Shown: positions 1-64,000 of the stretch, one piece after another
Position numbering within the stretch: position 1 is the stretch's first letter
Layout: every line of letters begins with the position of its first letter
Assembly (NCBI GenBank): GCA_002897655.1
Contig: BDTJ01000031.1
Coordinates: forward strand, 19,497-83,496
Length of the DNA stretch: 64,000 bases
DNA from: an archaeon BMS3Abin17
Lineage (GTDB): Archaea > Nanobdellota > Nanobdellia > Pacearchaeales > GW2011-AR1
Direction of reading: 5' to 3'
Notes under the pieces: generated by a model
The model's input: the letters and a program-made list of their open reading frames with translations, nothing else
Told to the model about the DNA's origin: nothing
Databases searched by the model: none
Position numbers and translations under genes: made by a program

Positions 1-1
1 A

Positions 2-193
2 TTATATAATGCGTTTGAAACGGAAACGCATGCAGATAAATTTTTTAAGGATTTAGGTTTTTCTATTGAAAAATACTCTATGTATGATGGAAGTTATGAG
101 TTATCTGTTTTAAAAAATTTGCCAGAAGATGCAAAGAATAATGCCCTTGGAGCATTAAAATCAGGTCATATCTATGTTGCAAGATTAAAATAG
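2..193 (+). CDS. 3' end of a CDS that begins upstream of the window (hypothetical protein)
   Basis: The frame is open from the window edge to TAG at 191-193. No recognisable motif. Confidence 0.35.
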   Translation, partial: LYNAFETETHADKFFKDLGFSIEKYSMYDGSYELSVLKNLPEDAKNNALGALKSGHIYVARLK

Positions 194-493
194 TCCATAA
201 GAAATAGATAAGAAAAATTTGGGCAAAGCCTTTTATCTTTTGTTAGACTAAATTTTAATTTCGTTGATTTTCTCGTTGGTCGGATAAAAGAAGTTTTTCT
301 GCGAGGAGAAGCCGAGACTATCTGTCCGTTAGGACTAAGGAAATCTCCATATAAATCTCAAAATCTTTGATTTTGACTATCTGTTTTCTTGAAAAGAAAA
401 CCTGCGCGCGTCTCTCCTATTGGGTAGGGGAAAAATATTATTTCCCATTTCTTTGTATTAACTTTATCTTGTAGGCATTCTCAAAAATTGAAA

Positions 494-698
494 CTAACAT
501 TGCGATTAAGAGAAGTAAATCCAAAGGATTTATTTCCCCAAACTTTTCCTCGCGAATGTAATGAGCAGAGCTGAAAAGTGAGGGCGTAGCGAACTGCAAG
601 TGAGCGGAGTTTTAATCGCTGTTAGTAGAGTTTTTTCGTAGAAAAAACCGAGCCAGAATGCAATGTCCCGAAGACGAAGTCGAAGGGCTGGCGAAGAG
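494..698 (+). repeat. Structured intergenic repeat, E-type copy 1
   Basis: Outer arms CTAACA (494-499) and TGTTAG (620-625). Inner arms GCGATTAA and TTAATCGC, with a 2-nt TT bulge. Internal hairpins AAATCC/GGATTT and ACTTTTC/GAAAAGT, then G-T6-C-GTA-G-A6-C at 630-648. About 95% identical to copy 2 outside the central segment. Confidence 0.8.
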
Positions 699-720
699 TA
701 AAAATTTTGTGACCAAAAGA

Positions 721-730
721 TTTATATACT
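721..730 (+). promoter_or_regulatory. Candidate archaeal TATA box for a leaderless transcript starting near ATG 751
   Basis: TTTATATACT is centred about 26 nt upstream of ATG 751. Confidence 0.35.
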
Positions 731-750
731 ACTATAAAGTTACTAATTTT

Positions 751-1092
751 ATGAAAGAAAAAATAATTATAAGTGGATTTTGTCCAGAAATAACTCGAGG
801 AGGAGCATTTGATTTAGAGAAAATTTTAGATATATCTCCACGAGTCTTGGCTAGTGATGAAAAACCACATTATAAAGATAGCCAGAGAACAGAAGTAGGA
901 AAAGTTACTGGGATAAAACAAGGTTATCTATTTAAGAATAAATATTCTCTGAGGACGAGTGGAGGAAATGTTCCTCTAAAATTTGGAAGGAGAGATGAGG
1001 AAGATCCAAATGATTCGCGAACTCCGAGAGTTATATTAAGTTTAGAAGATAATTATTTTTTTAGAAAAGAAATGGTTGAACAATACGAATAA
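751..1092 (+). CDS. Hypothetical protein (orphan small ORF between repeat copies E1 and E2)
   Basis: The ORF track gives 658..1092, but the first 31 codons lie inside the E1 repeat. Met32 (MKEKIIISGF...) follows a TATA-like box. No family recognised. Confidence 0.5.
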   Translation: MKEKIIISGFCPEITRGGAFDLEKILDISPRVLASDEKPHYKDSQRTEVGKVTGIKQGYLFKNKYSLRTSGGNVPLKFGRRDEEDPNDSRTPRVILSLEDNYFFRKEMVEQYE

Positions 1093-1106
1093 GCAAAATT
1101 TTTATT

Positions 1107-1291
1107 TCTACTAACATCGGGCTTAAGAGAAGTAAATCCGAAGGATTTATTTCCCCGTAGGTTTTGAGGCAACCCACAAAACCGAAGGGCGTAGCGAACT
1201 GCAAGTAAGCGAAGTTTTAATCGCTGTTAGTAGAGTTTTTTCGTAGAAAAAACCGAGCCAGAGTGCAACGTCCCGAAGGGCTGGCGAAGAG
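1107..1291 (+). repeat. Structured intergenic repeat, E-type copy 2
   Basis: 10-bp perfect inverted termini TCTACTAACA (1107-1116) and TGTTAGTAGA (1225-1234). The central hairpin GGTTTTG/CAAAACC replaces the E1 hairpin. G-T6-C-GTA-G-A6-C hairpin at 1235-1253. Starts 15 nt after the stop codon at 1092. Confidence 0.8.
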
Positions 1292-1396
1292 TTTCCAATC
1301 TCCGAAAATTCTTTGATATCGTAGTTGTTGAAAAATAGTTATTCACTCTAAAGTGGTAAAAGAACCGAAAGATTTTTAAAGAACCCATTTATCCTA

Positions 1397-2011
1397 ATGA
1401 TAAGGAAAAATAAAATGGCTACAGGATATACAGCAATCATTGGTGAGAAAGAAGATGTTTCATTTAGAGAATTCGCTCTAAAATGCTCAAGAGCTTTTGG
1501 AGCATTAGTTGAAATGAGAGACGAACCAATGGATGCACCAATTCCAAGCGAATTCAAACCTAGTTCTTATCATAAAGATGTATTCGCAAAAGCATGTAAG
1601 GCATTTTATGGAACAATTGGCATGCGTAACGACGAAGCAGAGAGATTGGCAAATGAAAATTATGTGAGCCAACTTGAAAGCCATTCTGAATATATTCAAA
1701 AAGATAAAAATTTATCTGTAAAATATGGTGGAATGTTGGCGAAAGTTGCAAAATGGCAATCTCCAAGTTCAGACCATGATAGTTATAGAGATTTTATGAT
1801 AAGCCAATTAGAAGAAAGTTTACAACACGATTGTGGATACAATCATGATGCTCCAAAAAAAATGACGGGGGCAGAATACAGAAGCAATCTTGTTGAAAGT
1901 GCAAAAAGAGATATGGATTATCATAAAAAAGAATTTGCTGAGGAAGTGAAGCGTGCTAAAGGAAGGACTAAATGGGTTCAAGATTTGGTAACAAATCTTC
2001 CAAAAGATTAA
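1397..2011 (+). CDS. Hypothetical protein (alternative start at 1415, MATGYTAIIG...)
   Basis: 204-aa ORF with ordinary composition. An AAGGA-like purine tract precedes ATG 1415. No family recognised. Confidence 0.55.
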   Translation: MIRKNKMATGYTAIIGEKEDVSFREFALKCSRAFGALVEMRDEPMDAPIPSEFKPSSYHKDVFAKACKAFYGTIGMRNDEAERLANENYVSQLESHSEYIQKDKNLSVKYGGMLAKVAKWQSPSSDHDSYRDFMISQLEESLQHDCGYNHDAPKKMTGAEYRSNLVESAKRDMDYHKKEFAEEVKRAKGRTKWVQDLVTNLPKD

Positions 2012-2046
2012 ATTTTTCGGTTCTACTATTTTTATTTTTCAACAAT

Positions 2047-2120
2047 TTCGTTTAATCAGCGATGTTATCTGAAGTTGCACACAAGTAAAAAAACAATTTC
2101 AGATTGGAGCGTTAAACGAA
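2047..2120 (+). repeat. Hairpin repeat, F-type copy 1
   Basis: Arms TTCGTTTAA (2047-2055) and TTAAACGAA (2112-2120). The flanks (TTTTATTTTTCAACAATTTCGTTTAATCAGCG ... GGAGCGTTAAACGAAG) recur at 3901-3972. Lies about 35 nt after the stop at 2011. Confidence 0.7.
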
Positions 2121-2178
2121 GATATCAAAATCAGAATTTTTGGTTTACCGACGCTGAGGAGGAGATTGGAAATTTCTA

Positions 2179-2348
2179 CTAACATCGGAATTTAACGAAG
2201 TTTGATTTTCCCTCGTGGAGCGAAGCGGAACAGAGCTGGAAAATCAAATTTGGGAAAAATGCGAGCCGAGCATTTTTCCGTTAAATTCCTGTTAATTGCC
2301 CCGAGCCGAAGGCGAGAGCGCAGCGTAGTCGAGGCGAAGCCGAAGAAG
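2179..2348 (+). repeat. Structured intergenic repeat, E-type copy 3 (diverged)
   Basis: CTAACA (2179-2184), TC bulge, GGAATTTAACG (2187-2197), pairing with CGTTAAATTCC-TGTTA (2279-2294). Followed by a purine/GC-rich tail, GAGCGCAGCGTAGTCGAGGCGAAGCCGAAG. Confidence 0.7.
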
Positions 2349-2411
2349 TTTTCAAAAATCCGTCATCAAGAACGAAGTTCCGTTAATAAAAATATTAAGA
2401 GGAAAGAAAAC

Positions 2412-2879
2412 TTAATGTCCACATTCACAAACTGGATGTGGATCATAATCTCCTTCAAATGTTGGAAGGGGTTTTGGATTTAGAAGCTCTTCTCTTAAAA
2501 TTGAAAGTAAATTTTCTCTACCATAATGCTGAGGAAATGTTTCAGCAGTTTCTCCATGGTCAAAAGGAATTTGTTTAATTTCTTTTCTAGAAAATTTACT
2601 TCTTTCTAATGCATAAGCAAGACATTCTGGTTTCCCTACATGATCTGCCCAAATTGTGTAGGGTCTTCCTTTTATGGTCATAGTTTCATAATCCTGTCTT
2701 GCTTGTCTAAAAACAGCATTTTCTAATGCTCCTTCAATTGAAGAATCGTCAATTATTTCATGGTCATATAAAAAAGTTAGAGTTTTTTGATTTTGTCTTG
2801 CATAACTATCAAGCATAAGAATACTAACTTTTTTTAAATCTTCAATTGTTGCTGTTTTTAGTGCATCGTTTAGAGACAT
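2412..2879 (-). CDS. Hypothetical protein
   Basis: 155-aa ORF with normal composition, flanked by E3 and E4. No family recognised. Confidence 0.55.
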   Translation of the reverse strand: MSLNDALKTATIEDLKKVSILMLDSYARQNQKTLTFLYDHEIIDDSSIEGALENAVFRQARQDYETMTIKGRPYTIWADHVGKPECLAYALERSKFSRKEIKQIPFDHGETAETFPQHYGRENLLSILREELLNPKPLPTFEGDYDPHPVCECGH

Positions 2880-2955
2880 AATGTAAGAGGAGAGCTTCAG
2901 TTATTTAAAGTTTTCTTTTCCCTATCACAATAATAGGATTTTTGAAAATTGCAAT

Positions 2956-3210
2956 TAACATTGGATTTAAAGAAGTTCTTGAGCCCTCGAAAATTTTAAT
3001 TCAAATAAAGGAAAAATTTTCAGAGCTGGCGAAAGAATTTGGGAGAGCGACGGCGGGAGCGAACCTTTAAATCCTTGTTCAACGACCTGAGCGAACAAAG
3101 AATATTGTGAACGAAAGCGCAGCGGGGCACGAGTGGAGCAACTTCCCCTTTGCGACCTCGTGAGTTGAAATTTGCCCACGACCGATTTCTTCGCGTAGTT
3201 GCTGAAAACG
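2956..3210 (+). repeat. Structured intergenic repeat, E-type copy 4 (diverged)
   Basis: TAACA (2956-2960), TT bulge, GGATTTAAAG (2963-2972), pairing with CTTTAAATCC (3065-3074) and TGTT (3076-3079). The GC-rich tail includes GAAAGCGCAGCGGGGCACGAG. Confidence 0.65.
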
Positions 3211-3319
3211 TTTTAAAATTGTCTTTGTCTTAGAGCGCGCTTTTTTGCCTTCTTTTTTTCTAAAAAAGAAGATGGGTACTTTTAGATAATTTAATAAATG
3301 TATTCAATTAATTATTATA

Positions 3320-3808
3320 ATGGAAATAAGAAAAGCTAATAAAAAAGATTTCGAAGAACTTTTGAAGTTGATTTTGAAATGTACAATTTATCACCATGAA
3401 TTAGACAAAAAAAATGTGGGCGGCAAAAAATTAAAAAGAGGTTCTATTAAAGAACTAAAAGAAAATGAAACAAAAATCCTAAAAGAAGATCTCAAAAACT
3501 CTTCTACAACAATTTTTATTGCAATTAAAGAAAAGAAGATTGTGGGGTTTATCACTCTCTCTTTTCCATCAAAAAATGCAAATATTAAATCAAAACGAGG
3601 AGAAATAAATGATTTGTTTATTTTAAAAGAGTATAGAAAAAAAGGAATAGGTAAAATGCTTCTCAAGAAAGCCCTCACTTTTTTTAGATTAAAAAAAGTG
3701 AAATTAATTTTGTTGAATGTGGATTCAAATAATTTCTCTGCATTAAAATTTTATGAAAAAATTGGCTTCAAAGAATGTATGAAAAGAATTGGCTTTTATA
3801 TAGAATAA
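3320..3808 (+). CDS. GNAT-family N-acetyltransferase
   Basis: Acetyl-CoA-binding motif YRKKGIGKMLL. GNAT-like beta strand IVGFITLSF. C-terminal NxxALKFYEKIGF motif. Confidence 0.85.
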   Translation: MEIRKANKKDFEELLKLILKCTIYHHELDKKNVGGKKLKRGSIKELKENETKILKEDLKNSSTTIFIAIKEKKIVGFITLSFPSKNANIKSKRGEINDLFILKEYRKKGIGKMLLKKALTFFRLKKVKLILLNVDSNNFSALKFYEKIGFKECMKRIGFYIE

Positions 3809-3838
3809 GTATTAAATCAGAAAAATTTTGGCGAAGCC

Positions 3839-3971
3839 GACTATCTGTTTTCGTAGAAAACTCGCGCGCTCTTGTCTTTTGTTTTGACAATTTTAGTTTT
3901 TTATTTTCAGCAATTTCGTTTAATCAGCGTGTTATGCGATTTTTTAATTTAGCATTGGAGCGTTAAACGAA
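3839..3971 (+). repeat. Composite repeat: G-type module (GACTATCTGTTTTCGTAGAAAAC-CGCGCGC) plus F-type copy 2
   Basis: 3839-3873 matches 375-416 (GACTATCTGTTTTCTTGAAAAGAAAACCTGCGCGCG). Hairpin GTTTTC-GTA-GAAAAC at 3847-3861. F arms TTCGTTTAA (3915-3923) and TTAAACGAA (3963-3971). Confidence 0.7.
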
Positions 3972-3998
3972 GCAAGGAATCATAAGGTCGTGGGTTTA

Positions 3999-4026
3999 TC
4001 GACGGTGCTTTTATTTTTACCGTCGA
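3999..4026 (+). terminator. Stem-loop (8-bp stem TCGACGGT/ACCGTCGA) followed by a T-rich tract; possible terminator or structural element
   Basis: Perfect 8-bp inverted repeat with a 12-nt T-rich loop, between the repeat array and the recombinase gene. Confidence 0.4.
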
Positions 4027-4049
4027 CAAATTTCAATTTTGATGAACAT

Positions 4050-4082
4050 ATATTAAATCTACTTTATTAGGAGATTTAATAT
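4050..4082. promoter_or_regulatory. Perfect 11-bp inverted repeat with an 11-nt spacer; candidate recombinase core site or operator
   Basis: ATATTAAATCT (4050-4060), ACTTTATTAGG, AGATTTAATAT (4072-4082). Lies 57 nt upstream of the recombinase ATG. Confidence 0.4.
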
Positions 4083-4138
4083 TACACTCAGGAGTATTGA
4101 CATATATTTAAATAAGATTTTTATTTTAAAGTTCTAAA

Positions 4139-4966
4139 ATGGATTATACTGATTTAAATCAAAAACATCTTGAAGAATTGAAAAATATTTGTATTCTAAA
4201 GGGATTTAGCAAGCAAACAATTAAGGCATATTACTACAATGTTAAAAGATTTTTGGATTTTATTGCTAAAAGTGGGCTTAATCTTGAAAATAATGCTATT
4301 AAGTCTTATCTTCTCACTCTAAACCTCTCTGTTAATTCAATGAGACTGCAATATGCCTCATTAAGATTCTTTTTTGCAGAGATTCTAAAAAAACCCTTTA
4401 CTACAGCAGATGTTCCTATCAAAAAGAAAGAGAAAATACTTCCAAAACTTCTTAGCAAAGAACAAATTAAAAAACTTATTGAAGCTACAGATAATCTCAA
4501 ACATAAGTTAATTGTTAAGTTGCTCTATTCCTCTGGGCTTAGATTAGGCGAACTTCTTAATCTCAAGAGGAAAGACTTGGATTTTGAGAGAAATATTCTT
4601 TATATAAGAAAAGGTAAAGGGAAAAAAGACAGAATCACATTAATTTCTGAAAACTTAAAACTAGATTTATTAAACTATTATAGTAAAAATACTTTTAAAA
4701 CAGAATATATTCTTGAAGGAAGAAATGGAAAATACACCAAAAAATCAGTTCAAAAAGTATTGGATAACCTTGGAAAGAAAATTGGAACAAAAGTCCATCC
4801 TCATATGTTAAGACACTCTTTTGCAACACATTTACTTGATTCAGGAACAGATATAAGACATATTCAGAAACTTTTAGGCCATAGCGATATTTCCACTACA
4901 GAAATTTACACCCATGTTTCAAACAAAGATTTATCAAACATAAGATCCCCTTTAGATAATATATGA
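4139..4966 (+). CDS. Tyrosine site-specific recombinase (XerA/XerC/XerD-like integrase)
   Basis: N-terminal SAM-like core-binding domain. Catalytic signature SGLRLGELLNL (Arg), HMLRHSFATHLL (H-x-x-R), LLGHSDISTTEIYTH (His and Tyr). 275 aa. Confidence 0.9.
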   Translation: MDYTDLNQKHLEELKNICILKGFSKQTIKAYYYNVKRFLDFIAKSGLNLENNAIKSYLLTLNLSVNSMRLQYASLRFFFAEILKKPFTTADVPIKKKEKILPKLLSKEQIKKLIEATDNLKHKLIVKLLYSSGLRLGELLNLKRKDLDFERNILYIRKGKGKKDRITLISENLKLDLLNYYSKNTFKTEYILEGRNGKYTKKSVQKVLDNLGKKIGTKVHPHMLRHSFATHLLDSGTDIRHIQKLLGHSDISTTEIYTHVSNKDLSNIRSPLDNI

Positions 4967-4987
4967 TACAACAAAAATCAAAAATTT

Positions 4988-5449
4988 TTGAGCATGATTT
5001 TAATAAGGAGGAGTATAATTAAAATCATATACACAAATTCAGATGGTGGTGCAAGAGGCAATCCTGGTCCAGGAGCTATTGGAGTGATTGTCAGGCGTGA
5101 TGGACATATTCTTACAAAATACAGCAAGAAGATTGGGAATAATATTACAAACAATGTTGCAGAGTATGAAGCATTGATTAAAGCGCTTGAGCTGGCAAGC
5201 AAGTTTACAAAAGAAGATATAACTTGTATTCTTGATTCAGAACTTGTTGTGAATCAATTACTTGGAAAATACAGAGTTAGAAATCCAAGACTTCTTGAAT
5301 TATTTCTAAAAGTCCAAAAACTTCAGGAAAATTTCAGGAGAATAAAATACAAACATGCAAGTAGGGAGGATAAATTTCAAATCCTAGCTGATGAATTATT
5401 AAATGATGAACTTGACAGGCATGGCCATAAGAGGTATTATAGGAGGTGA
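4988..5449 (+). CDS. rnhA: Ribonuclease HI (type 1 RNase H)
   Basis: Motifs YTNSDGGARGNPGPGAIGV, TNNVAEYEALIKALELA and LDSELVVNQL match the RNase HI DEDD core. The exact start is uncertain. Confidence 0.8.
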   Translation: MSMILIRRSIIKIIYTNSDGGARGNPGPGAIGVIVRRDGHILTKYSKKIGNNITNNVAEYEALIKALELASKFTKEDITCILDSELVVNQLLGKYRVRNPRLLELFLKVQKLQENFRRIKYKHASREDKFQILADELLNDELDRHGHKRYYRR

Positions 5450-5741
5450 AGTTATTCTTTAATATTTTTAGGATAAATATATTCACAAGTACCTTTTTTA
5501 TAATCTATCTTTATTTCAAATAAAACCTCCCCATTATCTAAATTTCTTCTTGTCTTTGGTAAAACCCCTCTTGACTTATCGCAAGGACCAGAATGAATTC
5601 CATAAGGCAATCCTAACGCAATCTCTTGTGCCCTATACAGTCTTCCATATTTTTATCATACATAATCATAATAAAATTAATTAATATATAAATATTTATC
5701 TTTCTAAAAACATATTTAAACTGAATTTCCTTTTATCAATC

Positions 5742-7202
5742 ATGGGTCGTGAAGAGCAGATAATAAGCGAAAGAAAGAGGAAAATTGAAGAGCTTAAAAA
5801 ACAAGGGATTAATCCTTATCCTCACAAATTTGACAAGAAAGATAGTTGTGCCGAGTGTTTGAAATCAAAGTTAGGTAAAAAAGTAAAAACTGCCGGCAGA
5901 TTAATGATTAAAAGAGATTTAGGAAAAATCTCATTTTCTAAGCTCCAGGATGGTTCTGGAAAAATCCAAATTGTTTTGCAGGATAAAAAAACCCCTGAAA
6001 AGATAAAAAAATTCTTTAAGAAATATGTTGATACAGGGGATTTTATTGGGGTGGAAGGAAAGATATTCAAGACAAAAACAAAAGAAACTTCTATTCTGGT
6101 AAATAAAGTTGAATTATTAACAAAAGCCATTTTGCCTCTTCCTGAAAAATGGCACGGATTGCAGGACAAAGAAGACAGATACAGAAAAAGATATCTTGAT
6201 TTGGTTATGAATCCTGATGTAAAGAAGGTTTTTGAAAAGAGGACACAGGTTGTTGATTTAATAAGAGAATTTTTAGTGAAAAAAGGATATATTGAAACCC
6301 AAACACCAGTTTTACAGCCTATTTATGGAGGAGCATTTGCAAGACCATTTGAATCAAAATTAAATGCTTTAGACATTAAAGTATATATGAGGGTATCTAA
6401 TGAGCTTTACTTAAAGAGATTGATTGTTGGAGGATTTGAAAAAGTGTTTGAGTTTTCATTAGATTTTAGAAATGAGGGTATTGACAGAAGCCATAATCCA
6501 GAATTTATGCTGTTTGAAGCTATGACTGCCTATGATGATTATAAAGATGGAATGAAACTGATAGAAAATCTTACAGAGTATGTTGTAAAAAAAGTTAATG
6601 GAAGTACAAAGGTAAAATATCAAGGGGAAATAATTGACTTCAAAACCCCCTGGAAGAAAATAACTGTAAGAGATGCATTAAAAAAATATGCAAAAATTGA
6701 TATTGATAAAGCAAGTGATAAAGAATTAAAGAAAATTATTGATAAACAAAAGATAGAATTAAAAGCTGGTTTTGAAAGGGGAACTGTAATTAATGCATTA
6801 GTTGAAGAATTTTGTGAGAAGAACTTTATCCAACCAACAATTTTATATGACTATCCTATAGAAACATCTCCCTTGGCAAAACCTCACAGAAATAATCCAA
6901 AATATGTTGAAAGATTTGAACAGTTTGTAAATGGTTTTGAGATAGGGAATAATTATACTGAATTAAATGACCCTCAGCTCCTTTTAGATAATTGGAAAAA
7001 ACAAGAAGAAGAGGCAAAAAAAGGTGATGAAGAAGCACAGAGAATTGACAAGGATTTCATTAATGCATTAGAGGTTGGTATGCCCCCAACTTGCGGAATT
7101 GCAATAAGTATTGACAGGATGATTATGCTTCTTACAGACCAGCCTTCAATAAGAGATGTTATATTATTTCCATTCATGAAACCAGAGGAAAAATCTAAAT
7201 AG
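5742..7202 (+). CDS. lysS: Lysine--tRNA ligase, class II
   Basis: N-terminal OB anticodon-binding domain (GRLMIKRDLGKISFSKLQDGSGKIQIV). Class IIb motifs FRNEGIDRSHNPEFMLFE and GIAISIDRMIMLL. Confidence 0.92.
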   Translation: MGREEQIISERKRKIEELKKQGINPYPHKFDKKDSCAECLKSKLGKKVKTAGRLMIKRDLGKISFSKLQDGSGKIQIVLQDKKTPEKIKKFFKKYVDTGDFIGVEGKIFKTKTKETSILVNKVELLTKAILPLPEKWHGLQDKEDRYRKRYLDLVMNPDVKKVFEKRTQVVDLIREFLVKKGYIETQTPVLQPIYGGAFARPFESKLNALDIKVYMRVSNELYLKRLIVGGFEKVFEFSLDFRNEGIDRSHNPEFMLFEAMTAYDDYKDGMKLIENLTEYVVKKVNGSTKVKYQGEIIDFKTPWKKITVRDALKKYAKIDIDKASDKELKKIIDKQKIELKAGFERGTVINALVEEFCEKNFIQPTILYDYPIETSPLAKPHRNNPKYVERFEQFVNGFEIGNNYTELNDPQLLLDNWKKQEEEAKKGDEEAQRIDKDFINALEVGMPPTCGIAISIDRMIMLLTDQPSIRDVILFPFMKPEEKSK

Positions 7203-7251
7203 AAACATTTATATATGGGTTCATATATATCATTATATAAGTTTATATAAG

Positions 7252-7509
7252 ATGGCACAAATAATACACTACCCAAGTTTAAAAACCATGTTGATGATTG
7301 AGAAGGTTTTGAAAAATGCTGAGACAATTATTAGCAGAGAGGAGCTCAAAAGAAGATTACCTGTCAAGATTATGCACCAGACATTAAATATAATCCTAAA
7401 CTATTTAGAAGAAAGGAATATGATAATGGATGGACACAAGGGAATTTTATGGATATATAATCCAAGTCCAAAATTAAAAAGAGCTATTGAAAAAGGAACA
7501 GAAATCTAA
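7252..7509 (+). CDS. Small winged-helix-like protein; possible antitoxin partner of the downstream RelE/ParE-like gene
   Basis: 85 aa. Its stop lies 1 nt before the probable start of the next gene. Helix-rich with a basic patch. Confidence 0.45.
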   Translation: MAQIIHYPSLKTMLMIEKVLKNAETIISREELKRRLPVKIMHQTLNIILNYLEERNMIMDGHKGILWIYNPSPKLKRAIEKGTEI

Positions 7510-7510
7510 G

Positions 7511-7861
7511 ATGTATAAAAATAAAGAAGTAAGCATAAAATTATCAGAGGAGGCTAATGATGTTTATGAAGAATTAAATAAGCTAGTTGGTGAAGAAAAA
7601 AGAAAAGAAATAAATAGTTCATTTCATCAAACTTTATTAAGGTCAATTAAGAGAGTAAAAGAATTATTAAAAAATAATCCCTTTGCAGGAGACCAAGTTC
7701 AAAGGAGACAATTGCCAAAAAAGTATCTTAAAGAATATGATGCTGATAATGTCTGGAGAATAGAATTAGCTAACAGATGGAGATTAATATATACTATAAC
7801 AGGAAATAAAGTAGAAATAATAACTTTTGTAATGGATATCTTCAATCATAAAAAATTATGA
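7511..7861 (+). CDS. RelE/ParE-superfamily toxin-like protein
   Basis: The C-terminal NPFAGD...NVWRIELANRWRLIYTITGNKVEIITFVMDIFNH matches the RelE/ParE fold signature. The ORF track start is 7487; Met at 7511 avoids the overlap. Confidence 0.6.
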   Translation: MYKNKEVSIKLSEEANDVYEELNKLVGEEKRKEINSSFHQTLLRSIKRVKELLKNNPFAGDQVQRRQLPKKYLKEYDADNVWRIELANRWRLIYTITGNKVEIITFVMDIFNHKKL

Positions 7862-7892
7862 TAAAGTATTTAGATATAAACATTGAATAAAA

Positions 7893-8159
7893 ATGGGATT
7901 AATGAAAAAAATAAGAGAAGAATGGGAACAAATTGATAAAAATATTAAGTTTAAGATAGCTTTAGGTAAAAAGGGGGCTACATGGGAAGATAAAAGTAAA
8001 TATGGATTTAAAAGTATGATCCCTGAGGATTTGACATTCCTCAAATTTATCGGTAAACTTGCTACTTATACAGCATACAAGTGCTTTCACCCAATTAAGA
8101 CAACTAAAGGAGAGTATTATTCAATGGGAGAAATAAATAAACCTTCTGATATATTTTAA
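7893..8159 (+). CDS. Hypothetical protein
   Basis: 88-aa ORF in a co-directional gene string. No motif recognised. Confidence 0.4.
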   Translation: MGLMKKIREEWEQIDKNIKFKIALGKKGATWEDKSKYGFKSMIPEDLTFLKFIGKLATYTAYKCFHPIKTTKGEYYSMGEINKPSDIF

Positions 8160-8160
8160 A

Positions 8161-8346
8161 ATGGCCTTAATTGTTAAATCAAACATTAAGAAAGTTGTTA
8201 AAGAGCTTGATAAGGAAAATGCTGTCTCAAGTGTTGCAGAAGAAGTTGGAATGGCTTTAGATAGGAAGGTTGAAGAAATTTTGAGTGATGCAATTAAAAG
8301 AGCCAAGGATAACGGAAGAAGAACTCTGCAATCCAGAGACTTATAA
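8161..8346 (+). CDS. Small histone-fold-like protein (DUF1931-like)
   Basis: VAEEVGMALDRKVEEILSDAIKRAKDNGRRTLQSRDL resembles the alpha2-L2-alpha3 part of archaeal histones (AIKxAxHAGRKTvxxxDv). Confidence 0.4.
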   Translation: MALIVKSNIKKVVKELDKENAVSSVAEEVGMALDRKVEEILSDAIKRAKDNGRRTLQSRDL

Positions 8347-8439
8347 GTCTCTGTCTTTTCATCATGTATTTTAGAGCAAGAAGAAAATCAAGAGATTTGT
8401 AATCAAAAGTTTTATATTATCCATATTTATTAGTTCTTT

Positions 8440-8907
8440 ATGCCACATATTCACGAAAAAATTGATTTTACTGTAGAAGTGTTTATTGTTTATAATAATA
8501 AAGTTCTTTTAAGAAAACATGACAAGTATGATATATGGTTAAGTGTTGGAGGGCATATTGAATTAAATGAAAACCCAAATGAGGCAGCAATAAGGGAAGT
8601 TAAAGAAGAAGTTGGAATAGATATTGAGCTTTATAAAGAAAAAGACCAGCCATTATTTAAAAGAGATGATTACGGAGAGTTAATCCCCCCACAGTTCATG
8701 GATATATATAAAATAAATGACACTCATAAACATATAACTTTAGTCTATTTTGCAATATCATCTACAGATAAGATAATTCAGTCTACAAGAGAAGAAAGTG
8801 AAGAGTTAAAATGGTTTAGCTCAGAAGAACTTAAAGATGGAAAATTTGGGATTCGTGATGAAATAAGAAATTATGCACAAACTGCACTAAATAAACTTTC
8901 TAATTAA
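8440..8907 (+). CDS. NUDIX hydrolase
   Basis: Nudix box GGHIELNENPNEAAIREVKEEVGIDI (G-x5-E-x7-REUxEExGU). Confidence 0.85.
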   Translation: MPHIHEKIDFTVEVFIVYNNKVLLRKHDKYDIWLSVGGHIELNENPNEAAIREVKEEVGIDIELYKEKDQPLFKRDDYGELIPPQFMDIYKINDTHKHITLVYFAISSTDKIIQSTREESEELKWFSSEELKDGKFGIRDEIRNYAQTALNKLSN

Positions 8908-8959
8908 TTTTATAAATTCTTTCTGAGAAACAGAAAACTTTAAATAGTTATTTACTCAT

Positions 8960-9526
8960 ATGAGTAATATGTTATTCAATAGAAATGAGTTAAAAATACT
9001 AGAAGAATTTGGGGGAGATTATTCTAAGAAAAATTATGGGAGAGCAATTGCAAAGAAGCTTGGATTTAATCAAAAGACTGTATCAAGCATTTTAATTAAA
9101 CTTGAAAAAGAAAATATATTAAAATTTGAACAAGAGGGAAAGAATAAATATTATTTCTTCAATAAATTAAACCCAAACATTAAAGATGTAACAAAGATTA
9201 TAGAGTTAAATAAAAAGATAAAATTCCTAAATAAACATAGAAAAATAAAAGGTTTATTTGATGGACTTGAACAAAAAACAGATGGTGTATTAATAATCTT
9301 TGGTTCTTATGCCAAAAACCAAGAAAACAAAGATTCTGACTTGGATGTGTTTGTCATAGGAAACATTAAAGATAAAAAAGATTTAGAAGATATTTATAAT
9401 ATTAAAATTAATATAGTAAAAACAAAAAAAGAATATTCCAGAGAAAATGCCCTTTTCAAAGAGATTATGAAAGACCATATAATCCTTAAGGGGATAGAAG
9501 AATTTGTAAATTTGATAAAATGGTAA
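8960..9526 (+). CDS. Minimal nucleotidyltransferase (MNT) with an N-terminal winged-helix domain
   Basis: GSYAKNQENKDSDLDVFVIG matches the pol-beta NTase motif (GS-x9-12-D-x-D). N-terminal wHTH. 7-nt overlap with the downstream HEPN gene. Confidence 0.8.
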   Translation: MSNMLFNRNELKILEEFGGDYSKKNYGRAIAKKLGFNQKTVSSILIKLEKENILKFEQEGKNKYYFFNKLNPNIKDVTKIIELNKKIKFLNKHRKIKGLFDGLEQKTDGVLIIFGSYAKNQENKDSDLDVFVIGNIKDKKDLEDIYNIKINIVKTKKEYSRENALFKEIMKDHIILKGIEEFVNLIKW

Positions 9527-9990
9527 ATATGAACTGGTGTTTAAAGCAAAAGAAAGGAATAAGATTAGTTGAATCTAATGATAATCTTGCAAAAGCATAT
9601 ATTGAGATGTCTATTGATTCCATAAATGTCATGAACAATGAACGGAAAAAAAGTTTAAGATGGGCAGTATCTTCTTGTTATTATTCAATGTATTATTCTC
9701 TTTACGCTATTTTAATGAAAATTGGGATAAAATGCGAAATTCATTCCTGCACAATTAAATTTATGGAATCCTCTTTAAAAGATTTTTACTCTAAAGAAGA
9801 CATTAATATAATAAACAAAGCATTTGAATTGAGAAATATAATCCAGTATTATGCTGATAAACTAATAGATGAGAAAGATGCAGAATTAATCTTCAAATAT
9901 GCTCCAATCTTTTTTAATCATTCTAAAGAGATTTTATCAAGATTAAATCAGGATAAAATAAAAGAAATAAGAAAAGGAGTAACAGAATAA
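9520..9990 (+). CDS. HEPN-domain protein (partner of the MNT)
   Basis: All-helical 156 aa with gene-pair architecture. ELRNIIQYY sits where the R-x4-6-H motif is expected, with Tyr in place of His. Confidence 0.65.
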   Translation: MVNMNWCLKQKKGIRLVESNDNLAKAYIEMSIDSINVMNNERKKSLRWAVSSCYYSMYYSLYAILMKIGIKCEIHSCTIKFMESSLKDFYSKEDINIINKAFELRNIIQYYADKLIDEKDAELIFKYAPIFFNHSKEILSRLNQDKIKEIRKGVTE

Positions 9991-9992
9991 AA

Positions 9993-10685
9993 ATGGCAAT
10001 CAAAAAGATATTATTAATCCTCCTTTGTTTAACCTTAATCCAATCTATTTCTGCTTATACATATCTTAATATTTATGTTGAAGAAACAGGCGAGGCTTTA
10101 TTTTTAGGTGAGACAAACGAGCAATTAAGTTTGCCAGAAGGTGTTGAGATAAGTAAAGAAGAGGTTAAAGGAACAACACAAGAACTAACAAGCAAAACAG
10201 GAGAGGTTTGGAGTTTTTCATATTCCTTAAATGGTGCTGAACTTTATGTTATTCTGCCAAAAGGGGCTGTTATAAAAAATCTGAATAATGGGGAAATAAG
10301 CCTTGAAAAAGAGCAGTTCTCAATTTATGCAAAAGAAAGTGTTGAGGTTGAGTATACAATAGAGCCGGTAGGTGAAAGTTATCTTTATATTGCAATCATT
10401 GTTTTAATTGCCCTAATTATTTTTTATATTATTAAGAAAAAGAAAACCAAATCAAAAAAAGGAAATAATCCGGATAAAATAAAAATAGTTGAAGGATTGC
10501 TTAATGACCGGGAAAAATTAATTATTAGTGAAGTTAAAAAAGCAGGTAAAATAAAGAACTCTCAATTAAGAAAAAGGTGTGATATTCCAAAAGCATCTTT
10601 CTCAAGGCATTTGCAGGAATTAGAAAAAAAGAACCTGATAAAGAGAGATGGCGAGGGTAAAAATAAGATTGTTAGTTTGGGATAG
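9993..10685 (+). CDS. Membrane-anchored winged-helix transcription regulator with an extracellular N-terminal domain
   Basis: Signal peptide (LLILLCLTLIQSISA), TM segment (YLYIAIIVLIALIIFYII), then a C-terminal wHTH (NSQLRKRCDIPKASFSRHLQELEKKNLIKRDGEGKN). Confidence 0.7.
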   Translation: MAIKKILLILLCLTLIQSISAYTYLNIYVEETGEALFLGETNEQLSLPEGVEISKEEVKGTTQELTSKTGEVWSFSYSLNGAELYVILPKGAVIKNLNNGEISLEKEQFSIYAKESVEVEYTIEPVGESYLYIAIIVLIALIIFYIIKKKKTKSKKGNNPDKIKIVEGLLNDREKLIISEVKKAGKIKNSQLRKRCDIPKASFSRHLQELEKKNLIKRDGEGKNKIVSLG

Positions 10686-10739
10686 ATTAAGAAATTTAAA
10701 AAGGTATAATTTATTAAGGTGCTCTAAAGTATTCTCATT

Positions 10740-11320
10740 ATGACAAATCGCGGTTTGATTATTGGGGGAGTAAATCCAGTACATTATGGACATATTGCTT
10801 TAATAAAAACAGGATTAAATGAAGTAGATGAAATTGATTTTATGGTGGGAAATAAATCAATCTATGTTTTACCTTATGAGGTGAGAGTTAAAGCTCTAAA
10901 AACAGTTTTACATAATCTTGGATTTGAAAATAGTGTAAATGTACCCCTTTACCAAAAGGCATGGAGACAAGATTAAAAGATTATGATATTTTAAAATACT
11001 CAGCATTAATTTTAGGTTCAGATGTATTAAACCACTTTCATCCAAGTGAAAAAATTCACAGATCTCAGGATAAGGAATTTTTCTCAAAATTCACCAACCT
11101 CATTGTATTAGAACGAGAAGGTGCACTTATAAAAGAGGGAGTTAGAGATTATGTTTCACAGAGATGGAATATGAAGATTTATCCTCCTAAAACTCCAATT
11201 GCAGCAAGTGTGATAAGGCAGAATTATAGAGAAGGAAAAGAAGTAAGTCATATGATGCCTTGTTATGTGTGGGACCTGATTAAACCACATGCAAATCTAT
11301 TTCATACAACTTTTCATTAA
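10740..11320 (+). pseudogene. Nicotinate/nicotinamide-nucleotide adenylyltransferase-like gene split into two overlapping frames (10740..10976 and 10961..11320)
   Basis: The N-terminal piece has the GGVNPVHYGHIALI (H/T-x-G-H) motif. The C-terminal piece has ILGSDVLNHF and IAASVIRQNY (ISSTxIR-like). The frames change near 10960-10976. Confidence 0.6.
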
Positions 11321-11451
11321 AAATAGTCCCATTATCGTCCCAAAAATAGTTCCGTTTTAGTTCCAGGCAGTGCATATATAGAATTATTTCTAAGAAATAT
11401 TATGAAAAAACAAATGACTATAGAGATGAAAGGGGGTTTAAATAAACAGAA

Positions 11452-12387
11452 ATGAAAGGAACAATTTTAGTAATAACCTTGTTAATGGTTGGTCTTTTTG
11501 CAGGAGCACTTGCTTTAGCTGCTGATGATGACACAACTGCTAATGGAGACACTTCTATAAATGAAGCAAATGAAGATGATACCACAAGCTACGATAACTC
11601 TAATGGTGAAGAAGAAGCAGATGATGGTGGGACTGTGGATGTAGAAGATGTTGAAGTTGAAGGAATAGGCTCTGATGAGATAGAAGAAACTCTGGATGAC
11701 CTTGAAGGAGCAGATGGCGGCAAAAGAATTGGTTTTGTAAAAATCTGGAAGATAAAAGGCTGGTTGCATAATGATGAAGCAGGAACTTTAGTCAATGGCT
11801 TCTGGTTAAGCCACAGAGTTACAAGTGTTGATGAAGCGGGAGACTCCTCAGATGTTAGTGTTATCAAGGCTTTTGGAAAACTTCACATTATTGGTGCAGG
11901 TAATTATAGGCTTGTCAAAAAGCAGGATGCCAGTGGAGAGAATGGCACAATCAGTTTTTATGTAATTCCAATGAACAAAAAAAGGAATTATGCAGATAAT
12001 GAAGTTGCTTCTAATGATGCTGTTGGAGTACTTACTGTAAGCGTTGAGAAGGAGTATAAAGGCCTAACAACATGGGCTGGAGAGCTTATTTTTGATGAAG
12101 GCAGATATAAAGGGATATGGAATGTTGAGATTGGGACTACTGTAAAAACTATGAAGCCGAGACAGGCTGCTGCACTTGCTGACGCGCACAAAGCTGCAAG
12201 AATCAGTTTTTGGAAGAGAATTCAATTCTGGAAGAACTGGGAAGGAAACAAACCAGGAGATTCAGATGATAATGATGCAGATGAAAACCATGCAGAGCAG
12301 GCAGATAAACCATCATTACAAAGCAATGCAAAACATGCAAAAGCGAGGGGTCTAAGAGCAACAGGCGGAGCTATCTTCAACAGATAA
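11452..12387 (+). CDS. Secreted acidic protein (hypothetical)
   Basis: Signal peptide MKGTILVITLLMVGLFAGALALA followed by a D/E-rich low-complexity region. Confidence 0.6.
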   Translation: MKGTILVITLLMVGLFAGALALAADDDTTANGDTSINEANEDDTTSYDNSNGEEEADDGGTVDVEDVEVEGIGSDEIEETLDDLEGADGGKRIGFVKIWKIKGWLHNDEAGTLVNGFWLSHRVTSVDEAGDSSDVSVIKAFGKLHIIGAGNYRLVKKQDASGENGTISFYVIPMNKKRNYADNEVASNDAVGVLTVSVEKEYKGLTTWAGELIFDEGRYKGIWNVEIGTTVKTMKPRQAAALADAHKAARISFWKRIQFWKNWEGNKPGDSDDNDADENHAEQADKPSLQSNAKHAKARGLRATGGAIFNR

Positions 12388-12465
12388 AGATATTTTATTT
12401 TTTTATTTTTTATCTTTATTTTTAAGTGTAATAATCTTTATAAATAGTAAAATAACTCAAAAAGT

Positions 12466-13110
12466 ATGAGTAAAGAACAGTTAGAAAAAATATATCAAAA
12501 ACGTCATGCAGTATGGACTCTTAAAAATACCCCTTCAAGAGAATTGAGGAGCATTGTCAGTTGTGAAGTAGTAAATCCTTGCAGAGCTATTGATTTGGGT
12601 TGTGGAGAAGGTTATAATTCTATTTATCTTGCTTTAAATGGATTTGATGTGACAGGAGTTGATATATCTGAAAATGCTATTGCATATGCAAAAGAAAATG
12701 CAGGAGAACATGGGGTAAATATTGATTTTAGGTCGATAGATTTATTAGACAATTTAGATGAATTAGGAAAATTTGGATTTGGGTTTGAATGGGCTCTTTT
12801 ATCTCAGATAATGCCAGAAGAAAGAAAAAGATATATGAAAAATCTGGCTAAAATAATTAAAGAAGATGGTTTTTATTTTAGTTATTCTTTTAATATTAAA
12901 AGTGAGGGGTTTGGGGGTTCAAAAAAAGGTAAATATAGAACAGAAGGAGCAACAGGATTACCTGTATACTGCCCGCCTACTGAAGAAACTAGAGAGCTTA
13001 TTGAATCTACTGATTTTAAGATTAAGATGGTGGGAAAGGATATAAAATTCCGTGATAATAATGGAGTAATTCATAATGGGAATTATTTTCTCTCTAAAAG
13101 AACTAGATAA
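12466..13110 (+). CDS. Class I SAM-dependent methyltransferase
   Basis: Motif I AIDLGCGEGYNSIYLALNG and motif II DVTGVDISENAIAYA. Confidence 0.8.
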   Translation: MSKEQLEKIYQKRHAVWTLKNTPSRELRSIVSCEVVNPCRAIDLGCGEGYNSIYLALNGFDVTGVDISENAIAYAKENAGEHGVNIDFRSIDLLDNLDELGKFGFGFEWALLSQIMPEERKRYMKNLAKIIKEDGFYFSYSFNIKSEGFGGSKKGKYRTEGATGLPVYCPPTEETRELIESTDFKIKMVGKDIKFRDNNGVIHNGNYFLSKRTR

Positions 13111-13165
13111 TTATAAGGAGATATCTATTAATTAGTTTTATAAATTCTTTATTATTTGAATAATT

Positions 13166-13555
13166 ATGCCAGGAAACAAAGCAAAGGGTTCAAAAGCTGA
13201 AAGAGAATTATGTGAGATATTTATTGAGAATTCTTATAGGGCAGTTAGAGTTGCAGGAAGCGGGGTAATGGAAAATGCTGATTGCGACATAATCGCTGGA
13301 AAAAAAGGTAAAAAATATTGTATAGAGGCTAAATCAAGCAAAAAGCCAGTAAAATATATTACAAAAAAGCAAATAGAGGAATTTATTATTTTTTCTGAGA
13401 TATTTAAACTAACTCCTGTTATAGCACTTAGATTTAACAGAGAAGGCTGGCTTTTTGTCAAGCCTCAGCAATTAAGAGACTCAGGGAAAAACTTGGCCAT
13501 AACACTTGAAGAAGCAAAGAAAAAAGGCAAGAAATTCTCACAGTTCTTTGGATAA
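13166..13555 (+). CDS. hjc: Holliday junction resolvase Hjc
   Basis: GSKAERELCEIF...AVRVAGSG...CDIIAGKKGKKYCIEAKSSKK...VIALRF matches the archaeal Hjc nuclease motif (E-x-n-D-x-n-E-x-K). Confidence 0.88.
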   Translation: MPGNKAKGSKAERELCEIFIENSYRAVRVAGSGVMENADCDIIAGKKGKKYCIEAKSSKKPVKYITKKQIEEFIIFSEIFKLTPVIALRFNREGWLFVKPQQLRDSGKNLAITLEEAKKKGKKFSQFFG

Positions 13556-13599
13556 TCCATCACAATAATCTATAAAAGTTTGGTTGATTAAGATATTTT

Positions 13600-14328
13600 A
13601 TGATAAAAAGAGGGTTGCTCTTTATTAGCATGGTTTTGAGCTTATTTGTTCTTACAAGTATTTCTGCTGTAACAATAAATGAGGTTGAATTAAATCCTCC
13701 GGGAACAGATGCAGGAAGTGAATGGATTGAGTTTTATATTGATGGATTTACAAATCTTGAGAACTATTCAATAAAAAATAATGATGGTGGAGAAATATTT
13801 CTTAATGGCAACATTAATGGATATTATGTTTATGTATTAGAAAAGCAATGGCTTGACAATTCAGACGAAAAAATATTCTTGTATGAAAATGGGGTTTTAA
13901 TTGAGGATACAATTTTAATGGCGGATAATGAGAACAACAACCAAACATGGCAAGTATGTAATTCATGGAAATTTACTGATGAAACAAAAGGCAACGCAAA
14001 TGATTGTGAAGAAGAAAAAGAAGAGAAGATAGAAGATATTATAAAAGAGCAGGAAAGAGAGAAAGAAGAACAAGAATCAGCTGAAGAGATTAAAAAAGAA
14101 GACATTGAAGAAATTGAGGAGCAGGTGGAGGTTGTTGAAGAAGAAAAAGAGAGGGAGCCAATAATATTAAATCCCAAAGATATAAAAACAGGGGATTATA
14201 AGAAAAATTTAGATAAGAGTGAGTATGCAATAATTGGTTTTATTGTTTTTTGCATTTTACTTATTATCTTATTTATAATAAGCAGGAGAAAAAATGAGTC
14301 CAGACGAGAGAGAGACGAGGGGGATTAA
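13600..14328 (+). CDS. Lamin-tail-domain (LTD) surface protein with an acidic linker and a C-terminal TM anchor
   Basis: Signal peptide. INEVELNPPGTDAGSEWIEFY is an LTD signature. E/K-rich linker. TM segment YAIIGFIVFCILLIILFII. Confidence 0.7.
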   Translation: MIKRGLLFISMVLSLFVLTSISAVTINEVELNPPGTDAGSEWIEFYIDGFTNLENYSIKNNDGGEIFLNGNINGYYVYVLEKQWLDNSDEKIFLYENGVLIEDTILMADNENNNQTWQVCNSWKFTDETKGNANDCEEEKEEKIEDIIKEQEREKEEQESAEEIKKEDIEEIEEQVEVVEEEKEREPIILNPKDIKTGDYKKNLDKSEYAIIGFIVFCILLIILFIISRRKNESRRERDEGD

Positions 14329-14803
14329 AGCAGCATTAATAATAGAGGTAGTTGGAAGACCTCCTGAACACTTGATTGATACTCTTAAGACAATTATAAA
14401 AAGAATTGATGAAGAAAAAAATGTTGTTGTCAAGAGCAAAAAGATAAACGAGCCAAAATTAATGAAGGATAATAAAGACTTTTACACTAGTTTTGCAGAA
14501 ATTGAGGTGGAGGTTGAAGAGATACTTTATCTTGCAGTATTAATGTTCAAATACATGCCTGCACATGTAGAAGTTATAGAGCCTGAATTAATTGCACTAA
14601 CAAACAACGGGTGGAATGATATATTTAATGAAATCACAAGAAGGCTTCACGGATATGATGAGGTTGCAAAAATATTGCAGTTTGAAAGAGGGATTTTAGA
14701 AAAAAGATTCAGAGAGGCCTTAGGCGAGGAAAAATTCAAGGAGATACTAGAAGATAGAGCAAGTGTTAAGAAAGAAAAACCTAAAAAGAAAAAGAAGAAA
14801 TAA
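14294..14803 (+). CDS. Hypothetical protein (Lys-rich C-terminus)
   Basis: 169-aa ORF with good coding character. It overlaps the previous gene by 35 nt, so the true start may lie further downstream. Confidence 0.5.
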   Translation: MSPDERETRGIKAALIIEVVGRPPEHLIDTLKTIIKRIDEEKNVVVKSKKINEPKLMKDNKDFYTSFAEIEVEVEEILYLAVLMFKYMPAHVEVIEPELIALTNNGWNDIFNEITRRLHGYDEVAKILQFERGILEKRFREALGEEKFKEILEDRASVKKEKPKKKKKK

Positions 14804-16099
14804 TTATCTTCTTTTAGATAATAAGTTCAATAGATTATTAGTTCTTCTTGCACCAGTATATTTTGATTTAAAAAACCATAATAATAAGATTATAATCACA
14901 ATAATAATTGTCCAGCCTATTATCTTCCCTGTTGAGCCAGTCTTGATTTCTTCGCATCCTCCAAGGCAACAAACACCATCCTTTGCATTATAAGTTTCTT
15001 CATTGCACTTTTCATTATCAGAGCACATTTTACCCTTCATCTCTAAGCAAGTCTTTGAAGACTTTACAATAACATCATCCTCAGGAATATAATCCTCTAA
15101 AAAATCAAGAAATATTGATGAATAAGCATACATGCCTTCTGAAGTCTTTGCTTTTAATTGCCCTTCAATAATTCTTTCATCAGAATCTGAGAAAAAATAA
15201 ATTTCAATAGCTGTGCTTGAATCTTTTTCCAATAAATCAATCTCATCAATTGACAATTCTACATAAGGCTCTAATTGTTCTGAAACTGACAAGGTAATAT
15301 TTTCTAAATCAGCATCTCCTGTGTTTACCAGGTAAATTGTCTGAACCCCCTCTGAATTCATTGGCATTGAAATGTATAATTCTGGCAGGTCAAACTCATA
15401 ATCTTCTTCATCACCTTTATTCTTTTGGGTCTTATTAATCAAAATATAAGCTTGTACATCATAAGCTGTATTTCCTGTGCTTAACTTAATGCTCTTTACA
15501 GTTGACTCTGTCATGTTTATTAATTGGAAATCTATTTTTTCAATCTCTCCTGATTTAAGAGTTACAGATGTGCCTGATTGAATTGTCTCACCTCCAAAAA
15601 GAGATTCAAAAACCCCACTATTGCCTCCTGATACTGTTTCTGTATTTACATTGATTGTAATCTTAGAATCAACTAAGTTTTGAACAGTGATTGAAAAATC
15701 GCCATGGGTTATAAGAGAGCCTGGATTTACATTGAAGTCTGCTGTCTTATTTGTTATTGTGAAATTTTTCACAATATTCTCTGCAATAATCTGGGTCCCT
15801 TTCATGTATTTTGCATTTTCAATAGAAATTGAATAATTATTAGGCTCTTTATCTAAAAGCTGTGCGTAGATATAATATTCATCGTTTATTTTTAAGACAT
15901 CTGGATTCATCGGAACTCTTACATGCCCTCTGTAGAAAAAAATATTATCTTTTAGGACAGGCTCAACAAAATTTCCTGAAACCCTTGCCATGAAGGTTTC
16001 TCCCTGCATGAATTCTGCCTTCATGTCTACTTCAACAGCAAGTATTGTTGGTAAGATTAAGAACAAAACTGCAAAGATAACCATACCCCTCTTTATCAT
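14804..16099 (-). CDS. Surface protein with a Cys-rich membrane-proximal stalk and a C-terminal TM anchor
   Basis: Signal/anchor VIFAVLFLILPTILA. Beta-rich body. CLEMKGKMCSDNEKCNEETYNAKDGVCCLGGCEE followed by TM segment IIGWTIIIVIIILLLWFF. Confidence 0.7.
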   Translation of the reverse strand: MIKRGMVIFAVLFLILPTILAVEVDMKAEFMQGETFMARVSGNFVEPVLKDNIFFYRGHVRVPMNPDVLKINDEYYIYAQLLDKEPNNYSISIENAKYMKGTQIIAENIVKNFTITNKTADFNVNPGSLITHGDFSITVQNLVDSKITINVNTETVSGGNSGVFESLFGGETIQSGTSVTLKSGEIEKIDFQLINMTESTVKSIKLSTGNTAYDVQAYILINKTQKNKGDEEDYEFDLPELYISMPMNSEGVQTIYLVNTGDADLENITLSVSEQLEPYVELSIDEIDLLEKDSSTAIEIYFFSDSDERIIEGQLKAKTSEGMYAYSSIFLDFLEDYIPEDDVIVKSSKTCLEMKGKMCSDNEKCNEETYNAKDGVCCLGGCEEIKTGSTGKIIGWTIIIVIIILLLWFFKSKYTGARRTNNLLNLLSKRR

Positions 16100-16198
16100 A
16101 ATTATATTAAGAAAAATATACTTAATAAAGTTTATGAGATTTAAAAATTATCAAGATTCTCCGAATAATTTAAATAGAAATAAAATAAGTAATATATT

Positions 16199-16864
16199 AT
16201 GAAACTTAAAGTTCCAGTTTTAGAAGCAAAAAATAGACTTGGTTGTGGTCCGACTAGTCTGAGTATGATATTAAATTACTATAGGAAAAATTATTCAGAA
16301 AAGCAAGTCATAGATAACTTAGAGATTGGTCTTATAAAAAAAGAGGACTTAGGAGCAAGAGCAGTAGATCTTGCATTATTAGCCAAAAAATTTGGTTTTG
16401 ATGTTATTTGCTATTCATATAATATGGAATTATATAGGCCATCTTTTTCAAGATTATCTAAACCAGGACTTATTTCTGAGATAAAAAAACTCTTACAAAA
16501 GAAACATTCAGCATCAAATAAAGCGGTTCTAAAAACAACAATTAAGTTATTGGAAAATAATGCGGATTTTAAGATTAAGATGCCTTCAATAGATGATATA
16601 ATCAAGTTCTTGAAAAAGGGAATACCTGTTATACTCGCTGTTAATGCAAAAATTCTCTTTGAGGTTGAAAAATTACAAGGATTTCCCAAGATACCTAATA
16701 ATATGGGTCATTTTATAGTATTAACTGGATTTGTAGATGATATATTTTACTATAATTGCCCTTATTATGGAGAATCTAAGAAAATTTCAAAAGATAAATT
16801 ATTCTTTGCGCTATCAAACAATATTTTGGATTCCAGTGCATACTTAATTGCGGTTAAATCTTGA
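16199..16864 (+). CDS. Peptidase C39-like (papain-fold) cysteine peptidase domain protein
   Basis: NRLGCGPTSLSMILNYY (catalytic Cys context) and MGHFIVLTGF (His). No fused ABC transporter. Confidence 0.6.
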   Translation: MKLKVPVLEAKNRLGCGPTSLSMILNYYRKNYSEKQVIDNLEIGLIKKEDLGARAVDLALLAKKFGFDVICYSYNMELYRPSFSRLSKPGLISEIKKLLQKKHSASNKAVLKTTIKLLENNADFKIKMPSIDDIIKFLKKGIPVILAVNAKILFEVEKLQGFPKIPNNMGHFIVLTGFVDDIFYYNCPYYGESKKISKDKLFFALSNNILDSSAYLIAVKS

Positions 16865-16866
16865 AA

Positions 16867-18687
16867 CTACTTCCCCATTGCTTTTAGCTTTTTCAAGACA
16901 TCGTCGATGTCTCCCTTGGGCCTTCTTGCAGGTGGTCTTCCCGGAGCTCTGCGTGCTGGAGGTAATATTCTTCTTGGCATTGGTCTTCCTGGATGCATTC
17001 TGGAAGGGGTTGAAGGAAATGCAGAAGGAGGTACTCTTGGTCCTGGTTTACCTCTCTTGAATTTTGATTTTATTTTAAACCAATAAGGTCTTAATTTATC
17101 TCTGAATATTATTGCAACGATTAATAATATTATTAAAATCAACAACAGCCAAACCCACCAGTAACCTCCTTTTGGAGGAGGAGTTGTATCCTCAACACAG
17201 CAAATACCCCCACCATTACAATCATCACTGGATTCTTTTTCAGCATTATTACAATCAAATGATCTGCAGGTTCCTCCATAAGATTCACATTCTGTTTCAT
17301 CTGCAGGGGTCTGGCATGAACCTCCAATACAGCACTCTTGCCCGATATCTAAATCAGAAGCACTCTGAACCATTCCTCCTACACACTCTTCAACTGAATT
17401 ACATATATCTCCTCCTTGCTCATCACAAGTATCTAAAGATTCTGGCTCTGTACAGCATTTAAAAGTTCCTGAACATTCATAATTTGATTTAATTATCCCG
17501 TCACAATTTATTTTAGACACACAAAAAAATCCTGCCTCTTCACAATCAAAATCTTCAGGACCTGTATTATCTCCCCCTCCTGTTCTTCTTGGCCAAAGAG
17601 AATATAATATGAATGCAGTATTTCTTGTATTTTCTGAATCCCAGCAACCAGAATCTCCCTGAACCTCTAAAAGCCAGTCTTTGGAATTTTGCTTTTCAAG
17701 TGGTTCAATAGACTGAAAGGGATATAATGCAAGGGCAGTATCATAGAATTTGTCTCCTGCTTCGTCCCAATACTTGCTGCTTTTTTGTTTTAACAACAAG
17801 TCATTTTTAAAATCAGCATAACCAGTCAAAAGATACAGAAAAGCTTCTGGAAGATATTTTTCATTCTCATCTGCCATTGTGACTAAATAAGGAATATATG
17901 CAGAAACATCATTGTCAAGGTAATCCAATACTAACGTAGCCCACAAACTTCCCTCATAATCGCAGTCACTTCCTTCTGCAAAGCAAAGAGAATTAACTGT
18001 TTCTGTTGTTATTCCTTCTGCTGATGCTTTATGCGCATTTTCTGAGACATGTATTGTGGAAGAATCATCTTTCTTGAATAACAGGGTTGTCAAAAAACCC
18101 TTGTCACAAGAAGTATCAAATTCAAGGTCATAACAATTTGGGGCAACCTTAAGCCAGTACTCATGACTCTCCAGACTCAAACAGCTTCCTGCTCCTGAGC
18201 TTAATTTTTTATTATTCCCTATATCTATATCGTAAGAATCATCTGAATATGTCACTGTGCAGGATGTATCATCCTCTGAATTTTCTATTTCCAAAAACCA
18301 GTCAATATTAGAGGGAATAGTGTTTTGTGACAATAACCATTCTTCTGCATTTGCTGTTGAAGTTCCAACACTATCCAAAGCTAAAGTAGCAAGGGCTGTT
18401 AATTTTAAATCACAGCTTCCTGACGGCCAGCATTCTTTATCTCCTTCTGCTTCATCAATAAGCTCTTCCTTACATTCGCCTAAAGCAAGAAGAGAAAAAA
18501 TCTTTTCTTCTAAGGAAAGTGAATCACAATTGTCAACTACTTTATCCTCAAGACACCCATATGCTTTATCTATTTTGGAAGCCACATCATCTGCATCACT
18601 TACATTAACATCTGCTGCAATTACTAATTGAAGAACAAGCATCAAACTGATAATTAATACACTAAATAAATACACACCCTTTTTCAT
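16867..18687 (-). CDS. Surface protein with a prenyltransferase/squalene-cyclase-like alpha-toroid repeat region, Cys-rich modules, a TM anchor and a Pro/Arg-rich cytoplasmic tail
   Basis: Signal peptide. Repeats such as EEKIFSLLALGEC, LKLTALATLALDSVG and NTAFILYSLWP. Cys modules (FKCCTEPE, ECCIGGSCQ, GGICCVED). TM segment WWVWLLLILIILLIVAIIF. Tail PGPRVPPSAFPSTPSRMHPGRPMPRRILPPARRAPGRPPARRP. Confidence 0.65.
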   Translation of the reverse strand: MKKGVYLFSVLIISLMLVLQLVIAADVNVSDADDVASKIDKAYGCLEDKVVDNCDSLSLEEKIFSLLALGECKEELIDEAEGDKECWPSGSCDLKLTALATLALDSVGTSTANAEEWLLSQNTIPSNIDWFLEIENSEDDTSCTVTYSDDSYDIDIGNNKKLSSGAGSCLSLESHEYWLKVAPNCYDLEFDTSCDKGFLTTLLFKKDDSSTIHVSENAHKASAEGITTETVNSLCFAEGSDCDYEGSLWATLVLDYLDNDVSAYIPYLVTMADENEKYLPEAFLYLLTGYADFKNDLLLKQKSSKYWDEAGDKFYDTALALYPFQSIEPLEKQNSKDWLLEVQGDSGCWDSENTRNTAFILYSLWPRRTGGGDNTGPEDFDCEEAGFFCVSKINCDGIIKSNYECSGTFKCCTEPESLDTCDEQGGDICNSVEECVGGMVQSASDLDIGQECCIGGSCQTPADETECESYGGTCRSFDCNNAEKESSDDCNGGGICCVEDTTPPPKGGYWWVWLLLILIILLIVAIIFRDKLRPYWFKIKSKFKRGKPGPRVPPSAFPSTPSRMHPGRPMPRRILPPARRAPGRPPARRPKGDIDDVLKKLKAMGK

Positions 18688-18718
18688 GAGATATATAATT
18701 AATGATTGTTTTTAAAAT

Positions 18719-18748
18719 TATCTCTATTTTGATTTATGTTTTTGGTTT
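18719..18748. repeat. Left copy of a ~30-bp direct repeat that duplicates the 3' end of the primase gene
   Basis: TATCTCTATTTTGATTTATGTTTTTGGTTT versus TATCTCTATTTTGCTTTATGTTTTGTTTTC at 19587-19615. Confidence 0.7.
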
Positions 18749-18904
18749 AAACACCCCAGAACTCTAAGAGAAAAGTCTTAATTCCCAGACAAACTATATC
18801 ATTCTTATATCAAAGGGGTATGAGATTTTCCTAACTTATTCAGATTTAGGTCTCCACTTGTAAACATTGCTATGATGATCAAAATCAAAAAGTCCTTGTG
18901 TTTT

Positions 18905-18997
18905 ACCGCACCTTAAAAGGTGCGGTTTGTTTGGACTTTAGGATGTCCAAGGATTCATCCACACACTAAAGTGTGTGGTTTTCTCCAGAATCCTTGG
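18905..18997. repeat. Hairpin cluster: ACCGCACC/GGTGCGGT, plus nested CCAAGGATTC(CCACACAC-TAAA-GTGTGTGG)GAATCCTTGG
   Basis: Perfect 8-bp, 8-bp and 10-bp inverted repeats at 18905-18926, 18959-18978 and 18947-18956/18988-18997. GC-enriched relative to the surroundings. Confidence 0.7.
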
Positions 18998-19235
18998 CAT
19001 AATAAATTATTAATGTTTTTTTGGTATGGTCTAGTTTGAATATTAATACAAAATGCTTATCAATATGGACTCTGTTAAATATTTGCAGGGGTTTTTTAAG
19101 AAATTTATAAGAATGAGCTGGATTTTCTCTTACTTGTTTTATTTTCTTATCAATTATACTTAATTGACTGGGATTTTTTTTAGATAACTTAATAAATATT
19201 TTATCAGCTTCCTTTTTTATTTCTAAGCCATACAT
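18966..19235 (-). CDS. RelE-family toxin (C-terminus apparently replaced)
   Basis: Homologous to 41104..41394 (NRVHIDKHFVLIFKLD versus RRVHIDRSFVLAFKVD). The last 10 codons (AKDSGENHTL) are encoded by the nested hairpin element instead of the DHHDKIY-type end. Confidence 0.65.
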   Translation of the reverse strand: MYGLEIKKEADKIFIKLSKKNPSQLSIIDKKIKQVRENPAHSYKFLKKPLQIFNRVHIDKHFVLIFKLDHTKKTLIIYYAKDSGENHTL

Positions 19236-19236
19236 T

Positions 19237-19470
19237 TTATTTTATGTTGTATCTCTTAGAAAAGTTTTCAACTTTTATAGTTTTTTGTTTCTCAATTTTC
19301 CTTATCTTCTTAACAAACTCAGGTCTTAGATCAGGTTCATCTTCAAAATCAATAAATTTTTTAACAACAAGATTTATAGCTTCTCCTTTATCCTTTAAAC
19401 CAAATTTAGCTTTAACCACATTTAATACCCTATTAGTATTCTCATCAATTTTTATTAAAGCATTTACCAT
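19237..19470 (-). CDS. Antitoxin (DUF2683-like) paired with RelE
   Basis: DENTNRVLNVVKAKFGLKDKGEAIN is homologous to NDYTNRVLGIIKLKFGLKDKSGALN in 41397..41657. 1-nt gap to the toxin gene. Confidence 0.65.
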   Translation of the reverse strand: MVNALIKIDENTNRVLNVVKAKFGLKDKGEAINLVVKKFIDFEDEPDLRPEFVKKIRKIEKQKTIKVENFSKRYNIK

Positions 19471-19586
19471 CTTATTTAACCTTATTTGAACTAAGTTAGA
19501 CTTATTTATAATCCTTTCTATTAAGATTTATATCAAACGCTCCACCAGAGATTTGACCAGTTTAAACTTAGGATGTTAATATTAAC

Positions 19587-19615
19587 TATCTCTATTTTGC
19601 TTTATGTTTTGTTTT
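19587..19615. repeat. Right copy of the ~30-bp direct repeat (overlaps the primase stop codon and last codons)
   Basis: See 18719-18748. About 27 of 30 positions are identical, with one 1-nt indel. Confidence 0.7.
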
Positions 19616-21142
19616 CTTTGCCGACTTGTTTGCCTGAAAGTTCTTTCGAACAACATAATTTACAGGATTTTTAATTAACTTGCAAAAATCATCTGGTTGG
19701 CATACTCCTATTCCCTGATAAAACTCCCTGCAGTTTGAAGGCATTACAGGTTTTCTTCTGTAAGTCCAGGATAATTGTGATTTAATATAACCCTCTTTTA
19801 ATGCCACCTTATTTTTTTTATTCCAATCATAAATTCTTTTTTCCAATTCATCTCTTTCCATACCAATAGAGCGAAATAGATTTATCAGGGCAAACACAGA
19901 ACGTTTTTTTCCATCATCAATTCCCTGGAGTATTTTTTTTATACAAGGTGGGAAGTTTGCCTCAGATAAATTAGAAAGTTTGATTGGTTTGTAATCCGCA
20001 AATTTCCCAGTTATTTTTTCCCGAATTTCTTTAGGTTTATTAATGCTATACCAATCTAATGCTTGCAATACAAGTTCTTTTGCTTCACCTTCCTGTGCCT
20101 TTGGCATAAAGTCTTTTATTTTTATTTTCATTGGGCTTGCATCTTTAAGTTCAAAATTTTCAAGTTCTTCTATATCTATTACAACAGAAGCCAAAGCAGT
20201 CTTTTCATGCAGAGAGTATGGCATTCTGAACAAATGCCTTGGAGATACTAAAGCTAAATCTAAACCCATTAATTCAAATAAATCTGCTTCTATTGCAGTA
20301 GAAAAATTATTTTGGTTATTCTTTGAATTTTTTTGGCATTTTCCACACTCGTAAAAAATTATAAACTTTTTTTTATCAAATTTATCCCCACAATTAGGGC
20401 ATTTAAATATCTGTTTATCTCCAACCTCAAGTTTCCTTTGCTCACCCATATTACATTTACTGCAAAAAAAGTCTGTTAATTCATATTCACTTACAATTTC
20501 ACTGCAATTATTGCATTTTATTCCTCTTTTAATATCAACTTCCTTAAATTGCTTATAAAAATCTTCTGGGAGTATTTTTTTTAATGACCTTTCTGCTTCA
20601 AATCTAATATATCCCACAATCTTTCTTGGAAGTTCCGGGAACATATCCTTTGTCTGTACATTATTAATTTCTTTTGGGAAGGCTTTCCAGGGAATTAAAA
20701 TATGCCATCCTTTTGAACCTGAAAATTTCAGTCGGATATTTTTAATTCCATTATTCCTAAGCACTTCTATAATTGCCTTGGCTGCTAATTTGCTATAATC
20801 AAACCACTTACAATCTATATCTAAAACAAGGTCCCATCCAATTCTTATTTCATTTAATTGCTCTTCATTCATTCCTGTCACAATTTTTAAAGGGTCTTCC
20901 CAGAGCTCTTCTGAACAGTGAAGAGATGTTGCGCCTTTTTTCACTAATTCAAATATGTCCCCTTTATACTGCAAGGAATCAGGGCGCTTTCCAAATCCCT
21001 CAAAATATCTTGGAGTGACTTCTCTGTTTTTAGAAAACTCAAACATTGCCTCCTGCACATCTTTTCTGGAATAATATAATTGAGTTACCTTTCTTATCCT
21101 CTGCTCTTTGAAGCTTGGCTCTTTATCTTCTGTTTTTTCCAT
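19592..21142 (-). CDS. DNA primase, fused PriS (catalytic AEP) and PriL C-terminal Fe-S domain
   Basis: AEP motifs WDLVLDIDC and FSGSKGWHILIPW. Inserted Zn ribbons (CNNCSE...CSKC, CPNCGD...CGKC). C-terminal FPPCIKKIL...KRSVFALINLF...NCREFY...CQPDDFC resembles PriL-CTD. Confidence 0.8.
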   Translation of the reverse strand: MEKTEDKEPSFKEQRIRKVTQLYYSRKDVQEAMFEFSKNREVTPRYFEGFGKRPDSLQYKGDIFELVKKGATSLHCSEELWEDPLKIVTGMNEEQLNEIRIGWDLVLDIDCKWFDYSKLAAKAIIEVLRNNGIKNIRLKFSGSKGWHILIPWKAFPKEINNVQTKDMFPELPRKIVGYIRFEAERSLKKILPEDFYKQFKEVDIKRGIKCNNCSEIVSEYELTDFFCSKCNMGEQRKLEVGDKQIFKCPNCGDKFDKKKFIIFYECGKCQKNSKNNQNNFSTAIEADLFELMGLDLALVSPRHLFRMPYSLHEKTALASVVIDIEELENFELKDASPMKIKIKDFMPKAQEGEAKELVLQALDWYSINKPKEIREKITGKFADYKPIKLSNLSEANFPPCIKKILQGIDDGKKRSVFALINLFRSIGMERDELEKRIYDWNKKNKVALKEGYIKSQLSWTYRRKPVMPSNCREFYQGIGVCQPDDFCKLIKNPVNYVVRKNFQANKSAKKTKHKAK

Positions 21143-21144
21143 TT

Positions 21145-21645
21145 TTAGCCTAATAGTGATTTTAGTAAATTAATCTCCTTTATTGAGTTTATAACCCCTG
21201 AAGGATTATTCTTAACTAAACCTAATAATTCCCCTTTAGTAAACCATCTAATCTCTGCGACCTCTTTCTTATCAATAACAAAATCTTCTGAGTCCTTGTC
21301 AATTATCAAAAAGAACCATTGTGTGAAATGATTATAATCTTGGGAAGCAACTCTCTGTTTAGGACCTTTTTTTAATTTAATACTTAATAATCCTAATTCT
21401 TCCTCTGCTTCTTTTATAATATTCTGCTCGTAAGTCTCGTCTTTGGCAATAGTGCCGGCAACAGCAGGTCCCCATAATCCAGGATGCTTTTTTTTAGTAT
21501 AAGCTCTTTTAGCAAGAAGTATCTTTCCTTCAGTATTTTTAATCCAAAGTGCTGATACTCGATATATATCTTGGGGGTTTAATCTTTCTCTTTCTTTAAA
21601 ACCTATGATATTATCACTGTCCTCAACTATTGTTATTTCCTCCAT
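21145..21645 (-). CDS. NUDIX hydrolase
   Basis: Nudix box AGTIAKDETYEQNIIKEAEEELGL. 2-nt gap to the primase gene. Confidence 0.8.
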   Translation of the reverse strand: MEEITIVEDSDNIIGFKERERLNPQDIYRVSALWIKNTEGKILLAKRAYTKKKHPGLWGPAVAGTIAKDETYEQNIIKEAEEELGLLSIKLKKGPKQRVASQDYNHFTQWFFLIIDKDSEDFVIDKKEVAEIRWFTKGELLGLVKNNPSGVINSIKEINLLKSLLG

Positions 21646-21737
21646 TTGTAGTTAAATCACCAAAAGTTTATATAAATATCCTCTACTTAACAATAACAAT
21701 GCTTAAAAAACAAGGCTTGTTTTAAAAATAGATTAAA

Positions 21738-22463
21738 ATGCTGGTGAAATTAGATAACCCTATATTATTATCAAAGGCTGTGGAAATCATATCTGAGTTA
21801 GTTACAGAAGTAAGGATTAAGGTAAATGAGTTTGGAATGAGCATTACTGCAATGGACCCTGCAAATGTTGCTATGATTGGATTTAGGCTTCCAAAAGCAT
21901 CTTTTTCACAGTTTGAAACAGGAGAAGAGAGTTTGGGGATTAATCTTGATAGTTTAAAGCAGATTTTGAAAAGAGGAGGAGCTGGAAGCTCATTGATTTT
22001 AGAGAAAAAGGAAAATATGTTGAATATACAAATTCAAGACAGAATCAAGAGAAATTTTAATTTGAGTTTAATTGATATTGAAGGTGAAGAAAAAGAAATG
22101 CCAAATCTTGAGTTTAGCTCAAGAGTTGAACTGGATTCTGTTGATTTGGTTGCATCAATTGAGGATTGTGGGGTTGTTGCAGATGCATGTTCTTTTATAA
22201 TTCAAGATGGAAAATTCATAATTGAAGCAAAAGGTTTGAACTCTGCAAGATCTGAGTTTTCTGGTGATGAAGCAAAGATACAAGCAGAAAATTGCAAGTC
22301 AAGATATAGTTTAGAGTATCTGCAAAAATTTATCAAAGGTTCAAAACTTTCTGAAAAAACAATTCTTAATTTTGCAAATGACCATCCATTAAAGATGGAC
22401 ATAAAAACCCAGCACATGGGTTTGTCATTCATCCTTGCCCCAAGAGTTGAGACTGATGACTAA
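21738..22463 (+). CDS. pcn: DNA polymerase sliding clamp PCNA
   Basis: 241 aa. The N-terminal region (LSKAVEIISELVTEVRIKVNEFGMSITAMDPANVAM) and the two-domain length are typical of archaeal PCNA. Confidence 0.88.
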   Translation: MLVKLDNPILLSKAVEIISELVTEVRIKVNEFGMSITAMDPANVAMIGFRLPKASFSQFETGEESLGINLDSLKQILKRGGAGSSLILEKKENMLNIQIQDRIKRNFNLSLIDIEGEEKEMPNLEFSSRVELDSVDLVASIEDCGVVADACSFIIQDGKFIIEAKGLNSARSEFSGDEAKIQAENCKSRYSLEYLQKFIKGSKLSEKTILNFANDHPLKMDIKTQHMGLSFILAPRVETDD

Positions 22464-22508
22464 TTACATTCTAACAAAATTTATAAGTGCTAAATTACTA
22501 ATTGTTTT

Positions 22509-23285
22509 ATGAAAAAGAGGGCGCAGGTGAGTGTTTTTATAATAGTTGGGATAATAATTGTAGCTGCAATCTCATTGTTCTTTTTATTAGATGGAACTCT
22601 TACTCCCTCAACAGGAGGAAGTTCTGAAATAAGCCCTAATTCTTATATGGAATCTTGTCTTGAAGATAAGATTATGGAAGCAACAGAATTAATTTCTGCA
22701 CAAGGAGGATATGTGGAAAATCCTTTAAACTTCACATTTAAGTTTGAAGATGAAGAAGATTACAAAGGTATTTCTTATTTATGTTATAATCAAAATTATT
22801 ATAATCCATGCATAGTTCAAGAGCCAATGCTTATTCAGCATCTAAAAGACGAGGTTTATAATTATATTCAAGAGGATGTTAGAAATTGTTTTGATGATTT
22901 AACTTCCAGTTTGGAGAGCAAAGGATTTACCATAGATGCCAGATACAGGGATTTTGAGGTTGAGTTAATTTCTAAAAAAGTTGTCCTGAACATAGATGCT
23001 GAAATTACAGCGACAAAAACAGACGAGATTAAGGAAATTAATGATTTAAAGACCTTTACTTCAACAGAATTTTATGATTTGGCACTTGTTGTGCAAGAGA
23101 TTGTAAGTCAGGAAGCAGAGTATTGTAATTTTAATCACTTAGGATATATGTTATTATATCCTGAATTTAAAATAGATAAATTTGAAACAGGAGATACAGA
23201 AACAATTTATACTGTGAAATATAAGAAAACAGAAGAGAGGTTTAGATTTGCTATAAGGAGTTGTGTAATCCCTCCAGGAATATAA
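22509..23285 (+). CDS. Pilin-like protein with a class III (prepilin-type) signal peptide; module A partner
   Basis: N-terminus MKKRAQVSVFIIVGIIIVAAISLFFLL ([KR][GA]-Q followed by a hydrophobic helix). Paralogue of 27709..28527, sharing conserved SAQGG, YLCYN..YY..C.VQ.PML and CFD.L. Confidence 0.7.
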   Translation: MKKRAQVSVFIIVGIIIVAAISLFFLLDGTLTPSTGGSSEISPNSYMESCLEDKIMEATELISAQGGYVENPLNFTFKFEDEEDYKGISYLCYNQNYYNPCIVQEPMLIQHLKDEVYNYIQEDVRNCFDDLTSSLESKGFTIDARYRDFEVELISKKVVLNIDAEITATKTDEIKEINDLKTFTSTEFYDLALVVQEIVSQEAEYCNFNHLGYMLLYPEFKIDKFETGDTETIYTVKYKKTEERFRFAIRSCVIPPGI

Positions 23286-23286
23286 T

Positions 23287-26200
23287 ATGAAAATAGGAAA
23301 TTTTCAAATCCTCGTTTGTAGGAATGATACAAACACCCAAAGAGGTGTAAACAAATATCGGAAAATGAAAATCAAAACAAAAATAGAATTTATAGTATTA
23401 ATAGTTGCAATAATTCAGATTTTATTATTAATTAATTTCACAGTTGCTAATAGTTATATGATTAATCAGGTACATAGTTCAATTGAGAATACAAAAATTG
23501 ATGAGGGAGAAAATGATATTACAGATTTAATAAATACTGGAATAAGTTTATTGATTGGATTTTTATCTATAAAACAAATTGGAGTTGTTTCTGCAGGAAG
23601 TGATGCGCATTGGGATTGCTGTCCTTTAACTGTTGATGGAGCTATATGCCAGGATATTTCTTCTGAAGATGTTAATTCTTGTGCTGTTAATGTTTTTCCA
23701 TATCAATCGTGTGATGAAAACACTGTAACAGATTGTAAAAAAGGATGTTGTATTGACGACGAGCAAGGATTATGTACAGAGAGTTCTACAAAAGTAAAAT
23801 GTGAGAATGATGGAGGAAGATGGGACGATGATGATAATTGTGGAATTACAGAATGTCAAAGAGGATGTTGTATTTTAGGAAATAATGCTAAATTTGTAAC
23901 AAGTGGGCAGTGTGAATATCAGGCCTCATCTTTAGGTTATGAACTTGATTTTAGAGATATTAATAATGAAATAGATTGTTTATATCTTAGTGTTAGTGAA
24001 GAAACAGGTGCTTGTGTTTATAGTGAAGGAGATTGTAATATTAAAACAGAAACAGAATGTGCTTCAAATGGAGGAGTGTTTGAAAAAAACTGGCTGTGTT
24101 CTCATCCTGATTTAGGAACTATTTGTGAAAGACACGCTTCTGTTAATTGTGTTGAAGACGAAGATGAAATTTATTGGTTTGATTCATGTGGAAATAAAGA
24201 AAATATTTATTCATCTGACAAAGATGCTTCATGGAATAATGGAAAAATGTTGTCTAAAGGAGAAAGTTGTGGTTCTGGAAATGCAAATATTGATTCAACA
24301 ACTTGTGGCAATTGTAATTATAATCTTGGAAGCACTTGTTCTGATGTCAATTTAGGAACAAGCATACAAGACGGGAATTTTGTTTGCAAGGATTTGGGAT
24401 GTTTTGATGAAGAGGGAAATGAAAGATACAATGGAGAAAGTTGGTGTGTTTATGATAATTCAATTGGGGAAGTGACAAGTTTCTGGGGGGATAATTTTGC
24501 AAGTGATCCTGTTGGAAGCAGGCACTGGAGAGTTTATTGTTATGATGGAGAGGTTGTAACAGAAGGATGCTCTGATTATAGGGGAGAAATTTGCACTCAG
24601 TATGATATGGAAGATAATGGAAAAACATATTCTGTTGCAGAGTGCACTACAAATGATGCATTTACATGTTTGAATTATAATCAGGATGAAGAGGAGATGG
24701 AGGAAAAGTGCAAGGATAATTCACACTGCATGATTAAGAGTGTTGATGTTGATGAGTATTTTAAGTTTAACTTATGTGTTGGAAAATACCCTCGTGGATT
24801 TGATTTATCTGGTAATGAAAACAGTGAAAATAGAGTATTATGCGGAATGGCAAGCATGACCTGTACTGTTGTTAAGCTTAGAGAATGGGATGGTGAATGG
24901 GGATGTGAATCAAATTGTGAATGTGAGGATGCTGAATTCGCTCAAAAAATGAATAATTTATGTGTGTCCTTGGGAGATTGTGGAAGTTATATTAATTATG
25001 TTGGAGAGGGAACAGATAATATTGGAGTACTTGGAGGTTCTGAATCAGCTCTTTGGACAGACTACAAAAAATACAAGAAACCAATTTCAGGAAAATATGC
25101 AAACCCTCAAAGTGCAGAATATATATTAGGTTTTCTTGGAACAAGTGTAAATGAATATGATGACAGTAGTAATGGAACTATTACGACACTTTCAATGTTA
25201 GGAACAATTACAGGTGGATTAGGGAGTGCAATTGTGGGGGCAGGGGTTCTTGGATTATTTGGAGCGACAGCAACAGCCACAGCTCCTGCAAGTACGGGCC
25301 TATTAGGAGCAGGAGGATTAGCAGCATATCCAACTCTTCAAGCATTTGGAGCAGCAGGAATTGGCTTGGCAATTGGGATGCTTGTTGGATATTTAATATC
25401 AAATATGCTTGGAATATCAGGAACACCTGCAACAATAATCACAATTGCAGCAGGAATTACAGGAGCATTAGTCGGGTTATTTCTTCTTGAGAAAGTCGCT
25501 TGGATAATCCCTGTTGTAGGAGCTATTGTTACAGTGATTATAATTTTATGGTCATGGCTTAGTGGATGGGGAGATGTTGAAGAAAAAGATATTGAATTTA
25601 ATTGTTATCCATGGGAAGCTCCTACAGGAGGGAATGATTGTCATTTATGCAATGAAGATGAATCAAAACCATGTTCTGAATATAGATGTGAATCTCTTGG
25701 GCAGGCATGTGTATTATTAAATGAAAGAACAGATAAACCAATTTGTGAATCTGTTCCAAATGACCATACCTCTCCTGTAATTAGTTCTGGAGAGATTTAT
25801 AATTATACTAATGCATTAAATAATCCCGTTGAAGAGCTTCAGATAGATCCAACTTATGATTTTTTAAATGAAGAATCAAAATATGTTGAATTGAGAAAAA
25901 ATGATTCTGAGTGTATTGATGAGTGGACTCCTGTTTTATTCACATTATCAACAGATGAATATGCTCAATGTAAGTATAGTTATGAAAGAGATTATACAAA
26001 TTTTGAAGATATGAAAGAATATCCTAATGACGATAATACTTATAACAAAAACCATACTTTTGTGTTTTTTATGCCTAGTTTAGATGCATTAGAAGTTAAT
26101 AATGTTAGTGGAGATTTAAAAGAAAGGTTTGGAAATACAAATATTTACACAAGGTGTAGGGATTATCACGATAATTATAATGTAGAAGAACATGTTGTGA

Positions 26201-27168
26201 ACTTTTGCATACACTCTGGACCAGACACAACTGCAGCATGGATTCAAAAACACGAACCAAATAAAGAATCATACATAGGATATAATCAAACAGAAAGTCC
26301 TCTTAAGATTTATTTAAATGAGCCTGCAGAATGTAAATATGATACAGAAGATAAAGATTATGATTTAATGCAAAATACAATGAGTTGCAGAACAGGTTTA
26401 AATGATGCAGAAGGTTATGGATGGCCATGTAACACTACACTAACAAACTTAAATGAAAGTGAAAATAAATTTTATATAAAGTGTAAAGATAAAACATGGG
26501 TTCAAACTCAAGAAGATATAGATCAATATGGAGAAAGAAATGTTAATACAAATGGATATGAATATAGTTTATATGGTTCTGATAGCCAACTAAAAATTGG
26601 TTCAGTAACTTTAACAGACGGAGAAAAAAGAACAATCAAAGAAGGAGAAACACTTGAGATTGGATTTGAACCTGTTTCAGTTGATTTAAAAGTTGAAACA
26701 TTTGGAGGAGCATTGAATGGTGAGGCAAGATGTTCATATAGTTTTGTAAGTTTTAATAACACTATCCAATTTTATACAACTTATTCAGATTATCACAAAC
26801 AAAACTTTAATTTAATGATGAGTGGAACAAAAGATGTTTATATTGAATGTGAAGATGAAGCAGGGAATATTGCAAAGGATAGTGCAAGATTTACAATAGA
26901 TGTTGATTCCAGCCCTCCAAAAGTTGTTAGAATTTATAATGATGGAAATTATTTAAAGATAATCACAGATGAAGGGGCAAAGTGTTATTATGATTTTGAC
27001 AAGTGTAATTTTAATATTAATAATGCTACTTCAATGACAACTGGCTTATCAACAGAACACAAAGCAGAATGGATTACTGGGAAAACTTATAATATTAAAT
27101 GTGAAGATTATTGGGATAATACAAATCCAACATGTGCAATAAAGATTACTCCAGATTATTTTGGATAA
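23287..27168 (+). CDS. Giant Cys-rich membrane/surface protein (module A; alternative start at 23365)
   Basis: 1293 aa. N-terminal TM segment. Extracellular Cys-rich region (GCCIDDEQGLC, RGCCILGNNAKFVT, CGNCNYNLGSTC). Central Gly/Ala-rich multi-TM segment. Conserved FNCYPWEAPTGGNDCHLCN...CSEYRCESLGQAC. Repeated beta-domain units with EC/AQCKY motifs. Confidence 0.75.
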   Translation: MKIGNFQILVCRNDTNTQRGVNKYRKMKIKTKIEFIVLIVAIIQILLLINFTVANSYMINQVHSSIENTKIDEGENDITDLINTGISLLIGFLSIKQIGVVSAGSDAHWDCCPLTVDGAICQDISSEDVNSCAVNVFPYQSCDENTVTDCKKGCCIDDEQGLCTESSTKVKCENDGGRWDDDDNCGITECQRGCCILGNNAKFVTSGQCEYQASSLGYELDFRDINNEIDCLYLSVSEETGACVYSEGDCNIKTETECASNGGVFEKNWLCSHPDLGTICERHASVNCVEDEDEIYWFDSCGNKENIYSSDKDASWNNGKMLSKGESCGSGNANIDSTTCGNCNYNLGSTCSDVNLGTSIQDGNFVCKDLGCFDEEGNERYNGESWCVYDNSIGEVTSFWGDNFASDPVGSRHWRVYCYDGEVVTEGCSDYRGEICTQYDMEDNGKTYSVAECTTNDAFTCLNYNQDEEEMEEKCKDNSHCMIKSVDVDEYFKFNLCVGKYPRGFDLSGNENSENRVLCGMASMTCTVVKLREWDGEWGCESNCECEDAEFAQKMNNLCVSLGDCGSYINYVGEGTDNIGVLGGSESALWTDYKKYKKPISGKYANPQSAEYILGFLGTSVNEYDDSSNGTITTLSMLGTITGGLGSAIVGAGVLGLFGATATATAPASTGLLGAGGLAAYPTLQAFGAAGIGLAIGMLVGYLISNMLGISGTPATIITIAAGITGALVGLFLLEKVAWIIPVVGAIVTVIIILWSWLSGWGDVEEKDIEFNCYPWEAPTGGNDCHLCNEDESKPCSEYRCESLGQACVLLNERTDKPICESVPNDHTSPVISSGEIYNYTNALNNPVEELQIDPTYDFLNEESKYVELRKNDSECIDEWTPVLFTLSTDEYAQCKYSYERDYTNFEDMKEYPNDDNTYNKNHTFVFFMPSLDALEVNNVSGDLKERFGNTNIYTRCRDYHDNYNVEEHVVNFCIHSGPDTTAAWIQKHEPNKESYIGYNQTESPLKIYLNEPAECKYDTEDKDYDLMQNTMSCRTGLNDAEGYGWPCNTTLTNLNESENKFYIKCKDKTWVQTQEDIDQYGERNVNTNGYEYSLYGSDSQLKIGSVTLTDGEKRTIKEGETLEIGFEPVSVDLKVETFGGALNGEARCSYSFVSFNNTIQFYTTYSDYHKQNFNLMMSGTKDVYIECEDEAGNIAKDSARFTIDVDSSPPKVVRIYNDGNYLKIITDEGAKCYYDFDKCNFNINNATSMTTGLSTEHKAEWITGKTYNIKCEDYWDNTNPTCAIKITPDYFG

Positions 27169-27172
27169 AGAA

Positions 27173-27493
27173 TTATTTTACAATCTCTACTTCATCTTTG
27201 TATAACTTTTTAGTTTTTCCATCTAATTTATAAGTAAAATTTCCTTCATCATCTTTTTTTAACACCCAAAAAGCATATCCTTCATCATCCAGAAAACAAA
27301 GCCAATTTTTTCCTCTTTTTGTTATCTTGTTCTTACAAGGAACATGTTCATAAGTAGATAGTCTATCGCGCCTTTCATTATACTTCTGTACAGCATACAT
27401 CGATAAACACCCTTGTGAAAATAACATAGTAGTAGCTAAAGCTACAGTCCCGAAAATTTTTCCAATTCCTAATTTATTCTTTATACTTTTCAT
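27173..27493 (-). CDS. Small lipoprotein-like protein (hypothetical)
   Basis: The N-terminal hydrophobic segment ends in SQGC (lipobox-like). 106 aa. Opposite strand, between the two modules. Confidence 0.45.
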   Translation of the reverse strand: MKSIKNKLGIGKIFGTVALATTMLFSQGCLSMYAVQKYNERRDRLSTYEHVPCKNKITKRGKNWLCFLDDEGYAFWVLKKDDEGNFTYKLDGKTKKLYKDEVEIVK

Positions 27494-27708
27494 ATATTTA
27501 ATATAGTGAACAGGTATTTAAACCTTTCTATATTTGTAATTGGATAGTGACAACATTTCAGGAGTATATTGTAATCATGCGCCAAATCTAAGATATTTGA
27601 TATGGAGGGCAGAACCTTCTGATAATTCTCTTAAAATATATTCAAAAATACCCTATAATAATCTATAATTTTGATTTGGGATAAATTTATTAACCAAAAA
27701 TTCCTAAT

Positions 27709-28527
27709 TTGAGTATGTTAAAGAGGGGTGGTGAAAAAGGGCAAGTTACAATATTTATAATTGTTGCAATATTAATTGTCATTATGGGAATTTTAATCTA
27801 TATGTTTTATCCGCAGATTAAAGCAAGTCTTGGAGGGGGTGTGGAAAACCCGGGTTCTTATATTCAAACATGCATAGGGGAAGAAATTCAAACTGCAGTT
27901 GATACATTATCTTCTCAAGGGGGAAGCATAAATCCAGAACATTATATACTATACCAAGACACAAAGATAGAATATTTATGCTATACAGGAGAATATTATC
28001 TAACATGTGTTGTTCAACAGCCAATGCTGAAAAATCATATTGAAAGCGAGATTGAGAGTGAAATTAGAGACGAGGTAAAAACCTGTTTTGATAATCTAAA
28101 AGAAAGTTATGAAAAAAAAGGCTATTCAGTTAATCTGAGAAAAGAAGAGATGGATGTTGAATTGCTTCCAAAAAGAATTGTGACTACATTTAATTATTCT
28201 CTTGCATTGAAAAAAGGAGATGATTCTCAAACATATAAGACATTTAGAGTAGTTTTGGACAATAATCTTTATGAATTAGTGAGTATTGCTAACAGCATAA
28301 TAAGCTGGGAAACAAAATACGGTGATGCAGAAACAACTACCTACATGAATTATTACCATGACTTAAAAGTTGAGAAGAAAAAACAGTCTGATGGCTCAAC
28401 AATTTATATTTTGACTGACAGAAACACAGGAGATAAATTCCAGTTTGCATCAAGAAGTGTTGCATGGCCTCCTGGTTATGGAGCAAGTGGAGTAGTCATG
28501 ACATCATATGCAACACAGGGAAGTTAA
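27709..28527 (+). CDS. Pilin-like protein with a class III signal peptide; module B partner
   Basis: MSMLKRGGEKGQVTIFIIVAILIVIMGILIYMF. Paralogue of 22509..23285. Confidence 0.7.
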   Translation: MSMLKRGGEKGQVTIFIIVAILIVIMGILIYMFYPQIKASLGGGVENPGSYIQTCIGEEIQTAVDTLSSQGGSINPEHYILYQDTKIEYLCYTGEYYLTCVVQQPMLKNHIESEIESEIRDEVKTCFDNLKESYEKKGYSVNLRKEEMDVELLPKRIVTTFNYSLALKKGDDSQTYKTFRVVLDNNLYELVSIANSIISWETKYGDAETTTYMNYYHDLKVEKKKQSDGSTIYILTDRNTGDKFQFASRSVAWPPGYGASGVVMTSYATQGS

Positions 28528-28528
28528 G

Positions 28529-28861
28529 ATGAAGAACAAAATAAATTCAAAGAAAATAATAAAATCAAAAATGTTAAGTAAAAAGGATATTATTAAAAAA
28601 ATAGAGAAGAACAAGGACAAGCTAAAAGAAAAAAGTATCAAAAAAATTGGAGTATTTGGAAGCTATATAAAAAATAAACAAAATAAAAAAAGTGATATTG
28701 ATATTTTAGTGGAATTTAAGAAACCGACATTTGACAACTATGCAGAAGTAATCATGTTGCTGGAAAAAGTGTTAAGGGGGAAGATAGACTTAATTACTAA
28801 AAAAAGCTTAAGACCTGAATTAAAACATGTAAAAAATGAGGTACAATATGCGAGATTATAA
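28529..28861 (+). CDS. Orphan minimal nucleotidyltransferase (MNT antitoxin-type)
   Basis: IGVFGSYIKNKQNKKSDIDILVEF NTase motif. The ORF track start is 28508; Met at 28529 follows the upstream stop. Confidence 0.75.
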   Translation: MKNKINSKKIIKSKMLSKKDIIKKIEKNKDKLKEKSIKKIGVFGSYIKNKQNKKSDIDILVEFKKPTFDNYAEVIMLLEKVLRGKIDLITKKSLRPELKHVKNEVQYARL

Positions 28862-28895
28862 GCTTTACTTGAAAGATATTTTAACTGCTATAAAT

Positions 28896-30446
28896 ATGAA
28901 AAAATCAATTAAAATAATTATAAGTTTAAGCATATTCTTAAGTATCTTAATTAGTCTGCTTCCATTAACAACTCCTGTTGGAGAGGTTTCATCTTGTTGT
29001 GAGAAAACAATTAGTGGGGCATGGTGTCAGAATTCTGAAGAGAGTAATTGCGACGATGAATACAGAAGCACCCCCACATCTTGTGAGGCAACTTCATTCT
29101 GTAAATTAGGGGTTTGCTATGATAGTAACGAAGGAACCTGTATGGAGAATACTCCTGAAAAAATTTGTGAAGAAGAAGGAGGGGTTTGGGAAGACTCAGA
29201 ACTTGACGAGGTTGAGCAGTGTATATTAGGATGTTGCTTGGTTGGAGATCAAGCAGCTTTTGTAACACAAACAAGATGTACAAAATTATCTTCTTTATAT
29301 GGATTAGAAACTAATTTTAGAACAGACATAACAAATGAGATGGAGTGTATTGCAAGTGCAGAGCCAGATGTAATGGGTGCTTGTGTTTACGAAGAGGAGT
29401 TTACAAATACTTGCAAGTTTATAACAAAAAAAGAGTGCCAGGATATTGAAGATGCGGAATTTCATGAAGATTATCTATGCTCTGATGAAAGTTTAGGGAC
29501 TATTTGCGGACCAAGTGAAAAGACTACTTGTGTTGAAGGAGAAGACCAGGTTTATTTTTTAGATACATGCGGTAATTTAGCAAATATATATGATGCGGAT
29601 AAAATTGAGGATGATTCTTACTGGTCAAAGGTTGTGAGTATAGCAGATAGTTGTGGATATGGAAGCGGCAATGCAGACTCTGCAACCTGTGGAAACTGTG
29701 ATTATTTTTTAGGAAGCACCTGTAAAAAATATAAAAGCAGTGAAGACAAAGTAAAGCCAAATTACGGGGATAATATTTGCAGAGATTTAAGTTGTGAATA
29801 CGAAGGACAAACTTATGAGCATGGAGAAACCTGGTGTGCAGCTGCCGAGGGTATTAAGGTTATAACTAGTTCTACTCAAAGTGATAGTCCATTAAGATAC
29901 AATGTTCCTGGAAGCAGATATACAAGATTAGTCTGTTATGATAATGAAGTAATGGTTGAATCATGTGCTGATTACAGAGCAGAAATCTGTTATCAATCAG
30001 ATGTTAATGGGTTTAAAGCATCTAGTTGTATTGTAAACATGTGGCATGATTGTTATGGTGTGACAAAACAGGAAGATTGTGAAAATACAGCTCAAAGAGA
30101 TTGTGAATGGGTTTCTAAATATTGTATACTAAAGGATGGGGAAGGAGAATGTCTTGCAGAAGCTGGTGCTTGTATCCCAAGATTTGCTCCTGGATTTGAT
30201 TTCTGGAATACAGAAGGAGATGCAGCTACTACCTGCTCTTATGCAAATACAGAATGTGTTGTTACATATAAAAATGGAGAGTGTGAAGAGAATTGTGATT
30301 GTCTGGGGGGTTCATGGGCTCAAGCACAAAATAGTTTTTGTTCTTCACTAGGTGATTGTGGAAGTAGTGTTAATTACATAAACAAAAAAGGATACAATGA
30401 TATTGATGTAATAATAAAAAGTGCTGAAGAAGAGGGAGGAGTATAA
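28896..30446 (+). CDS. Cys-rich surface protein, equivalent to the N-terminal half of the module A giant
   Basis: Cys pattern collinear with residues ~100-560 of 23287..27168. The track ORF starts at 28836, but its first 20 codons (MRYNMRDYKLYLKDILTAIN) look like a DUF86/HEPN N-terminus remnant. MKKSIKIIISLSIFL is the likely signal peptide. Confidence 0.7.
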   Translation: MKKSIKIIISLSIFLSILISLLPLTTPVGEVSSCCEKTISGAWCQNSEESNCDDEYRSTPTSCEATSFCKLGVCYDSNEGTCMENTPEKICEEEGGVWEDSELDEVEQCILGCCLVGDQAAFVTQTRCTKLSSLYGLETNFRTDITNEMECIASAEPDVMGACVYEEEFTNTCKFITKKECQDIEDAEFHEDYLCSDESLGTICGPSEKTTCVEGEDQVYFLDTCGNLANIYDADKIEDDSYWSKVVSIADSCGYGSGNADSATCGNCDYFLGSTCKKYKSSEDKVKPNYGDNICRDLSCEYEGQTYEHGETWCAAAEGIKVITSSTQSDSPLRYNVPGSRYTRLVCYDNEVMVESCADYRAEICYQSDVNGFKASSCIVNMWHDCYGVTKQEDCENTAQRDCEWVSKYCILKDGEGECLAEAGACIPRFAPGFDFWNTEGDAATTCSYANTECVVTYKNGECEENCDCLGGSWAQAQNSFCSSLGDCGSSVNYINKKGYNDIDVIIKSAEEEGGV

Positions 30447-30447
30447 A

Positions 30448-32985
30448 ATGCAAAAGAGGTTAAACACAAGTAAATCAAAGATTTCCTGCACCACGAAATC
30501 TCAGGCTGTGCCTACAACGAGAATCACAGATTCTCGAGCATGCCAACTTCAAGAAAAGAAAGGAAGTTGTCATACGCATAGACATATGAGCAATAATTTC
30601 GTTGGCAAAAAAGGTGCACTGGCATTAAGCCAGATAATCATATTGCTAGTTGGAATCTTTGCTTTTACCTGGAGTATTGGAATTGTTAGTGGTGGTGCTA
30701 TGCCGGAAGAGAATCCTCTAGAAAATCTTGTGTGTGAAAGTTGTCCCCAATCTTCAAGTTCTAATATCCCCACAAGTACAGGAAAAAATACAGCGACAAC
30801 TATAACAAGTGGATACACCCCGGCACAACTTGAGAAGGCTATAAAAAAGGCTACAGAGAGTGTTGGAGAAGAAATTAACAATTTAAATAAAGAAATTGCA
30901 GGATTGGAAGAAGCAGGCACAACATCAACTGAAAAAATTAGTGAATTAGGATCACAACTAACTAATAAAGAAAAAGAGCTTGCTAATCTACAAGCATGTG
31001 TAAAAGATTCTGGTGGTGCCGGATGTAAGGATGTTATAGAAAAAGGAACTACCTCAAAAGGTGGAAGCTCAACCTTATCTGAATGGTTAGGCATAGAGAA
31101 GCTCCCAGAAGGGCAAACAGCAGAATTTTGGACTTGGCAGCAAGGAGGATTTGCAGATGGAATTATTTCAGGAGCACAATACGGACTTATGACTTATGGG
31201 GCTGTTAAAATGCTTGGACCAATGTTAGGACTTGATGAAGAAGAAACAGATGCAGCATCTGTTTCATTAGGTGCAGGAGTTGGTGTGGGAAAATTAATCT
31301 ACACTTTACTTGGTAAGGGAGGTGCTCTAAGTGGAGAAGGAACTATGAATACTATCTTAAAATTTGGAGGAAAATTAAGTTCAGGGTTATCAAGTGTTCT
31401 TTGGGGGGCAATAGTAGCATACATATTATGGAAGATGCTTTATGAAGAAGTTGAATATGATTTAGTCACATTTACATGCGAGCCATGGGAAGCACCTGTT
31501 GGAGGGAGTTATTGTGAAGAGTGTAACAATCAGGGAATCTTGCCTTGCTCAGAATATCAATGCCGTTCACTTGGACAGGCTTGTGAATTATTAAACCAAG
31601 GAACAGATGAAGAAGCATGTACATGGGTAAATAGATATGATGTTGAATATCCTATAATAGAGCCATGGCAGGATGCATTACTTGATAGTTATGATTATAC
31701 CCCTGACAATACTATTTCACCTCCAGATAGGGGTGTGAAAATTGTTTATACAGATTCAGAGGATAATTGCATACCTGCATTCTCTGCATTTAGTTTTGGA
31801 GTAACTGTAAATGAACCTGCAAAATGCAAGATTGATTATATAAGGAAAGAAACATTTGATGAAATGGATTTCTGGTTTGGAGGAAATTCTTTATTTAGAT
31901 ATAATCACACACAAACAATGAGTCTTCCTGGTTTAGAATCTCTATCCTCAGATAATTTAACAGTAGAAAATGATGGAGAGTTTACATTATATACAAGATG
32001 TCAGGATGCTAATGGAAATTCTAATACTGCAACTTTTGTATTCAAGTACTGTGTTGATAAAGGGCCAGATACAACCCCCCCAATGATTGTAGACACAAGC
32101 ATAAAAAACAACATGCCTATTGCATACAACACAAGTTCTGTAGATTTAGAAGTTTATGTAAATGAACCATCAGAGTGTAAATGGAGCCACACAGACCAAT
32201 CTTATGATAACATGGAAGAGCAAATGTCTTGCTCAACTTCAGTAACTGAGATGAATGCCAGGTTATTATACACCTGCACAACAACCCTGACAGGATTAAA
32301 AGACAAGCAGGATAATGACTTTTATTTCAGATGCAAAGACCAACCATCCTCACCTGATGCAGACAGAAATGTAAATACAGAATCTTATGAATTTGTGATA
32401 ATTGGAACCCAGCCATTAGTTATTGATGAAGCCGGACCTAATGAAACAATAAAAGACTCAACAGACAGTGTCAAGGTAACCCTGACAGCAGAAACATCTG
32501 CAGGATATAATGAAGGAGATGCAACCTGCTATTATAGTGAGACAGATTATGATGACGATTACATAATGTTCTTTTATGAAGAAGGAACAAGCTCATACAC
32601 ACATGCTCAGGATTTATGGTTAGGTGAAGGGGATTATTTCTATTACATAAAATGTATTGACTTAGGTGGAAACATGGACAAGGCAAATGTCTCATTTAGT
32701 GTTGATTCTGATACAGATTCTCCTGTAATTGTAAGGGCATATCATGAAGATGAGTATCTAAAACTAATAACAGACGAGACAGCAGAGTGTGTTTATGATA
32801 CAACAAGCTGCAGTTATGATTTTGAAGATGGGATAAAGCTGACTACTTATGATGATGTTGAGCACTATACAGAATGGAATACAGAAGTAGATTTGTTTGT
32901 AAAATGCCAGGATGAATTCGGCAACCAGCCATTGCCTAATGCCTGCAGTATTATCGCGCGTCCTTTTGAAATCTTTGAAGAGTGA
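30448..32985 (+). CDS. Membrane/surface protein, equivalent to the C-terminal half of the module A giant (alternative start at 30586)
   Basis: Conserved FTCEPWEAPVGGSYCEECN...CSEYQCRSLGQAC and beta-domain repeats collinear with 23287..27168. MSNNFVGKKGALALSQIIILLVGIF at 30586 is a class-III-like signal. Confidence 0.7.
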   Translation: MQKRLNTSKSKISCTTKSQAVPTTRITDSRACQLQEKKGSCHTHRHMSNNFVGKKGALALSQIIILLVGIFAFTWSIGIVSGGAMPEENPLENLVCESCPQSSSSNIPTSTGKNTATTITSGYTPAQLEKAIKKATESVGEEINNLNKEIAGLEEAGTTSTEKISELGSQLTNKEKELANLQACVKDSGGAGCKDVIEKGTTSKGGSSTLSEWLGIEKLPEGQTAEFWTWQQGGFADGIISGAQYGLMTYGAVKMLGPMLGLDEEETDAASVSLGAGVGVGKLIYTLLGKGGALSGEGTMNTILKFGGKLSSGLSSVLWGAIVAYILWKMLYEEVEYDLVTFTCEPWEAPVGGSYCEECNNQGILPCSEYQCRSLGQACELLNQGTDEEACTWVNRYDVEYPIIEPWQDALLDSYDYTPDNTISPPDRGVKIVYTDSEDNCIPAFSAFSFGVTVNEPAKCKIDYIRKETFDEMDFWFGGNSLFRYNHTQTMSLPGLESLSSDNLTVENDGEFTLYTRCQDANGNSNTATFVFKYCVDKGPDTTPPMIVDTSIKNNMPIAYNTSSVDLEVYVNEPSECKWSHTDQSYDNMEEQMSCSTSVTEMNARLLYTCTTTLTGLKDKQDNDFYFRCKDQPSSPDADRNVNTESYEFVIIGTQPLVIDEAGPNETIKDSTDSVKVTLTAETSAGYNEGDATCYYSETDYDDDYIMFFYEEGTSSYTHAQDLWLGEGDYFYYIKCIDLGGNMDKANVSFSVDSDTDSPVIVRAYHEDEYLKLITDETAECVYDTTSCSYDFEDGIKLTTYDDVEHYTEWNTEVDLFVKCQDEFGNQPLPNACSIIARPFEIFEE

Positions 32986-33035
32986 AAAATCTAAAGAGAT
33001 AGTCTCATAGCTTTGTAAGAAAAAATTAGAATTAT

Positions 33036-34064
33036 TTAAATTACTCCTGATTCATCAATACTAAAAGTATTTTCTTCAGAATTAATTGTTACATTTACTC
33101 CTAGAGGCAAAGTTATTATCGGATCTGTATGCCCTATATCTACATTAATTAATATTGGAAAATTATACTCTTTAAGATGTTCCTTAATAATTTCTTCAAA
33201 TTGTGTTTTTTCCTCGTCTGAATAACCAAAAGGCCTTCCAACAATTAATCCTTTAATCTTGTTAAAAATCCCTTTATTCTTTAAATCAACTATTTGTGCT
33301 TCAACATAAGGAATTGGTTCTCCTTTAGTAAAATCCTTCCCTTCAGGAGTTTCTATAAATAATATTTTATCTGTATAGTCTAAGTCAATATCAGTTCCTA
33401 TTAAATAAGCTATTGAATGAAGACATCCTCCAACAATATTTGCTTTAGCACTACCTGGTTTTAACCATTTATAACCAGAATTCTTCCCTAATTTACGGGA
33501 TCTTGTTAAATCTAATTTTTGAAACCAATCTAATAATTCACTTGTCCATTCTTCTGATGGCTCAATCTTTCCAAGAGTTCTTCCTTCAACAAGAGTATTA
33601 ATAAAAGAATTCTTTGTATATTCTAATACATCAGGAAACTCTCCAAACTGGGTGATTGCGCAAGGTCCATAAAAAGTAACTAATTCTGCTTTCTTCTGGA
33701 ATGCATAGTGTAGAATAGTTGTGTCAGAATAACCAACAAATATTTTTGGATTTTCTTTTATTATATTGTAATCTATCTTAGAAATAAGCTGATTATTTGA
33801 AATTCCACCAGTAGCACAGATTATCGCCTTAACTTTTTTATCTAAGAACGCATCATGTATATCTTTAATCCTTTCACCAATAGTTCCAGCATTACCATTA
33901 TCATTCAATTTTGTTGTGGGAAATAATTTAACCTTAAAACCTAAATTCTCTAGATTTTTTTTTGCAGCCTCTAATCTGTGTGGAACTAGACTAGCAAGAC
34001 TTCCTGATGGAGCAATAATCCCAATAGTATCTCCAATCTCTAATTTATTTGGTTTAGTTAACAT
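33036..34064 (-). CDS. S66-family serine peptidase (LD-carboxypeptidase / MccF-like)
   Basis: The Ser-Glu-His triad contexts are all present: FVGYSDTTILH, LFIETPEG and VDIGHTDPIITLPLG. Confidence 0.8.
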   Translation of the reverse strand: MLTKPNKLEIGDTIGIIAPSGSLASLVPHRLEAAKKNLENLGFKVKLFPTTKLNDNGNAGTIGERIKDIHDAFLDKKVKAIICATGGISNNQLISKIDYNIIKENPKIFVGYSDTTILHYAFQKKAELVTFYGPCAITQFGEFPDVLEYTKNSFINTLVEGRTLGKIEPSEEWTSELLDWFQKLDLTRSRKLGKNSGYKWLKPGSAKANIVGGCLHSIAYLIGTDIDLDYTDKILFIETPEGKDFTKGEPIPYVEAQIVDLKNKGIFNKIKGLIVGRPFGYSDEEKTQFEEIIKEHLKEYNFPILINVDIGHTDPIITLPLGVNVTINSEENTFSIDESGVI

Positions 34065-35220
34065 TTTTTATATATTTAATTACTTCTTGTGGATTATCAA
34101 ATCTAGCCTCTTTATTTAATTTCCTGTCATTTATCGAGATTCCTGATTTAGAAACAATTATCTTAATAGGTATTCCAAGAAAATCAGATAATTCGGCTTT
34201 TTCTTTTCTCTTTATCCTTTTTCTATCATCATATAACACTCTAGATCCAGATTCATTTAATCCTTGGTATATCTTATTTGCTAAGCTATTAGAAGCTTGA
34301 GAATCAACATCAAATAACAATACACTGCTATCAAAAGGCCTAATCTGCTTAGGTAAATTAAATCCTTGATTGTCTCTAGATGAATCAAATGCTGTATATA
34401 ATACTCGTTCAAGCCCTATTGCATATGTCCCAACAACAGGCTTTATTTCTTCGTTTCCTGAAGAAATTAATGAGACTTTATTGACAGAAGGCATAAACTC
34501 ATACCCCATAGATAAACTTAATGCCTTAACCCTTCCTTCTGAATCATCTAGCACCAGATTATCTCCTTCCTCTCCCTCATAAAAGTATTCTAAATCAAAA
34601 TCAAGGTGCGAACCTCTTCTATTTTCTCCGCCCAAACAAAGCCTTACAGGAATATTTAAATCTCCAAATATAGATTCTGAAATATGCTTATAGGCTTCTA
34701 AAGATTCATTAAAAGATACTCTATCTTTATCTAAAGATAGCATCATGACTACTTCAAATTCTCTGCATTTTAAAATACCTTTTGGATCTTTTATAGGCCT
34801 TAAAATGTCTTTATTTGTAAATAATTTTAAAGGCAAAGCTTTATGTGAGATTTTATCTCTCGATAAATAATCTAATATTTCTGCCTCATGTGTGGTTAAA
34901 AGCATATACTTTTCCATAGGTTCAGGAACCATAACAAATTTCTTCTTAAAAGTTTCTTCAATCTTCTCACCTTGATTTAATAAATCTCTTCTCATAAAAC
35001 TAGGCATTTTAATTTTCAAAGCTCCAACTTCACTGTGTTTTCTCATTACCATGTTTCTAACATTGGAAAGAATAATGTCTCCTATTGGGGGATAATAAGG
35101 TAATCCAGGATTTTTATAATCTACAATAAATCCCAAATCTATTAACTCAGATGTTTTCTTATCCATAATCCCCTTTGGAATTCTCATTAAATTTTGAAGG
35201 GGTAGGCTACTGAGTCTCAT
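34054..35220 (-). CDS. Divergent class IIa aminoacyl-tRNA-synthetase-like protein (ProRS-like core plus HGTP anticodon-binding-type domain)
   Basis: Motif 2-like ILRPIKDPKGILKCREFEVV, motif 3-like GTYAIGLERVLYTAF, TTHEAEIL (compare PTSEE). C-terminal alpha/beta domain (VLLFDVD...GIPIKIIVS). Only 388 aa, with no Zn/C-terminal domain. Confidence 0.6.
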   Translation of the reverse strand: MRLSSLPLQNLMRIPKGIMDKKTSELIDLGFIVDYKNPGLPYYPPIGDIILSNVRNMVMRKHSEVGALKIKMPSFMRRDLLNQGEKIEETFKKKFVMVPEPMEKYMLLTTHEAEILDYLSRDKISHKALPLKLFTNKDILRPIKDPKGILKCREFEVVMMLSLDKDRVSFNESLEAYKHISESIFGDLNIPVRLCLGGENRRGSHLDFDLEYFYEGEEGDNLVLDDSEGRVKALSLSMGYEFMPSVNKVSLISSGNEEIKPVVGTYAIGLERVLYTAFDSSRDNQGFNLPKQIRPFDSSVLLFDVDSQASNSLANKIYQGLNESGSRVLYDDRKRIKRKEKAELSDFLGIPIKIIVSKSGISINDRKLNKEARFDNPQEVIKYIKNVN

Positions 35221-36041
35221 TTAATCTCCTTTGAAGTGTAAAGTTCTTTATCTTCCCAAACCATTTTATTTGATAATAAAATAATACTAAAACCCATCTT
35301 AGATAAATTATCCCTAAATAAATACATGTAATCCTTATATTTCTTATAAAGTGTATTCAAAGTATCTTTTCTCATTTCTTTTAAGTGAGCTCTATCTAAA
35401 ATATTTTCTACAAATGATTTCACTTCTTTGTCCATTATATAATCAAATTTAAACTTTTTAGTATAATAAACTTCTAAATTAGGTATATCAAAAAATTTAT
35501 CCCAGTCTTTTTCAAACAAAGGACTTATATTAACTTGAATTGCTTCACTAACTTCTTTGATTAATTTATTGAATGGTTTAACTATATAATACATTGGAAC
35601 AGCAACTATAAACCCTGATTTTTTACAAACCCTCCTACATTCATTAAATGCTTGTTCCTTGTTAGACATTAGTGAAAGAACATTGCCAATAATAACTAAA
35701 TCAAAACTTTCATCATCAAAAGGCAATTTATTTACATCTGCTTTTAGAAGTTTTAAGTTCTCGACTTTTTCTTTTATTGCCCTTTTCCTTGTTTCTTTTA
35801 AACTTATCTCATTAATATCTATTGAAGTAATATAACAAGGAATTAATTTGCTTAATTCAATTGCAGTAAAACCGGTGCTAGTACCGATTTCTAAAACTTT
35901 ACTATGTCTGTCTATACAAGTTCTATTAACAATTTCAAAAACAGTTTTTCTTCCCCCAGGAATTCTATTTGTTTCTTTTGTAATTCCAATTAACTCGTTA
36001 TAATCCATGTCTTTAATTTGCTTGGGGGTTAAATCTTTCAT
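35217..36041 (-). CDS. Class I SAM-dependent methyltransferase
   Basis: Motif I VLEIGTSTGFTAIEL. Motifs DINEISL and FDLVIIGNVL. 4-nt ATGA overlap with the downstream gene. Confidence 0.75.
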   Translation of the reverse strand: MKDLTPKQIKDMDYNELIGITKETNRIPGGRKTVFEIVNRTCIDRHSKVLEIGTSTGFTAIELSKLIPCYITSIDINEISLKETRKRAIKEKVENLKLLKADVNKLPFDDESFDLVIIGNVLSLMSNKEQAFNECRRVCKKSGFIVAVPMYYIVKPFNKLIKEVSEAIQVNISPLFEKDWDKFFDIPNLEVYYTKKFKFDYIMDKEVKSFVENILDRAHLKEMRKDTLNTLYKKYKDYMYLFRDNLSKMGFSIILLSNKMVWEDKELYTSKEIK

Positions 36042-36042
36042 T

Positions 36043-37182
36043 TTATGGTTTTAAAGTTTTATCAACTCTAGGAAATTGTGATGCACTCCAAATAAAAGGC
36101 ATCTCTAAAATACCTTGTATCATTCTTTCCAATCCAACTCCAAATCCAGAAGTAACTTCATAATCTTCAAATTTCCTGGTTTGAAAGTAAGGACTATAAT
36201 CTTTTAAGGGTAGATTGAAAATCTTTGCTTTATCTTGAAGTTCCTTTTTTGACCTTATTCTATGTCCACTTCCAATAAACTCTCTATATCCTGGCCAAAT
36301 TACATCTGAATTATTAGCGACTTCAGGTTTTTTGCAATCTACTTGAGCATGATAAAAAGGAACTTCTAAGAGTGGAAATTCTTTTATTAGAACCATATTT
36401 CCTAAAATCTCAGTAAGTTTTATTTCTTCCCATGAACCAAAATTCTTGAGTGAAAATTCCTTATAAACATCATCTTTAGTTTCTTCATAAAGAATATCAA
36501 GAGCCTCTCTAAATTTTAGTTGGGGTATTCTCCCTATATTTGCTGCAAAATTATCTAGAGATTTCAGTTTCCTTTTAGTTAAAAAATGGCTTAAGTCTTT
36601 TTCATTTTTATTTAATAAGTCTTTAATTATCTTTTTTGTAAGGCCTAATGCAATTCGTTCATTATCTTCTTGAGACACCTTACCCTCATATTCTATATGA
36701 TGAAATTCAGATAAATGAGTTGCATCAGCTTTTTCCTTTCTAAATGAATTGTATATGGAATAAACATGTTTAAGCTCTTTTGGAGTTAATGCTAATTCAA
36801 GATATATTTGAGAGGATTCAGATAAAAATGCAGAATCTTCTAAATCAAACCATTTCAAGGTTATTGGGCATACATCAGTTGTATAATCAATGGCCTCTTT
36901 TCCATATACTGCCCCTGGAGAAGAGATCATCTTTGTTGTCAAAGGTAATGGAACAAAACAAGCACCAATGTTATCAAAATACTCATTTGTAGACATATTT
37001 ATTCTGTGATTTATCTGAGTTATATGCTTCCACATATCTTCTTTCTTAAATTGTTTAACTCTATTTTCAATTTCATTAATAGGAACTTTTTTACTAGATA
37101 TGTCCTCTATTACTGGAAACACATTATTTCCATTATATGAAATGCTTTTATCTTCATTAGCTCTGTATGGACCTTTCATCAT
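36043..37182 (-). CDS. Class IIb aaRS catalytic-core paralogue without an OB anticodon-binding domain (AsnRS/AspRS-like; AsnA-type ligase candidate)
   Basis: SESSQIYLELAL. Motif 2 FRKEKADATHLSEFHHIEYE. EFIGSGHRIRS. Motif 3 SGFGVGLERMIQGIL. No N-terminal OB fold. Confidence 0.65.
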   Translation of the reverse strand: MMKGPYRANEDKSISYNGNNVFPVIEDISSKKVPINEIENRVKQFKKEDMWKHITQINHRINMSTNEYFDNIGACFVPLPLTTKMISSPGAVYGKEAIDYTTDVCPITLKWFDLEDSAFLSESSQIYLELALTPKELKHVYSIYNSFRKEKADATHLSEFHHIEYEGKVSQEDNERIALGLTKKIIKDLLNKNEKDLSHFLTKRKLKSLDNFAANIGRIPQLKFREALDILYEETKDDVYKEFSLKNFGSWEEIKLTEILGNMVLIKEFPLLEVPFYHAQVDCKKPEVANNSDVIWPGYREFIGSGHRIRSKKELQDKAKIFNLPLKDYSPYFQTRKFEDYEVTSGFGVGLERMIQGILEMPFIWSASQFPRVDKTLKP

Positions 37183-37362
37183 AATCTATCCAGAATTAAG
37201 TGTCTGAGGCACTAACACCTCATATTATATACTACAATAGACTATTTAAAAACATTACTAATTAAATTATTTTCCATAAAAATTCAAGAGACGCCCGTGT
37301 TTAAGCTTTATTATTCCCTAGTTTTCAGACAAATTTATAAGCATTAAATCCTATTTTTATTC

Positions 37363-37875
37363 ATGATTAAGAAGAGGGGAAGTAAAAGAGGGCAAATGAA
37401 ATTATCCTATGGAATGATATTCTCAATCATATTAATAATAGTTTTCCTTGCATTTGCATTTTACGCAATTAAGAAATTTATGGGAATTCAAAATACTGTA
37501 ATGGTTGGGGATTTTATAGACAGTTTGGGGAGTGATGTTGACAAAATGTGGAAAGGCTCACAAGGCTCTCAAGAAAGAGAATATAGGTTGCCAAAAAAGA
37601 TACAGTATGTTTGTTTTGCTGATTTCTATTCCTCAGAAAGAGGGGGAAAAGATGAATATTATCCTGAATTAAAGAGGGTATTTAATGAAAAAGAAAATCT
37701 TGTTTTTTATCCTGTTGGCTCGGGGGGGGAATTTGACTCTGTTGAAGTAAAACATATTGATATTGAAGCCATGACAGAAAATAACAACCCGTACTGCATT
37801 GAAAACAAGGATGGAAAGGTAAATATGATAATTAAAAAAAATCATGGAGAAGCCTTAGTTACTGTCTCTGATTAA
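37363..37875 (+). CDS. Pilin-like protein (class III signal peptide)
   Basis: MIKKRGSKRGQMKLSYGMIFSIILIIVFLAFAFYAI. Confidence 0.65.
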   Translation: MIKKRGSKRGQMKLSYGMIFSIILIIVFLAFAFYAIKKFMGIQNTVMVGDFIDSLGSDVDKMWKGSQGSQEREYRLPKKIQYVCFADFYSSERGGKDEYYPELKRVFNEKENLVFYPVGSGGEFDSVEVKHIDIEAMTENNNPYCIENKDGKVNMIIKKNHGEALVTVSD

Positions 37876-37898
37876 AATAAAATCTGTGTCTAAATAAA

Positions 37899-38861
37899 AT
37901 GAAAACCAAGATTCCCAACAATAAAAAAGGTTATTTGCAAATATCCTTTGGATGGATGTTTGCACTTATTGTGGGGGCATTTATATTATTTCTTGCAATT
38001 TATTTTGCTACAAAACTTATTGGAACAGAAGAGGATATAACAGATATAAAAACAGGAAAAGAAATAGGGATTTTATTGAATCCTCTTGAAACAGGTTTTG
38101 AATCTGTAAAATCAACCTCTCTGACAATGCCTGTTGATACAAGAATATACAACAAATGCAAGATTGACGGATATTTTGGGAGGCAGTTAATTGAGATATC
38201 CCAAAAAAGTCTGGGCAAATGGACAGAAACAGATATTGGAGGGGCTAAAACAGTTGGATTTTCAAACAAATACATCTTCACAGAAAATTACACAGAAGGG
38301 AAAAAATTCTATATAATGTCTAAGCCTTTTAATTTTCCATTTAAGGTTACTGATTTAATTTATATTACTTCCTCAAAGGACAAGTATTGTTTTTTAGATC
38401 CTCCAGAAGAAATTAAAGAGGAGATTTCCACCCTGAGCCAGAACCAGAAAAATCTTTTATTGGAAGAGAACTGCACAGACTTTGGAGATGAAATAAAGAT
38501 TTGTTTTGAAGGGGGGGTGGATTGTGATGTTTTTGTTGATTATAATTCTAATTATGTGGATAAAAATGGAGAAAGAATGATATTCATAGATGATTCCCTG
38601 ATGTATGCTGCTATTTTCTCAGAACCGGGAATTTATGAGTGCCAGGTAAAAAGATTAATGTTAAGAACAAAACAACTTGCTTCTTTGTATAATGATAAAG
38701 CCACATTTATTTCTCAAAAAGGCTGCAACTCTAATTTAAACCTACTTGAACTAATCAATAGATTAAATAATTATGAAGACTCAGATAATCTTGGCTATGT
38801 AAAAGATAGCGTAGATGATATCCAGGATAAAAATAATGATTTATGGTGTAAATTATGGTAG
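37899..38861 (+). CDS. Pilin-like protein (class III signal peptide)
   Basis: NNKKGYLQISFGWMFALIVGAFILFLAIYF. Several Cys residues in the extracellular part. Confidence 0.65.
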   Translation: MKTKIPNNKKGYLQISFGWMFALIVGAFILFLAIYFATKLIGTEEDITDIKTGKEIGILLNPLETGFESVKSTSLTMPVDTRIYNKCKIDGYFGRQLIEISQKSLGKWTETDIGGAKTVGFSNKYIFTENYTEGKKFYIMSKPFNFPFKVTDLIYITSSKDKYCFLDPPEEIKEEISTLSQNQKNLLLEENCTDFGDEIKICFEGGVDCDVFVDYNSNYVDKNGERMIFIDDSLMYAAIFSEPGIYECQVKRLMLRTKQLASLYNDKATFISQKGCNSNLNLLELINRLNNYEDSDNLGYVKDSVDDIQDKNNDLWCKLW

Positions 38862-39490
38862 ATAAAAAAGCGCAGCTAAAAACAAAGAAATTAAAAACAC
38901 CAAAATTAAAATTTTGGCAGTCTCAGAAATTTCCAATTTCTGAGATTCCTAGCTTTCAATTGTCTAGGAAGAAGAGAGGACAATTGAAAATACAGCAAAT
39001 GGCTTTTATGCTAATGGCAGTAACACTGTTTTTTGTGCTTGTTGGAATGTTTGTTCTTGTTATTAAATTCTCAGGGCTTAAAGATACTGCAACAGAATTA
39101 TGCGAAGAAAACGCAATGTTATTAGTAACAAAACTTGCAAACTCTCCTGAATTTTCTTGTGGAAGGGCTTTTGGAAGCAGCAGAACTAATTGCATTGATG
39201 GAGACAAGGTAATGATGTTAAAAGAAAATATAGAGATTTATGAGAAATTTTGGGGGGTTACAAACATAGAAATAAGAAAGATATCTGATGAACCAGAAAA
39301 AGTGTGTGATTTAGGGGGTTATCAGCAAGACAATTGCAATGTAATAAGATTAATCTCAAAAAATGTATCAGGTTATAGCATGTCAAACTTTGTATCTTTA
39401 TGCAGAAAAGATTATGTTGATGAAGAGGTTTATGATAAATGTGAGATGGCTAAATTAATATTAAGTTATGAATATGGGGAAAGATGTTAA
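38855..39490 (+). CDS. Pilin-like protein (class III signal peptide; start uncertain, possibly an internal TTG near 38960)
   Basis: SRKKRGQLKIQQMAFMLMAVTLFFVLVGMFVLVI, preceded by an unusually long 40-aa basic leader. Confidence 0.55.
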   Translation: MVDKKAQLKTKKLKTPKLKFWQSQKFPISEIPSFQLSRKKRGQLKIQQMAFMLMAVTLFFVLVGMFVLVIKFSGLKDTATELCEENAMLLVTKLANSPEFSCGRAFGSSRTNCIDGDKVMMLKENIEIYEKFWGVTNIEIRKISDEPEKVCDLGGYQQDNCNVIRLISKNVSGYSMSNFVSLCRKDYVDEEVYDKCEMAKLILSYEYGERC

Positions 39491-39960
39491 ATAAAAGAGC
39501 TCAAGAAGAAATGGTTGGATTTGCATTGATAATCATAGTTGTTGCTGTTATCTTGCTTATCTTTTTATCATTTTCATTAAGAGATTCAAAAAAAGAGACA
39601 GTTGAAAGTTATGAGATTGAGAGTTTTATTAACGCATTCTTGCAGCACACAACAGATTGTGGAAGTTATAGAACATCTCATCTTTCAATAAGAGAGTTAA
39701 TCTTTGATTGTAATAGTAATGAGAAATGTTTAGACGAGAGAGATACTTGTGAGGTCTTGAATTCTACTTTGGTAGAAATCTTAGATGAAAACTGGAAAAT
39801 AGGGGAAGACAGGCCAATAAAAGGATATGAATTAAAAATTCTTAGGAATAGTGCAGTTAGCATGGTTATTCAAAAAGGGGATATTACTAAGAACTATAAA
39901 GGAGATTTTGTTGATTTAGGAAAAGCCTCAACAGAGGTATATTTCACAGCATATTATTGA
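39484..39960 (+). CDS. Pilin-like protein (class III signal peptide)
   Basis: MLNKRAQEEMVGFALIIIVVAVILLIFLSF. 7-nt overlap with the upstream gene. Confidence 0.65.
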   Translation: MLNKRAQEEMVGFALIIIVVAVILLIFLSFSLRDSKKETVESYEIESFINAFLQHTTDCGSYRTSHLSIRELIFDCNSNEKCLDERDTCEVLNSTLVEILDENWKIGEDRPIKGYELKILRNSAVSMVIQKGDITKNYKGDFVDLGKASTEVYFTAYY

Positions 39961-40033
39961 ACGCATAGTTGATACTTATTCTAAAGTAGGGCATAACCAA
40001 AAGACTTAAATAAGAGTAGTACATAACTATTTT

Positions 40034-40942
40034 ATGGCATCTCTAAAGAAGATTAAAGTGAAAGGTAATGAATATTGGGTCTTAGCTCATTCAGTTAGAA
40101 AAGGCAGCAAGATTATCCAAAAGAAAAAATATATTGGGAAAGTTTTACCTCCAAAAGCTAGATTAGAGCAGTTGAAAAAAGAATTCTTGAAAGAATTAAC
40201 TATTGGAAGGTATAAGTTCATTTCTAATAAAGATGTTGAGGAAATAGAAAAAAAGAAGGCAGTTCATAACGAAGAACTCAAAAAAATGAGTTCTTCGGAG
40301 AAAAAGGAGAAATTACAGGAATTTATAATTAGATTTACTTATGATAGCAGTAAACTTGCAGGTGTTGATGTAACTTTAAGACAAACTTCTTTAATTTTAA
40401 AAGAAGGGATTATGCCAAAAGGATTTAAAAGTCTGAAGATAGCAAAAGAACTTGAGAATCATAAAGAAGGGATTATTGCCATAACTAAGTATAAAGGCAA
40501 GTTAGACATAAAATTCCTTAAGAAAATTCATAAAATTTTACTTTCAGGAGTAAATGATTCAATCGCTGGAAAATTAAGAAGTGAATTAAAAAGAGATGTA
40601 AAGATAGCTGGAACCTCTTATATTCCTCCAAAATGGAATCAAGTTAATAAAGAACTTGAAAGTTTTTTTAAATGGTATAGTTTAGAAAACAGGAGATTCC
40701 ATCCTATTGAATTAGCTTCATTAATACATTTAAAGTTAATCTCAATACAGCCTTTTGTAGATGGAAATTCTAGGCTATCAAGGTTATTAATGGATTGGAT
40801 TTTGTGGAAAAAGGGATATCCTTTAATAGATATCCCTGTAGAAGATATTGAAGATTACTATGATGTTCTGGATAAATATCAAATTGAAAAGAAAGAAAAA
40901 CCTTTTGTAGATTATATCAAAAAGAAATATTTTAAGGGATAA
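40034..40942 (+). CDS. Fic/DOC-family protein with a variant active-site motif (Gln in place of the catalytic His)
   Basis: QPFVDGNSRLSRLL versus canonical HPFx[DE]GNGRxxR. Fido-fold-sized 302 aa. Confidence 0.7.
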   Translation: MASLKKIKVKGNEYWVLAHSVRKGSKIIQKKKYIGKVLPPKARLEQLKKEFLKELTIGRYKFISNKDVEEIEKKKAVHNEELKKMSSSEKKEKLQEFIIRFTYDSSKLAGVDVTLRQTSLILKEGIMPKGFKSLKIAKELENHKEGIIAITKYKGKLDIKFLKKIHKILLSGVNDSIAGKLRSELKRDVKIAGTSYIPPKWNQVNKELESFFKWYSLENRRFHPIELASLIHLKLISIQPFVDGNSRLSRLLMDWILWKKGYPLIDIPVEDIEDYYDVLDKYQIEKKEKPFVDYIKKKYFKG

Positions 40943-41103
40943 CTTTCCTATCTTCTTAAATCAATACACTCAATCCAGACAATACTTATAAATCAAAACA
41001 GCTTTTATCCAATATAATAAATAAAGACAAATAAAAAAATCCCAGGATTATATTTTACTATCTTGCTCAATTTGGTAAACCACTAAAATAAAAAACTTAC
41101 ATC

Positions 41104-41394
41104 TTAGTAATGAAATTTCTTCTTGTATATTTTATCGTGATGGTCAAAATCAACAAATAAAATAAAATTGTTTGGGATATCAACTTTAAACGCTAATACA
41201 AAACTTCTATCAATGTGAACTCTTCTATATTCTTTTAAATCATGTCTTAAATTCTTATAATGTTGTATTGATTGAGAATTAGAATTAATAATCTCCTTTA
41301 TTTTTTTATTTATTATCTCAACCTTTTTTTTATCTCCCTTGATCAATTTTCTTATAATAATTTTAAGTTCATCAGTAAGATTAAAATCAAACAT
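41104..41394 (-). CDS. RelE-family toxin
   Basis: YRRVHIDRSFVLAFKVD...ILFVDFDHHDKIY is a typical archaeal RelE C-terminal signature. Confidence 0.7.
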   Translation of the reverse strand: MFDFNLTDELKIIIRKLIKGDKKKVEIINKKIKEIINSNSQSIQHYKNLRHDLKEYRRVHIDRSFVLAFKVDIPNNFILFVDFDHHDKIYKKKFHY

Positions 41395-41396
41395 AT

Positions 41397-41657
41397 TTAA
41401 ACCTCACAAAGTTTATCTAACTCTTGCAAGGTCATCTTTTTATTGCCGTACTTTTCTAAGTGTTTTTTGGTTATGTTAATTATTTTTTTAACGTGTTCTT
41501 CAGTTGCTTCTTTTTCCATAATTTCATCTCCATATAGTTCAATAAATTTATTTAAGGCTCCTGATTTATCTTTTAATCCAAATTTTAACTTTATTATTCC
41601 CAGTACTCTATTAGTATAATCATTCAACTCAACTCTTGCAGAAACTATTTTTTCCAT
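41397..41657 (-). CDS. Antitoxin (DUF2683-like) paired with RelE
   Basis: MEKIVSARVELNDYTNRVLGIIKLKFGLKDKSGALN. The track ORF extends to 41720, but Met22 gives a length matching its paralogue. Confidence 0.65.
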   Translation of the reverse strand: MEKIVSARVELNDYTNRVLGIIKLKFGLKDKSGALNKFIELYGDEIMEKEATEEHVKKIINITKKHLEKYGNKKMTLQELDKLCEV

Positions 41658-41766
41658 TTTATATAATGTGATTCTATATGTATTTAAAATACACACCAAG
41701 TATATAAACGTTTCTATCATACACTCTGTCTCGACAAGAAAAATATTTTAAGAAATAACAACATTA

Positions 41767-42120
41767 CTAGATTTTTATGTGAATTGTCATTGTATCAACA
41801 ACTATCTCTGGTTTATGCCTTATTCTGCCCTTTGTCTTTTCTGCGGTTAACTCAATAAACCCAAATCTCTCTAAAAGCTTAAGATCATCATTTACAGACT
41901 TAAATCCTCTATCTAGCTTTTTAGCCAAATCATAAATTGATTTGGGCTTTTCACTCTTTATAACACTTAAAATCCTGGCTTTCTCATTACTCAAAAGCTG
42001 TCTCAAAGCCAAAACTCCTGAGAAATCATAGTCTTTTTTTGAGGTTTTAGATTGTTTAAAAATACTAAATGCTCCTTTAGACTCTTTTATTGTAATCTCC
42101 CTTATTTTTGTCTTTGCCAT
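41767..42120 (-). CDS. Winged-helix DNA-binding protein
   Basis: SIYDLAKKLDRGFKSVNDDLKLLERFGFIEL is a wHTH recognition-helix and wing pattern. Confidence 0.55.
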   Translation of the reverse strand: MAKTKIREITIKESKGAFSIFKQSKTSKKDYDFSGVLALRQLLSNEKARILSVIKSEKPKSIYDLAKKLDRGFKSVNDDLKLLERFGFIELTAEKTKGRIRHKPEIVVDTMTIHIKI

Positions 42121-42530
42121 GTTTGTTATTTTCCCTTGTTAAATATATCTACTATTTTAATGTATATATATCCAACACATATATTACACTTATATGTTCT
42201 TTTATGATATATATTATAATTAATAACCATATGTTAATAAATCTTTTGTTTTTAAGATTTCAGAATAAGATTAGATAGTGTATTAATACTCAAGTGACAC
42301 CATAAGCTTTATAAATAAAACCTTGTAAAACAAGGGTTTTAAGTGTAATTTAAGTTAGTTATACAGCAAGCTTTTTAAAGGAAAATTGATTTTTAGAAAT
42401 ACGCGTTTGGCGGTCTAATAGGGATTCATATTCGCTTAACAAGATAGTCTTCCCTATGACTATTTGGTTGAGGGGGGTTGTCATAGACAACATATTACAT
42501 ATAGGTGAAAGGAGGTTATAAATAAAAGAA

Positions 42531-45155
42531 ATGAAATTTAATTTTAGAAAAATATCGGCTGTCTTAACTAGTGGTTTACTAGCTATTTCTAGTGTTGGTT
42601 TTGCTGCTGCAGCAAATTACCCTAGCCCGTTCGTGGTTGGAGGAACTGCAGATGTAGCAATTGTTTATGGTACTGGTGAAGGAGTTTCTTCATTAGACAT
42701 AATCCAAGCAGGAAATATTCAATCTAACTTGCAATCTAAAATGGGTTCAAGTGCTGGAACTAGTGGAGGAACTGTAACAGGAGAAGCTGCTGAATTATTC
42801 AGTTCAGGAACAAAGCTATATATTAATGATAGTTTAAACTCAGTAAAAACTGTATTAACAAAAACTGAGCTTCCAACTGTTTTAGCAGATGAGTCATTCT
42901 CAGGAAATGTTGATGCTAAAGTAACTCAAACAATTAAAATAGGATCAAATCCTAGTGTTAAGTTTAAAAAGCAACCAACAAGTTCTGATGACCCTGATTA
43001 TGGTTTAACAACAAGTATAACCCAGACAAACTATATCTATAATGCAACAGCAACTTTCAATAAAGCTGTAAACTTCTCGCATGCTGATTCAGAAGGAAAC
43101 ACTCTTGATTTGTTTGGACAAACATTTACAGTTGGTTCTGCAACTACTACAGATGACTTAGTATTGTTAAAAAGTGCTGAGAAAATTAGTTTGACTAGTG
43201 ATAACCCTACAGTAGATGTTACAATCGCTGGAGAAGCATACACTGTTGAATTAGTATCAAGTTCAGATACTTCAGCTACTATTCAGGTAACTGACAGTGC
43301 TGGAACTAGTGAAAGTAAAGAGATTAATGAAGCTGCTTCAAAGAAAGTTAATGGCATTACTATTGCAGTTACAAATGCAGATGAGACAAACTTAAAATTG
43401 TCAGCATCAATTGTAGCGGGAGCAGATAAAGTAACTCTTACTGATGGTAGTTCTGTTACTTATGGTTCAGATGATACTATTGTTGATGGAACACTTGTTG
43501 ATTTTGGAAGTACTACTGGAATAACAGACGACATGACATCATTGACTATAAGTGTTTATGCTTCAGATTCTGATAAAGATGCTATTAAGCCCGGAGAATC
43601 ATTAAAAGACCCTGTATTTGGAAGCTTTAAGCTAGACTTTGCAGGATTAAATATTGCAGATGATTCAACAGCAAGAGGGACAATTTTAGTTGCTCCTAAT
43701 AGTGATGACAAGATGGATGTTACTTTTACAGACCACAGAGGTAATGAAAAGACAATAACTTGGGCAAAGAATACAACTACTGCTGGTATGCAACTTATGA
43801 GAGATGATGAGGGTAGAAATATTAGTGTTTTTGAAAAAGAAGCATTAGTATACAAAGACTATGTTGTTGTTGGTAATGAAGATGAAGGTTATTTGTTAAA
43901 GCTTTCGGCTGTTAAGAACCAATCTGGAACTGATTATAGCAAAGACTATGTTAAGTTTACAGATGTATTCACAGGAGACACCCTTACAACGGCTATAGAT
44001 GTTGAAGGTTCAGGAACTTTGTATGTTGGAGGTAATCCATATACTGTAACATATTCTGGTGATTCATCAGGTGCAGCAGAAGATTACACTGTTAGAATTA
44101 ATAGCCCAGATAGTAGTGGAAATGGTGTTGCTATAATCTATCCTACAATACAAACTGAGAAAGGTGCAAAAGTTGGATTCTATGAACCTGAGACAATAAA
44201 TCTTACTTCATGGGATGGTTCAGGTGCTAATTTAACAACATTGAAAATACCAGATGGAGATGGATATACAGATGTTGCTATAACTGTAGGTGCAAATAAT
44301 CTTAGCGAGATTTGGACAATTGGAGGAAATGCTCTGAATACTAGTCTTATTCAAGAAGCAACAGAACCAATTGGGCAATTAAACTATGCATTTAACACTA
44401 CAGGTGTCAGAGATCAAGTAACACTTTACTTGAGAACTGTTGCTAATACAAGCAATATAATTAGACCTGCAATTGTTATCTTTGAAGAAAAAGATGACAA
44501 CAATGAATACCAAGCATTGATTGTTGAACTTGAAGATGGTGCAACAGGTGATGATGGTATTGGAATTGACTCTGTAGAAGATACATGGAGTGGTGCTTTA
44601 TCAACATGGTCAGCTAGTATGGCTAGTGATAGCAAGAAGACTAAGAGAGGTGATCTATGGGGTACAATTACTACTATAGACAGTTCTGATTCAGACCAAA
44701 AGTCAGCTACTATTAGTTATCCAGATGAGCAGGTTTATGCTCAGCTATATATTGCAGAAGAAGCTGCAAGTATAACTGCTGGTGCAACTACTAGTGGAAC
44801 AAGTACTCCTCTTGGAGAAGTTCTTGTTAAAGACAGTGAGGTTAGTTCTGTAGCAACAAAGAACTTAATTATTATTGGTGGAAGCTGTATAAATTCAGCT
44901 GCTGCTAGTGTATTAGGTGAAGGTTGTGGTTCTGCATTCACAGATGCGACTGGTGTTGGTTCAGGAGAATTCCTGATCAAAGGTGTTAGTGACTCAACAG
45001 TTACTAGCAAATTAGCATTAGTTGTTGCTGGTTATGAATCTGCAGACACTGTAAATGCTGCTAAATATCTACAGACTCAAGTAGTAGATACAGATAAAGC
45101 ATACAAAGGAACAACTTCTACAACTGCTACTGAAATAGTTGAAGCTACTGCATAA
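42531..45155 (+). CDS. Probable S-layer / major surface protein
   Basis: Signal peptide (AVLTSGLLAISSVGFAAAA). 874 aa, rich in Thr/Ser/Gly/Asp. Strong GGAGGT Shine-Dalgarno sequence 13 nt upstream. A long T-tract terminator follows. Confidence 0.65.
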   Translation: MKFNFRKISAVLTSGLLAISSVGFAAAANYPSPFVVGGTADVAIVYGTGEGVSSLDIIQAGNIQSNLQSKMGSSAGTSGGTVTGEAAELFSSGTKLYINDSLNSVKTVLTKTELPTVLADESFSGNVDAKVTQTIKIGSNPSVKFKKQPTSSDDPDYGLTTSITQTNYIYNATATFNKAVNFSHADSEGNTLDLFGQTFTVGSATTTDDLVLLKSAEKISLTSDNPTVDVTIAGEAYTVELVSSSDTSATIQVTDSAGTSESKEINEAASKKVNGITIAVTNADETNLKLSASIVAGADKVTLTDGSSVTYGSDDTIVDGTLVDFGSTTGITDDMTSLTISVYASDSDKDAIKPGESLKDPVFGSFKLDFAGLNIADDSTARGTILVAPNSDDKMDVTFTDHRGNEKTITWAKNTTTAGMQLMRDDEGRNISVFEKEALVYKDYVVVGNEDEGYLLKLSAVKNQSGTDYSKDYVKFTDVFTGDTLTTAIDVEGSGTLYVGGNPYTVTYSGDSSGAAEDYTVRINSPDSSGNGVAIIYPTIQTEKGAKVGFYEPETINLTSWDGSGANLTTLKIPDGDGYTDVAITVGANNLSEIWTIGGNALNTSLIQEATEPIGQLNYAFNTTGVRDQVTLYLRTVANTSNIIRPAIVIFEEKDDNNEYQALIVELEDGATGDDGIGIDSVEDTWSGALSTWSASMASDSKKTKRGDLWGTITTIDSSDSDQKSATISYPDEQVYAQLYIAEEAASITAGATTSGTSTPLGEVLVKDSEVSSVATKNLIIIGGSCINSAAASVLGEGCGSAFTDATGVGSGEFLIKGVSDSTVTSKLALVVAGYESADTVNAAKYLQTQVVDTDKAYKGTTSTTATEIVEATA

Positions 45156-45166
45156 GGCAAAATTTA

Positions 45167-45205
45167 ATTTTTTATTTTTTTCTTTTTTCTTTTTTCTTTT
45201 TTTTT
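45167..45205 (+). terminator. Oligo-T archaeal transcription terminator after the S-layer gene
   Basis: About 40 nt of T-runs (TTTTTTATTTTTTTCTTTTTTCTTTTTTCTTTTTTTTT) starting 12 nt after the stop codon. Confidence 0.6.
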
Positions 45206-45298
45206 AACCTAGGGCAGGAGCTCTAGTAAAGTTTTTATAGTGTAAAAGAGAGTTTTTAATATAGTATCTCAAAAATAAATTATAGTAAAATTTTTGAA

Positions 45299-45868
45299 AT
45301 GAGAAAGATAGACACAAAAAACCAAGAAGATAAGAGAAAGAGGAGGAACCAGTGGATTTTAAGTGTATTTTTGGTGGTTATTATGTTCTTTAGTGTTCTT
45401 GGATATGGGTTTATGGGGAATAGCAGGAAAAGCAATACCAATGTAGAGTATAATGGTTTTGAGTTTGCAGAGCAAAATGGCTTTTGGAACTTAAATCTTG
45501 GAAATCTTAATTTTGTATTTAGATATAACCCAAAAGAGACTGAAAATATCTCTTCTCAGGTTAATTACCTTAATTCTTATTCTGAAAAGCCTCTTTATAT
45601 TTATTCTGAAAACAATGAGGCAAGCTCAGAAGTTTACATAAATCTGAACCAGATGGCCCAGAGAATACAATCTGCTTGTTTAGATGGATATGAGTGTAGT
45701 GAAAATGTTCCTATCAAAACATGTGAAGACAATTTTATAATCATAAGCGAGAGCAATGAAACAAATATTATCCAGGAGAATAACTGCGTGTTTATACTTG
45801 GACCTTATGAGAATCTTACAATGATGAGTGATGTTTTTTTGTTTAAGGTATTAGGTGTTGAAGAATAA
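45299..45868 (+). CDS. N-terminally membrane-anchored protein (hypothetical)
   Basis: Basic N-terminus plus TM segment WILSVFLVVIMFFSVLGYGF. Confidence 0.5.
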   Translation: MRKIDTKNQEDKRKRRNQWILSVFLVVIMFFSVLGYGFMGNSRKSNTNVEYNGFEFAEQNGFWNLNLGNLNFVFRYNPKETENISSQVNYLNSYSEKPLYIYSENNEASSEVYINLNQMAQRIQSACLDGYECSENVPIKTCEDNFIIISESNETNIIQENNCVFILGPYENLTMMSDVFLFKVLGVEE

Positions 45869-45963
45869 TAAATATTATAAATATAGAAAAAGAGTAATAA
45901 TATGGCTAAAACAAAGAAAACAGGAAGTTTTCAAGCTTCCATTTTTCAAAGAAGGAAAGAAAA

Positions 45964-46689
45964 ATGAAAACAAAGAAAGGGAATGTGAAAAAAAAGAAAG
46001 CAAAAAAAGAAGAGGTCTGTGAGATTTTTGAAGTTGGTAAAGAAGACAGGGAAGAGACAATAAGAGTTTGCGGGACAGTTGATTCAAGGCCAGCTACAAA
46101 AGAAGAGATTGAAGGGCAAAACAAATTACTAAGGAATGTATTGATTGGAATAGGGTTGTTTGCATTAATATTTGTTATATCTTATATTGCAATAGGCAGC
46201 ATGAAAAGTTTTGAATATAAGGGGGTTGAATTTAATATTGTTAATGAGGGAGATTTAATATTATACCAAACATCTGTTCCTGTTAATTATAATGGAGAAG
46301 TAGTTCCTTATAATTTCTATTTAAGAAAAGATCCAAGAATCTTAGGAGATATTGATTTTAAGGGAGAGCTTATTCTGTCAGAAGATGCAGTCATTAATAT
46401 GACAGAAGAATTTAATTGTGATGGTGACGAGGTAATTGCTATTGCAAATTTAGTTAAATTATATGGGCTCTTTGGAGTTAATACCATAAGGGACGATAAT
46501 GCAACATGCGATTCAGAAGGCAGATATATGTTTATAAGAATCCTTCCTGGAAGTAAAACTGCCATAGAGAAAACAGGGCCTGTATGTTATGACTTAAATG
46601 TTAATAATTGTGAAATTCTGGATGTAACAGAAAGAATGATGCTGGAACTTTTCATCAGAGTTAATAAAATAAATGGAAGTGGCCAATAA
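45964..46689 (+). CDS. N-terminally membrane-anchored protein (hypothetical)
   Basis: Lys-rich N-terminus, then TM segment VLIGIGLFALIFVISYIAIG. Architecture is similar to the previous gene. Confidence 0.5.
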   Translation: MKTKKGNVKKKKAKKEEVCEIFEVGKEDREETIRVCGTVDSRPATKEEIEGQNKLLRNVLIGIGLFALIFVISYIAIGSMKSFEYKGVEFNIVNEGDLILYQTSVPVNYNGEVVPYNFYLRKDPRILGDIDFKGELILSEDAVINMTEEFNCDGDEVIAIANLVKLYGLFGVNTIRDDNATCDSEGRYMFIRILPGSKTAIEKTGPVCYDLNVNNCEILDVTERMMLELFIRVNKINGSGQ

Positions 46690-46695
46690 AACTGA

Positions 46696-47187
46696 TTGGG
46701 ATTGATTAAAATGGATTTAAAACTTCTATACGCGCTTATTCTCACTATAATGCCTGTAACAGAGCTAAGAGTTGGGCTTCCATTAGCTATATTATATGCA
46801 ATAGAAAATAATATCTCTATTGCTCTTATTTTTTCTCTTGTTTTACTGCTAAACATACTTGTAATATTTTTTATATTTTACTTTTTAGATAATCTCCACC
46901 ACATTTTTATGAATTCTGAGTATTACAGGAGAATATTTGAGGCTTATTTAAAGAGATTTAGAAAAAGAGTTGACAAGTTTGAGAAAAAGCACGAGTCACT
47001 TGGATTTCTTGCATTAATCTTATTTGTAGCTGTCCCTCTTCCAGGAACAGGAGCCTGGACAGGTTGCCTTGTTTCATGGTTATTAGGATTAAACAGAAAG
47101 AAAAGCATATTATCAATAGCAATAGGAGTTACAATTGCAGGAATACTGATTCTTCTTGGGACACTTGGATTTATTTCTTTAATATAG
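46696..47187 (+). CDS. Small multidrug-export-like membrane protein (COG2426-type)
   Basis: MPVTELRVGLPLAILYA and VPLPGTGAWTGCLVSWLLG are signature segments. 4 TM segments. Confidence 0.6.
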   Translation: MGLIKMDLKLLYALILTIMPVTELRVGLPLAILYAIENNISIALIFSLVLLLNILVIFFIFYFLDNLHHIFMNSEYYRRIFEAYLKRFRKRVDKFEKKHESLGFLALILFVAVPLPGTGAWTGCLVSWLLGLNRKKSILSIAIGVTIAGILILLGTLGFISLI

Positions 47188-47719
47188 AATTCTTATAAAG
47201 GTATCTAATATCAGAATATACTGGAATGTCTTTTATCTTGAATAATTTAACTTCTGTAAACCATATGACCACTACAAAAATAGTGCTTAAAAAATACCAG
47301 AATATTTTGTGGGTTATATCAAACCACGAGAATCCTCCGACAAAAATAAGCCCTAATATAAATATTCTCAGAATATTTGCTATTAAAAGTATTGAAAATG
47401 CAAATAAAATCATCTTAAGTCTTTTTCCAAGCTTTATGTTTGGTATTGAAAGATTAAGAATCAGCAATAAGTAATAAGCTGCTCCTGCAATACATGCCCC
47501 GACTATTTCTAAAGGAAAACATTCTGATACACTTATTATATGCCCTGAAAGAGAAATATCAAAGAAAATATCAAACAAAAAATAAGTGGGATAAATTGTC
47601 AATGGAGCAAAAACAAAATAAAACAGCCACAGATTAGGAAGAGCTACTAATAATAAGATTAAGTATCTTGTTATGATGCTTAAAAAACTATTTTTAGATT
47701 CTTCCCTCTTTTTTGACAT
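47171..47719 (-). CDS. Miniature archaeosortase/exosortase-family protein (pacearchaeosortase-like)
   Basis: 182 aa and polytopic. Cys/Arg/His candidates in the expected order and context: EIVGACIAGAAYY, LIANILRIFIL, DITHKIFWY. Confidence 0.6.
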   Translation of the reverse strand: MSKKREESKNSFLSIITRYLILLLVALPNLWLFYFVFAPLTIYPTYFLFDIFFDISLSGHIISVSECFPLEIVGACIAGAAYYLLLILNLSIPNIKLGKRLKMILFAFSILLIANILRIFILGLIFVGGFSWFDITHKIFWYFLSTIFVVVIWFTEVKLFKIKDIPVYSDIRYLYKNSILKK

Positions 47720-47767
47720 ACCGGGGTGAGTGCAAACCTATTTAAATAATTTAAGTTTTGAAGATAT

Positions 47768-48385
47768 ATGAAGAAAAATAACTTGATAATTATAATAACC
47801 TTAATAGTATTACTTGCTCTTGTGAGTTTTTATCTTGATTCAGAGATTGTTAAAGGGGTGTTCTTAATAAGAAATGCCTTTCTCAGTGATTTTTTTATGG
47901 GGATAACGTTTGTAAGCTCAGAAATAATAATCTTTTTTGGATTAACAAGCTTGTTTTTATGGAGAGAGCATAAGAGAAAATTCATTGTTCCGTTGTGGAT
48001 TACACTTGGTTTATCTGCCTTGGTTAGTTTTATATTAAAATTTGGGATTCAGAGATTAAGGCCCTATCAATTAGGACTTGTTCCTGTATTGACTATACTT
48101 GAAAAAGCTAATCATTTTTCATGGAACTTTTCTTTTCCCTCTTTTCAGGCAATGCTTGTTTTTTGCGCTGTTCCAATACTCTCAAAAGAGTTTCCTAAGC
48201 TAAAATATGCCTGGATTGTATTTGCAGGCCTTGTAGCCTTCTCAAGAGTTTATTTTGGACTTCATTTTCTTAGTGATGTAATTATGGGAGGATTAATAGG
48301 ATATTTGATTGGAATGATTATACTGAAGGTAGAAAAAGAATCTAAGTTTGGTGAAAAAGTATATAAGAAGATTATTGGGAAGTGA
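47768..48385 (+). CDS. PAP2-family phosphatase (undecaprenyl/dolichyl-diphosphate phosphatase-like)
   Basis: KFGIQRLRP (KxxxxxxRP), PSFQA (PSGH-like) and SRVYFGLHFLSDV (SRxxxxxHxxxD). Confidence 0.8.
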   Translation: MKKNNLIIIITLIVLLALVSFYLDSEIVKGVFLIRNAFLSDFFMGITFVSSEIIIFFGLTSLFLWREHKRKFIVPLWITLGLSALVSFILKFGIQRLRPYQLGLVPVLTILEKANHFSWNFSFPSFQAMLVFCAVPILSKEFPKLKYAWIVFAGLVAFSRVYFGLHFLSDVIMGGLIGYLIGMIILKVEKESKFGEKVYKKIIGK

Positions 48386-48724
48386 TTAATGTAGGCTACT
48401 CCAATTTCTGAAAATGCAATCTTTGTAATTCGAATCGTCACGAAGAATCTTACAACGATGTATGTTGTCTGTAGCAAAATACTCTTCACACATTATAGAA
48501 GAGGGGTTTGCACTATCAATATCAAACTTAACAAAAGACCTCTAAATCTGGTGTATTGCCTCTTGAATTGTTAATCTGGTCTCTAGAATGTTTATTCAAT
48601 ACAGGGCACTTAATTACTTTAATATCATATTGCATCTTAATCAATATCTCCTTCTTCATCAGAGTCCAAGTCTAACAATGAACTATAAATCTTTGAAGAA
48701 TGTTCTCCGAACAAGAAGTGGTTT

Positions 48725-48985
48725 TTATTTTTCATCTTCCTCCACAATATAATTTTGATATTTTGTTTTAACAATCTTAACAATTCCGTGTATTAAAGGA
48801 ATATCGTCATATTTAATTGCAGCAGCTAAATCTTTTTTTACTTCTTTTATATGTCCTTCAGAATATCCATCAGTAGTAGATTGAATTGGTGATTTAAGAG
48901 TGTATTGAAGAAGATTTCCATAACGTTCACACACATCATTATATTTTTTAATCTCTCCAGGTGTACGTGTTTTTTTATCTGCCAT
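48725..48985 (-). CDS. Hypothetical protein
   Basis: 86-aa ORF immediately upstream of the surface protein gene on the same strand. Confidence 0.4.
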   Translation of the reverse strand: MADKKTRTPGEIKKYNDVCERYGNLLQYTLKSPIQSTTDGYSEGHIKEVKKDLAAAIKYDDIPLIHGIVKIVKTKYQNYIVEEDEK

Positions 48986-49003
48986 TTTCTTATAGAACTA
49001 AAA

Positions 49004-50605
49004 TTATCTTCGGACAACTCTTACTGCCACAACTATAATTATTATTACCAAAACAATGTTAAGTATTCCAATTCCCCACAAGTACCAGTTATCTTCTGTG
49101 ATTATATTTCCAGTAATTCCTGAGAATCTTGATTTTCCTTCAATCTCAACTGAAACTGCCTGCTTTGTTATTAGCTCGTTTTCTGATACAATCTCAACAT
49201 CAAACGTGTTTTCTCCTTCCACATCTGATTTAACACTGAACGTCATAAGGATATTTTCTGAATCTCCTTTATCAAGAGTGATTGTACTCTTGTCTAAATC
49301 AACTGAATCTGCCCAAGTAGTATATCCTGCTGCATTTATTGAGTAAGTAGCTGAATCATCTCCTGTATTTGTAATAGTTGTCTTAATAACTAAATCCTCT
49401 CCTGCTTTCCCGCCAGACTCAATCTCTGCAGATACAGCTGCCATTGTTTGCTTAATAGCACAACTTTCTATCTTAATAGGAACAGAAAACTCTGATTCAT
49501 CATTATTTTCATTCTCATAAACATCTCCGTCTTCGTCATTAACCCATAACTTGATTGTGTAGAATTTCTTATCTAGCTCTTCAGGAACAACAAAGGTGAA
49601 GTCTAATTTTTCACTATCAAAAGCATTTACATCTCCAATAGCTAATTCCTCATTGATTCCCAAATCTTTACTGTATATTGTTACAGAAACCGCATCTTGA
49701 TCATCCTGACCAATATTCCAGACATCTGCAGTCATTTGAATCTCGTCTCCGCATGAAGCTGATTCTGGAAGTGTAATATCATCAAGAATAACAAAATCAT
49801 CCTCAATTGTTAATTTTATTGAATCTGAAGCCCCAGTACACTCATTATCTTCATCTAAATCATTACTGTAAACTTTAACATAAAATGTAAAATCTTCATC
49901 TATATCCTCATCAAGGTCATCAGGATTCACATTAAAATTAAGCACGACTTCCTTTTTTTTACCATCCTTAAGATTAAATTCTGACTCTTCATCATCAATA
50001 ATCCATGTTTCTGTGTCTTCATCATATAATCCCCATTCAATCACTATGTCATTAATCTTATCATTGCCCTTATTTTTAACTTTAACAGTTACTTCAATAT
50101 CATCGAGAGGGTACCATTCATCATCTTTTTCCCCAAATCCTTTAACATTATCTATATTAACATCAATATCCAGATTTCCACCCTGCTCTCCAAGAGAACA
50201 GAAGTTATCATTGTCAAAAGTTATTCCTGCTTCAAGAGAATCTGTAACAGAACTATTTGCTGTGCTTACAGCATCTATAGTGAAAGTAGTAGAAGCAGTT
50301 CCTAAGTTAAAGTCCTTGTTGTTTGTAGCAGTAATCTCAAAAGTTGCTGAAGTTATATTTGTTGAGCCTGAAGTAAGATTTATTGCCACAGAAATATCGT
50401 TGTTGTCAGAGTCTGTTATGATTGCAGTTGTATCATAAGAGCTTATATCAAAGCTCTCATCACCATCAACTGTTAGTGTTGCTGAAAGAGTATCAGGAGT
50501 AAGTGTAACAGAACTAGCTGTTAGAGTCAAAGCAAAAGCAAAACTAACAAACATTATCGTTGCTAAAATACTTAAACTTAACAAACCTAATATTTTGCTT
50601 TTCAT
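49004..50605 (-). CDS. Surface protein with CARDB-like beta-sandwich repeats and a C-terminal TM+RR tail (candidate sortase substrate)
   Basis: Signal peptide. Repeats (VTVKVKNKGNDKINDIVIEW, VSVTIYSKDLG, LVIKTTITNTGDDSATY). C-terminus NWYLWGIGILNIVLVIIIIVVAVRVVRR. Confidence 0.65.
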   Translation of the reverse strand: MKSKILGLLSLSILATIMFVSFAFALTLTASSVTLTPDTLSATLTVDGDESFDISSYDTTAIITDSDNNDISVAINLTSGSTNITSATFEITATNNKDFNLGTASTTFTIDAVSTANSSVTDSLEAGITFDNDNFCSLGEQGGNLDIDVNIDNVKGFGEKDDEWYPLDDIEVTVKVKNKGNDKINDIVIEWGLYDEDTETWIIDDEESEFNLKDGKKKEVVLNFNVNPDDLDEDIDEDFTFYVKVYSNDLDEDNECTGASDSIKLTIEDDFVILDDITLPESASCGDEIQMTADVWNIGQDDQDAVSVTIYSKDLGINEELAIGDVNAFDSEKLDFTFVVPEELDKKFYTIKLWVNDEDGDVYENENNDESEFSVPIKIESCAIKQTMAAVSAEIESGGKAGEDLVIKTTITNTGDDSATYSINAAGYTTWADSVDLDKSTITLDKGDSENILMTFSVKSDVEGENTFDVEIVSENELITKQAVSVEIEGKSRFSGITGNIITEDNWYLWGIGILNIVLVIIIIVVAVRVVRR

Positions 50606-50842
50606 TTTGTAATCATTCTGGAGTTACTATGGTTTATAAACTTTTCTATAATTTAGAATATATTTGAATCAAACTATAATTTGGGTTTTTCAAAAAGTTT
50701 ATATATGTCAGAACATCTTTATTAATCAAGAAAACCTTGCATTTGTCTTGGTTTTTTGGATGATCCAAAATTGAAGACTCAGACTATAATGACCTAATTT
50801 ATTATGTATTATGTGGTTTTTAATTTATGGACACAATAAAAG

Positions 50843-51226
50843 ATGGCGATTAAAGCACAAGAAAATTCTATAGGTGCCTGGGCATTTTTAGCAGGTATTA
50901 TATTAGCAGTAATAGTTGGGATTTTTACAGGAAATTACACAAACCCGATAGTCTTCTCAATTCTTATGGTTCTAGGGTTAGTTGTGGGGTATTTTGTAGT
51001 AGAAAAAGATTCAAAGACCTTTTTATTTGCCTCTGCATCAACTGTTCTTGCCAGTTTTGCAGGAATTCAGGGTTTTGCAACTAATGTTGCACTCAGAGGA
51101 ATAGCTGTAAGCGGAGTTGAGGTGGGAAAAATGACTGCATCTGTATTAGGTGCTCTTTTGTTTCTATTTGTCCCAGCTACAATTGTAGTAGCAATAAAGA
51201 CTGTATTTTCTATTGCTAAGATTTAA
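50843..51226 (+). CDS. Small integral membrane protein
   Basis: 127 aa with 3-4 predicted TM helices. Confidence 0.5.
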   Translation: MAIKAQENSIGAWAFLAGIILAVIVGIFTGNYTNPIVFSILMVLGLVVGYFVVEKDSKTFLFASASTVLASFAGIQGFATNVALRGIAVSGVEVGKMTASVLGALLFLFVPATIVVAIKTVFSIAKI

Positions 51227-51228
51227 TC

Positions 51229-51519
51229 TTAGTTTAAAATCTGGATTGAAGGATTATAAACAAAATTCCCTTTTCGTATTGATTGATTATAAATAACATA
51301 TCCTTTCTCTTCAGATAAAATTCCTTTATCAAAAAGGTAATCCATTCCTCTAACATAAATCTCAAGAGTTAGATTTTTGAATGGGTTTTCCATACTAATT
51401 CTTCCTAATAATCCTAGTCTTGTTAATGGGCCCTCATTTTTTAATATTTCTGGGACATATCCCATCATATTCCTTGCTGTCTTTCTAATCTTCTTAGTCT
51501 TGTCAACTAAATCTTTCAT
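51229..51519 (-). CDS. Hypothetical protein
   Basis: 96-aa ORF. No motif recognised. Confidence 0.4.
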   Translation of the reverse strand: MKDLVDKTKKIRKTARNMMGYVPEILKNEGPLTRLGLLGRISMENPFKNLTLEIYVRGMDYLFDKGILSEEKGYVIYNQSIRKGNFVYNPSIQILN

Positions 51520-51551
51520 AGAATCATAGCTTATTTAATCTTTTAAAAACA

Positions 51552-52160
51552 TTATTGTACTTTATTCATATTAACAACAGAATTATCATTCATATCTAAT
51601 CTTGGACATGCTGTATTTACCCATGAATCAAGCCCAAAATTCTCAAATTCCCTTGTGTCTATATTATTAGTAATAAATAGGTAAGAGTTCTTTTTGAGTT
51701 TTTTCTTAAGACCTATTGCTTTTTTCAAGTTTTCTTGTCCAGGTTTAGTAGATATTAACACACCTACCTTATTTGCATTAAGAAACCTCATATAAGCTGC
51801 TTTTTGATTTCTTTTTAATACATCTATATCTTTAGGTAAAATTCTTTCTAATTTAGTTCTATATATATAGACAGGTAATTTTGTCCCATAAGCCAAGGAT
51901 ATTGCGTGGAATCTACCATCTCCTATTAATAGGATGGCTGAAGTGTTTTTAGAAAACCTTGGTTTGCTGCATCCAAGAACTTGAATAAACTTTGTTATGT
52001 TATGCTTTTTTGTGAGGATTGATTTAATTTCTTTTGCCATGTCTATATATTGTATAGAATAAGCAATAGCTATGTTTTTTGGAAGTCTTTTAGACATATC
52101 TGATAATTGAGATTTGCTTATGATTGTTTTTATTTTTACAGGTATAAATATAGTTTTCAT
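51552..52160 (-). CDS. Short Dph2-like protein (diphthamide synthesis 2-(3-amino-3-carboxypropyl)histidine synthase family)
   Basis: LLIGDGRFHAISL, GVLISTKPGQ and WVNTACPRL are Dph2-family signatures. Only 202 aa, against about 330-350 for archaeal Dph2. Confidence 0.55.
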   Translation of the reverse strand: MKTIFIPVKIKTIISKSQLSDMSKRLPKNIAIAYSIQYIDMAKEIKSILTKKHNITKFIQVLGCSKPRFSKNTSAILLIGDGRFHAISLAYGTKLPVYIYRTKLERILPKDIDVLKRNQKAAYMRFLNANKVGVLISTKPGQENLKKAIGLKKKLKKNSYLFITNNIDTREFENFGLDSWVNTACPRLDMNDNSVVNMNKVQ

Positions 52161-52190
52161 ATAATTAAATAGAAGGAGGGATTTTAAAAG

Positions 52191-52487
52191 TTATTGAAAA
52201 GTTTTAAGCGGTTTCCAATATTCAACAGAATCAAGAATTGTTGGTATTTCTGTAAATCTACTTATTGGCATAGCTACCCAACGCCTACTACCCATAATAG
52301 AAATATCAGTACAATATGCAACTAAAACACTATTTTCTTTATCAGATACAAGAACATTATCACTCGCTGTCATATCGTTTTCATTGCCTTGTTCATTAAG
52401 TGGTCTAGTAATATCTTTACGAGTATACAACGGTAATCTTTTTGAAATATTTATCCAACCTTCATAACTTTCAGTTTTCTCACACAT
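52191..52487 (-). CDS. DUF551-like (phage-associated) small protein
   Basis: GWINISKRLP...VLVAYC...RRWV...VEYWKPL resembles the DUF551 pattern (W-I-x-RLP...W...yWmPLP). Confidence 0.4.
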   Translation of the reverse strand: MCEKTESYEGWINISKRLPLYTRKDITRPLNEQGNENDMTASDNVLVSDKENSVLVAYCTDISIMGSRRWVAMPISRFTEIPTILDSVEYWKPLKTFQ

Positions 52488-52511
52488 ATATCTCTCCTGT
52501 TCAAAAAGAAA

Positions 52512-52904
52512 TCACTCAAACTTGTGTTTAGGTTCGTCTTTTGGTTTTGGGATTTCCTTGTGAATCTTTGCAAAAGAAGGGGTCACAATAACAATGTTTT
52601 CCCCAAATCCAGCAATATTGCCTTCAAGAGCATCTGTAGTCTTTTTTATTTTTGAGATTGCTCTTTTTAATTCAATAGAGTCTTTTTGCCTTAGAATTTT
52701 TATGTCTATCACAGCAATAGTATATCCTTCTCTCAAAGCATTAAGAATCTCAGTAACATCGTCGTAGTTTTTTAGTACAAAAAGCTTAACAAGAACTTTA
52801 CTATCTCTTTCCTCTTGTCCTAAATCTATCTCAAGATATTCCTCTCCTAAATCCTCGTCGCCTGACGAACCCAAAAAAGCTCTTTTTATCTTATTGAAAA
52901 CCAT
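52512..52904 (-). CDS. sepF: Cell division protein SepF
   Basis: LVKLFVLKNYDDVTEILNALREGYTIAVIDIKIL...ISKIKKTTDALEGNIAGFGENIVIVTP matches the SepF/DUF552 core. FtsZ lies in the same window. Confidence 0.75.
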   Translation of the reverse strand: MVFNKIKRAFLGSSGDEDLGEEYLEIDLGQEERDSKVLVKLFVLKNYDDVTEILNALREGYTIAVIDIKILRQKDSIELKRAISKIKKTTDALEGNIAGFGENIVIVTPSFAKIHKEIPKPKDEPKHKFE

Positions 52905-52958
52905 ATTAGATTCAACTTTGCAATATTTATAAAGATTTCGTAATTTTTTTGCATATGT

Positions 52959-53282
52959 TTACTTTTTCATTAACTTCATGACCTCTTCACGAAGTTTATC
53001 CAGCTGTTCTGTTAAAGAACTCTCCTGCTTCTCAATTGTTTTCATTCTTAAACCAAGCATCTTTTCTTTGGTTGATAATTCATCTTTTATCTTTGATTTA
53101 TCTGCCTTAATCATCAACTGCCCCACAATTTTAAAGACTTCTTCTCCTGATTTCTCTATTTCCTTTAACGCAGACTGGGACTCAGATAATTCCATCTGAA
53201 AAGCCTGTTTTTGAATAAGCAAATTTTGAAGATTTTGCTCTAAAAACTGCATTTCCTGAATTTTTTTATCTTGGTCTGTCAT
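52959..53282 (-). CDS. pfdB: Prefoldin beta subunit
   Basis: 107 aa, coiled-coil / beta-hairpin / coiled-coil (VFKIVGQLMIKADKSKI). Conserved neighbourhood with rpoP and eL43. Confidence 0.8.
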   Translation of the reverse strand: MTDQDKKIQEMQFLEQNLQNLLIQKQAFQMELSESQSALKEIEKSGEEVFKIVGQLMIKADKSKIKDELSTKEKMLGLRMKTIEKQESSLTEQLDKLREEVMKLMKK

Positions 53283-53420
53283 TTAAACTGCCTTTATTTT
53301 TTTTACTTTTGTCCTTGGTTTATAAAAAATCTTGCTTCCGCAATAAGGGCATAGAAATCTATTTTCAAGAACATTTGCATTGATTTTCTTTCCGCATTTA
53401 AAGCATTTGTATTGTATCAT
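53283..53420 (-). CDS. rpoP: DNA-directed RNA polymerase subunit P (Rpo12)
   Basis: Not in the ORF track (45 aa): MIQYKCFKCGKKINANVLENRFLCPYCGSKIFYKPRTKVKKIKAV. CxxC...CxxC zinc ribbon followed by a YKxR tail. Confidence 0.8.
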   Translation of the reverse strand: MIQYKCFKCGKKINANVLENRFLCPYCGSKIFYKPRTKVKKIKAV

Positions 53421-53451
53421 TGTATTATTGTTATTTTTTGATTATATAAAT

Positions 53452-53670
53452 TTATTCTAAGTAATAGGTATTTGATGCGAATTTTTTATTGCATTTTGAG
53501 CATTTCCATATCCCTTTTGAAAGCCTTTTTACGCCAAGTTTACTGCATAACGGACATTTTTGTTTTTTTCTTTGCTTTTTCTCTACTCCAACTAGTTTAG
53601 CTCTTGTTCTTTTACCATACCTTGCTCCAAATCTTCCTGCTGAGCCTGTTTTTTTTAATTTTGCTGGCAT
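53452..53670 (-). CDS. rpl37ae: 50S ribosomal protein eL43 (L37Ae)
   Basis: GSAGRFGARYGKRTR...CPLCSK...WKCSKCNKKFA is a zinc-ribbon ribosomal protein signature. Confidence 0.9.
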   Translation of the reverse strand: MPAKLKKTGSAGRFGARYGKRTRAKLVGVEKKQRKKQKCPLCSKLGVKRLSKGIWKCSKCNKKFASNTYYLE

Positions 53671-53671
53671 T

Positions 53672-53956
53672 TTAATATTTTGATAATACTATTTTCTCTA
53701 ATTCTACAAATGCCTTAGCTTTTCCTTCTCTTTCTGCCTGAGCATTTATAGAATCTGACTCAATCCTAAACCCATAAGGCCTTAGTAATTCTACTAAAGC
53801 GTTGACTCTTCCAATCATATTGCTTAAAGGAATGTTTTTAGACACATAAAAAGAGGTGAGTTTATCTTCCCTTAATTTAAGATATTCATTTATATCTCTC
53901 TCTGTCCATTTTCCATATAACCCTGTTTCTGTTTCTGAATTATCTTTTATTTTCAT
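53672..53956 (-). CDS. Hypothetical protein (94 aa)
   Basis: The track ORF extends to 54043, but its N-terminus is the reverse-strand read-through of the tRNA. Met at 53956 (MKIKDNSETE...) is the likely start. Confidence 0.45.
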   Translation of the reverse strand: MKIKDNSETETGLYGKWTERDINEYLKLREDKLTSFYVSKNIPLSNMIGRVNALVELLRPYGFRIESDSINAQAEREGKAKAFVELEKIVLSKY

Positions 53957-53968
53957 TTTATTATGAAA

Positions 53969-54041
53969 TGGGGCTACCAGGATTTGAACCTGGGTCATGA
54001 AGTCCCAAACCTCATAGGCTACCAAACTACCCCATAACCCC
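53969..54041 (-). tRNA. tRNA-Pro (anticodon UGG)
   Basis: Hand-folded cloverleaf. Acceptor GGGGTTA/TAGCCCC. D arm GGGT..GCCT. Anticodon stem TGAGG/CTTCA with loop TT-TGG-GA. T arm CCAGG-TTCAAAT-CCTGG. Discriminator A. CCA is not encoded. Confidence 0.85.
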
Positions 54042-54074
54042 ATGAAAAATAAAAGCTTTGATGAATTTATAAAG

Positions 54075-54737
54075 CTATTTCTTTTTTGGTTCGGGTGTTT
54101 CTGGCTTTGCCTCTTCTGGTTTTTCTTCTGTAGTCTCGCCAGATTCAGCAGCTTCTGCTTCCTTAGCTGCTTGTTCTTGCTGGATTACCTTTTCTTGCTC
54201 TGCTTTTAATTCTGAGAAATATTTGTCTAATTCTTCTTTTTTCTCTGCAGGAGTCTCTGTTTTTTCTTCCTGAATCTCTTTGTCATACTTTCCTTCATCT
54301 ATTTCTTTTTCAATCTCAAAAGCAGGCTTGCTTTCAACCAATATCCCAAGACTAACACAACTTCCAATAACTGTTTTAACTGCTGATTTTAAATCCTTGC
54401 AAAGCATGTTTGGCAATTTTGTCTTTGATATAGAGATTATTTGCTCAATAGATGCATTTGCAGCAGTTGTTTTCTTATGCATACTTGAACCTTTTTCAAT
54501 TCCTAATTCTTTCTTGATTAATTCTGAAACAGGAGGAGAAAAAACCTGAACTTCAAAATCTTTTGTGCCCAAATCTACATCAAGTTCAACAGGAACTTTC
54601 ATTCCCTTAAAATTCTTTGTTGCATCATTTACTTTCTGAATAATCTGGCTAATATTAAGCCCCATCGGTCCAAGCTTCTGGCTAAGTGCAGGCCCTGGCT
54701 GCATGCTTCCTCCCTCAACGAGTAATTTAATTTGCAT
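54075..54737 (-). CDS. rpl11: 50S ribosomal protein uL11 with a ~70-aa acidic/Lys-rich C-terminal extension
   Basis: MQIKLLVEGGSMQPGPALSQKLGPMGLNI...VPVELDV is the canonical uL11 N-terminus. The protein is 220 aa against about 160 typically; the tail is E/K/A/P-rich. Confidence 0.88.
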   Translation of the reverse strand: MQIKLLVEGGSMQPGPALSQKLGPMGLNISQIIQKVNDATKNFKGMKVPVELDVDLGTKDFEVQVFSPPVSELIKKELGIEKGSSMHKKTTAANASIEQIISISKTKLPNMLCKDLKSAVKTVIGSCVSLGILVESKPAFEIEKEIDEGKYDKEIQEEKTETPAEKKEELDKYFSELKAEQEKVIQQEQAAKEAEAAESGETTEEKPEEAKPETPEPKKK

Positions 54738-54738
54738 T

Positions 54739-54984
54739 TTATTGAGATATTCCTTGGTTTAATTCGTAAAGTCGAGATTCTAATTCGCTTTTTCTTGAAA
54801 ATAATAAGCCTATTTCATCTTGAACTTCGTTGTCGATAAACACTCCAGTAGTCATCTCAATATATGCCAATTCACTAGGAACTGAAGAGGGCCCAATAAA
54901 TTCCCTTTTAAGATAATCAATTCTTCCCCCAATACTCCAAATACTGCACTTCAATTTCAATGTTTCATATATTTTATTCATCAT
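54739..54984 (-). CDS. Hypothetical small protein inserted between spt5 and rpl11
   Basis: The track ORF is 54739..55005, but the first Met overlaps the spt5 3' end. Internal Met codons at 54984 and 54981 are more likely starts. Confidence 0.35.
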   Translation of the reverse strand: MMNKIYETLKLKCSIWSIGGRIDYLKREFIGPSSVPSELAYIEMTTGVFIDNEVQDEIGLLFSRKSELESRLYELNQGISQ

Positions 54985-55435
54985 CTTCGTCTTCTCCTTC
55001 TTCACGTCTTATAACTTTAACATTATCTAATTTAATTGTAACTGGCAATGGAACAACCGCTCCAAGCAAGCTCACTACAACTTCTTCTTTCTGCTTGTCT
55101 ATTCTTAAAACTTTTGCTTTTTCCTTCTTGAAAGGTTCTGCAATTATTTCAACAATATCTCCGTCTTTAATTGATACAGAAGTCGCTGAAGGTTCAATCA
55201 TATTTTTAATCTCTTCGTAACCAATTGTTTTTCCGATTATTCCTTTCACATACGGAAGATTAAATACTGATTCTTCTGCTGACTCTCTGTCTTCTGCTTC
55301 TAAAAGAACATATCCTCTAAGTCCGTGAGGTCTTGATACTGAAAACACGTTTATAGTTTTCTTTTCCACTCTGTCCGCAATCATATCAACTGCTCTTTCT
55401 TCTTTATTTGTGGTTACTTTTATAATAAAAATCAT
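54974..55435 (-). CDS. spt5: Transcription elongation factor Spt5 (archaeal NusG)
   Basis: NGN domain (IFIIKVTTNKEERAVDMI...GYVLLEAED) and KOW domain (GDIVEIIAEPFKKEKAKVLRIDKQKEEVVVSL). Confidence 0.88.
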   Translation of the reverse strand: MIFIIKVTTNKEERAVDMIADRVEKKTINVFSVSRPHGLRGYVLLEAEDRESAEESVFNLPYVKGIIGKTIGYEEIKNMIEPSATSVSIKDGDIVEIIAEPFKKEKAKVLRIDKQKEEVVVSLLGAVVPLPVTIKLDNVKVIRREEGEDEDDE

Positions 55436-55496
55436 CTTAGTTCCATCTACCCCCTAACAATCAAAGGAATAGATATATTTAATTGAAAATAAGGGT

Positions 55497-55772
55497 TTAT
55501 AAATTCTTCTTTTGCAAAAGTGTATAAGCATATTCTATTTCATTATCTGTTAAATCTTGATTAACAAAGTGTATTAATGAAAGCTCAAGTCCTTTTAATT
55601 TAAAGTTATTAAATCTATACGCTTCGGGCATATTAGAGAGATCTTTCCTTGTTAAAATAATATGCTTTAATTTTTTTCTCCCAAAAGAAAGTTTCCCAAT
55701 ATAAATAGCTTTTATCTTTTCTGGAGAAGCTCCCAGTTTAACATCATAGATTTGCCCATATTTCAGAACCAT
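55497..55772 (-). CDS. Hypothetical small protein inserted between secE and spt5
   Basis: 91-aa ORF. No motif recognised. Confidence 0.4.
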   Translation of the reverse strand: MVLKYGQIYDVKLGASPEKIKAIYIGKLSFGRKKLKHIILTRKDLSNMPEAYRFNNFKLKGLELSLIHFVNQDLTDNEIEYAYTLLQKKNL

Positions 55773-55813
55773 CTTCTTTTAGGATAGGAGTAATTTATAA
55801 ATTTTCCCTAAAC

Positions 55814-55990
55814 TTAAACAAATAATTTCATCACTATAGAAACAAGAAACCCAAGTATGCCTAATATCAAAATTCCTATTGCAGAGACTTTTGTTATCTG
55901 CTCGAATTCTTTTCTTGTTGGCTTTTTCAGAGAATGCCAGACTCTCCTGCACTTAACAAAAAAGGATTTTGTTGAACTTATTATTGTCAT
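55814..55990 (-). CDS. secE: Preprotein translocase subunit SecE (Sec61 gamma)
   Basis: Not in the ORF track (58 aa): MTIISSTKSFFVKCRRVWHSLKKPTRKEFEQITKVSAIGILILGILGFLVSIVMKLFV. Basic amphipathic N-terminus plus a single TM segment. Conserved position upstream of spt5. Confidence 0.75.
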   Translation of the reverse strand: MTIISSTKSFFVKCRRVWHSLKKPTRKEFEQITKVSAIGILILGILGFLVSIVMKLFV

Positions 55991-56021
55991 ATTCTAAAGA
56001 GATATAAGGGGTTTTTAAAAG

Positions 56022-56342
56022 TTATTGACTATTCGGCTTTATAATATAAGCCAACCAATCTTCTGAAAAATTAACCTTAATAGAAGTAGTCTCCCTATCT
56101 TTTTTATAGTTTCTAAAAATATCTAAAATCTTTCCAGATTCATGGGTATTTATATAAGCTCTAACAGAGAGTGCATTTGTTAATTTAAGTTCATCTCCTG
56201 AAAAATTTTCTACAAATCCATGTACAAAGATAGGGTTAGAACCTCCTTTAGTTGCAAAAATCTCATAACCAACTGCCTCCCTTAATTTTCTCATATCAGT
56301 AGTCTGTTCTATCTCCACAATAGATTTTAATTTTGACTTCAT
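56022..56342 (-). CDS. Hypothetical protein between ftsZ and secE
   Basis: 106-aa ORF. No motif recognised. Confidence 0.4.
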   Translation of the reverse strand: MKSKLKSIVEIEQTTDMRKLREAVGYEIFATKGGSNPIFVHGFVENFSGDELKLTNALSVRAYINTHESGKILDIFRNYKKDRETTSIKVNFSEDWLAYIIKPNSQ

Positions 56343-56387
56343 TATGTTGCCTTCTCAAGAACTCTTTATAAAGATTATTATTGTAAA

Positions 56388-57497
56388 TTATTCAAAGAAC
56401 TCTATACCTAATTCTTCCTCTATTTCCTTGTGTTTTATGCTTTCCATTGTCTCACCATGCCCAAGAATCTGAGAGCTTTTAACACCTGTAACTATAAGCA
56501 AGACCCTAATAGATTTCTCCATGTCAGGAGCTATCTGTGCCCCCCAGATTAATTTTGCATCAGGACTTAATTGATTTCCAACTGTCTCTATTATCAATTT
56601 GCACTCATCCAGGCTCATGTCAGGTCCTCCAACAATATTTACCAAAGCACCAGTAGCGTTTGATATTTCCACGTCTAAGAGAGGATTCTGTATTGCTTTT
56701 TCAACAGCTTCAATAGCTCTATTAGCACTATCTGATTCACCCATTCCAATTAATGAAACCCCTCCATTAACCATAACTGTTTTTATATCTGCAAAATCAA
56801 GGTTAACAAGTCCAGAAGTAGTCACAAGTTCTGTTGTTCCTTTAACTGCATTTGTAAGAATCTCGTCGGCAATCTTAAATGCAGTGTGCAAAGGCAGTTC
56901 TGGGGCTAATTCAAGAAGTTTATCATTTGGAATAACAATCAAGGTATCCACAACAGATTCCATTCTCTCTAATCCTTCCATTGCATTTTCTATTCTCTTT
57001 CTTCCTTCAATTGTGAAGGGCAGAGTTACAACTCCAATTGTTAATGCTCCTTGCTTTTTTGCCAGACTTGCAATTACAGGGGCTGCACCTGTTCCTGTCC
57101 CCCCTCCTAAACCACAAGTTATGAAGACCATGTCTGCTCCTGCAAGCTTTTTCTTTATCTCAGAATCAGATTCTTTTGCTGCCTCCTGACCTACTTTTGG
57201 ATTGCTTCCAGAACCAAGCCCATGAGTTAATTCTCTTCCAATAAGTATTTTTTTATCTGCATTAGCATATAATAAATCCTGGGCATCTGTGTTTATTGCT
57301 ATAAGCTCTCCTCCTTTAATTCCAATTTCCCTCATTCTACTCAGAGAATTGCCTCCACCGCCTCCAACACCAACTACCTTTATCTTAGCTGATTGTTGTT
57401 TGAGAAGTTCTGCTAATTCCTGGTCAATCTGCCTAATCTCAGGAGACAAACCCTCTGATAAATGCTCAATCCCCTTTTGATCATAAACCTCATCCAT
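56388..57497 (-). CDS. ftsZ: Cell division GTPase FtsZ
   Basis: GVGGGGGNSLSRM and the tubulin signature GLGGGTGTGAAPVIA. 369 aa. Confidence 0.95.
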   Translation of the reverse strand: MDEVYDQKGIEHLSEGLSPEIRQIDQELAELLKQQSAKIKVVGVGGGGGNSLSRMREIGIKGGELIAINTDAQDLLYANADKKILIGRELTHGLGSGSNPKVGQEAAKESDSEIKKKLAGADMVFITCGLGGGTGTGAAPVIASLAKKQGALTIGVVTLPFTIEGRKRIENAMEGLERMESVVDTLIVIPNDKLLELAPELPLHTAFKIADEILTNAVKGTTELVTTSGLVNLDFADIKTVMVNGGVSLIGMGESDSANRAIEAVEKAIQNPLLDVEISNATGALVNIVGGPDMSLDECKLIIETVGNQLSPDAKLIWGAQIAPDMEKSIRVLLIVTGVKSSQILGHGETMESIKHKEIEEELGIEFFE

Positions 57498-57643
57498 GTG
57501 AAAAATAACCAGTTATTGTTTATAAGGATTATTGTGGTATCAAGAATATTTACAAAAAGGATATTCTTGAATACCCAAAAGTCTAACTGTGCATCCGCAC
57601 AGATTAAGTTAAAGACTTTTGTGTGTTTTGGAGGTTTTGGAAA

Positions 57644-58945
57644 TTATAAATCTAAGAGAACTTCATTTTGAGTTATTTGGTTAAGAGATTGGCGTTTTCT
57701 TATCAAGCATAATTCATCATTTTCTCTCAATAAAATTTCAGGAACTTGTCTGTGAGAATTATAATTAAAAGGGGTCATGCTTGAGCAATATGCCCCACAC
57801 CCCCCTATCACAATATAATCCCCTATTTTTGGGTCAGCCATAATTCTGGGAACAATATTTCCATTATTATCCAAACTTTGGGAATCCCCACTTTCACAAC
57901 ACTTTCCAACAATAACATGTTTATCTCTTTCAGAATCTAAGTTAATTAAATTATTTTCAGAAGACAAAATCTCTCCATCTTTTGAAATAATATAAAAAGG
58001 ATGTTGAGAGCCATAAATAAAGGGTCTTGAATTGACTTCCATTCCCCCATCTGTAATAATAAACTTAAATCCATCCTCACCTGTTTGTTTCTTGTCAATA
58101 ACTTTTGTGATTAAATATCCTGCATTTGCAACAATATATGTTCCTGGCTCTATCTCCATAATTAATTTTCTTCCTGTTTCTCTGTAAAATTCTTCAATTT
58201 TATTTTTTGCATATAATCCTAATTCATTAATTTCTGCACAGATTTCCCCAGGCATTCTTGCTTCTTTCAATCCCCCTCCAAAATTAACTATTTTGATATT
58301 TGAGAAATATTCTTCTACAAATTCTAATTCCCGGTCAATATTTTCCCTCCACTTTTGAGTATCCCCTCCAGAACCAATATGAACATGGACCTGATCAAAA
58401 AAAAGATTTTTTGAATCTGAGAATTCTAGTGCTTTTTTAATATCTGCTAAATGAATCCCAAAACAAGAGTATTTATCTCCTGTATTTCTTGTTGAAGATT
58501 CTCCTGATCCAACTCCTGGATGAATTCTCATAGAAAGAGGTATATTATTTTTAGAAGCAAAATCTGCAATGAGACTTAATTGCCTTAAAGAACATATATT
58601 ATATTTTAACCCTTTTAAGATTATTTTCTCTAAATATTCTCTGTCATCTCCTAAAGGAACTTCTTGTGTTGTTAGCATAATTTTATCATAAGGAATTCCT
58701 GCATCATATGCTCTTCTGCATTCGTCTAATGAACTAGCATCAATAGATAATCCTTTATTAGTTATTAAGCGGAGAAGAGTTTTATTAGAATTAGCTTTCA
58801 TTGCATATCTAACCTTAAGTCCGTATGCATTTGGCATTGAAAGAACTTCCTTACATTTCTCTGAAATTATATTTTCATCATACAAATATAAAGGTGTGTT
58901 AAATTTAGTGGCTGCTTCTGTGAATATAAGAACATTTTTTAACAT
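57644..58945 (-). CDS. lysA: Diaminopimelate decarboxylase (fold-III PLP decarboxylase)
   Basis: YAMKANSN (PLP Lys), HVHIGSGG and GKCCESGD. Adjacent to dapL, with a 1-nt gap. Confidence 0.75.
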   Translation of the reverse strand: MLKNVLIFTEAATKFNTPLYLYDENIISEKCKEVLSMPNAYGLKVRYAMKANSNKTLLRLITNKGLSIDASSLDECRRAYDAGIPYDKIMLTTQEVPLGDDREYLEKIILKGLKYNICSLRQLSLIADFASKNNIPLSMRIHPGVGSGESSTRNTGDKYSCFGIHLADIKKALEFSDSKNLFFDQVHVHIGSGGDTQKWRENIDRELEFVEEYFSNIKIVNFGGGLKEARMPGEICAEINELGLYAKNKIEEFYRETGRKLIMEIEPGTYIVANAGYLITKVIDKKQTGEDGFKFIITDGGMEVNSRPFIYGSQHPFYIISKDGEILSSENNLINLDSERDKHVIVGKCCESGDSQSLDNNGNIVPRIMADPKIGDYIVIGGCGAYCSSMTPFNYNSHRQVPEILLRENDELCLIRKRQSLNQITQNEVLLDL

Positions 58946-58946
58946 T

Positions 58947-60176
58947 TTACAATCTTAGATTATTAGTTATGCTTTCAACAGCTTTTTCAACATCTCCTCT
59001 AAGACCAAAAGCACTTAATCTAAAAAACCCCTCTCCACTTGGACCAAAGCCAACTCCAGGGGCCCCAATAACATGTGTCTCGTTTAGCATTTTATCAAAG
59101 AACTGCCAAGAACCCATATTATTTGGAGTTTTCATCCATAAATAAGGAGCATTTATTCCTCCATAAACCGTCAATCCCATTGATTCAAGACCTTTTTTAA
59201 TAATCTTTGCATTTTCCATATAATAATTAACTAAAATTTTACTTTGTTCAACTCCGTTATTGGTTAAAGCTGCTAAACCTCCTAATTGGGAAATAATTGA
59301 AGCCTCATTAAAAAATCTACTTTGTCTATCACTCCATCTGTCATGCACTTCTCCGGGAGAAGTTCCTTCAACAACAAGTTCATGAGGGATAATAGTATAT
59401 CCTAGTCTTACACCTGTAAATCCATTATCTTTTGAAAAACTCTTCATTTCAATTGAGCATTTTTTTGCTTCTTCAGCCTCATAAATACTTCTTACTAAAC
59501 CTGAATCTAAGATATATTCTTCATAAGCCCCATCAGAGATAATAACTGATTTATCTTCTATTGCTTTATCTACAAAAGCTTTTGCTAATTTTCTGTCATG
59601 ATTACTTCCTGTTGGATTATTTGGATTACATAAGTAAATTAAACCTGCTTTTTGTTTTGGAACTTCTGGAAGAAAGTTATTTTCTTCTTTGCAAGGCATA
59701 TAAACAACTCCCTCATATAATCCGGTTTTTTTATTAAATTCACCTGTTTTTCCAGCAATAACATTACTCTCGATATAAACAGTATAAGAAGGGTCCTGCA
59801 CAGCAATAGTGGTCTCTTCAGGATGAAAATGATACTGAATATTAGCAGTATCTGGCTTTGCACCATCATTAATAAATACTTCTGAGGGATCTAAATCAAT
59901 ACCTCTCTCCTTATACTTTTTAACTATTGCTTTTTTTAGTGCTAGTGCTCCATGCTCATCCCCATAACCCGAATAAGTATCTCTATCTGCAAGATTATCA
60001 ACTCCTTTACGAAGTCCTTCAACAACGGTAGGAGTTAAAGGCTCTGTAGTATCTCCAATCCCAAGCTTCATTGGTTCTATACCTGTTGAAGCTCTAAATT
60101 CTTTTGCCTTATTCCCAATATCTCTAAACAAATAATTTTTTTGAAGTTTTTCATAATTAGGATTTAATTTTACCAT
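58947..60176 (-). CDS. dapL: LL-diaminopimelate aminotransferase (DapL-type)
   Basis: N-terminal KLNPNYEKLQKNYLFRDI. PLP Lys context SFSKDNGFTGVRLGY. NPNNPTG motif. Confidence 0.75.
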   Translation of the reverse strand: MVKLNPNYEKLQKNYLFRDIGNKAKEFRASTGIEPMKLGIGDTTEPLTPTVVEGLRKGVDNLADRDTYSGYGDEHGALALKKAIVKKYKERGIDLDPSEVFINDGAKPDTANIQYHFHPEETTIAVQDPSYTVYIESNVIAGKTGEFNKKTGLYEGVVYMPCKEENNFLPEVPKQKAGLIYLCNPNNPTGSNHDRKLAKAFVDKAIEDKSVIISDGAYEEYILDSGLVRSIYEAEEAKKCSIEMKSFSKDNGFTGVRLGYTIIPHELVVEGTSPGEVHDRWSDRQSRFFNEASIISQLGGLAALTNNGVEQSKILVNYYMENAKIIKKGLESMGLTVYGGINAPYLWMKTPNNMGSWQFFDKMLNETHVIGAPGVGFGPSGEGFFRLSAFGLRGDVEKAVESITNNLRL

Positions 60177-60207
60177 AGATACTCTCTGAAAAAAGAATTT
60201 ATAAGGA

Positions 60208-60474
60208 TTATTGTTTTACAGAATTATCTTTCTTTTCTTCAACTTTCCCTTCAGATTTCTCTTCTTTTTCTTCAGTTTTTTTCTCGGCTTCCTTTTTGTC
60301 AGATTTTTCTTCAATTTCCTTAACCCCTAGTTCTAACCCAAAAATATCTTTAAATTTATCTTTAAACAGTTCAACAAATTGAAGCATTGGCTTTTCAACA
60401 TGAAGCGTTATCTTTTTATCTTTAACTTCAAACTTGAAGTCTTTTTTAAATAAGAAATCATTCATTATCTTCAA
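60208..60474 (-). CDS. Hypothetical protein with an E/K-rich tail
   Basis: 88-aa ORF. The C-terminal half is low-complexity EKK repeats. Confidence 0.35.
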   Translation of the reverse strand: MKIMNDFLFKKDFKFEVKDKKITLHVEKPMLQFVELFKDKFKDIFGLELGVKEIEEKSDKKEAEKKTEEKEEKSEGKVEEKKDNSVKQ

Positions 60475-60517
60475 TTATTATCTTCAATTGCATAATGTTT
60501 ATATATGCGGGTATAAT

Positions 60518-62224
60518 ATGAAAAATATGATAAGGGGAGGAATTTATTCAGTTTGTTTGGCTTTTTTGATTATTTCATCTATGAGTCTTATCTCTGCCCA
60601 AGAGATTACTCACATAATCTCCAATTCAGAAGACTGGAAAGATGTATATTCTGTAATTCATTATGCTAATCTAAAAAAGATTAGCAATGATTTTTTGGTA
60701 AGCACCAAACATGGTAGTGTATTATTAAATGGCCTAAAAAAAAATAAAGAGATTATGGTTATAAGTTCAAGAACTTCTCCTTTTGTAATAAATTATGATT
60801 CTGCAATAATTGATGCTGGATTTGCAGGAGCTGATGAGATAACTGTGGACAATGCAAATCTTGAATTAGTGGGGGACCTCCCTGATATCAAGGATTTTAT
60901 ATTTGTTGAAGGAACCTATGGTTATAATGCAATAGCAGTTGCCCCATATGCTGTCTTAACTAATTCATGGGTTTTTCAGGCAGATAGAGCAAATATTGAT
61001 GATATAGCGTCAATACTGGATTCAAGAAAGGTTGAGAACATAATGATTTATGGTTTTGTTGATAAAGAAGTTAAAAATGCTCTGGAAAAGTATAATCCAG
61101 AAGTGATTGATACAGGAGACAGATTCAAAGATGATATAGAAATAACAAAGAAATATCTGGGAAAAAAACCAGTAACACAGGTTATTCTGAGTAATGGCGA
61201 ATTTATAGAAAAAGAAATAATGTCTGGGTCCGGGCCAGTATTATTTACAGGGAAAGAAAATGTTCCTGACCAAATAAAAGAATATATAGAAGGTTCTGAT
61301 ATAGAAATTGGGGTATTGATTGGTGCAGATCTTGTTGGTGCTGCCACAAACATAAGAAGAAGCACAGGGATTAGTGTAATAGTTAAATTTGCCCGGGGAG
61401 CAAGAACTCAAACAGGGGGGATATCTGCAGTAGAAGGTTTAGATTTATTCTACCTTCCCATTCCAATAATGGAACTAGACCTTTACTCTGCTAAGTATAA
61501 CAGAGGCACATCACAGCTGGAATTAACATACCAAAGTAGTTCAAATATCCCGATTTTTTTTAAGGGTACTATAACTCCAAGAAGTGAATCAGAAAATAAG
61601 ATTAGAGTGGGGGATATAGAACCTGTATTCATAGCCCCTAATGATTTTAAAACAGTTGTGTATTCAGACATTGATTTCACTGAAGAAAAAATATTTGTAG
61701 ATGTGTTTGCTCTTTATGGAGATACCCCAACATCCTTGGAAAAGATATTGGAGAAAACCCTTGAAGTTGACATGATAAATATTATTGACAGGTGTAAAAT
61801 AGAGATAAAGGGGATTACATACTCCAAATCAAAAGATTCTTTTATTGTAAATATTAAAAATATCGGGGAGATTGATTGCTGGGCAGATGTTGAATTAAGC
61901 AAGGTGATTATAGGCGGGCGTGAGAAAACTCTCGGATCAGAAGGCTCTAAAAAAATAAACAGTGGAAAGAGTAAAAAGATAATAATAAAAGAAAAAATGG
62001 ACAATGAAGACCTGGAAGAAAATAATTTTGTAAATGTAATTGTATACTATGGTGAGAGGGAAAATAGCCTGGTAAAAATACTTAAGGGAAAATTTGAACT
62101 TGATGTTGAGTTTTTATCTTTTGCAACAATTGGAATCATAGTACTGATATTAATTATACTTTCATCTTTGATAATTTTGATTATTCTTTTTAAAAAAAGA
62201 AAAAAAGAAAATGATTTATGGTAA
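60518..62224 (+). CDS. Surface protein with a signal peptide and a C-terminal TM anchor
   Basis: The track ORF starts at 60434. Met29 gives MKNMIRGGIYSVCLAFLIISSMSLISAQE (signal peptide). C-terminal TM segment IGIIVLILIILSSLIILIILF followed by KKRKK. Confidence 0.6.
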   Translation: MKNMIRGGIYSVCLAFLIISSMSLISAQEITHIISNSEDWKDVYSVIHYANLKKISNDFLVSTKHGSVLLNGLKKNKEIMVISSRTSPFVINYDSAIIDAGFAGADEITVDNANLELVGDLPDIKDFIFVEGTYGYNAIAVAPYAVLTNSWVFQADRANIDDIASILDSRKVENIMIYGFVDKEVKNALEKYNPEVIDTGDRFKDDIEITKKYLGKKPVTQVILSNGEFIEKEIMSGSGPVLFTGKENVPDQIKEYIEGSDIEIGVLIGADLVGAATNIRRSTGISVIVKFARGARTQTGGISAVEGLDLFYLPIPIMELDLYSAKYNRGTSQLELTYQSSSNIPIFFKGTITPRSESENKIRVGDIEPVFIAPNDFKTVVYSDIDFTEEKIFVDVFALYGDTPTSLEKILEKTLEVDMINIIDRCKIEIKGITYSKSKDSFIVNIKNIGEIDCWADVELSKVIIGGREKTLGSEGSKKINSGKSKKIIIKEKMDNEDLEENNFVNVIVYYGERENSLVKILKGKFELDVEFLSFATIGIIVLILIILSSLIILIILFKKRKKENDLW

Positions 62225-62233
62225 TTAAATCTT

Positions 62234-62821
62234 TTATTCTTTTTCCAAAGAGTCTAAGCTCATGCTTACTTCAGACGTGATTTTCTTAATCTTATAGAAA
62301 TCTTGCTTATCATTAGTTGCATTAAAGAGTTTTATTTTTGGCGGAAGAGACATCACTTTAATATCTTCAATATAGGTATCTTTTCCTTTTTTCCTTAATG
62401 AACTAATTCTCTCTTTTAAGTCCCTGTACTCTAAATTCAAGGAGTTTATCAACTCTGCTCTTAGATTATTCATTAATTCATATTTTGTTCTGGATTTGTT
62501 AATCATTGCATCTATCTTTTTATCAACTAACTGTTCCCTTTCCTGATTTTTGTAATGCTCTATAAAAAGCTCGACTTGCTCATCATTAAGAATATGAAGA
62601 AGGTGAAAAAGCTCTTCAATATGTTCAAAATTCAGCAATTTTTTTATTTTTGATTCAGTTATAATTAATCTGGGCTTCCTTGTTTTCTGCACTGCTGATT
62701 TTTTCTTCTCTACTATCTTTTTAGATTTCTTAATTAATCCCTTATTTATTTTTTTTCTTACATTACTGCTTTTTTTTATCTTTGCACTGGAATTATTATT
62801 TCTCTTTAATATTTTTCTCAT
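62234..62821 (-). CDS. Basic coiled-coil protein (hypothetical), coupled to the upstream ATPase
   Basis: 195 aa. Lys-rich N-terminus, then predicted coiled coil. 4-nt overlap with the upstream gene. Confidence 0.45.
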   Translation of the reverse strand: MRKILKRNNNSSAKIKKSSNVRKKINKGLIKKSKKIVEKKKSAVQKTRKPRLIITESKIKKLLNFEHIEELFHLLHILNDEQVELFIEHYKNQEREQLVDKKIDAMINKSRTKYELMNNLRAELINSLNLEYRDLKERISSLRKKGKDTYIEDIKVMSLPPKIKLFNATNDKQDFYKIKKITSEVSMSLDSLEKE

Positions 62822-64000
62822 CTTTCACTCCTTTTTTTTTCTGTTGCTTTCTGAGACTGTGATTTGCAGAAATCCTCTATTATTTTAAACATATCTTCCT
62901 TATTTTTAATACCTTTTAATTTAGAGCCCAATTCAGGGGTTATTTCTTTAGATGCCCATGTTGAGATATCGTTCCTTTTTTCATTAACATGAAGGTTGAA
63001 TATTTCTTCATCAAGGTTAGGCAAAATTTCCCTTAGTTCGTTTAAACTTGAAACCATCATGCCATTATCAAAGGTTAATGGACTGACTATCTTTGAGAAC
63101 TTATCTTTCTCACTGACCTTCTCAATCTTTTTTTCTTCTATCTTTTTTTCCTGTTTCTCAAATTTTTTTCTTCCTTCTTTTGCCTGCTTTAATGAAATTG
63201 TCACATCTTTCTCACTCACTAAGTTTAACTCACGCTTCTTTGGTTTTTTCCCTATCTTTTCCCACTGTTTTTCTATTCTTGGTTTAAGACCTTCAAAATA
63301 TATATCAACTACTGTAAAATTTCCAACCATGAGTTTATTTTTAACGAGTTTAAGTTCCATAGTTAAATCAAAAGTGTCTACTTTTTCTTTTTCTAATTGT
63401 TCTATTTGATATTCCAAATCATCGATTGTCTCTCCATACTCATTGTATTTGTCAAGAACAGAGTCAGATAATCTTTTTGTAGTATGTAATATTGGCCTGA
63501 AGTTTATAAAATAAGGCCGGCCTTTATTGTACTTTGAGTTTACAAACATCCCAACACCAACAGATGCTTTAATTAAAGATTTAAGAAAATCTTCACCATA
63601 TTTTGTTTTAATCCTGTTTAGATCTGATTCATCTCTTGTCCTCATCTGAACCTCTGTATTTATGTTGGCCTTTATCTCCCCAACAAAATCAGAAAGCACT
63701 TGCGAAACAAGCATTATTCCCAATCCCCATTTTCTAAACTCCCTGCATGCTCTTTCTATTTGTAAAAAACCCTTTCCAGAACCTCCAAATTTTGGCAATA
63801 ACCTATGCACCTCATCAAAAACAATCATTACCTTTAATTCCGGGTGCTCCTGAGGATCTGATTTAAAGATAGAAGCTATAACTGTTGCTACAAAATTGTC
63901 TATTTGAGAAGGAGTTAGTTTATTTAATGTGAAAACCTGTATTTGGCCTGGATTTATATATTTTTTTATGTCTATTGCCTGTCTTTCATTTTTTATCTGC
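62818..64000 (-). CDS. HerA/FtsK-like P-loop ATPase (DUF87-type), 5' end outside the window, with a long charged C-terminal extension
   Basis: The frame stays open from 63828 to the window edge (my translation: ...PELKVMIVFDEVHRLL, a Walker B hhhhDE). LVSQVLSDF...TEVQMRTRDESD is typical of HerA-type ATPases. Confidence 0.6.
   Translation of the reverse strand, partial: QIKNERQAIDIKKYINPGQIQVFTLNKLTPSQIDNFVATVIASIFKSDPQEHPELKVMIVFDEVHRLLPKFGGSGKGFLQIERACREFRKWGLGIMLVSQVLSDFVGEIKANINTEVQMRTRDESDLNRIKTKYGEDFLKSLIKASVGVGMFVNSKYNKGRPYFINFRPILHTTKRLSDSVLDKYNEYGETIDDLEYQIEQLEKEKVDTFDLTMELKLVKNKLMVGNFTVVDIYFEGLKPRIEKQWEKIGKKPKKRELNLVSEKDVTISLKQAKEGRKKFEKQEKKIEEKKIEKVSEKDKFSKIVSPLTFDNGMMVSSLNELREILPNLDEEIFNLHVNEKRNDISTWASKEITPELGSKLKGIKNKEDMFKIIEDFCKSQSQKATEKKRSER

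Follow-up and report, generated by a model that had tools for sequence, protein, structure and literature searches.

A probable integron-like gene-capture platform beside a XerA-type recombinase gene in a DPANN archaeon

Hairpin elements and genes at the locus

The first 5 kb of the 64-kb window (the whole stretch of DNA that was analysed) contain four copies of a structured element, E, all on the + strand: E1 (486..633), E2 (1103..1238), E3 (2171..2303) and E4 (2947..3089). They match the covariance model of the family with 63 bits (E 5e-10), 41.5, 122.6 and 66 bits, respectively, E-values spanning 1e-22 to 2e-5, and fold significantly as single-stranded DNA (ssDNA; z of -6.0, -4.5, -6.9 and -2.3), at the positions where an earlier, sequence-only reading had placed them. 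The outer arms (C)TAACA/TGTTA(G) described in that reading are present, and the inner arms, GCGATTAA/TTAATCGC in E1, GGAATTTAACG/CGTTAAATTCC in E3 and GGATTTAAAG/CTTTAAATCC in E4, indeed differ in sequence yet remain complementary. A 2-nt bulge on the left arm (TT, TC and TT in E1, E3 and E4) and poor pairing in E2 were likewise seen. E1 starts with AATT (486-489), a six-nucleotide flank, N6 (GAAACT, 490-495), AACA (496-499) and the TT bulge, and continues through an 8-bp inner stem and a branched interior to TGTT (620-623) and a second flank, N6′ (AGTAGA, 624-629). The corresponding parts of E3 are N6 TCTACT, an 11-bp inner stem and N6′ AATTGC, and those of E4 are N6 GCAATT, a 10-bp inner stem and N6′ CAACGA. 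E2 is chimeric: its left inner arm, GGGCTTAAGAG, lacks complementarity to its right inner arm, TTTTAATCGC, which repeat comparison shows to be common to E1, and its ssDNA fold centroid lacks the inner stem. As had been noted, E1 and E2 share flanks (47 nt at 91% and 93 nt at 96% identity) around unrelated centres, and the E elements are richer in GC (38-42%) than 1-kb windows of the region (28-36%). The covariance-model search found no E elsewhere in the 64-kb window. Three more copies lie upstream of the window start on the same contig, L001 (3472-3600, 4016-4188 and 4717-4849), so that the array does not begin at position 200, as first proposed, and seven copies, all on the + strand, fall within 6.5 kb.

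The intervening genes encode, as the sequence-only reading held, one GNAT protein and three proteins with no Pfam match, in mixed orientation. The window opens in the 3′ end (1..193, +) of an orphan gene of 310 aa (gene call L001 5123-6055), the cargo of a cassette that starts at the last of the upstream E copies. It is followed by the orphan cassette genes ORF-A (751..1092, +, 113 aa), which has its own TATA-like box, TTTATATA, ~25 nt upstream of the ATG, ORF-B (1397..2011, +, 204 aa) and ORF-C (2412..2879, -, 155 aa), each present in the ORF list and gene calls, and by the GNAT acetyltransferase gene (3320..3808, +, 162 aa; Pfam Acetyltransf_1, 3e-20). A tyrosine recombinase of, as reported, 275 aa, XerA-type by Pfam, NCBIfam and PDB matches, is encoded at 4139..4966 (+).

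Shorter modules lie between these features. The non-coding tail of the 310-aa-gene cassette (205..430, +) contains a G module (AAATTTGGG, a minihairpin, TTTTATC, TTGTTAG, a hairpin, GTTGGTC, GATAAAAG and AAGT) and a module of GACTATCTG, a hairpin and GCGCGCG, which is the variant hairpin earlier marked at 383-401. No significant fold energy was obtained for 205-300; the tail modules recur just upstream of the attI-like site described below in loci L126, L127, L128, L130 and L207. A module of GACTATCTG, a GTTTTC-GTA-GAAAAC hairpin and CGCGCGC occupies 3836..3870 (+) and has related copies in L128, L130 and L210. The hairpins of the form GTTTT(TT)C-GTA-G(AA)AAAAC were located correctly in the sequence-only reading, but CGCGCGC follows only two of the four. 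F1 (2047..2120, +; fold z -3.2) is a short E-like hairpin nested inside the ORF-B cassette, with self-complementary flanks (AATT-TCGTTT-AAT ... GTT-AAACGA), and recurs in L051, L115 and L211. F2 (3897..3972, +) is a repeat shared with F1, and its left edge coincides with the start of identity with a variant strain contig, L002. The proposed F family thus holds as a repeat, with a 33-nt left end at 91% identity and a TTCGTTTAA/TTAAACGAA stem, but only F1 folds significantly (F2 alone, z -0.9).

Stem covariation and folding strand of E

The covariance-model search recovered 171 E copies from 87 sources, the majority of them MAGs of DPANN archaea; the copies form same-strand arrays, which at other loci hold two to seven. 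A related variant adjoins homologous recombinases in ANME-1, Methanocellales and several bacterial phyla. In 67 E copies, which had been chosen for pairing, double changes occur at 10 of 16 stem pairs, and the covariation score is 0.44, compared with 0.12 for shuffles and <0.09 for slid partners. Independent support for the stem comes from a sequence-pattern search: most pattern-only matches from archaeal loci have 8/8 complementary inner-arm bases, whereas chance matches in bacteria and viruses have 2-5/8 and are rejected by the covariance model. A chance origin of the E elements is excluded, and the covariation is strong, as expected for the structure that had been claimed.

The fold is also asymmetric between strands. 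GNA triloops, which are typical of stable DNA minihairpins, number 99 on the + strand of the E copies and 0 on the - strand. Among the 67 copies, G-T wobbles on the + strand account for 24 cells, while wholly unpaired cells, which set an upper limit on wobble for the opposite strand, number at most 13. These data indicate that the + strand is the folding strand, equivalent to the attC bottom strand. AATT stands to the left of N6 in ~57/67 copies and essentially never on the right, and the loop motifs GAAGT and AATTTGGG are strongly conserved.

Cassette junctions and the attI-like site

Consecutive E copies are connected by a simple rule: the six nucleotides that follow TGTT in one E are, when reverse-complemented, those that precede AACA in the next. 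Scored as agreement at six or more of seven positions between the right N6′ and the reverse-complemented left N6 of the following copy, the rule holds at 35 of 58 consecutive E pairs, compared with 3.4% of random pairs, and the same matching within one element's own two flanks occurs in 12/139. Some 40% of consecutive pairs break it, many of them with large gaps that possibly contain missed copies. The 310-aa-gene cassette conforms, its upstream E being followed by AGTTTC and E1 preceded by GAAACT. A mutated TGTA...TACA in L211 covaries across one cassette, from which the first A of AACA can be assigned to the cassette on the left.

The junctions also have a direction. Among near-identical cores from different genomes, 29 pairs (~8 independent clusters) have only the right N6′ in common and a single pair has only the left N6, and similarity beyond such cores extends rightwards in 12/57 pairs and never leftwards. 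The right flank is kept while the left is swapped, so an ORF and the E on its left form one unit. This reverses the polarity first proposed: E belongs to the right-hand cassette, and the crossover would fall at the left AAC. From these comparisons, cassettes appear to be joined by crossover at the 5′ AAC, the position used on the bottom strand of attC, and the junctions indicate that the genes were added singly, in the manner of integron cassettes.

The reversed polarity puts the recombinase at the canonical end of the array, beside an attI-like terminal site that the sequence-only reading had missed. This site (4035..4082, +; fold z -4.8), conserved at 15 loci, lies 90-130 nt ahead of the recombinase start codon (ATG) and consists of AATT, N6 TTGATG, AACA (4045-4048), T and a hairpin with an 11-bp stem (4050-4060 with 4072-4082), with no closing TGTT. 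It obeys the junction rule with the last E in 7/9 loci, at 6/6 positions in L126, L130, L066, L210 and L211 and at 5/6 in L207 and L115, and contig L206 ends exactly at the ...TTGATGA of the site. The rule is broken at the attI-side junction of L105 and at the recombinase-nearest junction of the window itself (E4 N6′ CAACGA vs TTGATG), which counts against the interpretation given below.

Cargo across the loci is heterogeneous and accessory, including methyltransferases, a restriction-modification system, NYN, HAD, MFS and APH genes and others. Cassette ORFs run in the same sense as E in 24 cases and opposite to it in 26, which argues that E is not an RNA leader. Cassette content also differs between strains: in another sample, the second slot counted from the recombinase is filled by an unrelated sequence, and ORF content is not syntenic. 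In close relatives the contig ends immediately upstream of the recombinase gene.

The recombinase and the origin of the array

The recombinase scores 229 bits against NCBIfam XerA_Arch (cutoff 220) and 160 bits against PDB 4a8e, its catalytic core aligning end to end with the solved XerA, and identity among the best 120 homologues is 66-84%. Profile and structure-sequence comparisons, and BLASTP against IntI1, found no IntI additional domain. A homologue lies at the right end of an E(+) array in 8 of the 10 other E loci that carry one; of four long contigs chosen by the recombinase alone, three have arrays directly upstream and none downstream, and L126 and L130 likewise have the array directly upstream. 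The repeats are therefore clustered, co-oriented and tied to the recombinase here and at other loci rather than scattered.

Collectively, these data make it likely that this DPANN (Woesearchaeota-type) archaeon carries an integron-like gene-capture platform in its chromosome, not a canonical integron; we found no published description of this arrangement. Its three parts would be a XerA-family recombinase gene, the attI-like site and a leftward array of at least seven cassettes, each with E at the recombinase-distal end, a short structured non-coding stretch, a right end of AATT-N6 and usually one gene, in either orientation, with its own promoter. A cassette would exist transiently as a circle, in which N6-AACA pairs with TGTT-N6′ and completes a ~21-bp stem (10-bp outer box, 2-nt bulge and 11-bp inner box). 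The + strand of E would fold, presumably as ssDNA, and the adjoining recombinase, the probable catalyst, would exchange a single strand between the 5′ AAC of the folded E and the AAC in either the attI-like hairpin or a second E; replication would then resolve the product. Integration beside the recombinase gene would stack cassettes, and recombination between two E sites would excise them. Two further observations count against this scheme: the leftmost E of the array is chimeric, like E2, and the two outer 6-nt flanks of an arrayed E lack complementarity, which leaves a folded site with an outer stem of only ~5 bp. Where run, the checks that the sequence-only reading had named as able to overturn an integron-like array left it standing, and both of its readings, cassette array and new structured element family, hold.

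The enzyme may instead be a housekeeping one, its adjacency to arrays having another cause, as its XerA equivalog score and high conservation would allow. A possible but considerably less probable account makes the cassettes parasites of housekeeping XerA/dif, like IMEX elements such as CTX phage, in which a folded ssDNA site undergoes a single Xer-catalysed strand exchange. The palindrome in the attI-like site, TCTACTT-GAAA-AAGTAGA, is of the type usual at the core sites of tyrosine recombinases; it would then be the chromosomal dif and the recombinase a dimer resolvase, and in the genome scan each DPANN MAG gave one recombinase locus only. In Thermococcales, however, dif does not adjoin xerA (PMC2958812), and genomes of non-DPANN lineages contain several homologues, each accompanied by E-like arrays, a pattern that suggests dedicated enzymes. 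This account differs from the gene-capture platform only in who owns the recombinase, which may also double as chromosome-dimer resolvase; the cassette mechanism is the same.

It is improbable that the locus is an ordinary integron, with E as a diverged form of attC and the recombinase as a diverged IntI, akin to the archaeal integrons reported in 2022. The overall architecture and AAC/GTT boxes fit, the hybrid junctions follow exactly the logic seen with attC, the recombinase's C-terminal RSPLD tail is identical to that of IntI1 (BLASTP), and NCBI names its relatives 'site-specific tyrosine recombinase/integron integrase'. Against this, the IntI domain is missing, the spacing from GKGxKxR to HxLRH is 63-66 aa in array-linked homologues where measurable, and the E model misses attC_aadA7 in a class 1 integron even with filters off. 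The cassettes are not co-oriented, and the E bulge, earlier likened to attC extrahelical bases, is on the arm opposite them. The archaeal attCs tested in PMC9668308 measure 58-95 nt and have neither GAAGT nor AATTTGGG. That study started from every archaeal genome available at NCBI up to October 2021, before quality filtering, yet this assembly and the other E-bearing accessions searched are absent from its supplementary tables.

Very unlikely is shufflon/fim-type inversion, in which the 10-bp repeats (TGTT-N6′ ... N6-AACA) flip each cassette rather than capture it. Every cassette is bounded by its own perfect inverted repeat, private ends would follow from the need of tyrosine recombinases for identical overlap regions, and the 24:26 gene orientation fits; yet frequent flipping predicts AATT equally on both sides of the cassette, contrary to its near-exclusive place on the left of N6, and inversion fails to account for cores that are identical between genomes but differ in their left flanks, for the behaviour of the attI-like junction or for strain differences in content. 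Least likely of all, a structured RNA (sRNA or cis-regulatory leader) or REP/MITE-like selfish repeat unlinked to the recombinase would suit a GC-rich, strand-specific fold with conserved loop motifs in an AT-rich genome, but E matches nothing in Rfam even at E <= 10, lacks a conserved upstream promoter and has no fixed orientation to genes, its triloops are of the DNA minihairpin kind, its copies are not dispersed, and the cassette rule and recombinase linkage would be left unexplained.

The gene-capture platform differs from known integrons in two features that we count against it: attC has no counterpart of the E loop motifs, and the attI of integrons is double-stranded, whereas the attI-like site here is a hairpin. 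The XerA grouping of the recombinase, together with the missing IntI domain, places the system outside the integron family as defined, but the build is that of an integron.

The E array and its hairpin family

The hairpins E1 to E4 (486-633, 1103-1238, 2171-2303 and 2947-3089, all on the + strand) lie exactly where the sequence-only reading had placed four E elements, and the relationship it described between E1 and E2, together with the motifs common to the elements, was borne out by a repeat finder and by alignment. As a single strand, each E folds into an outer AACA/TGTT stem, a 2-nt bulge in the 5′ arm, an inner stem of 8–11 bp and a branched interior, with fold z scores of −6.0, −4.5, −6.9 and −2.3 for E1 to E4. 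The surrounding genome is AT-rich (about 31% GC), and histone-fold, Hjc, Pus10 and MJ0538 genes lie close by. The same locus is also present as contig DREW01000028.1 of assembly GCA_011050875.1 (L001; L001 coordinate = window + 5862), which carries three further E copies upstream of the window start, the first of them beginning 25 nt past the stop codon of an acylphosphatase gene. The array thus comprises seven E copies within 6.5 kb. Each lies on the + strand, neighbouring copies are separated by one gene, and the array closes at the tyrosine recombinase gene (4139-4966, + strand, 275 aa). E2 and the leftmost copy of the array are chimeras with the TTAATCGC right arm of E1, and the cargo in the window consists of one GNAT protein and orphan proteins. 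The dispersed REP/MITE-type repeat, which the sequence-only reading had named among the outcomes that would count against an integron, does not describe this locus. A covariance model of E (R1) gives four matches in the window, all on the + strand and within 3.1 kb, with no further copy in the 64 kb, and in 20-kb contexts E copies sit solely upstream of the recombinase. The E array is real and well above chance.

Elsewhere in the window, an RNase H gene (RVT_3 type, 4988-5449) directly follows the recombinase gene, as it does in other samples. At 7252-7861, an 85-aa ORF overlaps a 124-aa ORF with a weak ParE_toxin match (E = 0.002); the two form a probable toxin-antitoxin pair, located 2.3 kb downstream of the recombinase and outside the array. 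Two pairs of direct repeats (24144-24210/29525-29591 and 25596-25641/31470-31515), 75–76% identical and 5.4–5.9 kb apart, fall in a zone of raised GC and strong GC skew and probably mark two paralogous large genes. The sole Rfam or ARAGORN match in the window is a tRNA-Pro (TGG) at 53968-54042.

A scan of species-representative genomes with a pattern made from the conserved letters of E (AACAT[CT]...TT....GAAGT...AGAGCTG) returned at least 119 stretches. Among the matches listed, the real ones fall mostly in MAGs named Woesearchaeota, Pacearchaeota, Nanoarchaeota, Aenigmatarchaeota, Iainarchaeum and Altiarchaeales, with a few in bins labelled Methanosarcinales, Patescibacteria or Thioploca. 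The inner arms of most family members are complementary at 8/8 bases, compared with 2–5/8 for chance matches in ordinary bacteria. R1 was built from an alignment of 67 copies (A2), in which the E consensus runs AATT–N6–AACA–TC–P1 (11 bp, G[GC]NNTTNANNG)–AAGT on the left and continues on the right through variable hairpins (which often contain CAGAGCTG), then AATTTGGG–hairpin–P1′–TGTT–N6′, where N6 and N6′ are the 6 nt before AACA and after TGTT, respectively. AACA and TGTT are invariant among E copies. Covariation in P1 is strong, with both-side changes in 10/16 pairs over the 67 copies and a covariation score of 0.44, where shuffles reach 0.12 and slid partners no more than 0.08; because the copies were chosen for pairing, the percentage paired is circular, whereas the number of distinct pair types is not.

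R1 finds 171 matches in 87 sources, typically as arrays of two to seven same-strand copies per 8-kb locus, with an opposite-strand copy in only two loci. The sites span 100–190 nt and share the loop motifs GAAGT, CAGAGCTG and AATTTGGG. Their only conserved asymmetry is a bulge in the 5′ arm of the folded strand, which is 2 nt long (5 nt versus 1 nt in the TAACG variant described below). E arrays appear to be common in Woese- and Pacearchaeota-type DPANN archaea. DPANN-type copies with full scores were also seen on contigs binned as Patescibacteria or Dojkabacteria (L012, L030, L041, L070), Thioploca (L037) and Gammaproteobacteria (L065), reflecting either binning error or cross-domain carriage of cassettes. 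In IMG/VR viral contigs, 11 pattern matches were found and none was confirmed by the E model, which gives no sign of viral carriage and makes these matches usable as a chance control.

Two readings of E, as a leader or trailer and as a known structured RNA, fared poorly. A role as leader or trailer of the adjoining genes was rejected on the sense of the cassette ORFs, which split 24 to 26 between the sense of E and its opposite; a conserved promoter ahead of E is absent. Membership in a known RNA family is ruled out by Rfam 15, which gave no relevant E match at the gathering threshold over the whole window and nothing credible at E ≤ 10 on 1-4300.

Folding strand, cassette ends and the mobile unit

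GNA triloops form unusually stable DNA minihairpins. Among 129 distinct E interiors, GNA triloops with a closing stem of at least 3 bp number 99 on the + strand and 0 on the − strand. T-GCA-A and C-GAA-G are the most frequent, and the C-GAA-G class includes the GCGAAGC minihairpin. G-T wobbles of the + strand account for 24 cells, while cells without any standard pair, which set a ceiling on wobble of the other strand, number at most 13. The bottom strand of attC_aadA7 also bears GCGAAGC (sequence in PMC9668308). The triloops and this shared minihairpin indicate that the E + strand corresponds to the integron bottom strand, and hence that the array extends leftwards with the recombinase at its start. 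The gene for the recombinase points away from the array, in the manner of the integrase gene on the classical integron map. The sequence-only reading had instead equated the + strand with the integron top strand, which would put the recombinase at the wrong end of the array; the flank-linkage test and the attI-like junctions described below reverse that assignment.

Alignment of the seven local copies revealed 10-nt outer arms of four types, with the right arm of each E matching the left arm of the next E and not its own left arm. Across all loci, N6′ of one E is the reverse complement of N6 of the next in 35/58 consecutive pairs (a match being at least 6/7 positions between consecutive copies), compared with 12/139 for the two flanks of the same element and 3.4% for random pairs from the same pool. 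Many of the failures span large gaps, in which a divergent copy may have escaped detection. Thus, each inter-E segment carries its own inverted ends, as do integron cassettes, in which they arise because the crossover falls inside the conserved AAC/GTT triplet.

The flanks of near-identical E cores from different loci give a direction to the exchange. The right N6′ alone is common to 29 such pairs (about 8 independent clusters) and the left N6 alone to 1 pair, and similarity never extends out of the core leftwards but continues rightwards for 30–450 nt in 12/57 pairs. At the related locus L211, a cassette is flanked by mutated yet complementary TGTA...TACA boxes, which implies that the first A of AACA moves with the left-hand cassette. 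Together, the flank linkage and the L211 boxes delimit the mobile unit as [CA-core-TGTT-N6′ ... gene ... AATT-N6-A(A)], and place the likely exchange point within the 5′ AAC of the + strand, which matches bottom-strand cleavage of attC in both position and polarity. The 35/58 junctions, the flank direction and the TGTA/TACA boxes are all consistent with an integron-type crossover at AA|C (G|TT).

Other arrangements explain these junctions less well. An inversion switch, in which segments flip in place, is disfavoured: AATT lies nearly always to the left of N6, and the cross-genome flank pattern needs transfer rather than flipping, so that E is probably not such a switch. The idea that N6 is the classical 6-bp overlap of a double-stranded Xer site was rejected since the conserved arm is present on just one side of each junction.

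Three further modules accompany the array. F1 and F2 are short E-like hairpins (2047-2120 and 3897-3972); nested F hairpins have self-complementary flanks, and F2 folds no better than its shuffles. The G module (205-300) resembles an inside-out E, reading AAATTTGGG–CGAAG minihairpin–P1′–TTGTTAG–hairpin–GTTGGTC–P1–AAGT, and recurs in the recombinase-proximal cassette of five relatives (L126, L127, L128, L130, L207), just upstream of the attI-like site; the fold energy of the window copy is no better than that of shuffles. Finally, the word GACTATCT and, after it, a hairpin whose loop is GNA or similar are found at 310-420 and 3836-3870 and in L128, L130 and L210. In the window this hairpin is followed by GCGCGCG, and in several genomes the module sits in the non-coding tails of cassettes.

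The recombinase and its attI-like site

The recombinase contains Phage_integrase and SAM-like domains. It scores 229.2 bits against the NCBIfam archaeal XerA equivalog NF040815 (cutoff 220), while the integron integrase model TIGR02249 matches in two stretches with 191 bits (cutoff 265). Its best solved relative is P. abyssi XerA (4a8e), which aligns in one stretch (160 bits, query 10-266). VchIntIA (2a3v) aligns in two stretches, with query 174-211 facing chain 174-258 and 47 extra residues between them, and a BLASTP alignment with IntI1 shows 30% identity, the same RSPLD at the C terminus and, at the additional domain, one gap of about 45 aa. The IntI-specific additional domain, the insertion around patch III, is therefore absent from the recombinase in the TIGR02249, 2a3v and IntI1 comparisons. 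Array-linked homologues in which the GKGxKxR-to-HxLRH distance was measurable have 63–66 aa there, and nearly all end in an SPLD-type tail. The family exceeds 7,700 proteins at E < 1e-20; the best 120 of these are all about 275 aa long and 66–84% identical, and source names for homologues include XerD, tyrosine-type recombinase and "site-specific tyrosine recombinase/integron integrase".

The link between recombinase and array was seen from both directions. Ten E-bearing 8-kb loci hold a recombinase homologue, and in 8/10 the gene borders the E(+) array on its right and faces away from it. Conversely, three of four long contigs chosen purely for a 69–75% identical recombinase have E(+) copies directly upstream of the gene (1, 3 and 6 copies) but not downstream of it; the fourth has just 1 kb of upstream sequence. 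The nine closest genome matches to the recombinase (48–82% identity) are all Woesearchaeota or Nanoarchaeota MAGs; the contig ends 90–650 nt upstream of the gene in seven of them and inside a strong E copy, 2.3–2.6 kb upstream, in the other two. Downstream of the recombinase, the genes differ in L207, L209, L210 and L211, which points to a platform without conserved chromosomal context. Pfam matches among 30 cassette ORFs from other loci include SAM methyltransferases, DNA methylase, NYN, HAD, MFS, the AlaE exporter, racemase, APH kinase, HD, TrmB, C39 peptidase and an rve transposase, with many ORFs lacking a match. The single cassette of L210, 3.8 kb long, holds a complete restriction-modification system between matching ATATTC/GAATAT ends.

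When the 400 nt preceding the recombinase start codon were aligned between the window and relatives, an attI-like site emerged, conserved in 15 loci at 90–130 nt before the ATG (window 4035-4082, fold z −4.8). Its consensus, AATT(G)–N6–AACA–T–[AC]TATTA..TCTACTT–GAAA–AAGTAGATTTAA, consists of the left half of the E outer box followed directly by a hairpin with an 11–15-bp stem, without the closing TGTT. The N6 of this site is the reverse complement of the last E's N6′ at 6/6 positions in L126, L130, L066, L210 and L211 and at 5/6 in L207 and L115; at the recombinase-proximal junctions of the window and L105, there is no match. These junctions suggest that the attI-like site acts as the end junction of the array, at which the newest cassette would meet the platform. 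In addition, L001 and L211 have GAGTAATATTG-N-AACA at the left edge of their arrays, and identical words directly precede the attI-like AACA in L131 and L115, a trace that would be expected from insertion at the attI-like AAC. The palindrome of the site is also a candidate, though only that, for a dif site.

Strain comparisons bear on the same region. A contig from another marine sample has an identical recombinase, attI-like site and F2, and to the left of F2 it continues with 200 nt that match nothing in the window array. A look-up of the GNAT protein found other assemblies with the cassette order of the window, whereas no exact match to the 204-aa cassette protein turned up. One short contig runs from the left junction of E3 to ...TTGATGA, stopping a single base short of the attI-like ACA, at what would be a branch point of the assembly graph if the junction is polymorphic. 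Separately, contig NODE_675 of ERZ1742235 (L205) ends about 230 nt past the GNAT gene, and its last 120 nt hold AGATCGGAAGAGCG, an Illumina adapter; this end is an assembly artefact at the array.

More distant homologues, about 40% identical, occur in ANME-1/Methanophagales, Methanocellales, Nitrospinae, Atribacteria, Aminicenantes, Caldisericum, Peptococcaceae and others, with weaker R1 matches (25–55 bits) located downstream of the gene and on the opposite strand. These belong to a sister variant, the TAACG type (L135, L146, L154, L155 and L173 among its loci), in which TAAC-G-TTxx replaces AACA-TC in an otherwise E-like anatomy. Its hairpins, of about 90–110 nt, retain GAAGT, GCGAAGC-type hairpins and AATTTGGG, and the rule linking N6′ to the next N6, scored by hand, holds at 2/2 junctions in L135, 2/2 in L146 and 2–3/3 in L155. 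When the sister loci are flipped so that E reads as +, the recombinase again borders the array on the right, with its gene now directed into the array. Two or three such loci are present in several of these genomes, and the recombinases also appear to lack the IntI domain.

Comparison with integrons and with Xer-based systems

The locus is best read as an integron-like cassette platform, which would be driven by a Xer-type recombinase; we infer this mechanism from sequence patterns. Shared with integrons are an attI-like site beside an adjacent recombinase and AAC...GTT hairpins with a covarying 11-bp inner stem, while the additional domain, extrahelical bases in the 3′ arm and co-oriented promoterless cassettes were not found. 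An outright canonical integron is accordingly rejected: the integrase domain is missing, the bulge is on the opposite arm, the cassette genes share no common orientation, and the canonical attC_aadA7 of a class 1 integron went undetected by the E model with its filters off.

Ghaly et al. 2022 (PMC9668308) described cassette arrays in archaeal MAGs, including Nanoarchaeota, most without a recognisable IntI, after screening all NCBI archaeal genomes to October 2021, quality-filtered, with HattCI and IntegronFinder. The attCs tested there were canonical, at 58–95 nt, and six IntIs had the additional domain. The window assembly and the E-bearing contig accessions searched are absent from the tables and supplement of that paper, as are E sequence motifs. 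This absence, together with the canonical attCs, suggests indirectly that E arrays may escape HattCI and IntegronFinder. The literature searched gave no account of the E-array arrangement, and we found no sign of the E-array gene pool being reported by current integron finders.

The standard example of a system that stores and reshuffles single genes is the integron, whose enzyme is defined by the IntI insertion that lets it handle folded single-stranded sites. We regard as evenly balanced the claim that E arrays form an unrecognised, cross-domain class of integron-like gene capture whose Xer-type recombinases never gained this insertion. If true, a plain Xer fold would be able to recombine folded single-stranded cassette sites, and E arrays could be either ancestral to the integron or a parallel that arose independently. 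If functional, the arrays would provide a natural test of the Xer-to-IntI transition, account for the frequent assembly breaks just upstream of the recombinase gene in tiny archaeal genomes, and constitute a large mobile pool of accessory genes in DPANN archaea and some bacteria. The compact pair of recombinase and site is a possible tool, and the family-wide distribution of the arrays makes experimental follow-up worthwhile.

A close likeness is to sedentary chromosomal integrons such as the Vibrio superintegron. Both have a tyrosine recombinase gene at one end with a primary insertion site, a co-oriented array of mostly single-gene cassettes, each ending in an imperfect AAC/GTT hairpin, sites that are alike within an array, and accessory and orphan cargo. 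In both, an AA|C crossover of the folded strand, proposed here for E, makes hybrid sites, with the two halves of an outer box both travelling in the cassette to which they belong. Unlike these integrons, the E-locus recombinase lacks the IntI-specific additional domain, and its attI-like site is a hairpin. E differs from attC in its length of 100–190 nt, in its loop motifs (GAAGT, CAGAGCTG, AATTTGGG), in outer 6 nt that vary freely among cassettes, and in an asymmetry formed by a 2–5-nt bulge in the 5′ arm of the folded strand, whereas attC has extrahelical bases in the 3′ arm (R″-L″). E cassettes hold genes in both orientations with their own promoters (TATA-like boxes inside); integron cassettes are promoterless, co-oriented and read from Pc.

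IMEX elements such as the CTX phage are integrated as folded ssDNA at dif by the host XerCD. They would resemble the E system in using a Xer-type enzyme without the IntI insertion, in a folded strand whose bulged centre imitates a core site, and in a single strand exchange followed by replication, as proposed for E. Each IMEX element is one phage or island genome inserted at dif, in contrast to arrays of one-gene cassettes with a dedicated hairpin family. The E-locus recombinase is itself an NCBIfam XerA equivalog with P. abyssi XerA as its nearest structure; XerA acts on one 28-bp dif site, which does not adjoin xerA in Thermococcales, and the study of it describes no cassette arrays (PMC2958812). 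The pdif modules of Acinetobacter (PMC7399989), genes between inverted XerC/D sites, are likewise small units with Xer-type boundaries that Xer recombination is believed to mobilise, but pdif sites are 28-bp core sites, double-stranded, of alternating orientation and on plasmids, whereas E sites are long hairpins in one orientation. The E locus thus keeps the bookkeeping of an integron, with hybrid junctions, stacking by the recombinase gene and strain-variable gene content, in contrast pairing it with a plain XerA-type enzyme and a hairpin family of its own with conserved loops.

Follow-up and report, generated by a model that had tools for sequence, protein, structure and literature searches.

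The two tandem modules described here are the first half of a chromosomal and deeply conserved operon of Pacearchaeota-type Nanoarchaeota, and its products, seven pilin-like proteins and two giant disulfide-rich surface proteins, are probably parts of one cell-surface machine. The genes lie on the forward strand of the 64-kb stretch of DNA that was analyzed (the window) in the order small A, large A, small B, B-N, B-C, p170, p320, p211 and p158, and this order is kept in 78 distinct loci of species-representative genomes. A small gene is found directly upstream of large A in 63 of 66 loci, small B and then B-N follow large A in 57 of 57, B-C follows B-N in 35 of 40, and the p170, p320, p211 and p158 genes all follow B-C in 15 of 22. 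Both modules are kept in all 57 informative genomes (57/57). The pairing of small and large genes, whose restriction to this genome would have spoken against the initial annotation, is thus conserved well outside it.

Retention of the cluster is near-universal and its place in the chromosome is fixed, beside PCNA, primase and an S-layer-like gene. Conserved neighbors upstream, both on the reverse strand, encode p431 (14804–16099), a secreted protein rich in beta structure that carries a juxtamembrane Cys motif and is anchored at its C-terminus, and p606 (16867–18687), which is secreted, contains 30 Cys and has a C-terminal membrane anchor. Downstream, a conserved HVO_A0114-type winged-helix protein (41767–42120, reverse strand) has p158 on one side and the S-layer-like gene on the other. 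The latter encodes an 874-aa secreted Ser/Thr-rich protein (42531–45155, forward strand), and is a putative S-layer gene; its orthologue in one locus, L004, has a weak match to S_layer_C.

All five open reading frames originally assigned to the two modules are present, although that layout had missed an inserted gene and a gene remnant, the conserved nature of the division of the second large protein, and four further pilin-like genes. Module A consists of small A (22509–23285, 258 aa) and large A (23287–27168, 1293 aa counted from the first ATG). Module B consists of small B (27709–28527, 272 aa from TTG), B-N (28896–30446, 516 aa) and B-C (30448–32985, 845 aa). The four additional genes, p170 (37363–37875), p320 (37899–38861), p211 (38855–39490) and p158 (39484–39960), belong to the same operon as modules A and B in other genomes, where p170 is immediately 3′ of B-C; in the window they have been pushed away from B-C by an insertion. 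A second insertion, between small B and B-N, is an antitoxin-like MNT-type nucleotidyltransferase gene (28529–28861, forward strand; Pfam NTP_transf_2, E 4e-14) that is not core to the system. An intact HEPN/DUF86 toxin gene is absent after this MNT gene in the window, and approximately 17–20 HEPN N-terminal codons (MRYNMRDYKLYLKDILTAIN, 28836–28895, forward strand) are left, fused in frame to the start of B-N. In another locus, L027, intact MNT-HEPN pairs occupy the same slots, with an intact HEPN gene where the window has the remnant.

Several gene starts need revision. The 2-nt gap between small A and large A, taken originally as a sign of co-translation, is correct when measured to the first ATG; however, M27 (nt 23365) is the probable conserved start of large A and gives a protein of 1267 aa and a gap of 79 nt after small A. 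Among orthologues the two genes abut or overlap (−4 to +4 nt), and in L004 eight operon genes abut or overlap by 1–41 nt. Small B probably starts at ATG 27715 (270 aa). The ATG of B-C at 30448 has GGAGG 9 nt upstream, and the start may instead be M47 (nt 30586), directly 5′ of the sequence in which KKG is followed by ALALSQ.

The similarity between the two modules far exceeds chance. BLASTP comparison confirmed that the small proteins are clear paralogues (33% identity, E 3e-54), and aligned large A with both B-N (36% identity, E 1e-75) and B-C (32% identity, E 7e-80). A tandem arrangement with 32–36% identity between modules, together with the extra A-type module found in 7 loci, might suggest a recent duplication of an adhesin module put to diversifying use against different hosts or in immune evasion, as the initial annotation had proposed in part. 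Yet A and B are present as orthologous pairs in 57 of 57 loci, both copies are always kept, and B orthologues elsewhere are 50–69% identical to B of the window, and resemble one another far more than they resemble A. Judged by sequence identity, the duplication is therefore older than the radiation of these archaea, and is ancient rather than recent. Large B is split into B-N and B-C in 38 of 39 loci, and the split is accordingly a conserved gene fission and not damage. It falls at a disordered linker between the head, which became B-N, and the C-terminal part, which became B-C; in the AlphaFold model of large A the disordered linker lies exactly at this position. Conservation within the large proteins runs the same way: it is highest in the Cys-rich N-domain and the Cys-knot, the opposite of what is expected for a diversifying adhesin. 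Ancient orthologous pairs, a conserved fission and conserved heads contradict recent duplication for diversifying use, which we regard as very improbable.

The features noted earlier in the large proteins, including collinear cysteines, a Gly/Ala-rich segment and an invariant Cys block, are all present. There are 67 Cys in large A, 45 in B-N and 28 in B-C, and about 60 cysteines are invariant across 51 orthologues. The AlphaFold model of large A shows a confident Cys-rich head, the disordered linker, three helices, a Cys-knot and four Ig-like domains. The head corresponds to the N-terminal Cys-rich ectodomain (residues 111–575, 23617–25011; 46 Cys), which is homologous to B-N, and is beta-rich and confidently modelled. 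The Gly/Ala-rich hydrophobic segment (approximately residues 630–765, 25174–25581) has 3–4 predicted helices and is followed by the juxtamembrane Cys-knot block (25588–25761; C.PWEAP.GG..C..CN...CSEY.C.SLGQAC.LLN), which is conserved across orthologues as C.PW.AP.GG..C..CN..(7)..CS.Y.C.SLGQAC.LLN. The repeated beta-type units recognized from the sequence are modelled as four Ig-like beta-sandwich domains (25774–27165), each with a cysteine pair in A/E.C.Y ... C.D..GN. B-N has a Sec signal peptide ending in ISA, followed by ..SYCCEKT, and is devoid of any other hydrophobic segment or membrane anchor. B-C begins with a class-III-like N-terminus (KKG followed by ALALSQIIILLVG), followed by a coiled coil, an amphipathic Gly-rich segment, the Cys-knot and four Ig-like domains.

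As first surmised, the large proteins resist assignment to a known family. Large A, B-N and B-C matched no Pfam, NCBIfam, PHROG or PDB family, and the N-terminal ectodomain of large A likewise matched none. Foldseek aligned the Ig-like array with many PDB and BFVD Ig/FN3 arrays at probability 1.0 and 7–12% identity, a generic match, and B-C had a sub-threshold match to Pfam Big_13 (E 0.017). Neither a PilY1 beta-propeller nor DUF2341 was matched in the three proteins by Pfam, with Foldseek giving Ig arrays only, and the large proteins contain no S_layer_N or S_layer_C domains. Mean pairwise identity among orthologues is 52–54% in the Cys-rich N-domain and Cys-knot versus 25–29% in the linker and the Gly/Ala-rich region. 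Very strong ectodomain conservation of this kind is unusual for host-specific adhesins and counts against the hetero-complex that we prefer below.

The Gly/Ala-rich segment invites a different interpretation, in which its helices, set between two disulfide-rich ectodomains, would act as a channel-forming or latent fusion-peptide-like element that provides a conduit to, or fusion with, a host membrane. Its composition (35% G+A, 1.6% charged residues and 13 small-xxx-small-xxx-small motifs) is suggestive, as is the reduced genome of this DPANN archaeon. In addition, B-C has an amphipathic, charged counterpart of the segment, and transmembrane-like stretches in the region are not conserved in number, which is odd for an ordinary polytopic anchor and would fit a heteromeric pore lining or an insertion element. 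However, the idea is one of composition alone; the segment is the least conserved and the least confidently modelled part of large A, and viral class I fusion proteins, fusexins and pore-formers were not among the top Foldseek matches in PDB and BFVD, lists that are dominated by Ig arrays and come from searches with the head joined to the other domains. To our knowledge this lineage also has no known host. We consider such a membrane machine unlikely. A broader form of the idea, to which we give equally little credence, is a hitherto unrecognized machine for cell contact that would define the Pacearchaeota-type lineage of DPANN archaea. A pilin-helix bundle would position the two giant disulfide-rich paralogues so that the Gly/Ala-rich helices, acting like fusion peptides or glycine zippers, enter the partner membrane or form a channel across it. 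If true, it would be the long-sought route by which cells dependent on others for lipids and nucleotides take material from a host.

The description of the small proteins as pilin-like applies to their N-termini and, to judge from the model of small A, not to their globular domains. The AF2 model of small A (pLDDT 87.6) has a helix at residues 3–30, a linker at residues 29–39 with pLDDT below 50, and then a separate, compact alpha/beta domain; the pilin fold, in which the helix runs into and packs on a beta-rich domain, is not seen, and Foldseek found no match in PDB at E<=1e-3. Across A- and B-type small proteins Q104, H111, E115, E202 and R250 are invariant or near-invariant, and the four Cys of the domain are invariant. 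A compact, confidently modelled fold that has no structural relatives, such a set of invariant residues, and the strict adjacency of small A to the large A head and of small B to B-N rather than B-C would be in keeping with membrane-tethered maturation factors, either chaperones or enzymes, that act on the Cys-rich head encoded directly downstream and are not structural subunits. We doubt this strongly, since the small proteins have no thioredoxin-like CxxC motif, profile and structure searches linked them to no enzyme or chaperone family, and the conserved residues are equally explicable as interface residues.

The sole feature common to the six small families and most B-C proteins is an N-terminus composed of a basic stretch, G or A, usually Q, and about 20 hydrophobic residues. 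In the window these read MKKRA followed by QVSVFIIVG in small A, EKG followed by QVTIFIIVA in small B, KRG followed by QMKLSYGMIFSIIL in p170, KKG followed by YLQISFGWMFALIV in p320 (8 Cys), KRG followed by QLKIQQMAFMLMAV in p211 (8 Cys) and KRA followed by QEEMVGFALIII in p158 (4 Cys). The prepilin-type N-termini proposed originally for the small proteins are borne out by their orthologues, in which [KR][GAS] occurs at the basic/hydrophobic boundary in 63 of 67 small A and 70 of 71 small B sequences, with Q as the next residue in 61 and 64, respectively. For p170, p320, p211 and p158 as a set, the corresponding boundary counts are 23/23, 20/22, 19/20 and 17/20. Five of the six small families have Q at position +1, and [KR]G.(I/M)A(L/I)SQI.IL is carried by about two-thirds of B-C orthologues; the N-terminus of large A is different and lacks the G/A-Q sequence. 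Of 74 ORFs in the window, only cluster members have [KR][GAS]Q ahead of a hydrophobic stretch. Although [KR]G in a basic stretch is also present in ordinary Sec signal peptides of this genome, such as those of p431 and p606, the conserved Q at +1 sets the cluster apart. When the small families are compared by profile, similarity is limited to the N-terminal 30–80 residues (hhalign probability up to 90–95%), and similarity restricted to the N-terminus is the typical pattern of pilin sets. The FlaFind-type motif ([KR][GA][ALIFQMVED][ILMVTAS]x3) is found in 51 of 67 small A and 58 of 71 small B orthologues, and in 0–1 orthologues of each family from p170 to p158. None of the proteins matched Pfam or NCBIfam pilin or Class_IIIsignal models at E<=0.1.

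Genes for the assembly of such proteins do not accompany the operon. No type-IV-filament ATPase, FlaJ/TadC platform protein or class III peptidase/peptidase A24 was found among the scanned ORFs of the 64-kb window, and no type-IV-filament ATPase, platform protein or peptidase A24 recurs in the ±10 kb flanks of approximately 80 loci. Archaeal pilin genes are often unlinked from the filament machinery (PMC4858521), and the missing local machinery is therefore compatible with its being encoded elsewhere. The same study reports nanoarchaeal type IV pilus ATPases for which cognate pilins have not been found, and non-pilin surface proteins that type-IV-filament machinery assembles can likewise bear class III signals, for example in the bindosome (preprint 10.64898/2026.04.22.720090).

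Taken together, the best reading, which we hold tentatively, is a membrane-rooted, pseudopilus-like hetero-complex displaying two giant Cys-rich proteins. The class-III-like N-termini would be cut by an archaeal prepilin peptidase, and the hydrophobic helices would pack, like those of minor pilins and pseudopilins, into a short membrane-rooted bundle assembled by type-IV-filament machinery encoded at another site. This bundle would carry both giant disulfide-rich proteins, with large A rooted further by its own Gly/Ala-rich helices. Since B-N has no anchor, we infer that it must be held non-covalently by the invariably adjacent small B and/or by B-C, and small A may do the same holding job for the large A head domain. 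The four Ig-like domains would then serve as a stalk, and the conserved Cys-rich head would bind a conserved ligand at the cell surface. That ligand could belong to the cell itself, as its envelope or S-layer, or be some conserved feature on a partner cell. The complex may accordingly serve in envelope organization or, as originally suggested, in adhesion or contact with a host.

Somewhat less probable in our estimation is a housekeeping envelope scaffold, in which the N-termini are uncleaved signal anchors and the proteins are constitutive parts that function, for example, in S-layer anchoring or spacing or in envelope biogenesis, with neither pilus-like assembly nor a direct role in host contact. 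A near-universal cluster at a fixed site beside an S-layer-like gene, strongly conserved ectodomains, the lack of filament machinery in the locus, and a small-protein fold that is not pilin-like and is parted from its helix by a flexible linker are all readily accommodated by such a scaffold. Among the neighbors, p431 and p606 belong to an ordinary type of anchored Cys-rich surface protein, and the families fit the lineage-specific membrane and extracellular families without assigned function that have been catalogued in Pacearchaeota and Woesearchaeota (PMC8204110). A generic signal anchor nevertheless does not explain the near-invariant G/A then Q at the same position in five families or the limitation of inter-family similarity to the N-terminal segment, and it leaves the retention of anchorless B-N unexplained.

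The hetero-complex that we favor can be compared with several known systems. The catalogue of Castelle et al. 2021 (PMC8204110) describes lineage-restricted hypothetical families, mostly membrane or extracellular, that are common to Pacearchaeota and Woesearchaeota. The families described here are alike in distribution, but the catalogue, in the portion available to us, lists families and gives no account of the operon, of its paralogous modules and gene fission, or of class-III-like N-termini. The four consecutive beta-sandwich domains recall the tandem Ig-like (Big/HYR/FN3-type) stalks of adhesins on bacterial and archaeal surfaces and of S-layer-associated proteins, but the likeness excludes the head, the Cys-knot and the Gly/Ala-rich segment, the conserved distinctive parts. 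The substrates of the Sulfolobus bindosome resemble the small A model in having a class-III-like helix, a flexible linker and an autonomous globular domain; in contrast to that system, the small proteins do not resemble solute-binding proteins, no ABC transporter is adjacent, and they are partnered by a giant Cys-rich protein. Archaeal type IV pilins and other class III proteins (Epd-type with Q at +1; the FlaFind class) share the basic stretch, G or A at −1, Q at +1 and about 20 hydrophobic residues, and also the presence in one operon of several divergent families that have only the N-terminal segment in common. They differ in that the proteins described here match no pilin model and have large, non-pilin-like globular domains, that the locus is without ATPase, platform protein and peptidase, and that processing is a prediction. 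The minor-pilin and pseudopilin sets of bacteria (FimU-PilVWX-PilY1 and GspHIJK of the T2SS) differ in turn, since the large proteins here are without PilY1 or DUF2341, one has its own hydrophobic segment of several helices and the other is divided between two genes. Although the likeness is thus not in sequence or fold, those sets also combine four to six low-copy pilin-like proteins with one or two very large surface proteins and conserve cysteines in nearly all components, and the same gene-set logic is evident in archaeal pilus loci that contain a DUF2341 'PilY-like' protein or encode two large proteins alongside Cys-rich minor pilins (PMC4858521).

Both modules, each a small pilin-like protein paired with a giant cysteine-rich one, are part of a bigger and very stable operon. 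When the window proteins were run by tblastn against 83 loci, with gene calls checked in five of them, the recurrent order was p431(-), p606(-), primase(-), PCNA(+), small A, large A, small B, and B-N and B-C (the two ORFs of large B), followed by four further small pilin-like proteins (p170, p320, p211 and p158) and, past an HVO_A0114-type regulator gene(-), an S-layer-like gene. The pairing of small with large genes, first noticed in a single genome, extends well beyond it: a small gene lies directly upstream of large A in 63 of 66 loci, small B and then B-N follow downstream of A in 57 of 57, B-N is succeeded by B-C in 35 of 40, p170, p320, p211 and p158 all come after B-C in 15 of 22, and PCNA is upstream in 43 of 55. 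At L004, a locus from another genome, the eight genes from small A through p158 abut or overlap. We reject a viral or mobile origin of the cluster, given the absence of any PHROG match, the uniform base composition (GC ~31% across the window) and the fixed chromosomal position across genomes. The window genome is archaeal and of DPANN type, with a fused PriS-PriL primase and PCNA encoded directly upstream of the modules and FtsZ also encoded.

The ORF listing bears out the reading frames of the initial annotation, namely small A (22509-23285, 258 aa), large A (23287-27168, 1293 aa), small B (27709-28527, 272 aa) and the two ORFs of large B, B-N (28896-30446) and B-C (30448-32985), with 67 cysteines in large A, 45 in B-N and 28 in B-C. 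Some starts are less firm. The 2-nt gap reported between small A and large A agrees in kind with the orthologues, whose genes abut or overlap (-4 to +4 nt), but in the window it is not secure because the conserved N-terminus of large A, which opens ~10 residues ahead of the first hydrophobic stretch, corresponds to M27 (nt 23365). ATG 27715 is the likelier start of small B. For B-C, ATG 30448 has GGAGG 9 nt upstream and orthologues start only a few residues ahead of a [KR]G motif, corresponding to M47 (nt 30586); either start is possible. The genes for p170, p320, p211 and p158 lie at 37363-39960, parted from B-C by a 4-kb insertion (33036-37182, minus strand) that splits the operon and encodes an LD-carboxypeptidase (S66), two class-II aminoacyl-tRNA-synthetase-like proteins and a SAM methyltransferase; in other genomes p170 comes directly after B-C. 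One of the synthetase-like proteins is a bare catalytic core of 379 aa and the other has weak core and anticodon-domain matches, and the block may represent a small island of amino-acid-ligase or modification genes.

The paralogy of the two modules is unambiguous in pairwise comparison. Small A and small B are 33% identical across 255 residues (E 3e-54), large A and B-N 36% across 490 residues (E 1e-75), and large A and B-C 32% across 656 residues (E 7e-80). By tblastn, the small B, B-N and B-C orthologues of other genomes are 50-69% identical to the window B proteins, whereas A and B are only 32-36% identical to each other; judged from these sequences, the A/B duplication and the fission of B are ancient. 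Two ancient paralogous giant proteins are always co-retained in the one conserved operon. Large A is full-length wherever the contig permits, and a second A-type module is present in seven loci. Large B is permanently split into an anchorless head and a C-terminal part, with B-N and B-C as separate ORFs in 38 of 39 loci. A frameshift or pseudogene is ruled out as the cause, since the split is kept in those 38 loci and each half has its own signal sequence. The fission point falls in the linker of large A, a stretch that AlphaFold models as disordered (model residues 523-597, pLDDT<50), making large B a clean natural case of gene fission at a domain linker, maintained throughout the whole order. 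At L072 (6469-10638), the sole locus with B-N and B-C in one continuous ORF, the fused B could be ancestral, could have arisen by secondary fusion or could be an error of assembly.

The initial annotation took the duplication and divergence of the tandem modules to suggest diversifying use. Across 51 large A orthologues, mean pairwise identity is 52% in the head (the N-terminal Cys-rich ectodomain, homologous to B-N) and 54% in the juxtamembrane Cys-knot, 42-46% in the Ig-like domains and 25-29% in the linker and Gly/Ala-rich segment. The ectodomains are under strong constraint, and the distribution of identities over the domains therefore points to purifying selection on the exposed parts of large A, not diversification. 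With heads and Cys-knot the most conserved domains, and with B orthologues far closer to one another than A is to B, a recent, diversifying duplication is contradicted by the data and we give it almost no credence.

Toxin-antitoxin genes have entered this arrangement repeatedly. The initial annotation overlooked an MNT-type nucleotidyltransferase gene (NTP_transf_2, E 4e-14) between small B and B-N, which begins 1 nt past the small B stop and is followed by ~17-20 codons of a HEPN/DUF86 toxin N-terminus (MRDYKLYLKDILTAIN) that are joined in frame with the start of B-N, so that at 28529-28895 only the MNT gene survives from an MNT-HEPN module. Such modules recur inside the operon, in the gap between small B and B-N or between B-N and B-C, and often overlap the neighbour genes: ~12 of 80 loci have MNT matches within the cluster or next to it, for the most part in these two gaps, and L027 has intact MNT-HEPN pairs in both (14312-14933 and 16392-17023). 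Elsewhere in the window there is an MNT-like gene at 8960-9526 and, near the window start, a tyrosine recombinase (Phage_integrase, E 1e-40) at 4139-4966. A DUF2683-type small protein (E 4.5e-6) with an adjacent 89-aa ORF, RelE-like by eye, lies between p606 and the primase (18966-19470, minus strand), and a DUF2683-like paralogous ORF lies at 41397-41720 (minus strand); these are probably further toxin-antitoxin modules.

Several other neighbours hold their places. Both p431 and p606 (14804-16099 and 16867-18687, minus strand), which keep their position upstream of the primase in most loci, encode secreted proteins that are anchored in the membrane at the C-terminus and carry juxtamembrane motifs rich in Cys (C..GG.C....CC); p606 contains 30 Cys, and its cytoplasmic tail is rich in Pro and Arg. 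Past p158, the last of the pilin-like genes, and ahead of the S-layer-like gene comes a conserved gene for a winged-helix protein of HVO_A0114 type (E 1.5e-16; 41767-42120, minus strand; 19649-20002 in L004), a candidate cluster regulator. A Fic/DOC-domain protein (E 1.7e-19) is encoded at 40034-40942, directly after the p170-p158 genes. A pacearchaeosortase (NCBIfam NF033505, E 1e-65; 47171-47719, minus strand), 2 kb downstream of the S-layer-like gene (42531-45155), marks the window genome as belonging to a Pacearchaeota-type lineage and gives a hint that a surface protein may undergo sortase-type processing. The gap between the two modules contains a 106-aa ORF (27173-27493, minus strand) with a lipoprotein-like N-terminus (…TTMLFSQGC), to which tblastn gave zero matches in the other loci; the lipoprotein-like ORF found in this gap at L083 is a different one. 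In L001 (6085-6945) and L006 (6246-7574), ORFs with textbook archaeal pilin N-termini (MKRRG/MSAIIT… and MEKRG/LSTVVT…) are inserted between primase and PCNA, adjoining the cluster. The primase orthologue of L036 sits inside a 1375-aa ORF (3064-7191, minus strand; the window primase has 516 aa), and large gaps separate the primase tblastn pieces in L018, L028, L071 and others, suggestive of insertions, intein-like or otherwise.

The AlphaFold model of large A (residues 95-1293; mean pLDDT 80.2, pTM 0.60) runs from a confident beta-rich, Cys-rich head through a disordered linker to three low-confidence helices, which are the Gly/Ala-rich segment, then to a small Cys-knot, modelled with very high confidence and containing the invariant block C.PW.AP.GG..C..CN...CS.Y.C.SLGQAC.LLN, and ends in four beta-sandwich domains. 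In PDB and BFVD, the Foldseek matches to this model were all generic Ig/FN3 arrays, which swamped the list; this makes the stalk an ordinary one, and the head is without a match in a search queried with the whole model. B-N has a plain Sec signal peptide (...ISA/..SYCCEKT) with no hydrophobic segment beyond it, and is predicted to be secreted without an anchor. The Gly/Ala-rich segment of the window large A is 35% G+A and almost uncharged; its homologous segment in B-C is amphipathic and charged. The number of transmembrane-like stretches in this region, by a crude hydropathy count, varies widely among orthologues, too much to fix a topology. A host-membrane channel or fusion machine built on the Gly/Ala-rich helices, which belong to the least conserved part of large A, we regard as improbable.

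The six small families share an N-terminus in which a short basic stretch leads into [KR][G/A/S] and then a hydrophobic stretch, with Q following [KR][G/A/S] in five of the six: K(K/R)GQ(V/I)T(I/V)FII in small A, KRGQVTIFII in small B, KRGQMKLSFGMIFSIIL in p170, KKG(Y/F)LEISF.WLFAII in p320, K(K/R)(G/A)QLKIQQMAFML in p211 and KK(A/G)QEEMVGFALII in p158. About two-thirds of B-C orthologues open with [KR]G.(I/M)A(L/I)SQI.IL, and seven operon products have class-III-like N-termini. Profile-profile comparison confines the mutual likeness of the six families to the N-terminal part (small A with p158, probability 90% across 56 residues; p170 with p320, 95% across 77 residues). Among 74 window ORFs, [KR][GAS]Q plus a hydrophobic stretch occurs in cluster members only; the less stringent [KR]G is found in ordinary signal peptides too, for instance in p431 and p606. 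The proposal of prepilin-type N-termini thus stands for small A and small B in so far as both are class-III-like, but no curated pilin or class-III profile matched any cluster protein. A FlaFind-type regex matches small A and small B and not p170, p320, p211 or p158. The small A model (pLDDT 87.6) has a helix at 3-30, a low-confidence linker and a compact alpha/beta domain that found nothing in the PDB at E<=1e-3 by Foldseek; its top matches, dsRBD, XLF and PCNA fragments, have TM 0.1 and were rejected. The unmatched profiles, the regex failing downstream and the unmatched domain together disfavor a strict pilin assignment. Residues Q104, H111, E115, E202 and R250 of the small proteins are invariant or near-invariant, which favors dedicated maturation factors for the heads, a role we still consider rather unlikely.

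How, then, might the operon work? After processing, the class-III-like helices would bundle into a short pseudopilus-like core, rooted in the membrane, that holds both giant proteins as a hetero-complex, in which small B (by analogy small A) and/or B-C could retain the head domains, the Ig-like domains would form a stalk through the S-layer region and the conserved heads would bind a conserved ligand. We hold this mechanism as a whole only tentatively, somewhat short of even odds. No type-IV-filament ATPase, platform protein or A24 peptidase was found among the window ORFs scanned, and none of this machinery recurs among unmatched ORFs >=250 aa in the flanks of ~80 loci, where the recurrent genes are housekeeping only. 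This absence weakens the pseudopilus model and does not kill it, since archaeal pilin genes are often unlinked from their assembly machinery and nanoarchaeal type IV pilus ATPases have been reported without identified cognate pilins (PMC4858521). The main alternative, a constitutive envelope scaffold with the N-termini as uncleaved anchors, is a less probable though serious contender. There is a small chance that the operon is something categorically new.

Pacearchaeota and Woesearchaeota-type Nanoarchaeota are abundant, uncultured and genome-reduced, and we know of no account of how they build their envelopes or make cell contact. The operon is among their most conserved lineage-specific features. 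Large A has >500 relatives at E<=1e-5, of which the top 120, all hypothetical proteins of MAGs that bear the label Pacearchaeota, Nanoarchaeota or 'archaeon', are full-length (1140-1520 aa) with 36-52% identity; the same protein search gave 201 relatives of small A at 49-62% identity. With one genome per GTDB species, relatives of large A occupy 427 coding stretches, and the best 80 of these, from 78 distinct loci, carry the label Nanoarchaeota, Pacearchaeota or Woesearchaeota in every case but one, an Aenigmatarchaeota. Of 1.84 billion representatives, 5801 matched a small-protein profile at E<=1e-3, 532 of them at E<=1e-30; similarity in the N-terminal helix alone may account for the weaker ones, and this search found no remote link, the relatives listed being strong and full-length only. 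Every operon product is annotated as hypothetical. The impression that no known family is involved held up, with zero core-protein matches in Pfam, NCBIfam, PHROGs or PDB sequences. Across all core proteins, GerPC, Chordopox_A13L, Big_13, coiled-coil families, Ralst_lectin and TraP appeared only as sub-threshold noise in Pfam, NCBIfam and PHROGs, and CoV_NSP4_N, in 10 of 27 head-domain sequences (Pfam scan, best E 8e-4, far below any cut-off), was judged compositional. Small-protein, full large A and head-only profiles gave no match below E 0.3 against PDB sequences. Literature searches found no published description of the operon; Castelle et al. 2021 catalogued Pacearchaeota/Woesearchaeota-specific modules of function-unknown membrane or extracellular families (PMC8204110), to which the operon proteins probably belong.

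Seen as a single unit, in which two giant Cys-rich paralogues, one permanently split, are encoded with seven prepilin-like proteins, the operon provides proteomics, cryo-ET labelling and complex prediction with concrete targets, and it may supply the 'missing pilins' of the nanoarchaeal type IV pilus ATPases (PMC4858521). The large proteins, the head, the Cys-knot and the small-protein fold had no detectable relatives in the searches run, and the operon's only links to known systems are the prepilin-type N-terminus and a gene-set logic of minor pilins plus large proteins. The architecture of small A recalls class-III-signal proteins that tether a globular domain, bindosome substrates for example, more than a filament-forming major pilin.

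Follow-up and report, generated by a model that had tools for sequence, protein, structure and literature searches.

A four-gene minus-strand operon, located within a 64,000-nucleotide stretch of DNA from a DPANN archaeon (the window), is likely a minimal, self-contained cassette of the agrocin 84/microcin C type, predicted from its sequence to make an aminoacyl-adenylate mimic poisoning aminoacyl-tRNA synthetases (aaRS) and to protect its producer, a reading to which we give a probability of roughly 0.6. By analogy with known systems, its product would most likely be an N-acyl phosphoramidate nucleotide, a non-hydrolysable mimic that would poison the aaRS of other cells. The earlier, sequence-only reading had suggested that the genes make a small molecule through aminoacyl-adenylate chemistry, with a SAM-dependent methylation step and an MccF-like hydrolase serving maturation or self-protection, and this proposal gains support from the collinear agn homologues and from the MccD and MccF matches. 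No report of a comparable archaeal agrocin-84-like cassette was found in the literature.

Organization of the operon

The window's ORF list places four open reading frames on the minus strand, encoding proteins of 379, 274, 388 and 342 aa, respectively. A single nucleotide (36042) separates the first two; the second and third overlap by 4 nt (35217-35220) and the third and fourth by 11 nt (34054-34064), a packing that agrees exactly with the sequence-only reading. The family calls made there hold for all four genes (Pfam, NCBIfam), and the motifs quoted for the 379-aa, 388-aa and S66 proteins were all located, at the residues given below. In the order of transcription, the features are:

37183..37362, no strand: AT-rich divergent intergenic region 5' of the operon, presumed promoter (direct reading and gene orientation)
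36043..37182, minus strand: AsnRS-type class IIb core without OB domain, AgnA-like (PF00152, BLASTP against AgnA, AF2/Foldseek)
35217..36041, minus strand: class I SAM-dependent transferase of the AgnB1/MccD family (Pfam; identity to AgnB1 and MccD)
34054..35220, minus strand: ProRS-derived class IIa protein, bacterial P-type, INS deleted (proS_fam_II, 2j3l, Foldseek)
33036..34064, minus strand: S66 serine hydrolase of the MccF clade, AgnC5-like (Pfam S66 domains; MccF-clade and AgnC5 matches)
33017..33030, minus strand: T-rich run (ttttttctt) a few bases 3' of the last stop (direct reading and ORF orientation)

The plus-strand genes adjoining the presumed promoter are transcribed away from it; a sigma-70 scan of this upstream region gave 22 sites for 23.9 expected, with a bacterial model that is not informative for an archaeon. 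The T-rich run, on which the gene downstream of the operon converges, is consistent with an archaeal oligo-T terminator. Start codons agree with full-length alignments from residue 1-2 for the methyltransferase (against AgnB1) and the S66 protein (against Ba3275 and AgnC5), and the N-terminus of the ProRS-like protein aligns with ProRS residue 1. The 379-aa gene may have its true start at the second ATG, 3 nt downstream, since its homologues begin with 'MLGPY'.

The four proteins and their relatives

The 379-aa protein matches Pfam PF00152 alone, and its AF2 model (pLDDT 80.5; best Foldseek matches AsnRS 9sh8 and 1x54) likewise lacks the OB domain, bearing out the Asn/AspRS-type core without OB domain that had been proposed. 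A hairpin of ~40 aa at the N-terminus replaces the anticodon-binding domain, and the protein retains intact motifs 2 and 3 as well as an intact AsnRS-type 'SxQxYLE' pocket (FRKE at 147, THLSEF at 155, GFGVGLER at 346). BLASTP aligns the protein with AgnA of the agrocin 84 cluster at 27% identity (E=1e-27). In a crude neighbour-joining tree it belongs to a sister clade of AgnA's, and from its sequence it is not clearly an AgnA orthologue. Its assignment as a plain AsnRS or as an archaeal asparagine synthetase A is disfavoured by scores far under the NCBIfam cut-offs (asnS, 145 bits for a cut-off of 414; AsnA, 110 for 389).

The 274-aa protein contains the Pfam domains Methyltransf_11/25/31, in agreement with the class I SAM methyltransferase called earlier, and it shares 37% identity across 270 aa with AgnB1 (E=4e-66) and 32% with E. 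coli MccD (E=1e-27). Its gene adjoins the AgnA-like gene in 29 loci, and a natural fusion of the two proteins exists (P0149).

Regarding the 388-aa protein, it scores 115 bits against NCBIfam proS_fam_II (cut-off 558), with a match split in two pieces, and its family profile matches 2j3l (E=6e-44) in two blocks, residues 1-199 and 249-361 corresponding to 1-199 and 424-536. As this is a P-type ProRS matched in two blocks of 2j3l, the missing domain is the INS editing domain; the catalytic core and the anticodon-binding domain are kept. The AF2 model (pLDDT 90) has R. palustris ProRS 2i4l as its best Foldseek match (TMq 0.85). Motif 2 is atypical (LRPI at 140), T110/E112, R141, R153 and G269/R272 are conserved, and all ATP-site residues are retained. 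The sequence-only description thus stands for the ProRS likeness, the anticodon-binding domain and motif 2; its remark on a missing Zn domain falls away for a P-type ProRS, such a C-terminal domain belonging to the archaeal/eukaryotic-type ProRS. Just 26 homologues were found, none above 55% identity, and the four whose genomic context was looked up all sit inside the same kind of cassette; being found only inside cassettes, the family argues against a housekeeping ProRS.

These results bear on the mundane alternative of the sequence-only reading, namely that an asparagine synthetase or AsnRS and a degenerate housekeeping ProRS lie by chance beside unrelated genes. Proteins of DPANN archaea are often shortened, the 378-aa AgnA-like family is publicly annotated as 'asparagine--tRNA ligase', and a canonical housekeeping LysRS, scoring above its family cut-off, is encoded in the same window, so that aaRS genes do occur in the region. 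However, the sub-cut-off scores for AsnRS, AsnA and ProRS, the missing OB domain, the cassette-only ProRS-like family and its tandem copies in two loci (L016 and L034) make this explanation very improbable. The same neighbourhood is moreover found in haloarchaea, on a 1.7-Mb Paenibacillus contig and on a gammaproteobacterial contig. The ProRS-like proteins have diverged to 22-55% identity, whereas the AgnA-like protein remains at 55-72%. In addition, archaea use an E-type ProRS (PMC11229370), and the tRNA-Pro of the window is of the archaeal C72/A73 type.

The 342-aa protein possesses both the N- and C-terminal Pfam S66 domains and matches the MccF clade over its full length (5f1y, E=8e-57; 3gjz, 2e-46; 3tla, 4e-42), including E. 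coli MccF (E=4e-42); LdcA matches its N-terminal domain only (1e-10 to 1e-16). It shares 33% identity with AgnC5 (E=1e-68). Residue mapping shows the triad S113/E238/H312 to be kept, as claimed for this MccF-like hydrolase, and W180 to be the equivalent of the adenine-stacking W186 of MccF, a Trp invariant among 17 cassette S66 proteins.

Such a hydrolase could also belong to an island conferring only resistance to the aminoacyl-nucleotide antibiotics of others, composed of a drug-insensitive ProRS, the MccF-like hydrolase and modifying enzymes, in which no toxin is made. Stand-alone MccF, MccH and MccG homologues are documented to give resistance without biosynthesis (PMC8323819, PMC9239234), and the ProRS-like protein retains its anticodon-binding domain and ATP-site residues, as a working resistant synthetase would. 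Yet in both known systems biosynthesis is the task of the AgnA-like core, the most conserved and defining component, and of its fused or adjacent partner of AgnB1/MccD type, and an AsnRS core devoid of anticodon domain has no obvious use in resistance; we thus judge a resistance-only island to be quite unlikely.

Recurrence of the cassette and proposed pathway

The conservation check suggested by the sequence-only reading found the four-gene neighbourhood co-conserved in dozens of archaeal and bacterial genomes. The 47 genomes that carry it belong to DPANN archaea, to haloarchaea and to some bacteria, and include Natrinema and bacterial MAGs; the distribution is patchy (a few haloarchaea, scattered bacteria). 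Among 28 related loci with enough flanking sequence, an aaRS-like partner lies within 5 kb in 23, an S66, HIT or S51 hydrolase is present in 22 and a methyltransferase in 21, so the arrangement is far beyond chance. The partner slot is filled by ProRS-, LysRS-, MetRS-, LeuRS- or AspRS-type proteins that score under their family cut-offs, and the hydrolase slot by S66, HIT or S51 enzymes, three classes experimentally shown to detoxify processed microcin C (PMC9239234, PMC8323819). Some cassettes hold two partners, LeuRS-like and ProRS-like, of which at least one may be biosynthetic. In some relatives an MccE1-like PLP decarboxylase and an ABC exporter are also encoded, and more distant AgnA-like cores are fused to GNAT or HIT domains. 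Whatever the partner type, the AgnA-like protein shows no variation in its amino-acid pocket or ATP residues across 52 sequences.

Alternatively, the product of the cassette might serve the cell itself: a nucleotide or metabolite, aminoacylated or amidated, used for instance as a cofactor, in signalling or in preparing surface or lipid aminoacylation. The S66, HIT or S51 enzymes would then serve turnover or proofreading of that metabolite. The AgnA-like protein is well conserved and common in genome-reduced DPANN (>650 matches, the best 120 sharing 60-72% identity), which would also fit a physiological role; the window's cassette has no exporter, and truncated aaRS paralogues such as archaeal AsnA and EpmA act as plain ligases. 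Against this explanation, which we consider unlikely, stand the patchy distribution and the exchange of the specificity module between close relatives, a swapping typical of conflict systems. Furthermore, all homologues of known function (MccD, MccF, AgnB2 and the MccH and MccG classes) act in toxin pathways or immunity (PMC8323819, PMC9239234).

For a toxin and immunity cassette, we infer from homology both the chemistry of the pathway and what precisely the ProRS-like protein does. The AgnA-like protein, whose ATP and amino-acid site is complete and which, for want of an OB domain, cannot read a tRNA anticodon, would catalyze adenylation and P-N bond formation on a constant Asn/Asp-type substrate, the role proposed for AgnA. 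The AgnB1/MccD-family enzyme would then decorate the phosphoramidate, probably, by analogy, through methyl or 3-amino-3-carboxypropyl transfer. The ProRS-derived protein would be the variable module setting the amino-acid specificity, either by supplying a prolyl moiety or by serving, like AgnB2, as a synthetase insensitive to the toxin (here a ProRS), or in both ways. The sequence-only reading tacitly took the two aaRS-like proteins to be ligases; this is not supported, as acting as a resistant copy of the target is another possible role, alone or in addition, for the ProRS-like protein. Finally, the MccF-clade hydrolase would cut the acyl-N bond of toxin accumulating in the producer.

Comparison with known systems

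The closest parallel is the agrocin 84 cluster of Rhizobium rhizogenes K84 (agn, on pAgK84), the biosynthetic pathway of which is, to our knowledge, itself unproven. Its AgnA, a truncated AsnRS without anticodon domain, is followed directly by the SAM-dependent AgnB1 and then by the aaRS AgnB2, with the MccF-like AgnC5 in the same cluster; the operon of the window has the same agnA-agnB1-aaRS order and an MccF-like gene, and three of its four proteins have measured homology (AgnA, AgnB1 and AgnC5). AgnB2 is a resistant LeuRS and AgnA a proposed P-N ligase (PMC8323819, PMC4392301). Here, unlike in agrocin 84, the host is an archaeon and the aaRS slot is ProRS-like instead of LeuRS. One protein of the agrocin 84 cluster, AgnC1, is ProRS-derived as well, but it descends from an E-type ProRS whereas the window protein is of P-type origin, and orthology between both is not detectable. 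Homologues of agnC1-C4, C6, C7, D, E, F and G are absent from the window's cassette, so that neither the sugar portion nor the opine-mimic portion of agrocin 84 can be made by it. The lack of these special-moiety genes and of an exporter gene in or adjoining the cassette, together with the position of the AgnA-like protein in only a sister clade of AgnA's, count against a toxin cassette.

With microcin C (mccABCDEF, E. coli) the operon shares an MccD-type SAM transferase and an MccF-type S66 hydrolase conserving the triad and W186; MccD adds a 3-amino-3-carboxypropyl group to the microcin C phosphate. The MccE1-like PLP decarboxylase and the HIT (MccH-class) and S51 (MccG-class) hydrolases of its relatives extend this likeness. 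In contrast to microcin C, adenylation would be carried out by an aaRS paralogue; neither a ThiF-like MccB nor a ribosomal precursor peptide was found, and both an MFS exporter and a GNAT are missing.

A class IIb core without OB domain is also found in archaeal asparagine synthetase A (AS-AR) and anticodon-domain-less ligases. However, AS-AR structures match the AgnA-like protein weakly and partially (3p8t, E=3e-4), and its gene context is a conflict-type cassette instead of amino-acid metabolism.

The phosphate of phosmidosine is O-methylated, a modification that would be compatible with a ProRS-type module combined with a SAM enzyme. This Streptomyces compound is a natural prolyl-AMP mimic and an N-acyl phosphoramidate nucleotide (PMC11229370, PMC6429109); no phosmidosine gene cluster was found in the searchable literature, and its relation to the cassette is, by analogy, a chemical lead only.

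Finally, self-resistance aaRS copies (AgnB2 LeuRS, the MetRS of actinobacterial agn-like clusters, aspS/asnS of some mcc-like clusters) resemble the window's cluster in that it, too, carries a divergent extra aaRS; partners in related cassettes score below cut-off, whereas the housekeeping LysRS of the window scores above it. The ProRS-like partner differs from these copies in having no editing domain and its resistance role is putative, but its gene occupies the very position of AgnB2 in the agrocin 84 cluster.

The operon and its surroundings

Four minus-strand genes make up the operon (33036-37182), and the coordinates attributed to them from the sequence alone match the mechanical ORF list exactly, with the 1-nt gap, the 4-nt overlap and the 11-nt overlap given directly by the ORF coordinates:

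36043-37182, minus strand: AsnRS-type core, AgnA-like, 379 aa
35217-36041, minus strand: SAM-dependent enzyme, 274 aa
34054-35220, minus strand: ProRS-like protein, 388 aa
33036-34064, minus strand: S66 hydrolase, 342 aa

The upstream boundary is a 180-bp AT-rich region common to the operon and to divergently transcribed genes, and the last stop codon is followed by a T-run and then by a convergent gene. A scan of the operon region for promoters and terminators gave no excess over shuffled expectation with bacterial models, which are unsuited to an archaeon, and Rfam and ARAGORN returned over the window one distant tRNA-Pro and no RNA element inside the operon. When the four proteins were submitted to PADLOC, a generic methyltransferase match (mad2) was obtained alone, the other three being unmatched; with nothing relevant returned, the reading as a known anti-phage defence system was set aside.

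The window comes from a DPANN archaeon of Pacearchaeota/Woesearchaeota type. Its G+C content is ~32%, and it also codes for a PACE-CTERM S-layer protein, a sign of a Pacearchaeota-like host, for a class II LysRS of canonical type, presumably the housekeeping enzyme, and for a fused primase-like protein. The neighbouring features are as follows:

5742-7202, plus strand: canonical class II LysRS (625 bits vs cut-off 468)
19592-21142, minus strand: 516-aa protein with weak matches to the primase subunits PriS and PriL, which may be a fused primase
28836-32985, plus strand: two Cys-rich proteins (536 and 854 aa) with signal/transmembrane N-termini and no Pfam match
37363-39960, plus strand: four small proteins in a row, each with a hydrophobic segment at the N-terminus and no Pfam match
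40034-40942, plus strand: protein of the Fic/DOC family (PF02661, E=2e-19), separated from the operon by 2.9 kb on its upstream side
41104-42120, minus strand: weakly ParE-toxin-like ORF (96 aa, under gathering score), preceded by a 107-aa partner, and a winged-helix protein of the HVO_A0114 family; probably a toxin-antitoxin pair and a regulator
49004-50605, minus strand: putative S-layer component bearing a PACE-CTERM sorting domain (431 bits vs cut-off 110)
53968-54042, minus strand: tRNA-Pro(UGG) with a G1-C72 pair and A73, CCA not encoded
57644-60176, minus strand: LL-diaminopimelate aminotransferase (484 bits, over cut-off) and, adjacent to it, a diaminopimelate decarboxylase-like gene (245 bits, under the cut-off of 298)

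The acceptor end of the tRNA-Pro is archaeal in type and differs from the G72/A73 type recognised by the bacterial-type (P-type) ProRS, and the lysine/DAP pathway genes are unexpected for a supposedly auxotrophic DPANN genome. The pair of Cys-rich proteins flanks the cassette, as do homologues, in a different arrangement, at a Woesearchaeota locus (L007; 8146-9927 and 14773-17205), and the four small proteins, divergent from the cassette, carry a pilin or class III signal-like segment. Regarding the Fic protein, its motif is QPFVDGNSR, with Q where H is expected; at two related loci from metagenomes (L051, 8419-9312; L052, 7942-8835), a Fic gene is the immediate neighbour of the S66 gene, and a Fic-homologous ORF (7485-8423) is found near the cassette of locus L021. 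This gene may be associated with the cassette, or its presence may be a coincidence.

The AgnA-like, SAM-dependent and S66 enzymes

A tblastn search of plasmids with the S66 protein matched agnC5 of pAgK84, the agrocin 84 plasmid, whose annotated map comprises agnA ('agrocin 84 synthetase', 353 aa), agnB1 (SAM-dependent methyltransferase), agnB2 (agrocin-resistant LeuRS) and agnC1-C7, agnC5 being MccF-like. AgnA is described as a truncated AsnRS devoid of the anticodon domain and proposed to form the phosphoramide bond, and AgnB2 as a self-immunity LeuRS, the agrocin 84 pathway being stated to be still unknown (PMC4392301, PMC8323819). When all Agn proteins were searched against the window by tblastn, AgnA, AgnB1 and AgnC5 alone found a match in the operon.

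The 379-aa protein has the class IIb catalytic domain PF00152 as its sole Pfam domain. The absence of the OB domain, proposed by the sequence-only reading, is borne out, with no PF01336 match and no such domain in the AF2 model (pLDDT 80.5), which superposes on the catalytic domains of AsnRS (9sh8, 1x54) and in which residues 1-35 form a small hairpin alone at the place of the OB domain. Motifs 2 and 3, which had been called intact, are invariant across 52 family members, in the form FRKE...THLSEFHHIEYE for motif 2 and GFGVGLER for motif 3, together with the metal and ATP residues and the AsnRS-type 'SxQxYLE' segment. The protein shares with AgnA 27% identity over ~330 aa (BLASTP, E=1e-27) and the motif-2 variant D-x-T-H-L-(S/A)-E-F, and a neighbour-joining tree built without support values makes its clade the sister of AgnA's. 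Canonical AsnRS identity was rejected on the missing OB domain and on a score far under the curated cut-off, the best curated model being asnS (145 bits vs 414, profile entered at position 118). Archaeal asparagine synthetase A (AS-AR) was rejected likewise, with 110 bits against a cut-off of 389 and partial structure matches, 3p8t and 1nnh covering residues ~267-373 only (E ~2e-4 to 3e-4).

The protein has more than 650 relatives in a word-indexed database, the best 120 of which are 376-413 aa long and 60-72% identical, and 38 related clusters at E≤1e-30 in a representative library. A natural fusion of an AgnA-like protein with a methyltransferase occurs (P0149), and more distant class IIb cores are fused to GNAT or to HIT and asparaginase-type domains. 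Among these distant relatives of the OB-less core, P0289 and P0293 carry an isoaspartyl-peptidase/asparaginase_2 fusion, P0207 and P0286 asparaginase_2-type fusions with extra HIT and carnitine-acyltransferase domains, and P0193 a RimL-type GNAT; the HIT and GNAT fusions are reminiscent of microcin C immunity enzymes.

For the 274-aa protein, the domain search returned a class I SAM-dependent methyltransferase fold, in agreement with the initial assignment. It is 37% identical to AgnB1 over 270 of its 274 aa (E=4e-66) and 32% identical to E. coli MccD (pRPEC180_47; E=1e-27), and AgnB1 also matches E. coli MccD. MccD, an enzyme of methyltransferase fold, moves a 3-amino-3-carboxypropyl group from SAM onto the phosphate of the microcin C phosphoramidate, and MccE1 decarboxylates the group thus added (PMC8323819).

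The 342-aa S66 protein matches MccF-clade structures from end to end (5f1y, 8e-57; Bacillus anthracis MccF, 2e-46; E. coli MccF, 4e-42), while the murein LD-carboxypeptidases (LdcA) match its N-terminal domain only (1e-10 to 1e-16), which upholds its earlier designation as MccF-like. The predicted Ser/Glu/His triad was located as S113/E238/H312, aligned to S118/E243/H311 of MccF. In addition, W180 aligns to MccF W186, which stacks on the adenine of processed microcin C (PMC8323819), and is invariant in 17 cassette-associated S66 proteins; identity to AgnC5 reaches 33% (E=1e-68). Detoxification of processed microcin C has been demonstrated for three classes of hydrolase, namely S66 (MccF), HIT (MccH) and S51 (MccG) (PMC8323819, PMC9239234).

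The ProRS-like protein and the related cassettes

The 388-aa protein is derived from ProRS, of the bacterial P-type. Its family profile aligns to Enterococcus faecalis ProRS (E=6e-44) in two separated pieces, residues 1-199 and 249-361 corresponding to 1-199 and 424-536, which indicates that the INS editing domain has been deleted; ~50 residues stand in its place. It has neither this P-type domain nor the C-terminal Zn domain of the archaeal/eukaryotic E-type. Its AF2 model (pLDDT 90, pTM 0.89) matches whole ProRS, the best being the mini-INS enzyme of Rhodopseudomonas palustris (2i4l, TMq 0.85), and the C-terminal anticodon-binding domain recognised by the sequence-only reading is included in this match. 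The atypical motif 2 pointed out by the same reading was also recovered, its Arg being R141 within LRPI. This residue is invariant or nearly so in the family, as are T110 and E112 of the TxE loop, R153, G269 and R272 of motif 3, and the DDR 331-333 of the anticodon-binding domain, and the protein looks catalytically competent. Its scores are low with the curated ProRS family model (115 bits vs cut-off 558) and with PF00587 (25.4, under the gathering score of 29.3).

The ProRS-like family is small, with 26 matches at ≤55% identity, and the four members looked up were all found in cassettes of the order AgnA-like - methyltransferase - [LeuRS-like] - ProRS-like - S66. Archaea use an E-type ProRS (PMC11229370). 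That the family is seen in cassettes only and that the tRNA-Pro is of archaeal type constitute indirect evidence that this protein is not the housekeeping ProRS.

Orthology with AgnC1, the ProRS-derived protein of the agrocin 84 cluster, was rejected, with no BLASTP match and an hhalign probability of 0.1% against the single AgnC1 sequence; a 6-sequence AgnC1 profile gave a collinear but weak alignment (E=0.011, probability 3.8%). The AgnC1 family derives from the archaeal E-type (E=3.7e-18 vs 1nj1), and the two proteins are analogous recruits, not orthologues. AgnC1 lacks the TxE amino-group-binding residues (RPDAA where ProRS has RPTSE), a loss consistent with agrocin 84 having a hydroxy-acid moiety. 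Since the window protein retains them, its substrate is probably a true amino or imino acid.

Species-representative genomes were scanned and ORFs were called and clustered around each match, yielding 47 loci with the AgnA-like protein as query. These are distributed among DPANN archaea (including Woese-, Pace-, Nano-, Aenigm- and Micrarchaeota), cultivated haloarchaea (Natrinema altunense, N. gari and Haloarcula regularis; 46-51% identity) and bacterial contigs, including a 1.7-Mb Paenibacillus and a 513-kb gammaproteobacterial one. Counts were limited to the 28 loci whose flanks reach 3 kb or more upstream and 4 kb or more downstream: a methyltransferase lies within 5 kb of the AgnA-like gene in 21 of them, an S66, HIT or S51 hydrolase nearby in 22, and a second aaRS-derived gene in 23. 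Conservation of the neighbourhood across DPANN and other genomes, which the sequence-only reading had left to a survey, is thus seen in archaea and bacteria alike.

The aaRS-derived partner varies from cassette to cassette: ProRS-like, LysRS-like with an OB domain, MetRS-like, archaeal LeuRS-like without an editing domain, full LeuRS in Natrinema and a non-discriminating AspRS in the gammaproteobacterium. The LysRS-like partners of three loci (L008, L013, L031) score 275-418 bits, in contrast to the 625 bits of the LysRS encoded in the window. All three hydrolase classes adjoin the AgnA-like gene at one locus or another, and other recurrent genes code for a PLP decarboxylase, present in some cassettes and similar to MccE1 (E=9e-8), for radical SAM enzymes, a kinase of the APH type and an AsnC/Lrp regulator, with an ABC-2 exporter recurring in the haloarchaeal cassettes. 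In N. altunense (L035) and N. gari (L037), the order is methyltransferase - LeuRS (1043 bits) - AgnA-like - ABC ATPase - ABC-2 permease (~6000-14000), followed by S66 in L035 only, and both cassettes adjoin an NAD-dependent DNA ligase. Six loci (L022, L026, L030, L032, L033, L041; e.g., L026 11980-12963) share a ~330-aa protein (cluster C6) without Pfam or NCBIfam match, which adjoins the AgnA-like gene, usually accompanied by a HIT protein and standing where S66 would be.

Of the four proteins, the ProRS-like one has the least certain role. It occupies the AgnB2 position, retains the whole anticodon-binding domain and the ATP site and has a divergent motif 2, all features that would suit an immunity copy conferring resistance alone. 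It appears somewhat more likely that the protein acts in biosynthesis or sets specificity, perhaps with resistance as an added function: LeuRS-like and ProRS-like genes coexist in some cassettes, and the agrocin 84 cluster itself holds the ProRS-derived AgnC1 beside its resistant LeuRS. Moreover, because the AgnA-like pocket is constant across partners, the partner alone can set specificity in a four-gene cassette.

Proposed function and relation to agrocin 84 and microcin C

Homology, collinearity, conservation of catalytic residues and of the neighbourhood, and a ProRS-like family restricted to cassettes are what was observed here; judged from sequence, the operon is most likely a minimal and modular cassette of the agrocin 84/microcin C type of aaRS inhibitors, mainly archaeal. 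The predicted product mimics an aminoacyl-adenylate in stable form and is probably an N-acyl phosphoramidate nucleotide. Adenylation and the P-N step would fall to the AgnA-like enzyme, whose substrate would not change and whose pocket is invariant whatever the partner, the SAM enzyme would decorate the phosphoramidate, and the S66 enzyme would hydrolyse the acyl-N bond for self-protection. The striking conservation of the AgnA-like protein in DPANN archaea leaves room for a physiological role.

A bolder proposal, which we consider rather unlikely, is that many DPANN archaea use aaRS paralogues to make Trojan-horse antibiotics of the microcin C kind without the ribosome. The AsnRS-like core would carry out MccB-type two-ATP chemistry on free asparagine, from Asn-AMP to a succinimide, whose N-adenylation would yield isoasparaginyl-adenylate, a poison of AspRS, and the MccD-like enzyme would decorate its phosphate. 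The exchangeable ProRS-, LysRS-, MetRS- or LeuRS-like partners, one or two per cassette, would then add the amino acid(s) that mask the warhead in the producer and carry it into targets; alternatively, they might form an aminoacyl-phosphoramidate through 'reaction hijacking' of their own aminoacyl-tRNA. If true, no small-molecule antibiotic pathway would have been described for DPANN archaea before this one, which would also bring a new enzymology of P-N bond formation.

Under the minimal-cassette reading, which we favor, a natural family of inhibitors is predicted against different synthetases (Pro, Lys, Met, Leu, Asp). The cassette would also be rare evidence that symbiotic archaea with reduced genomes wage chemical warfare or manipulate their hosts. 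The conserved core is cut to four genes, coding for the AgnA-like protein, the AgnB1/MccD-like enzyme, one aaRS-derived module and the MccF-like hydrolase. This core is common in DPANN archaea, occurs in Natrinema, which can be cultivated, and is modular with respect to the aaRS partner; it offers a small and tractable system for studying how an aaRS paralogue may synthesize phosphoramidate aminoacyl-adenylate mimics. A 2021 review reports agn-like clusters in Ensifer and Actinobacteria only, and our literature search retrieved no paper tying agrocin-type clusters to archaea or describing the 378-aa AgnA-like family.

Compared with the agrocin 84 cluster, the gene of the SAM enzyme has the position and orientation of agnB1, directly downstream of agnA, but the aaRS slot is occupied by a ProRS-like gene instead of a LeuRS one (AgnB2). 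The agn genes agnC1-C4, C6, C7, D, E, F and G, which cover the pentanamide, 3'-deoxy-arabinose and glucofuranosyl-phosphoramidate moieties and the exporter, have no homologues in the operon by tblastn; the sugar and opine-mimic parts of agrocin 84 are thereby left without genes, and no exporter gene is present within or beside the cassette. With regard to microcin C, no ThiF-family domain (MccB) was detected in the four proteins or flanking ORFs, and the reading as a plain variant of the mcc operon was rejected, as neither MccB nor MccA was found among them. An MccD-type transferase and an MccF hydrolase are nevertheless common to both, and this MccD and MccF homology is confirmed at the level of protein comparison. 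Through the enzymes MccD/AgnB1 and MccF/AgnC5 that they have in common, the agrocin and microcin C systems are thus linked.
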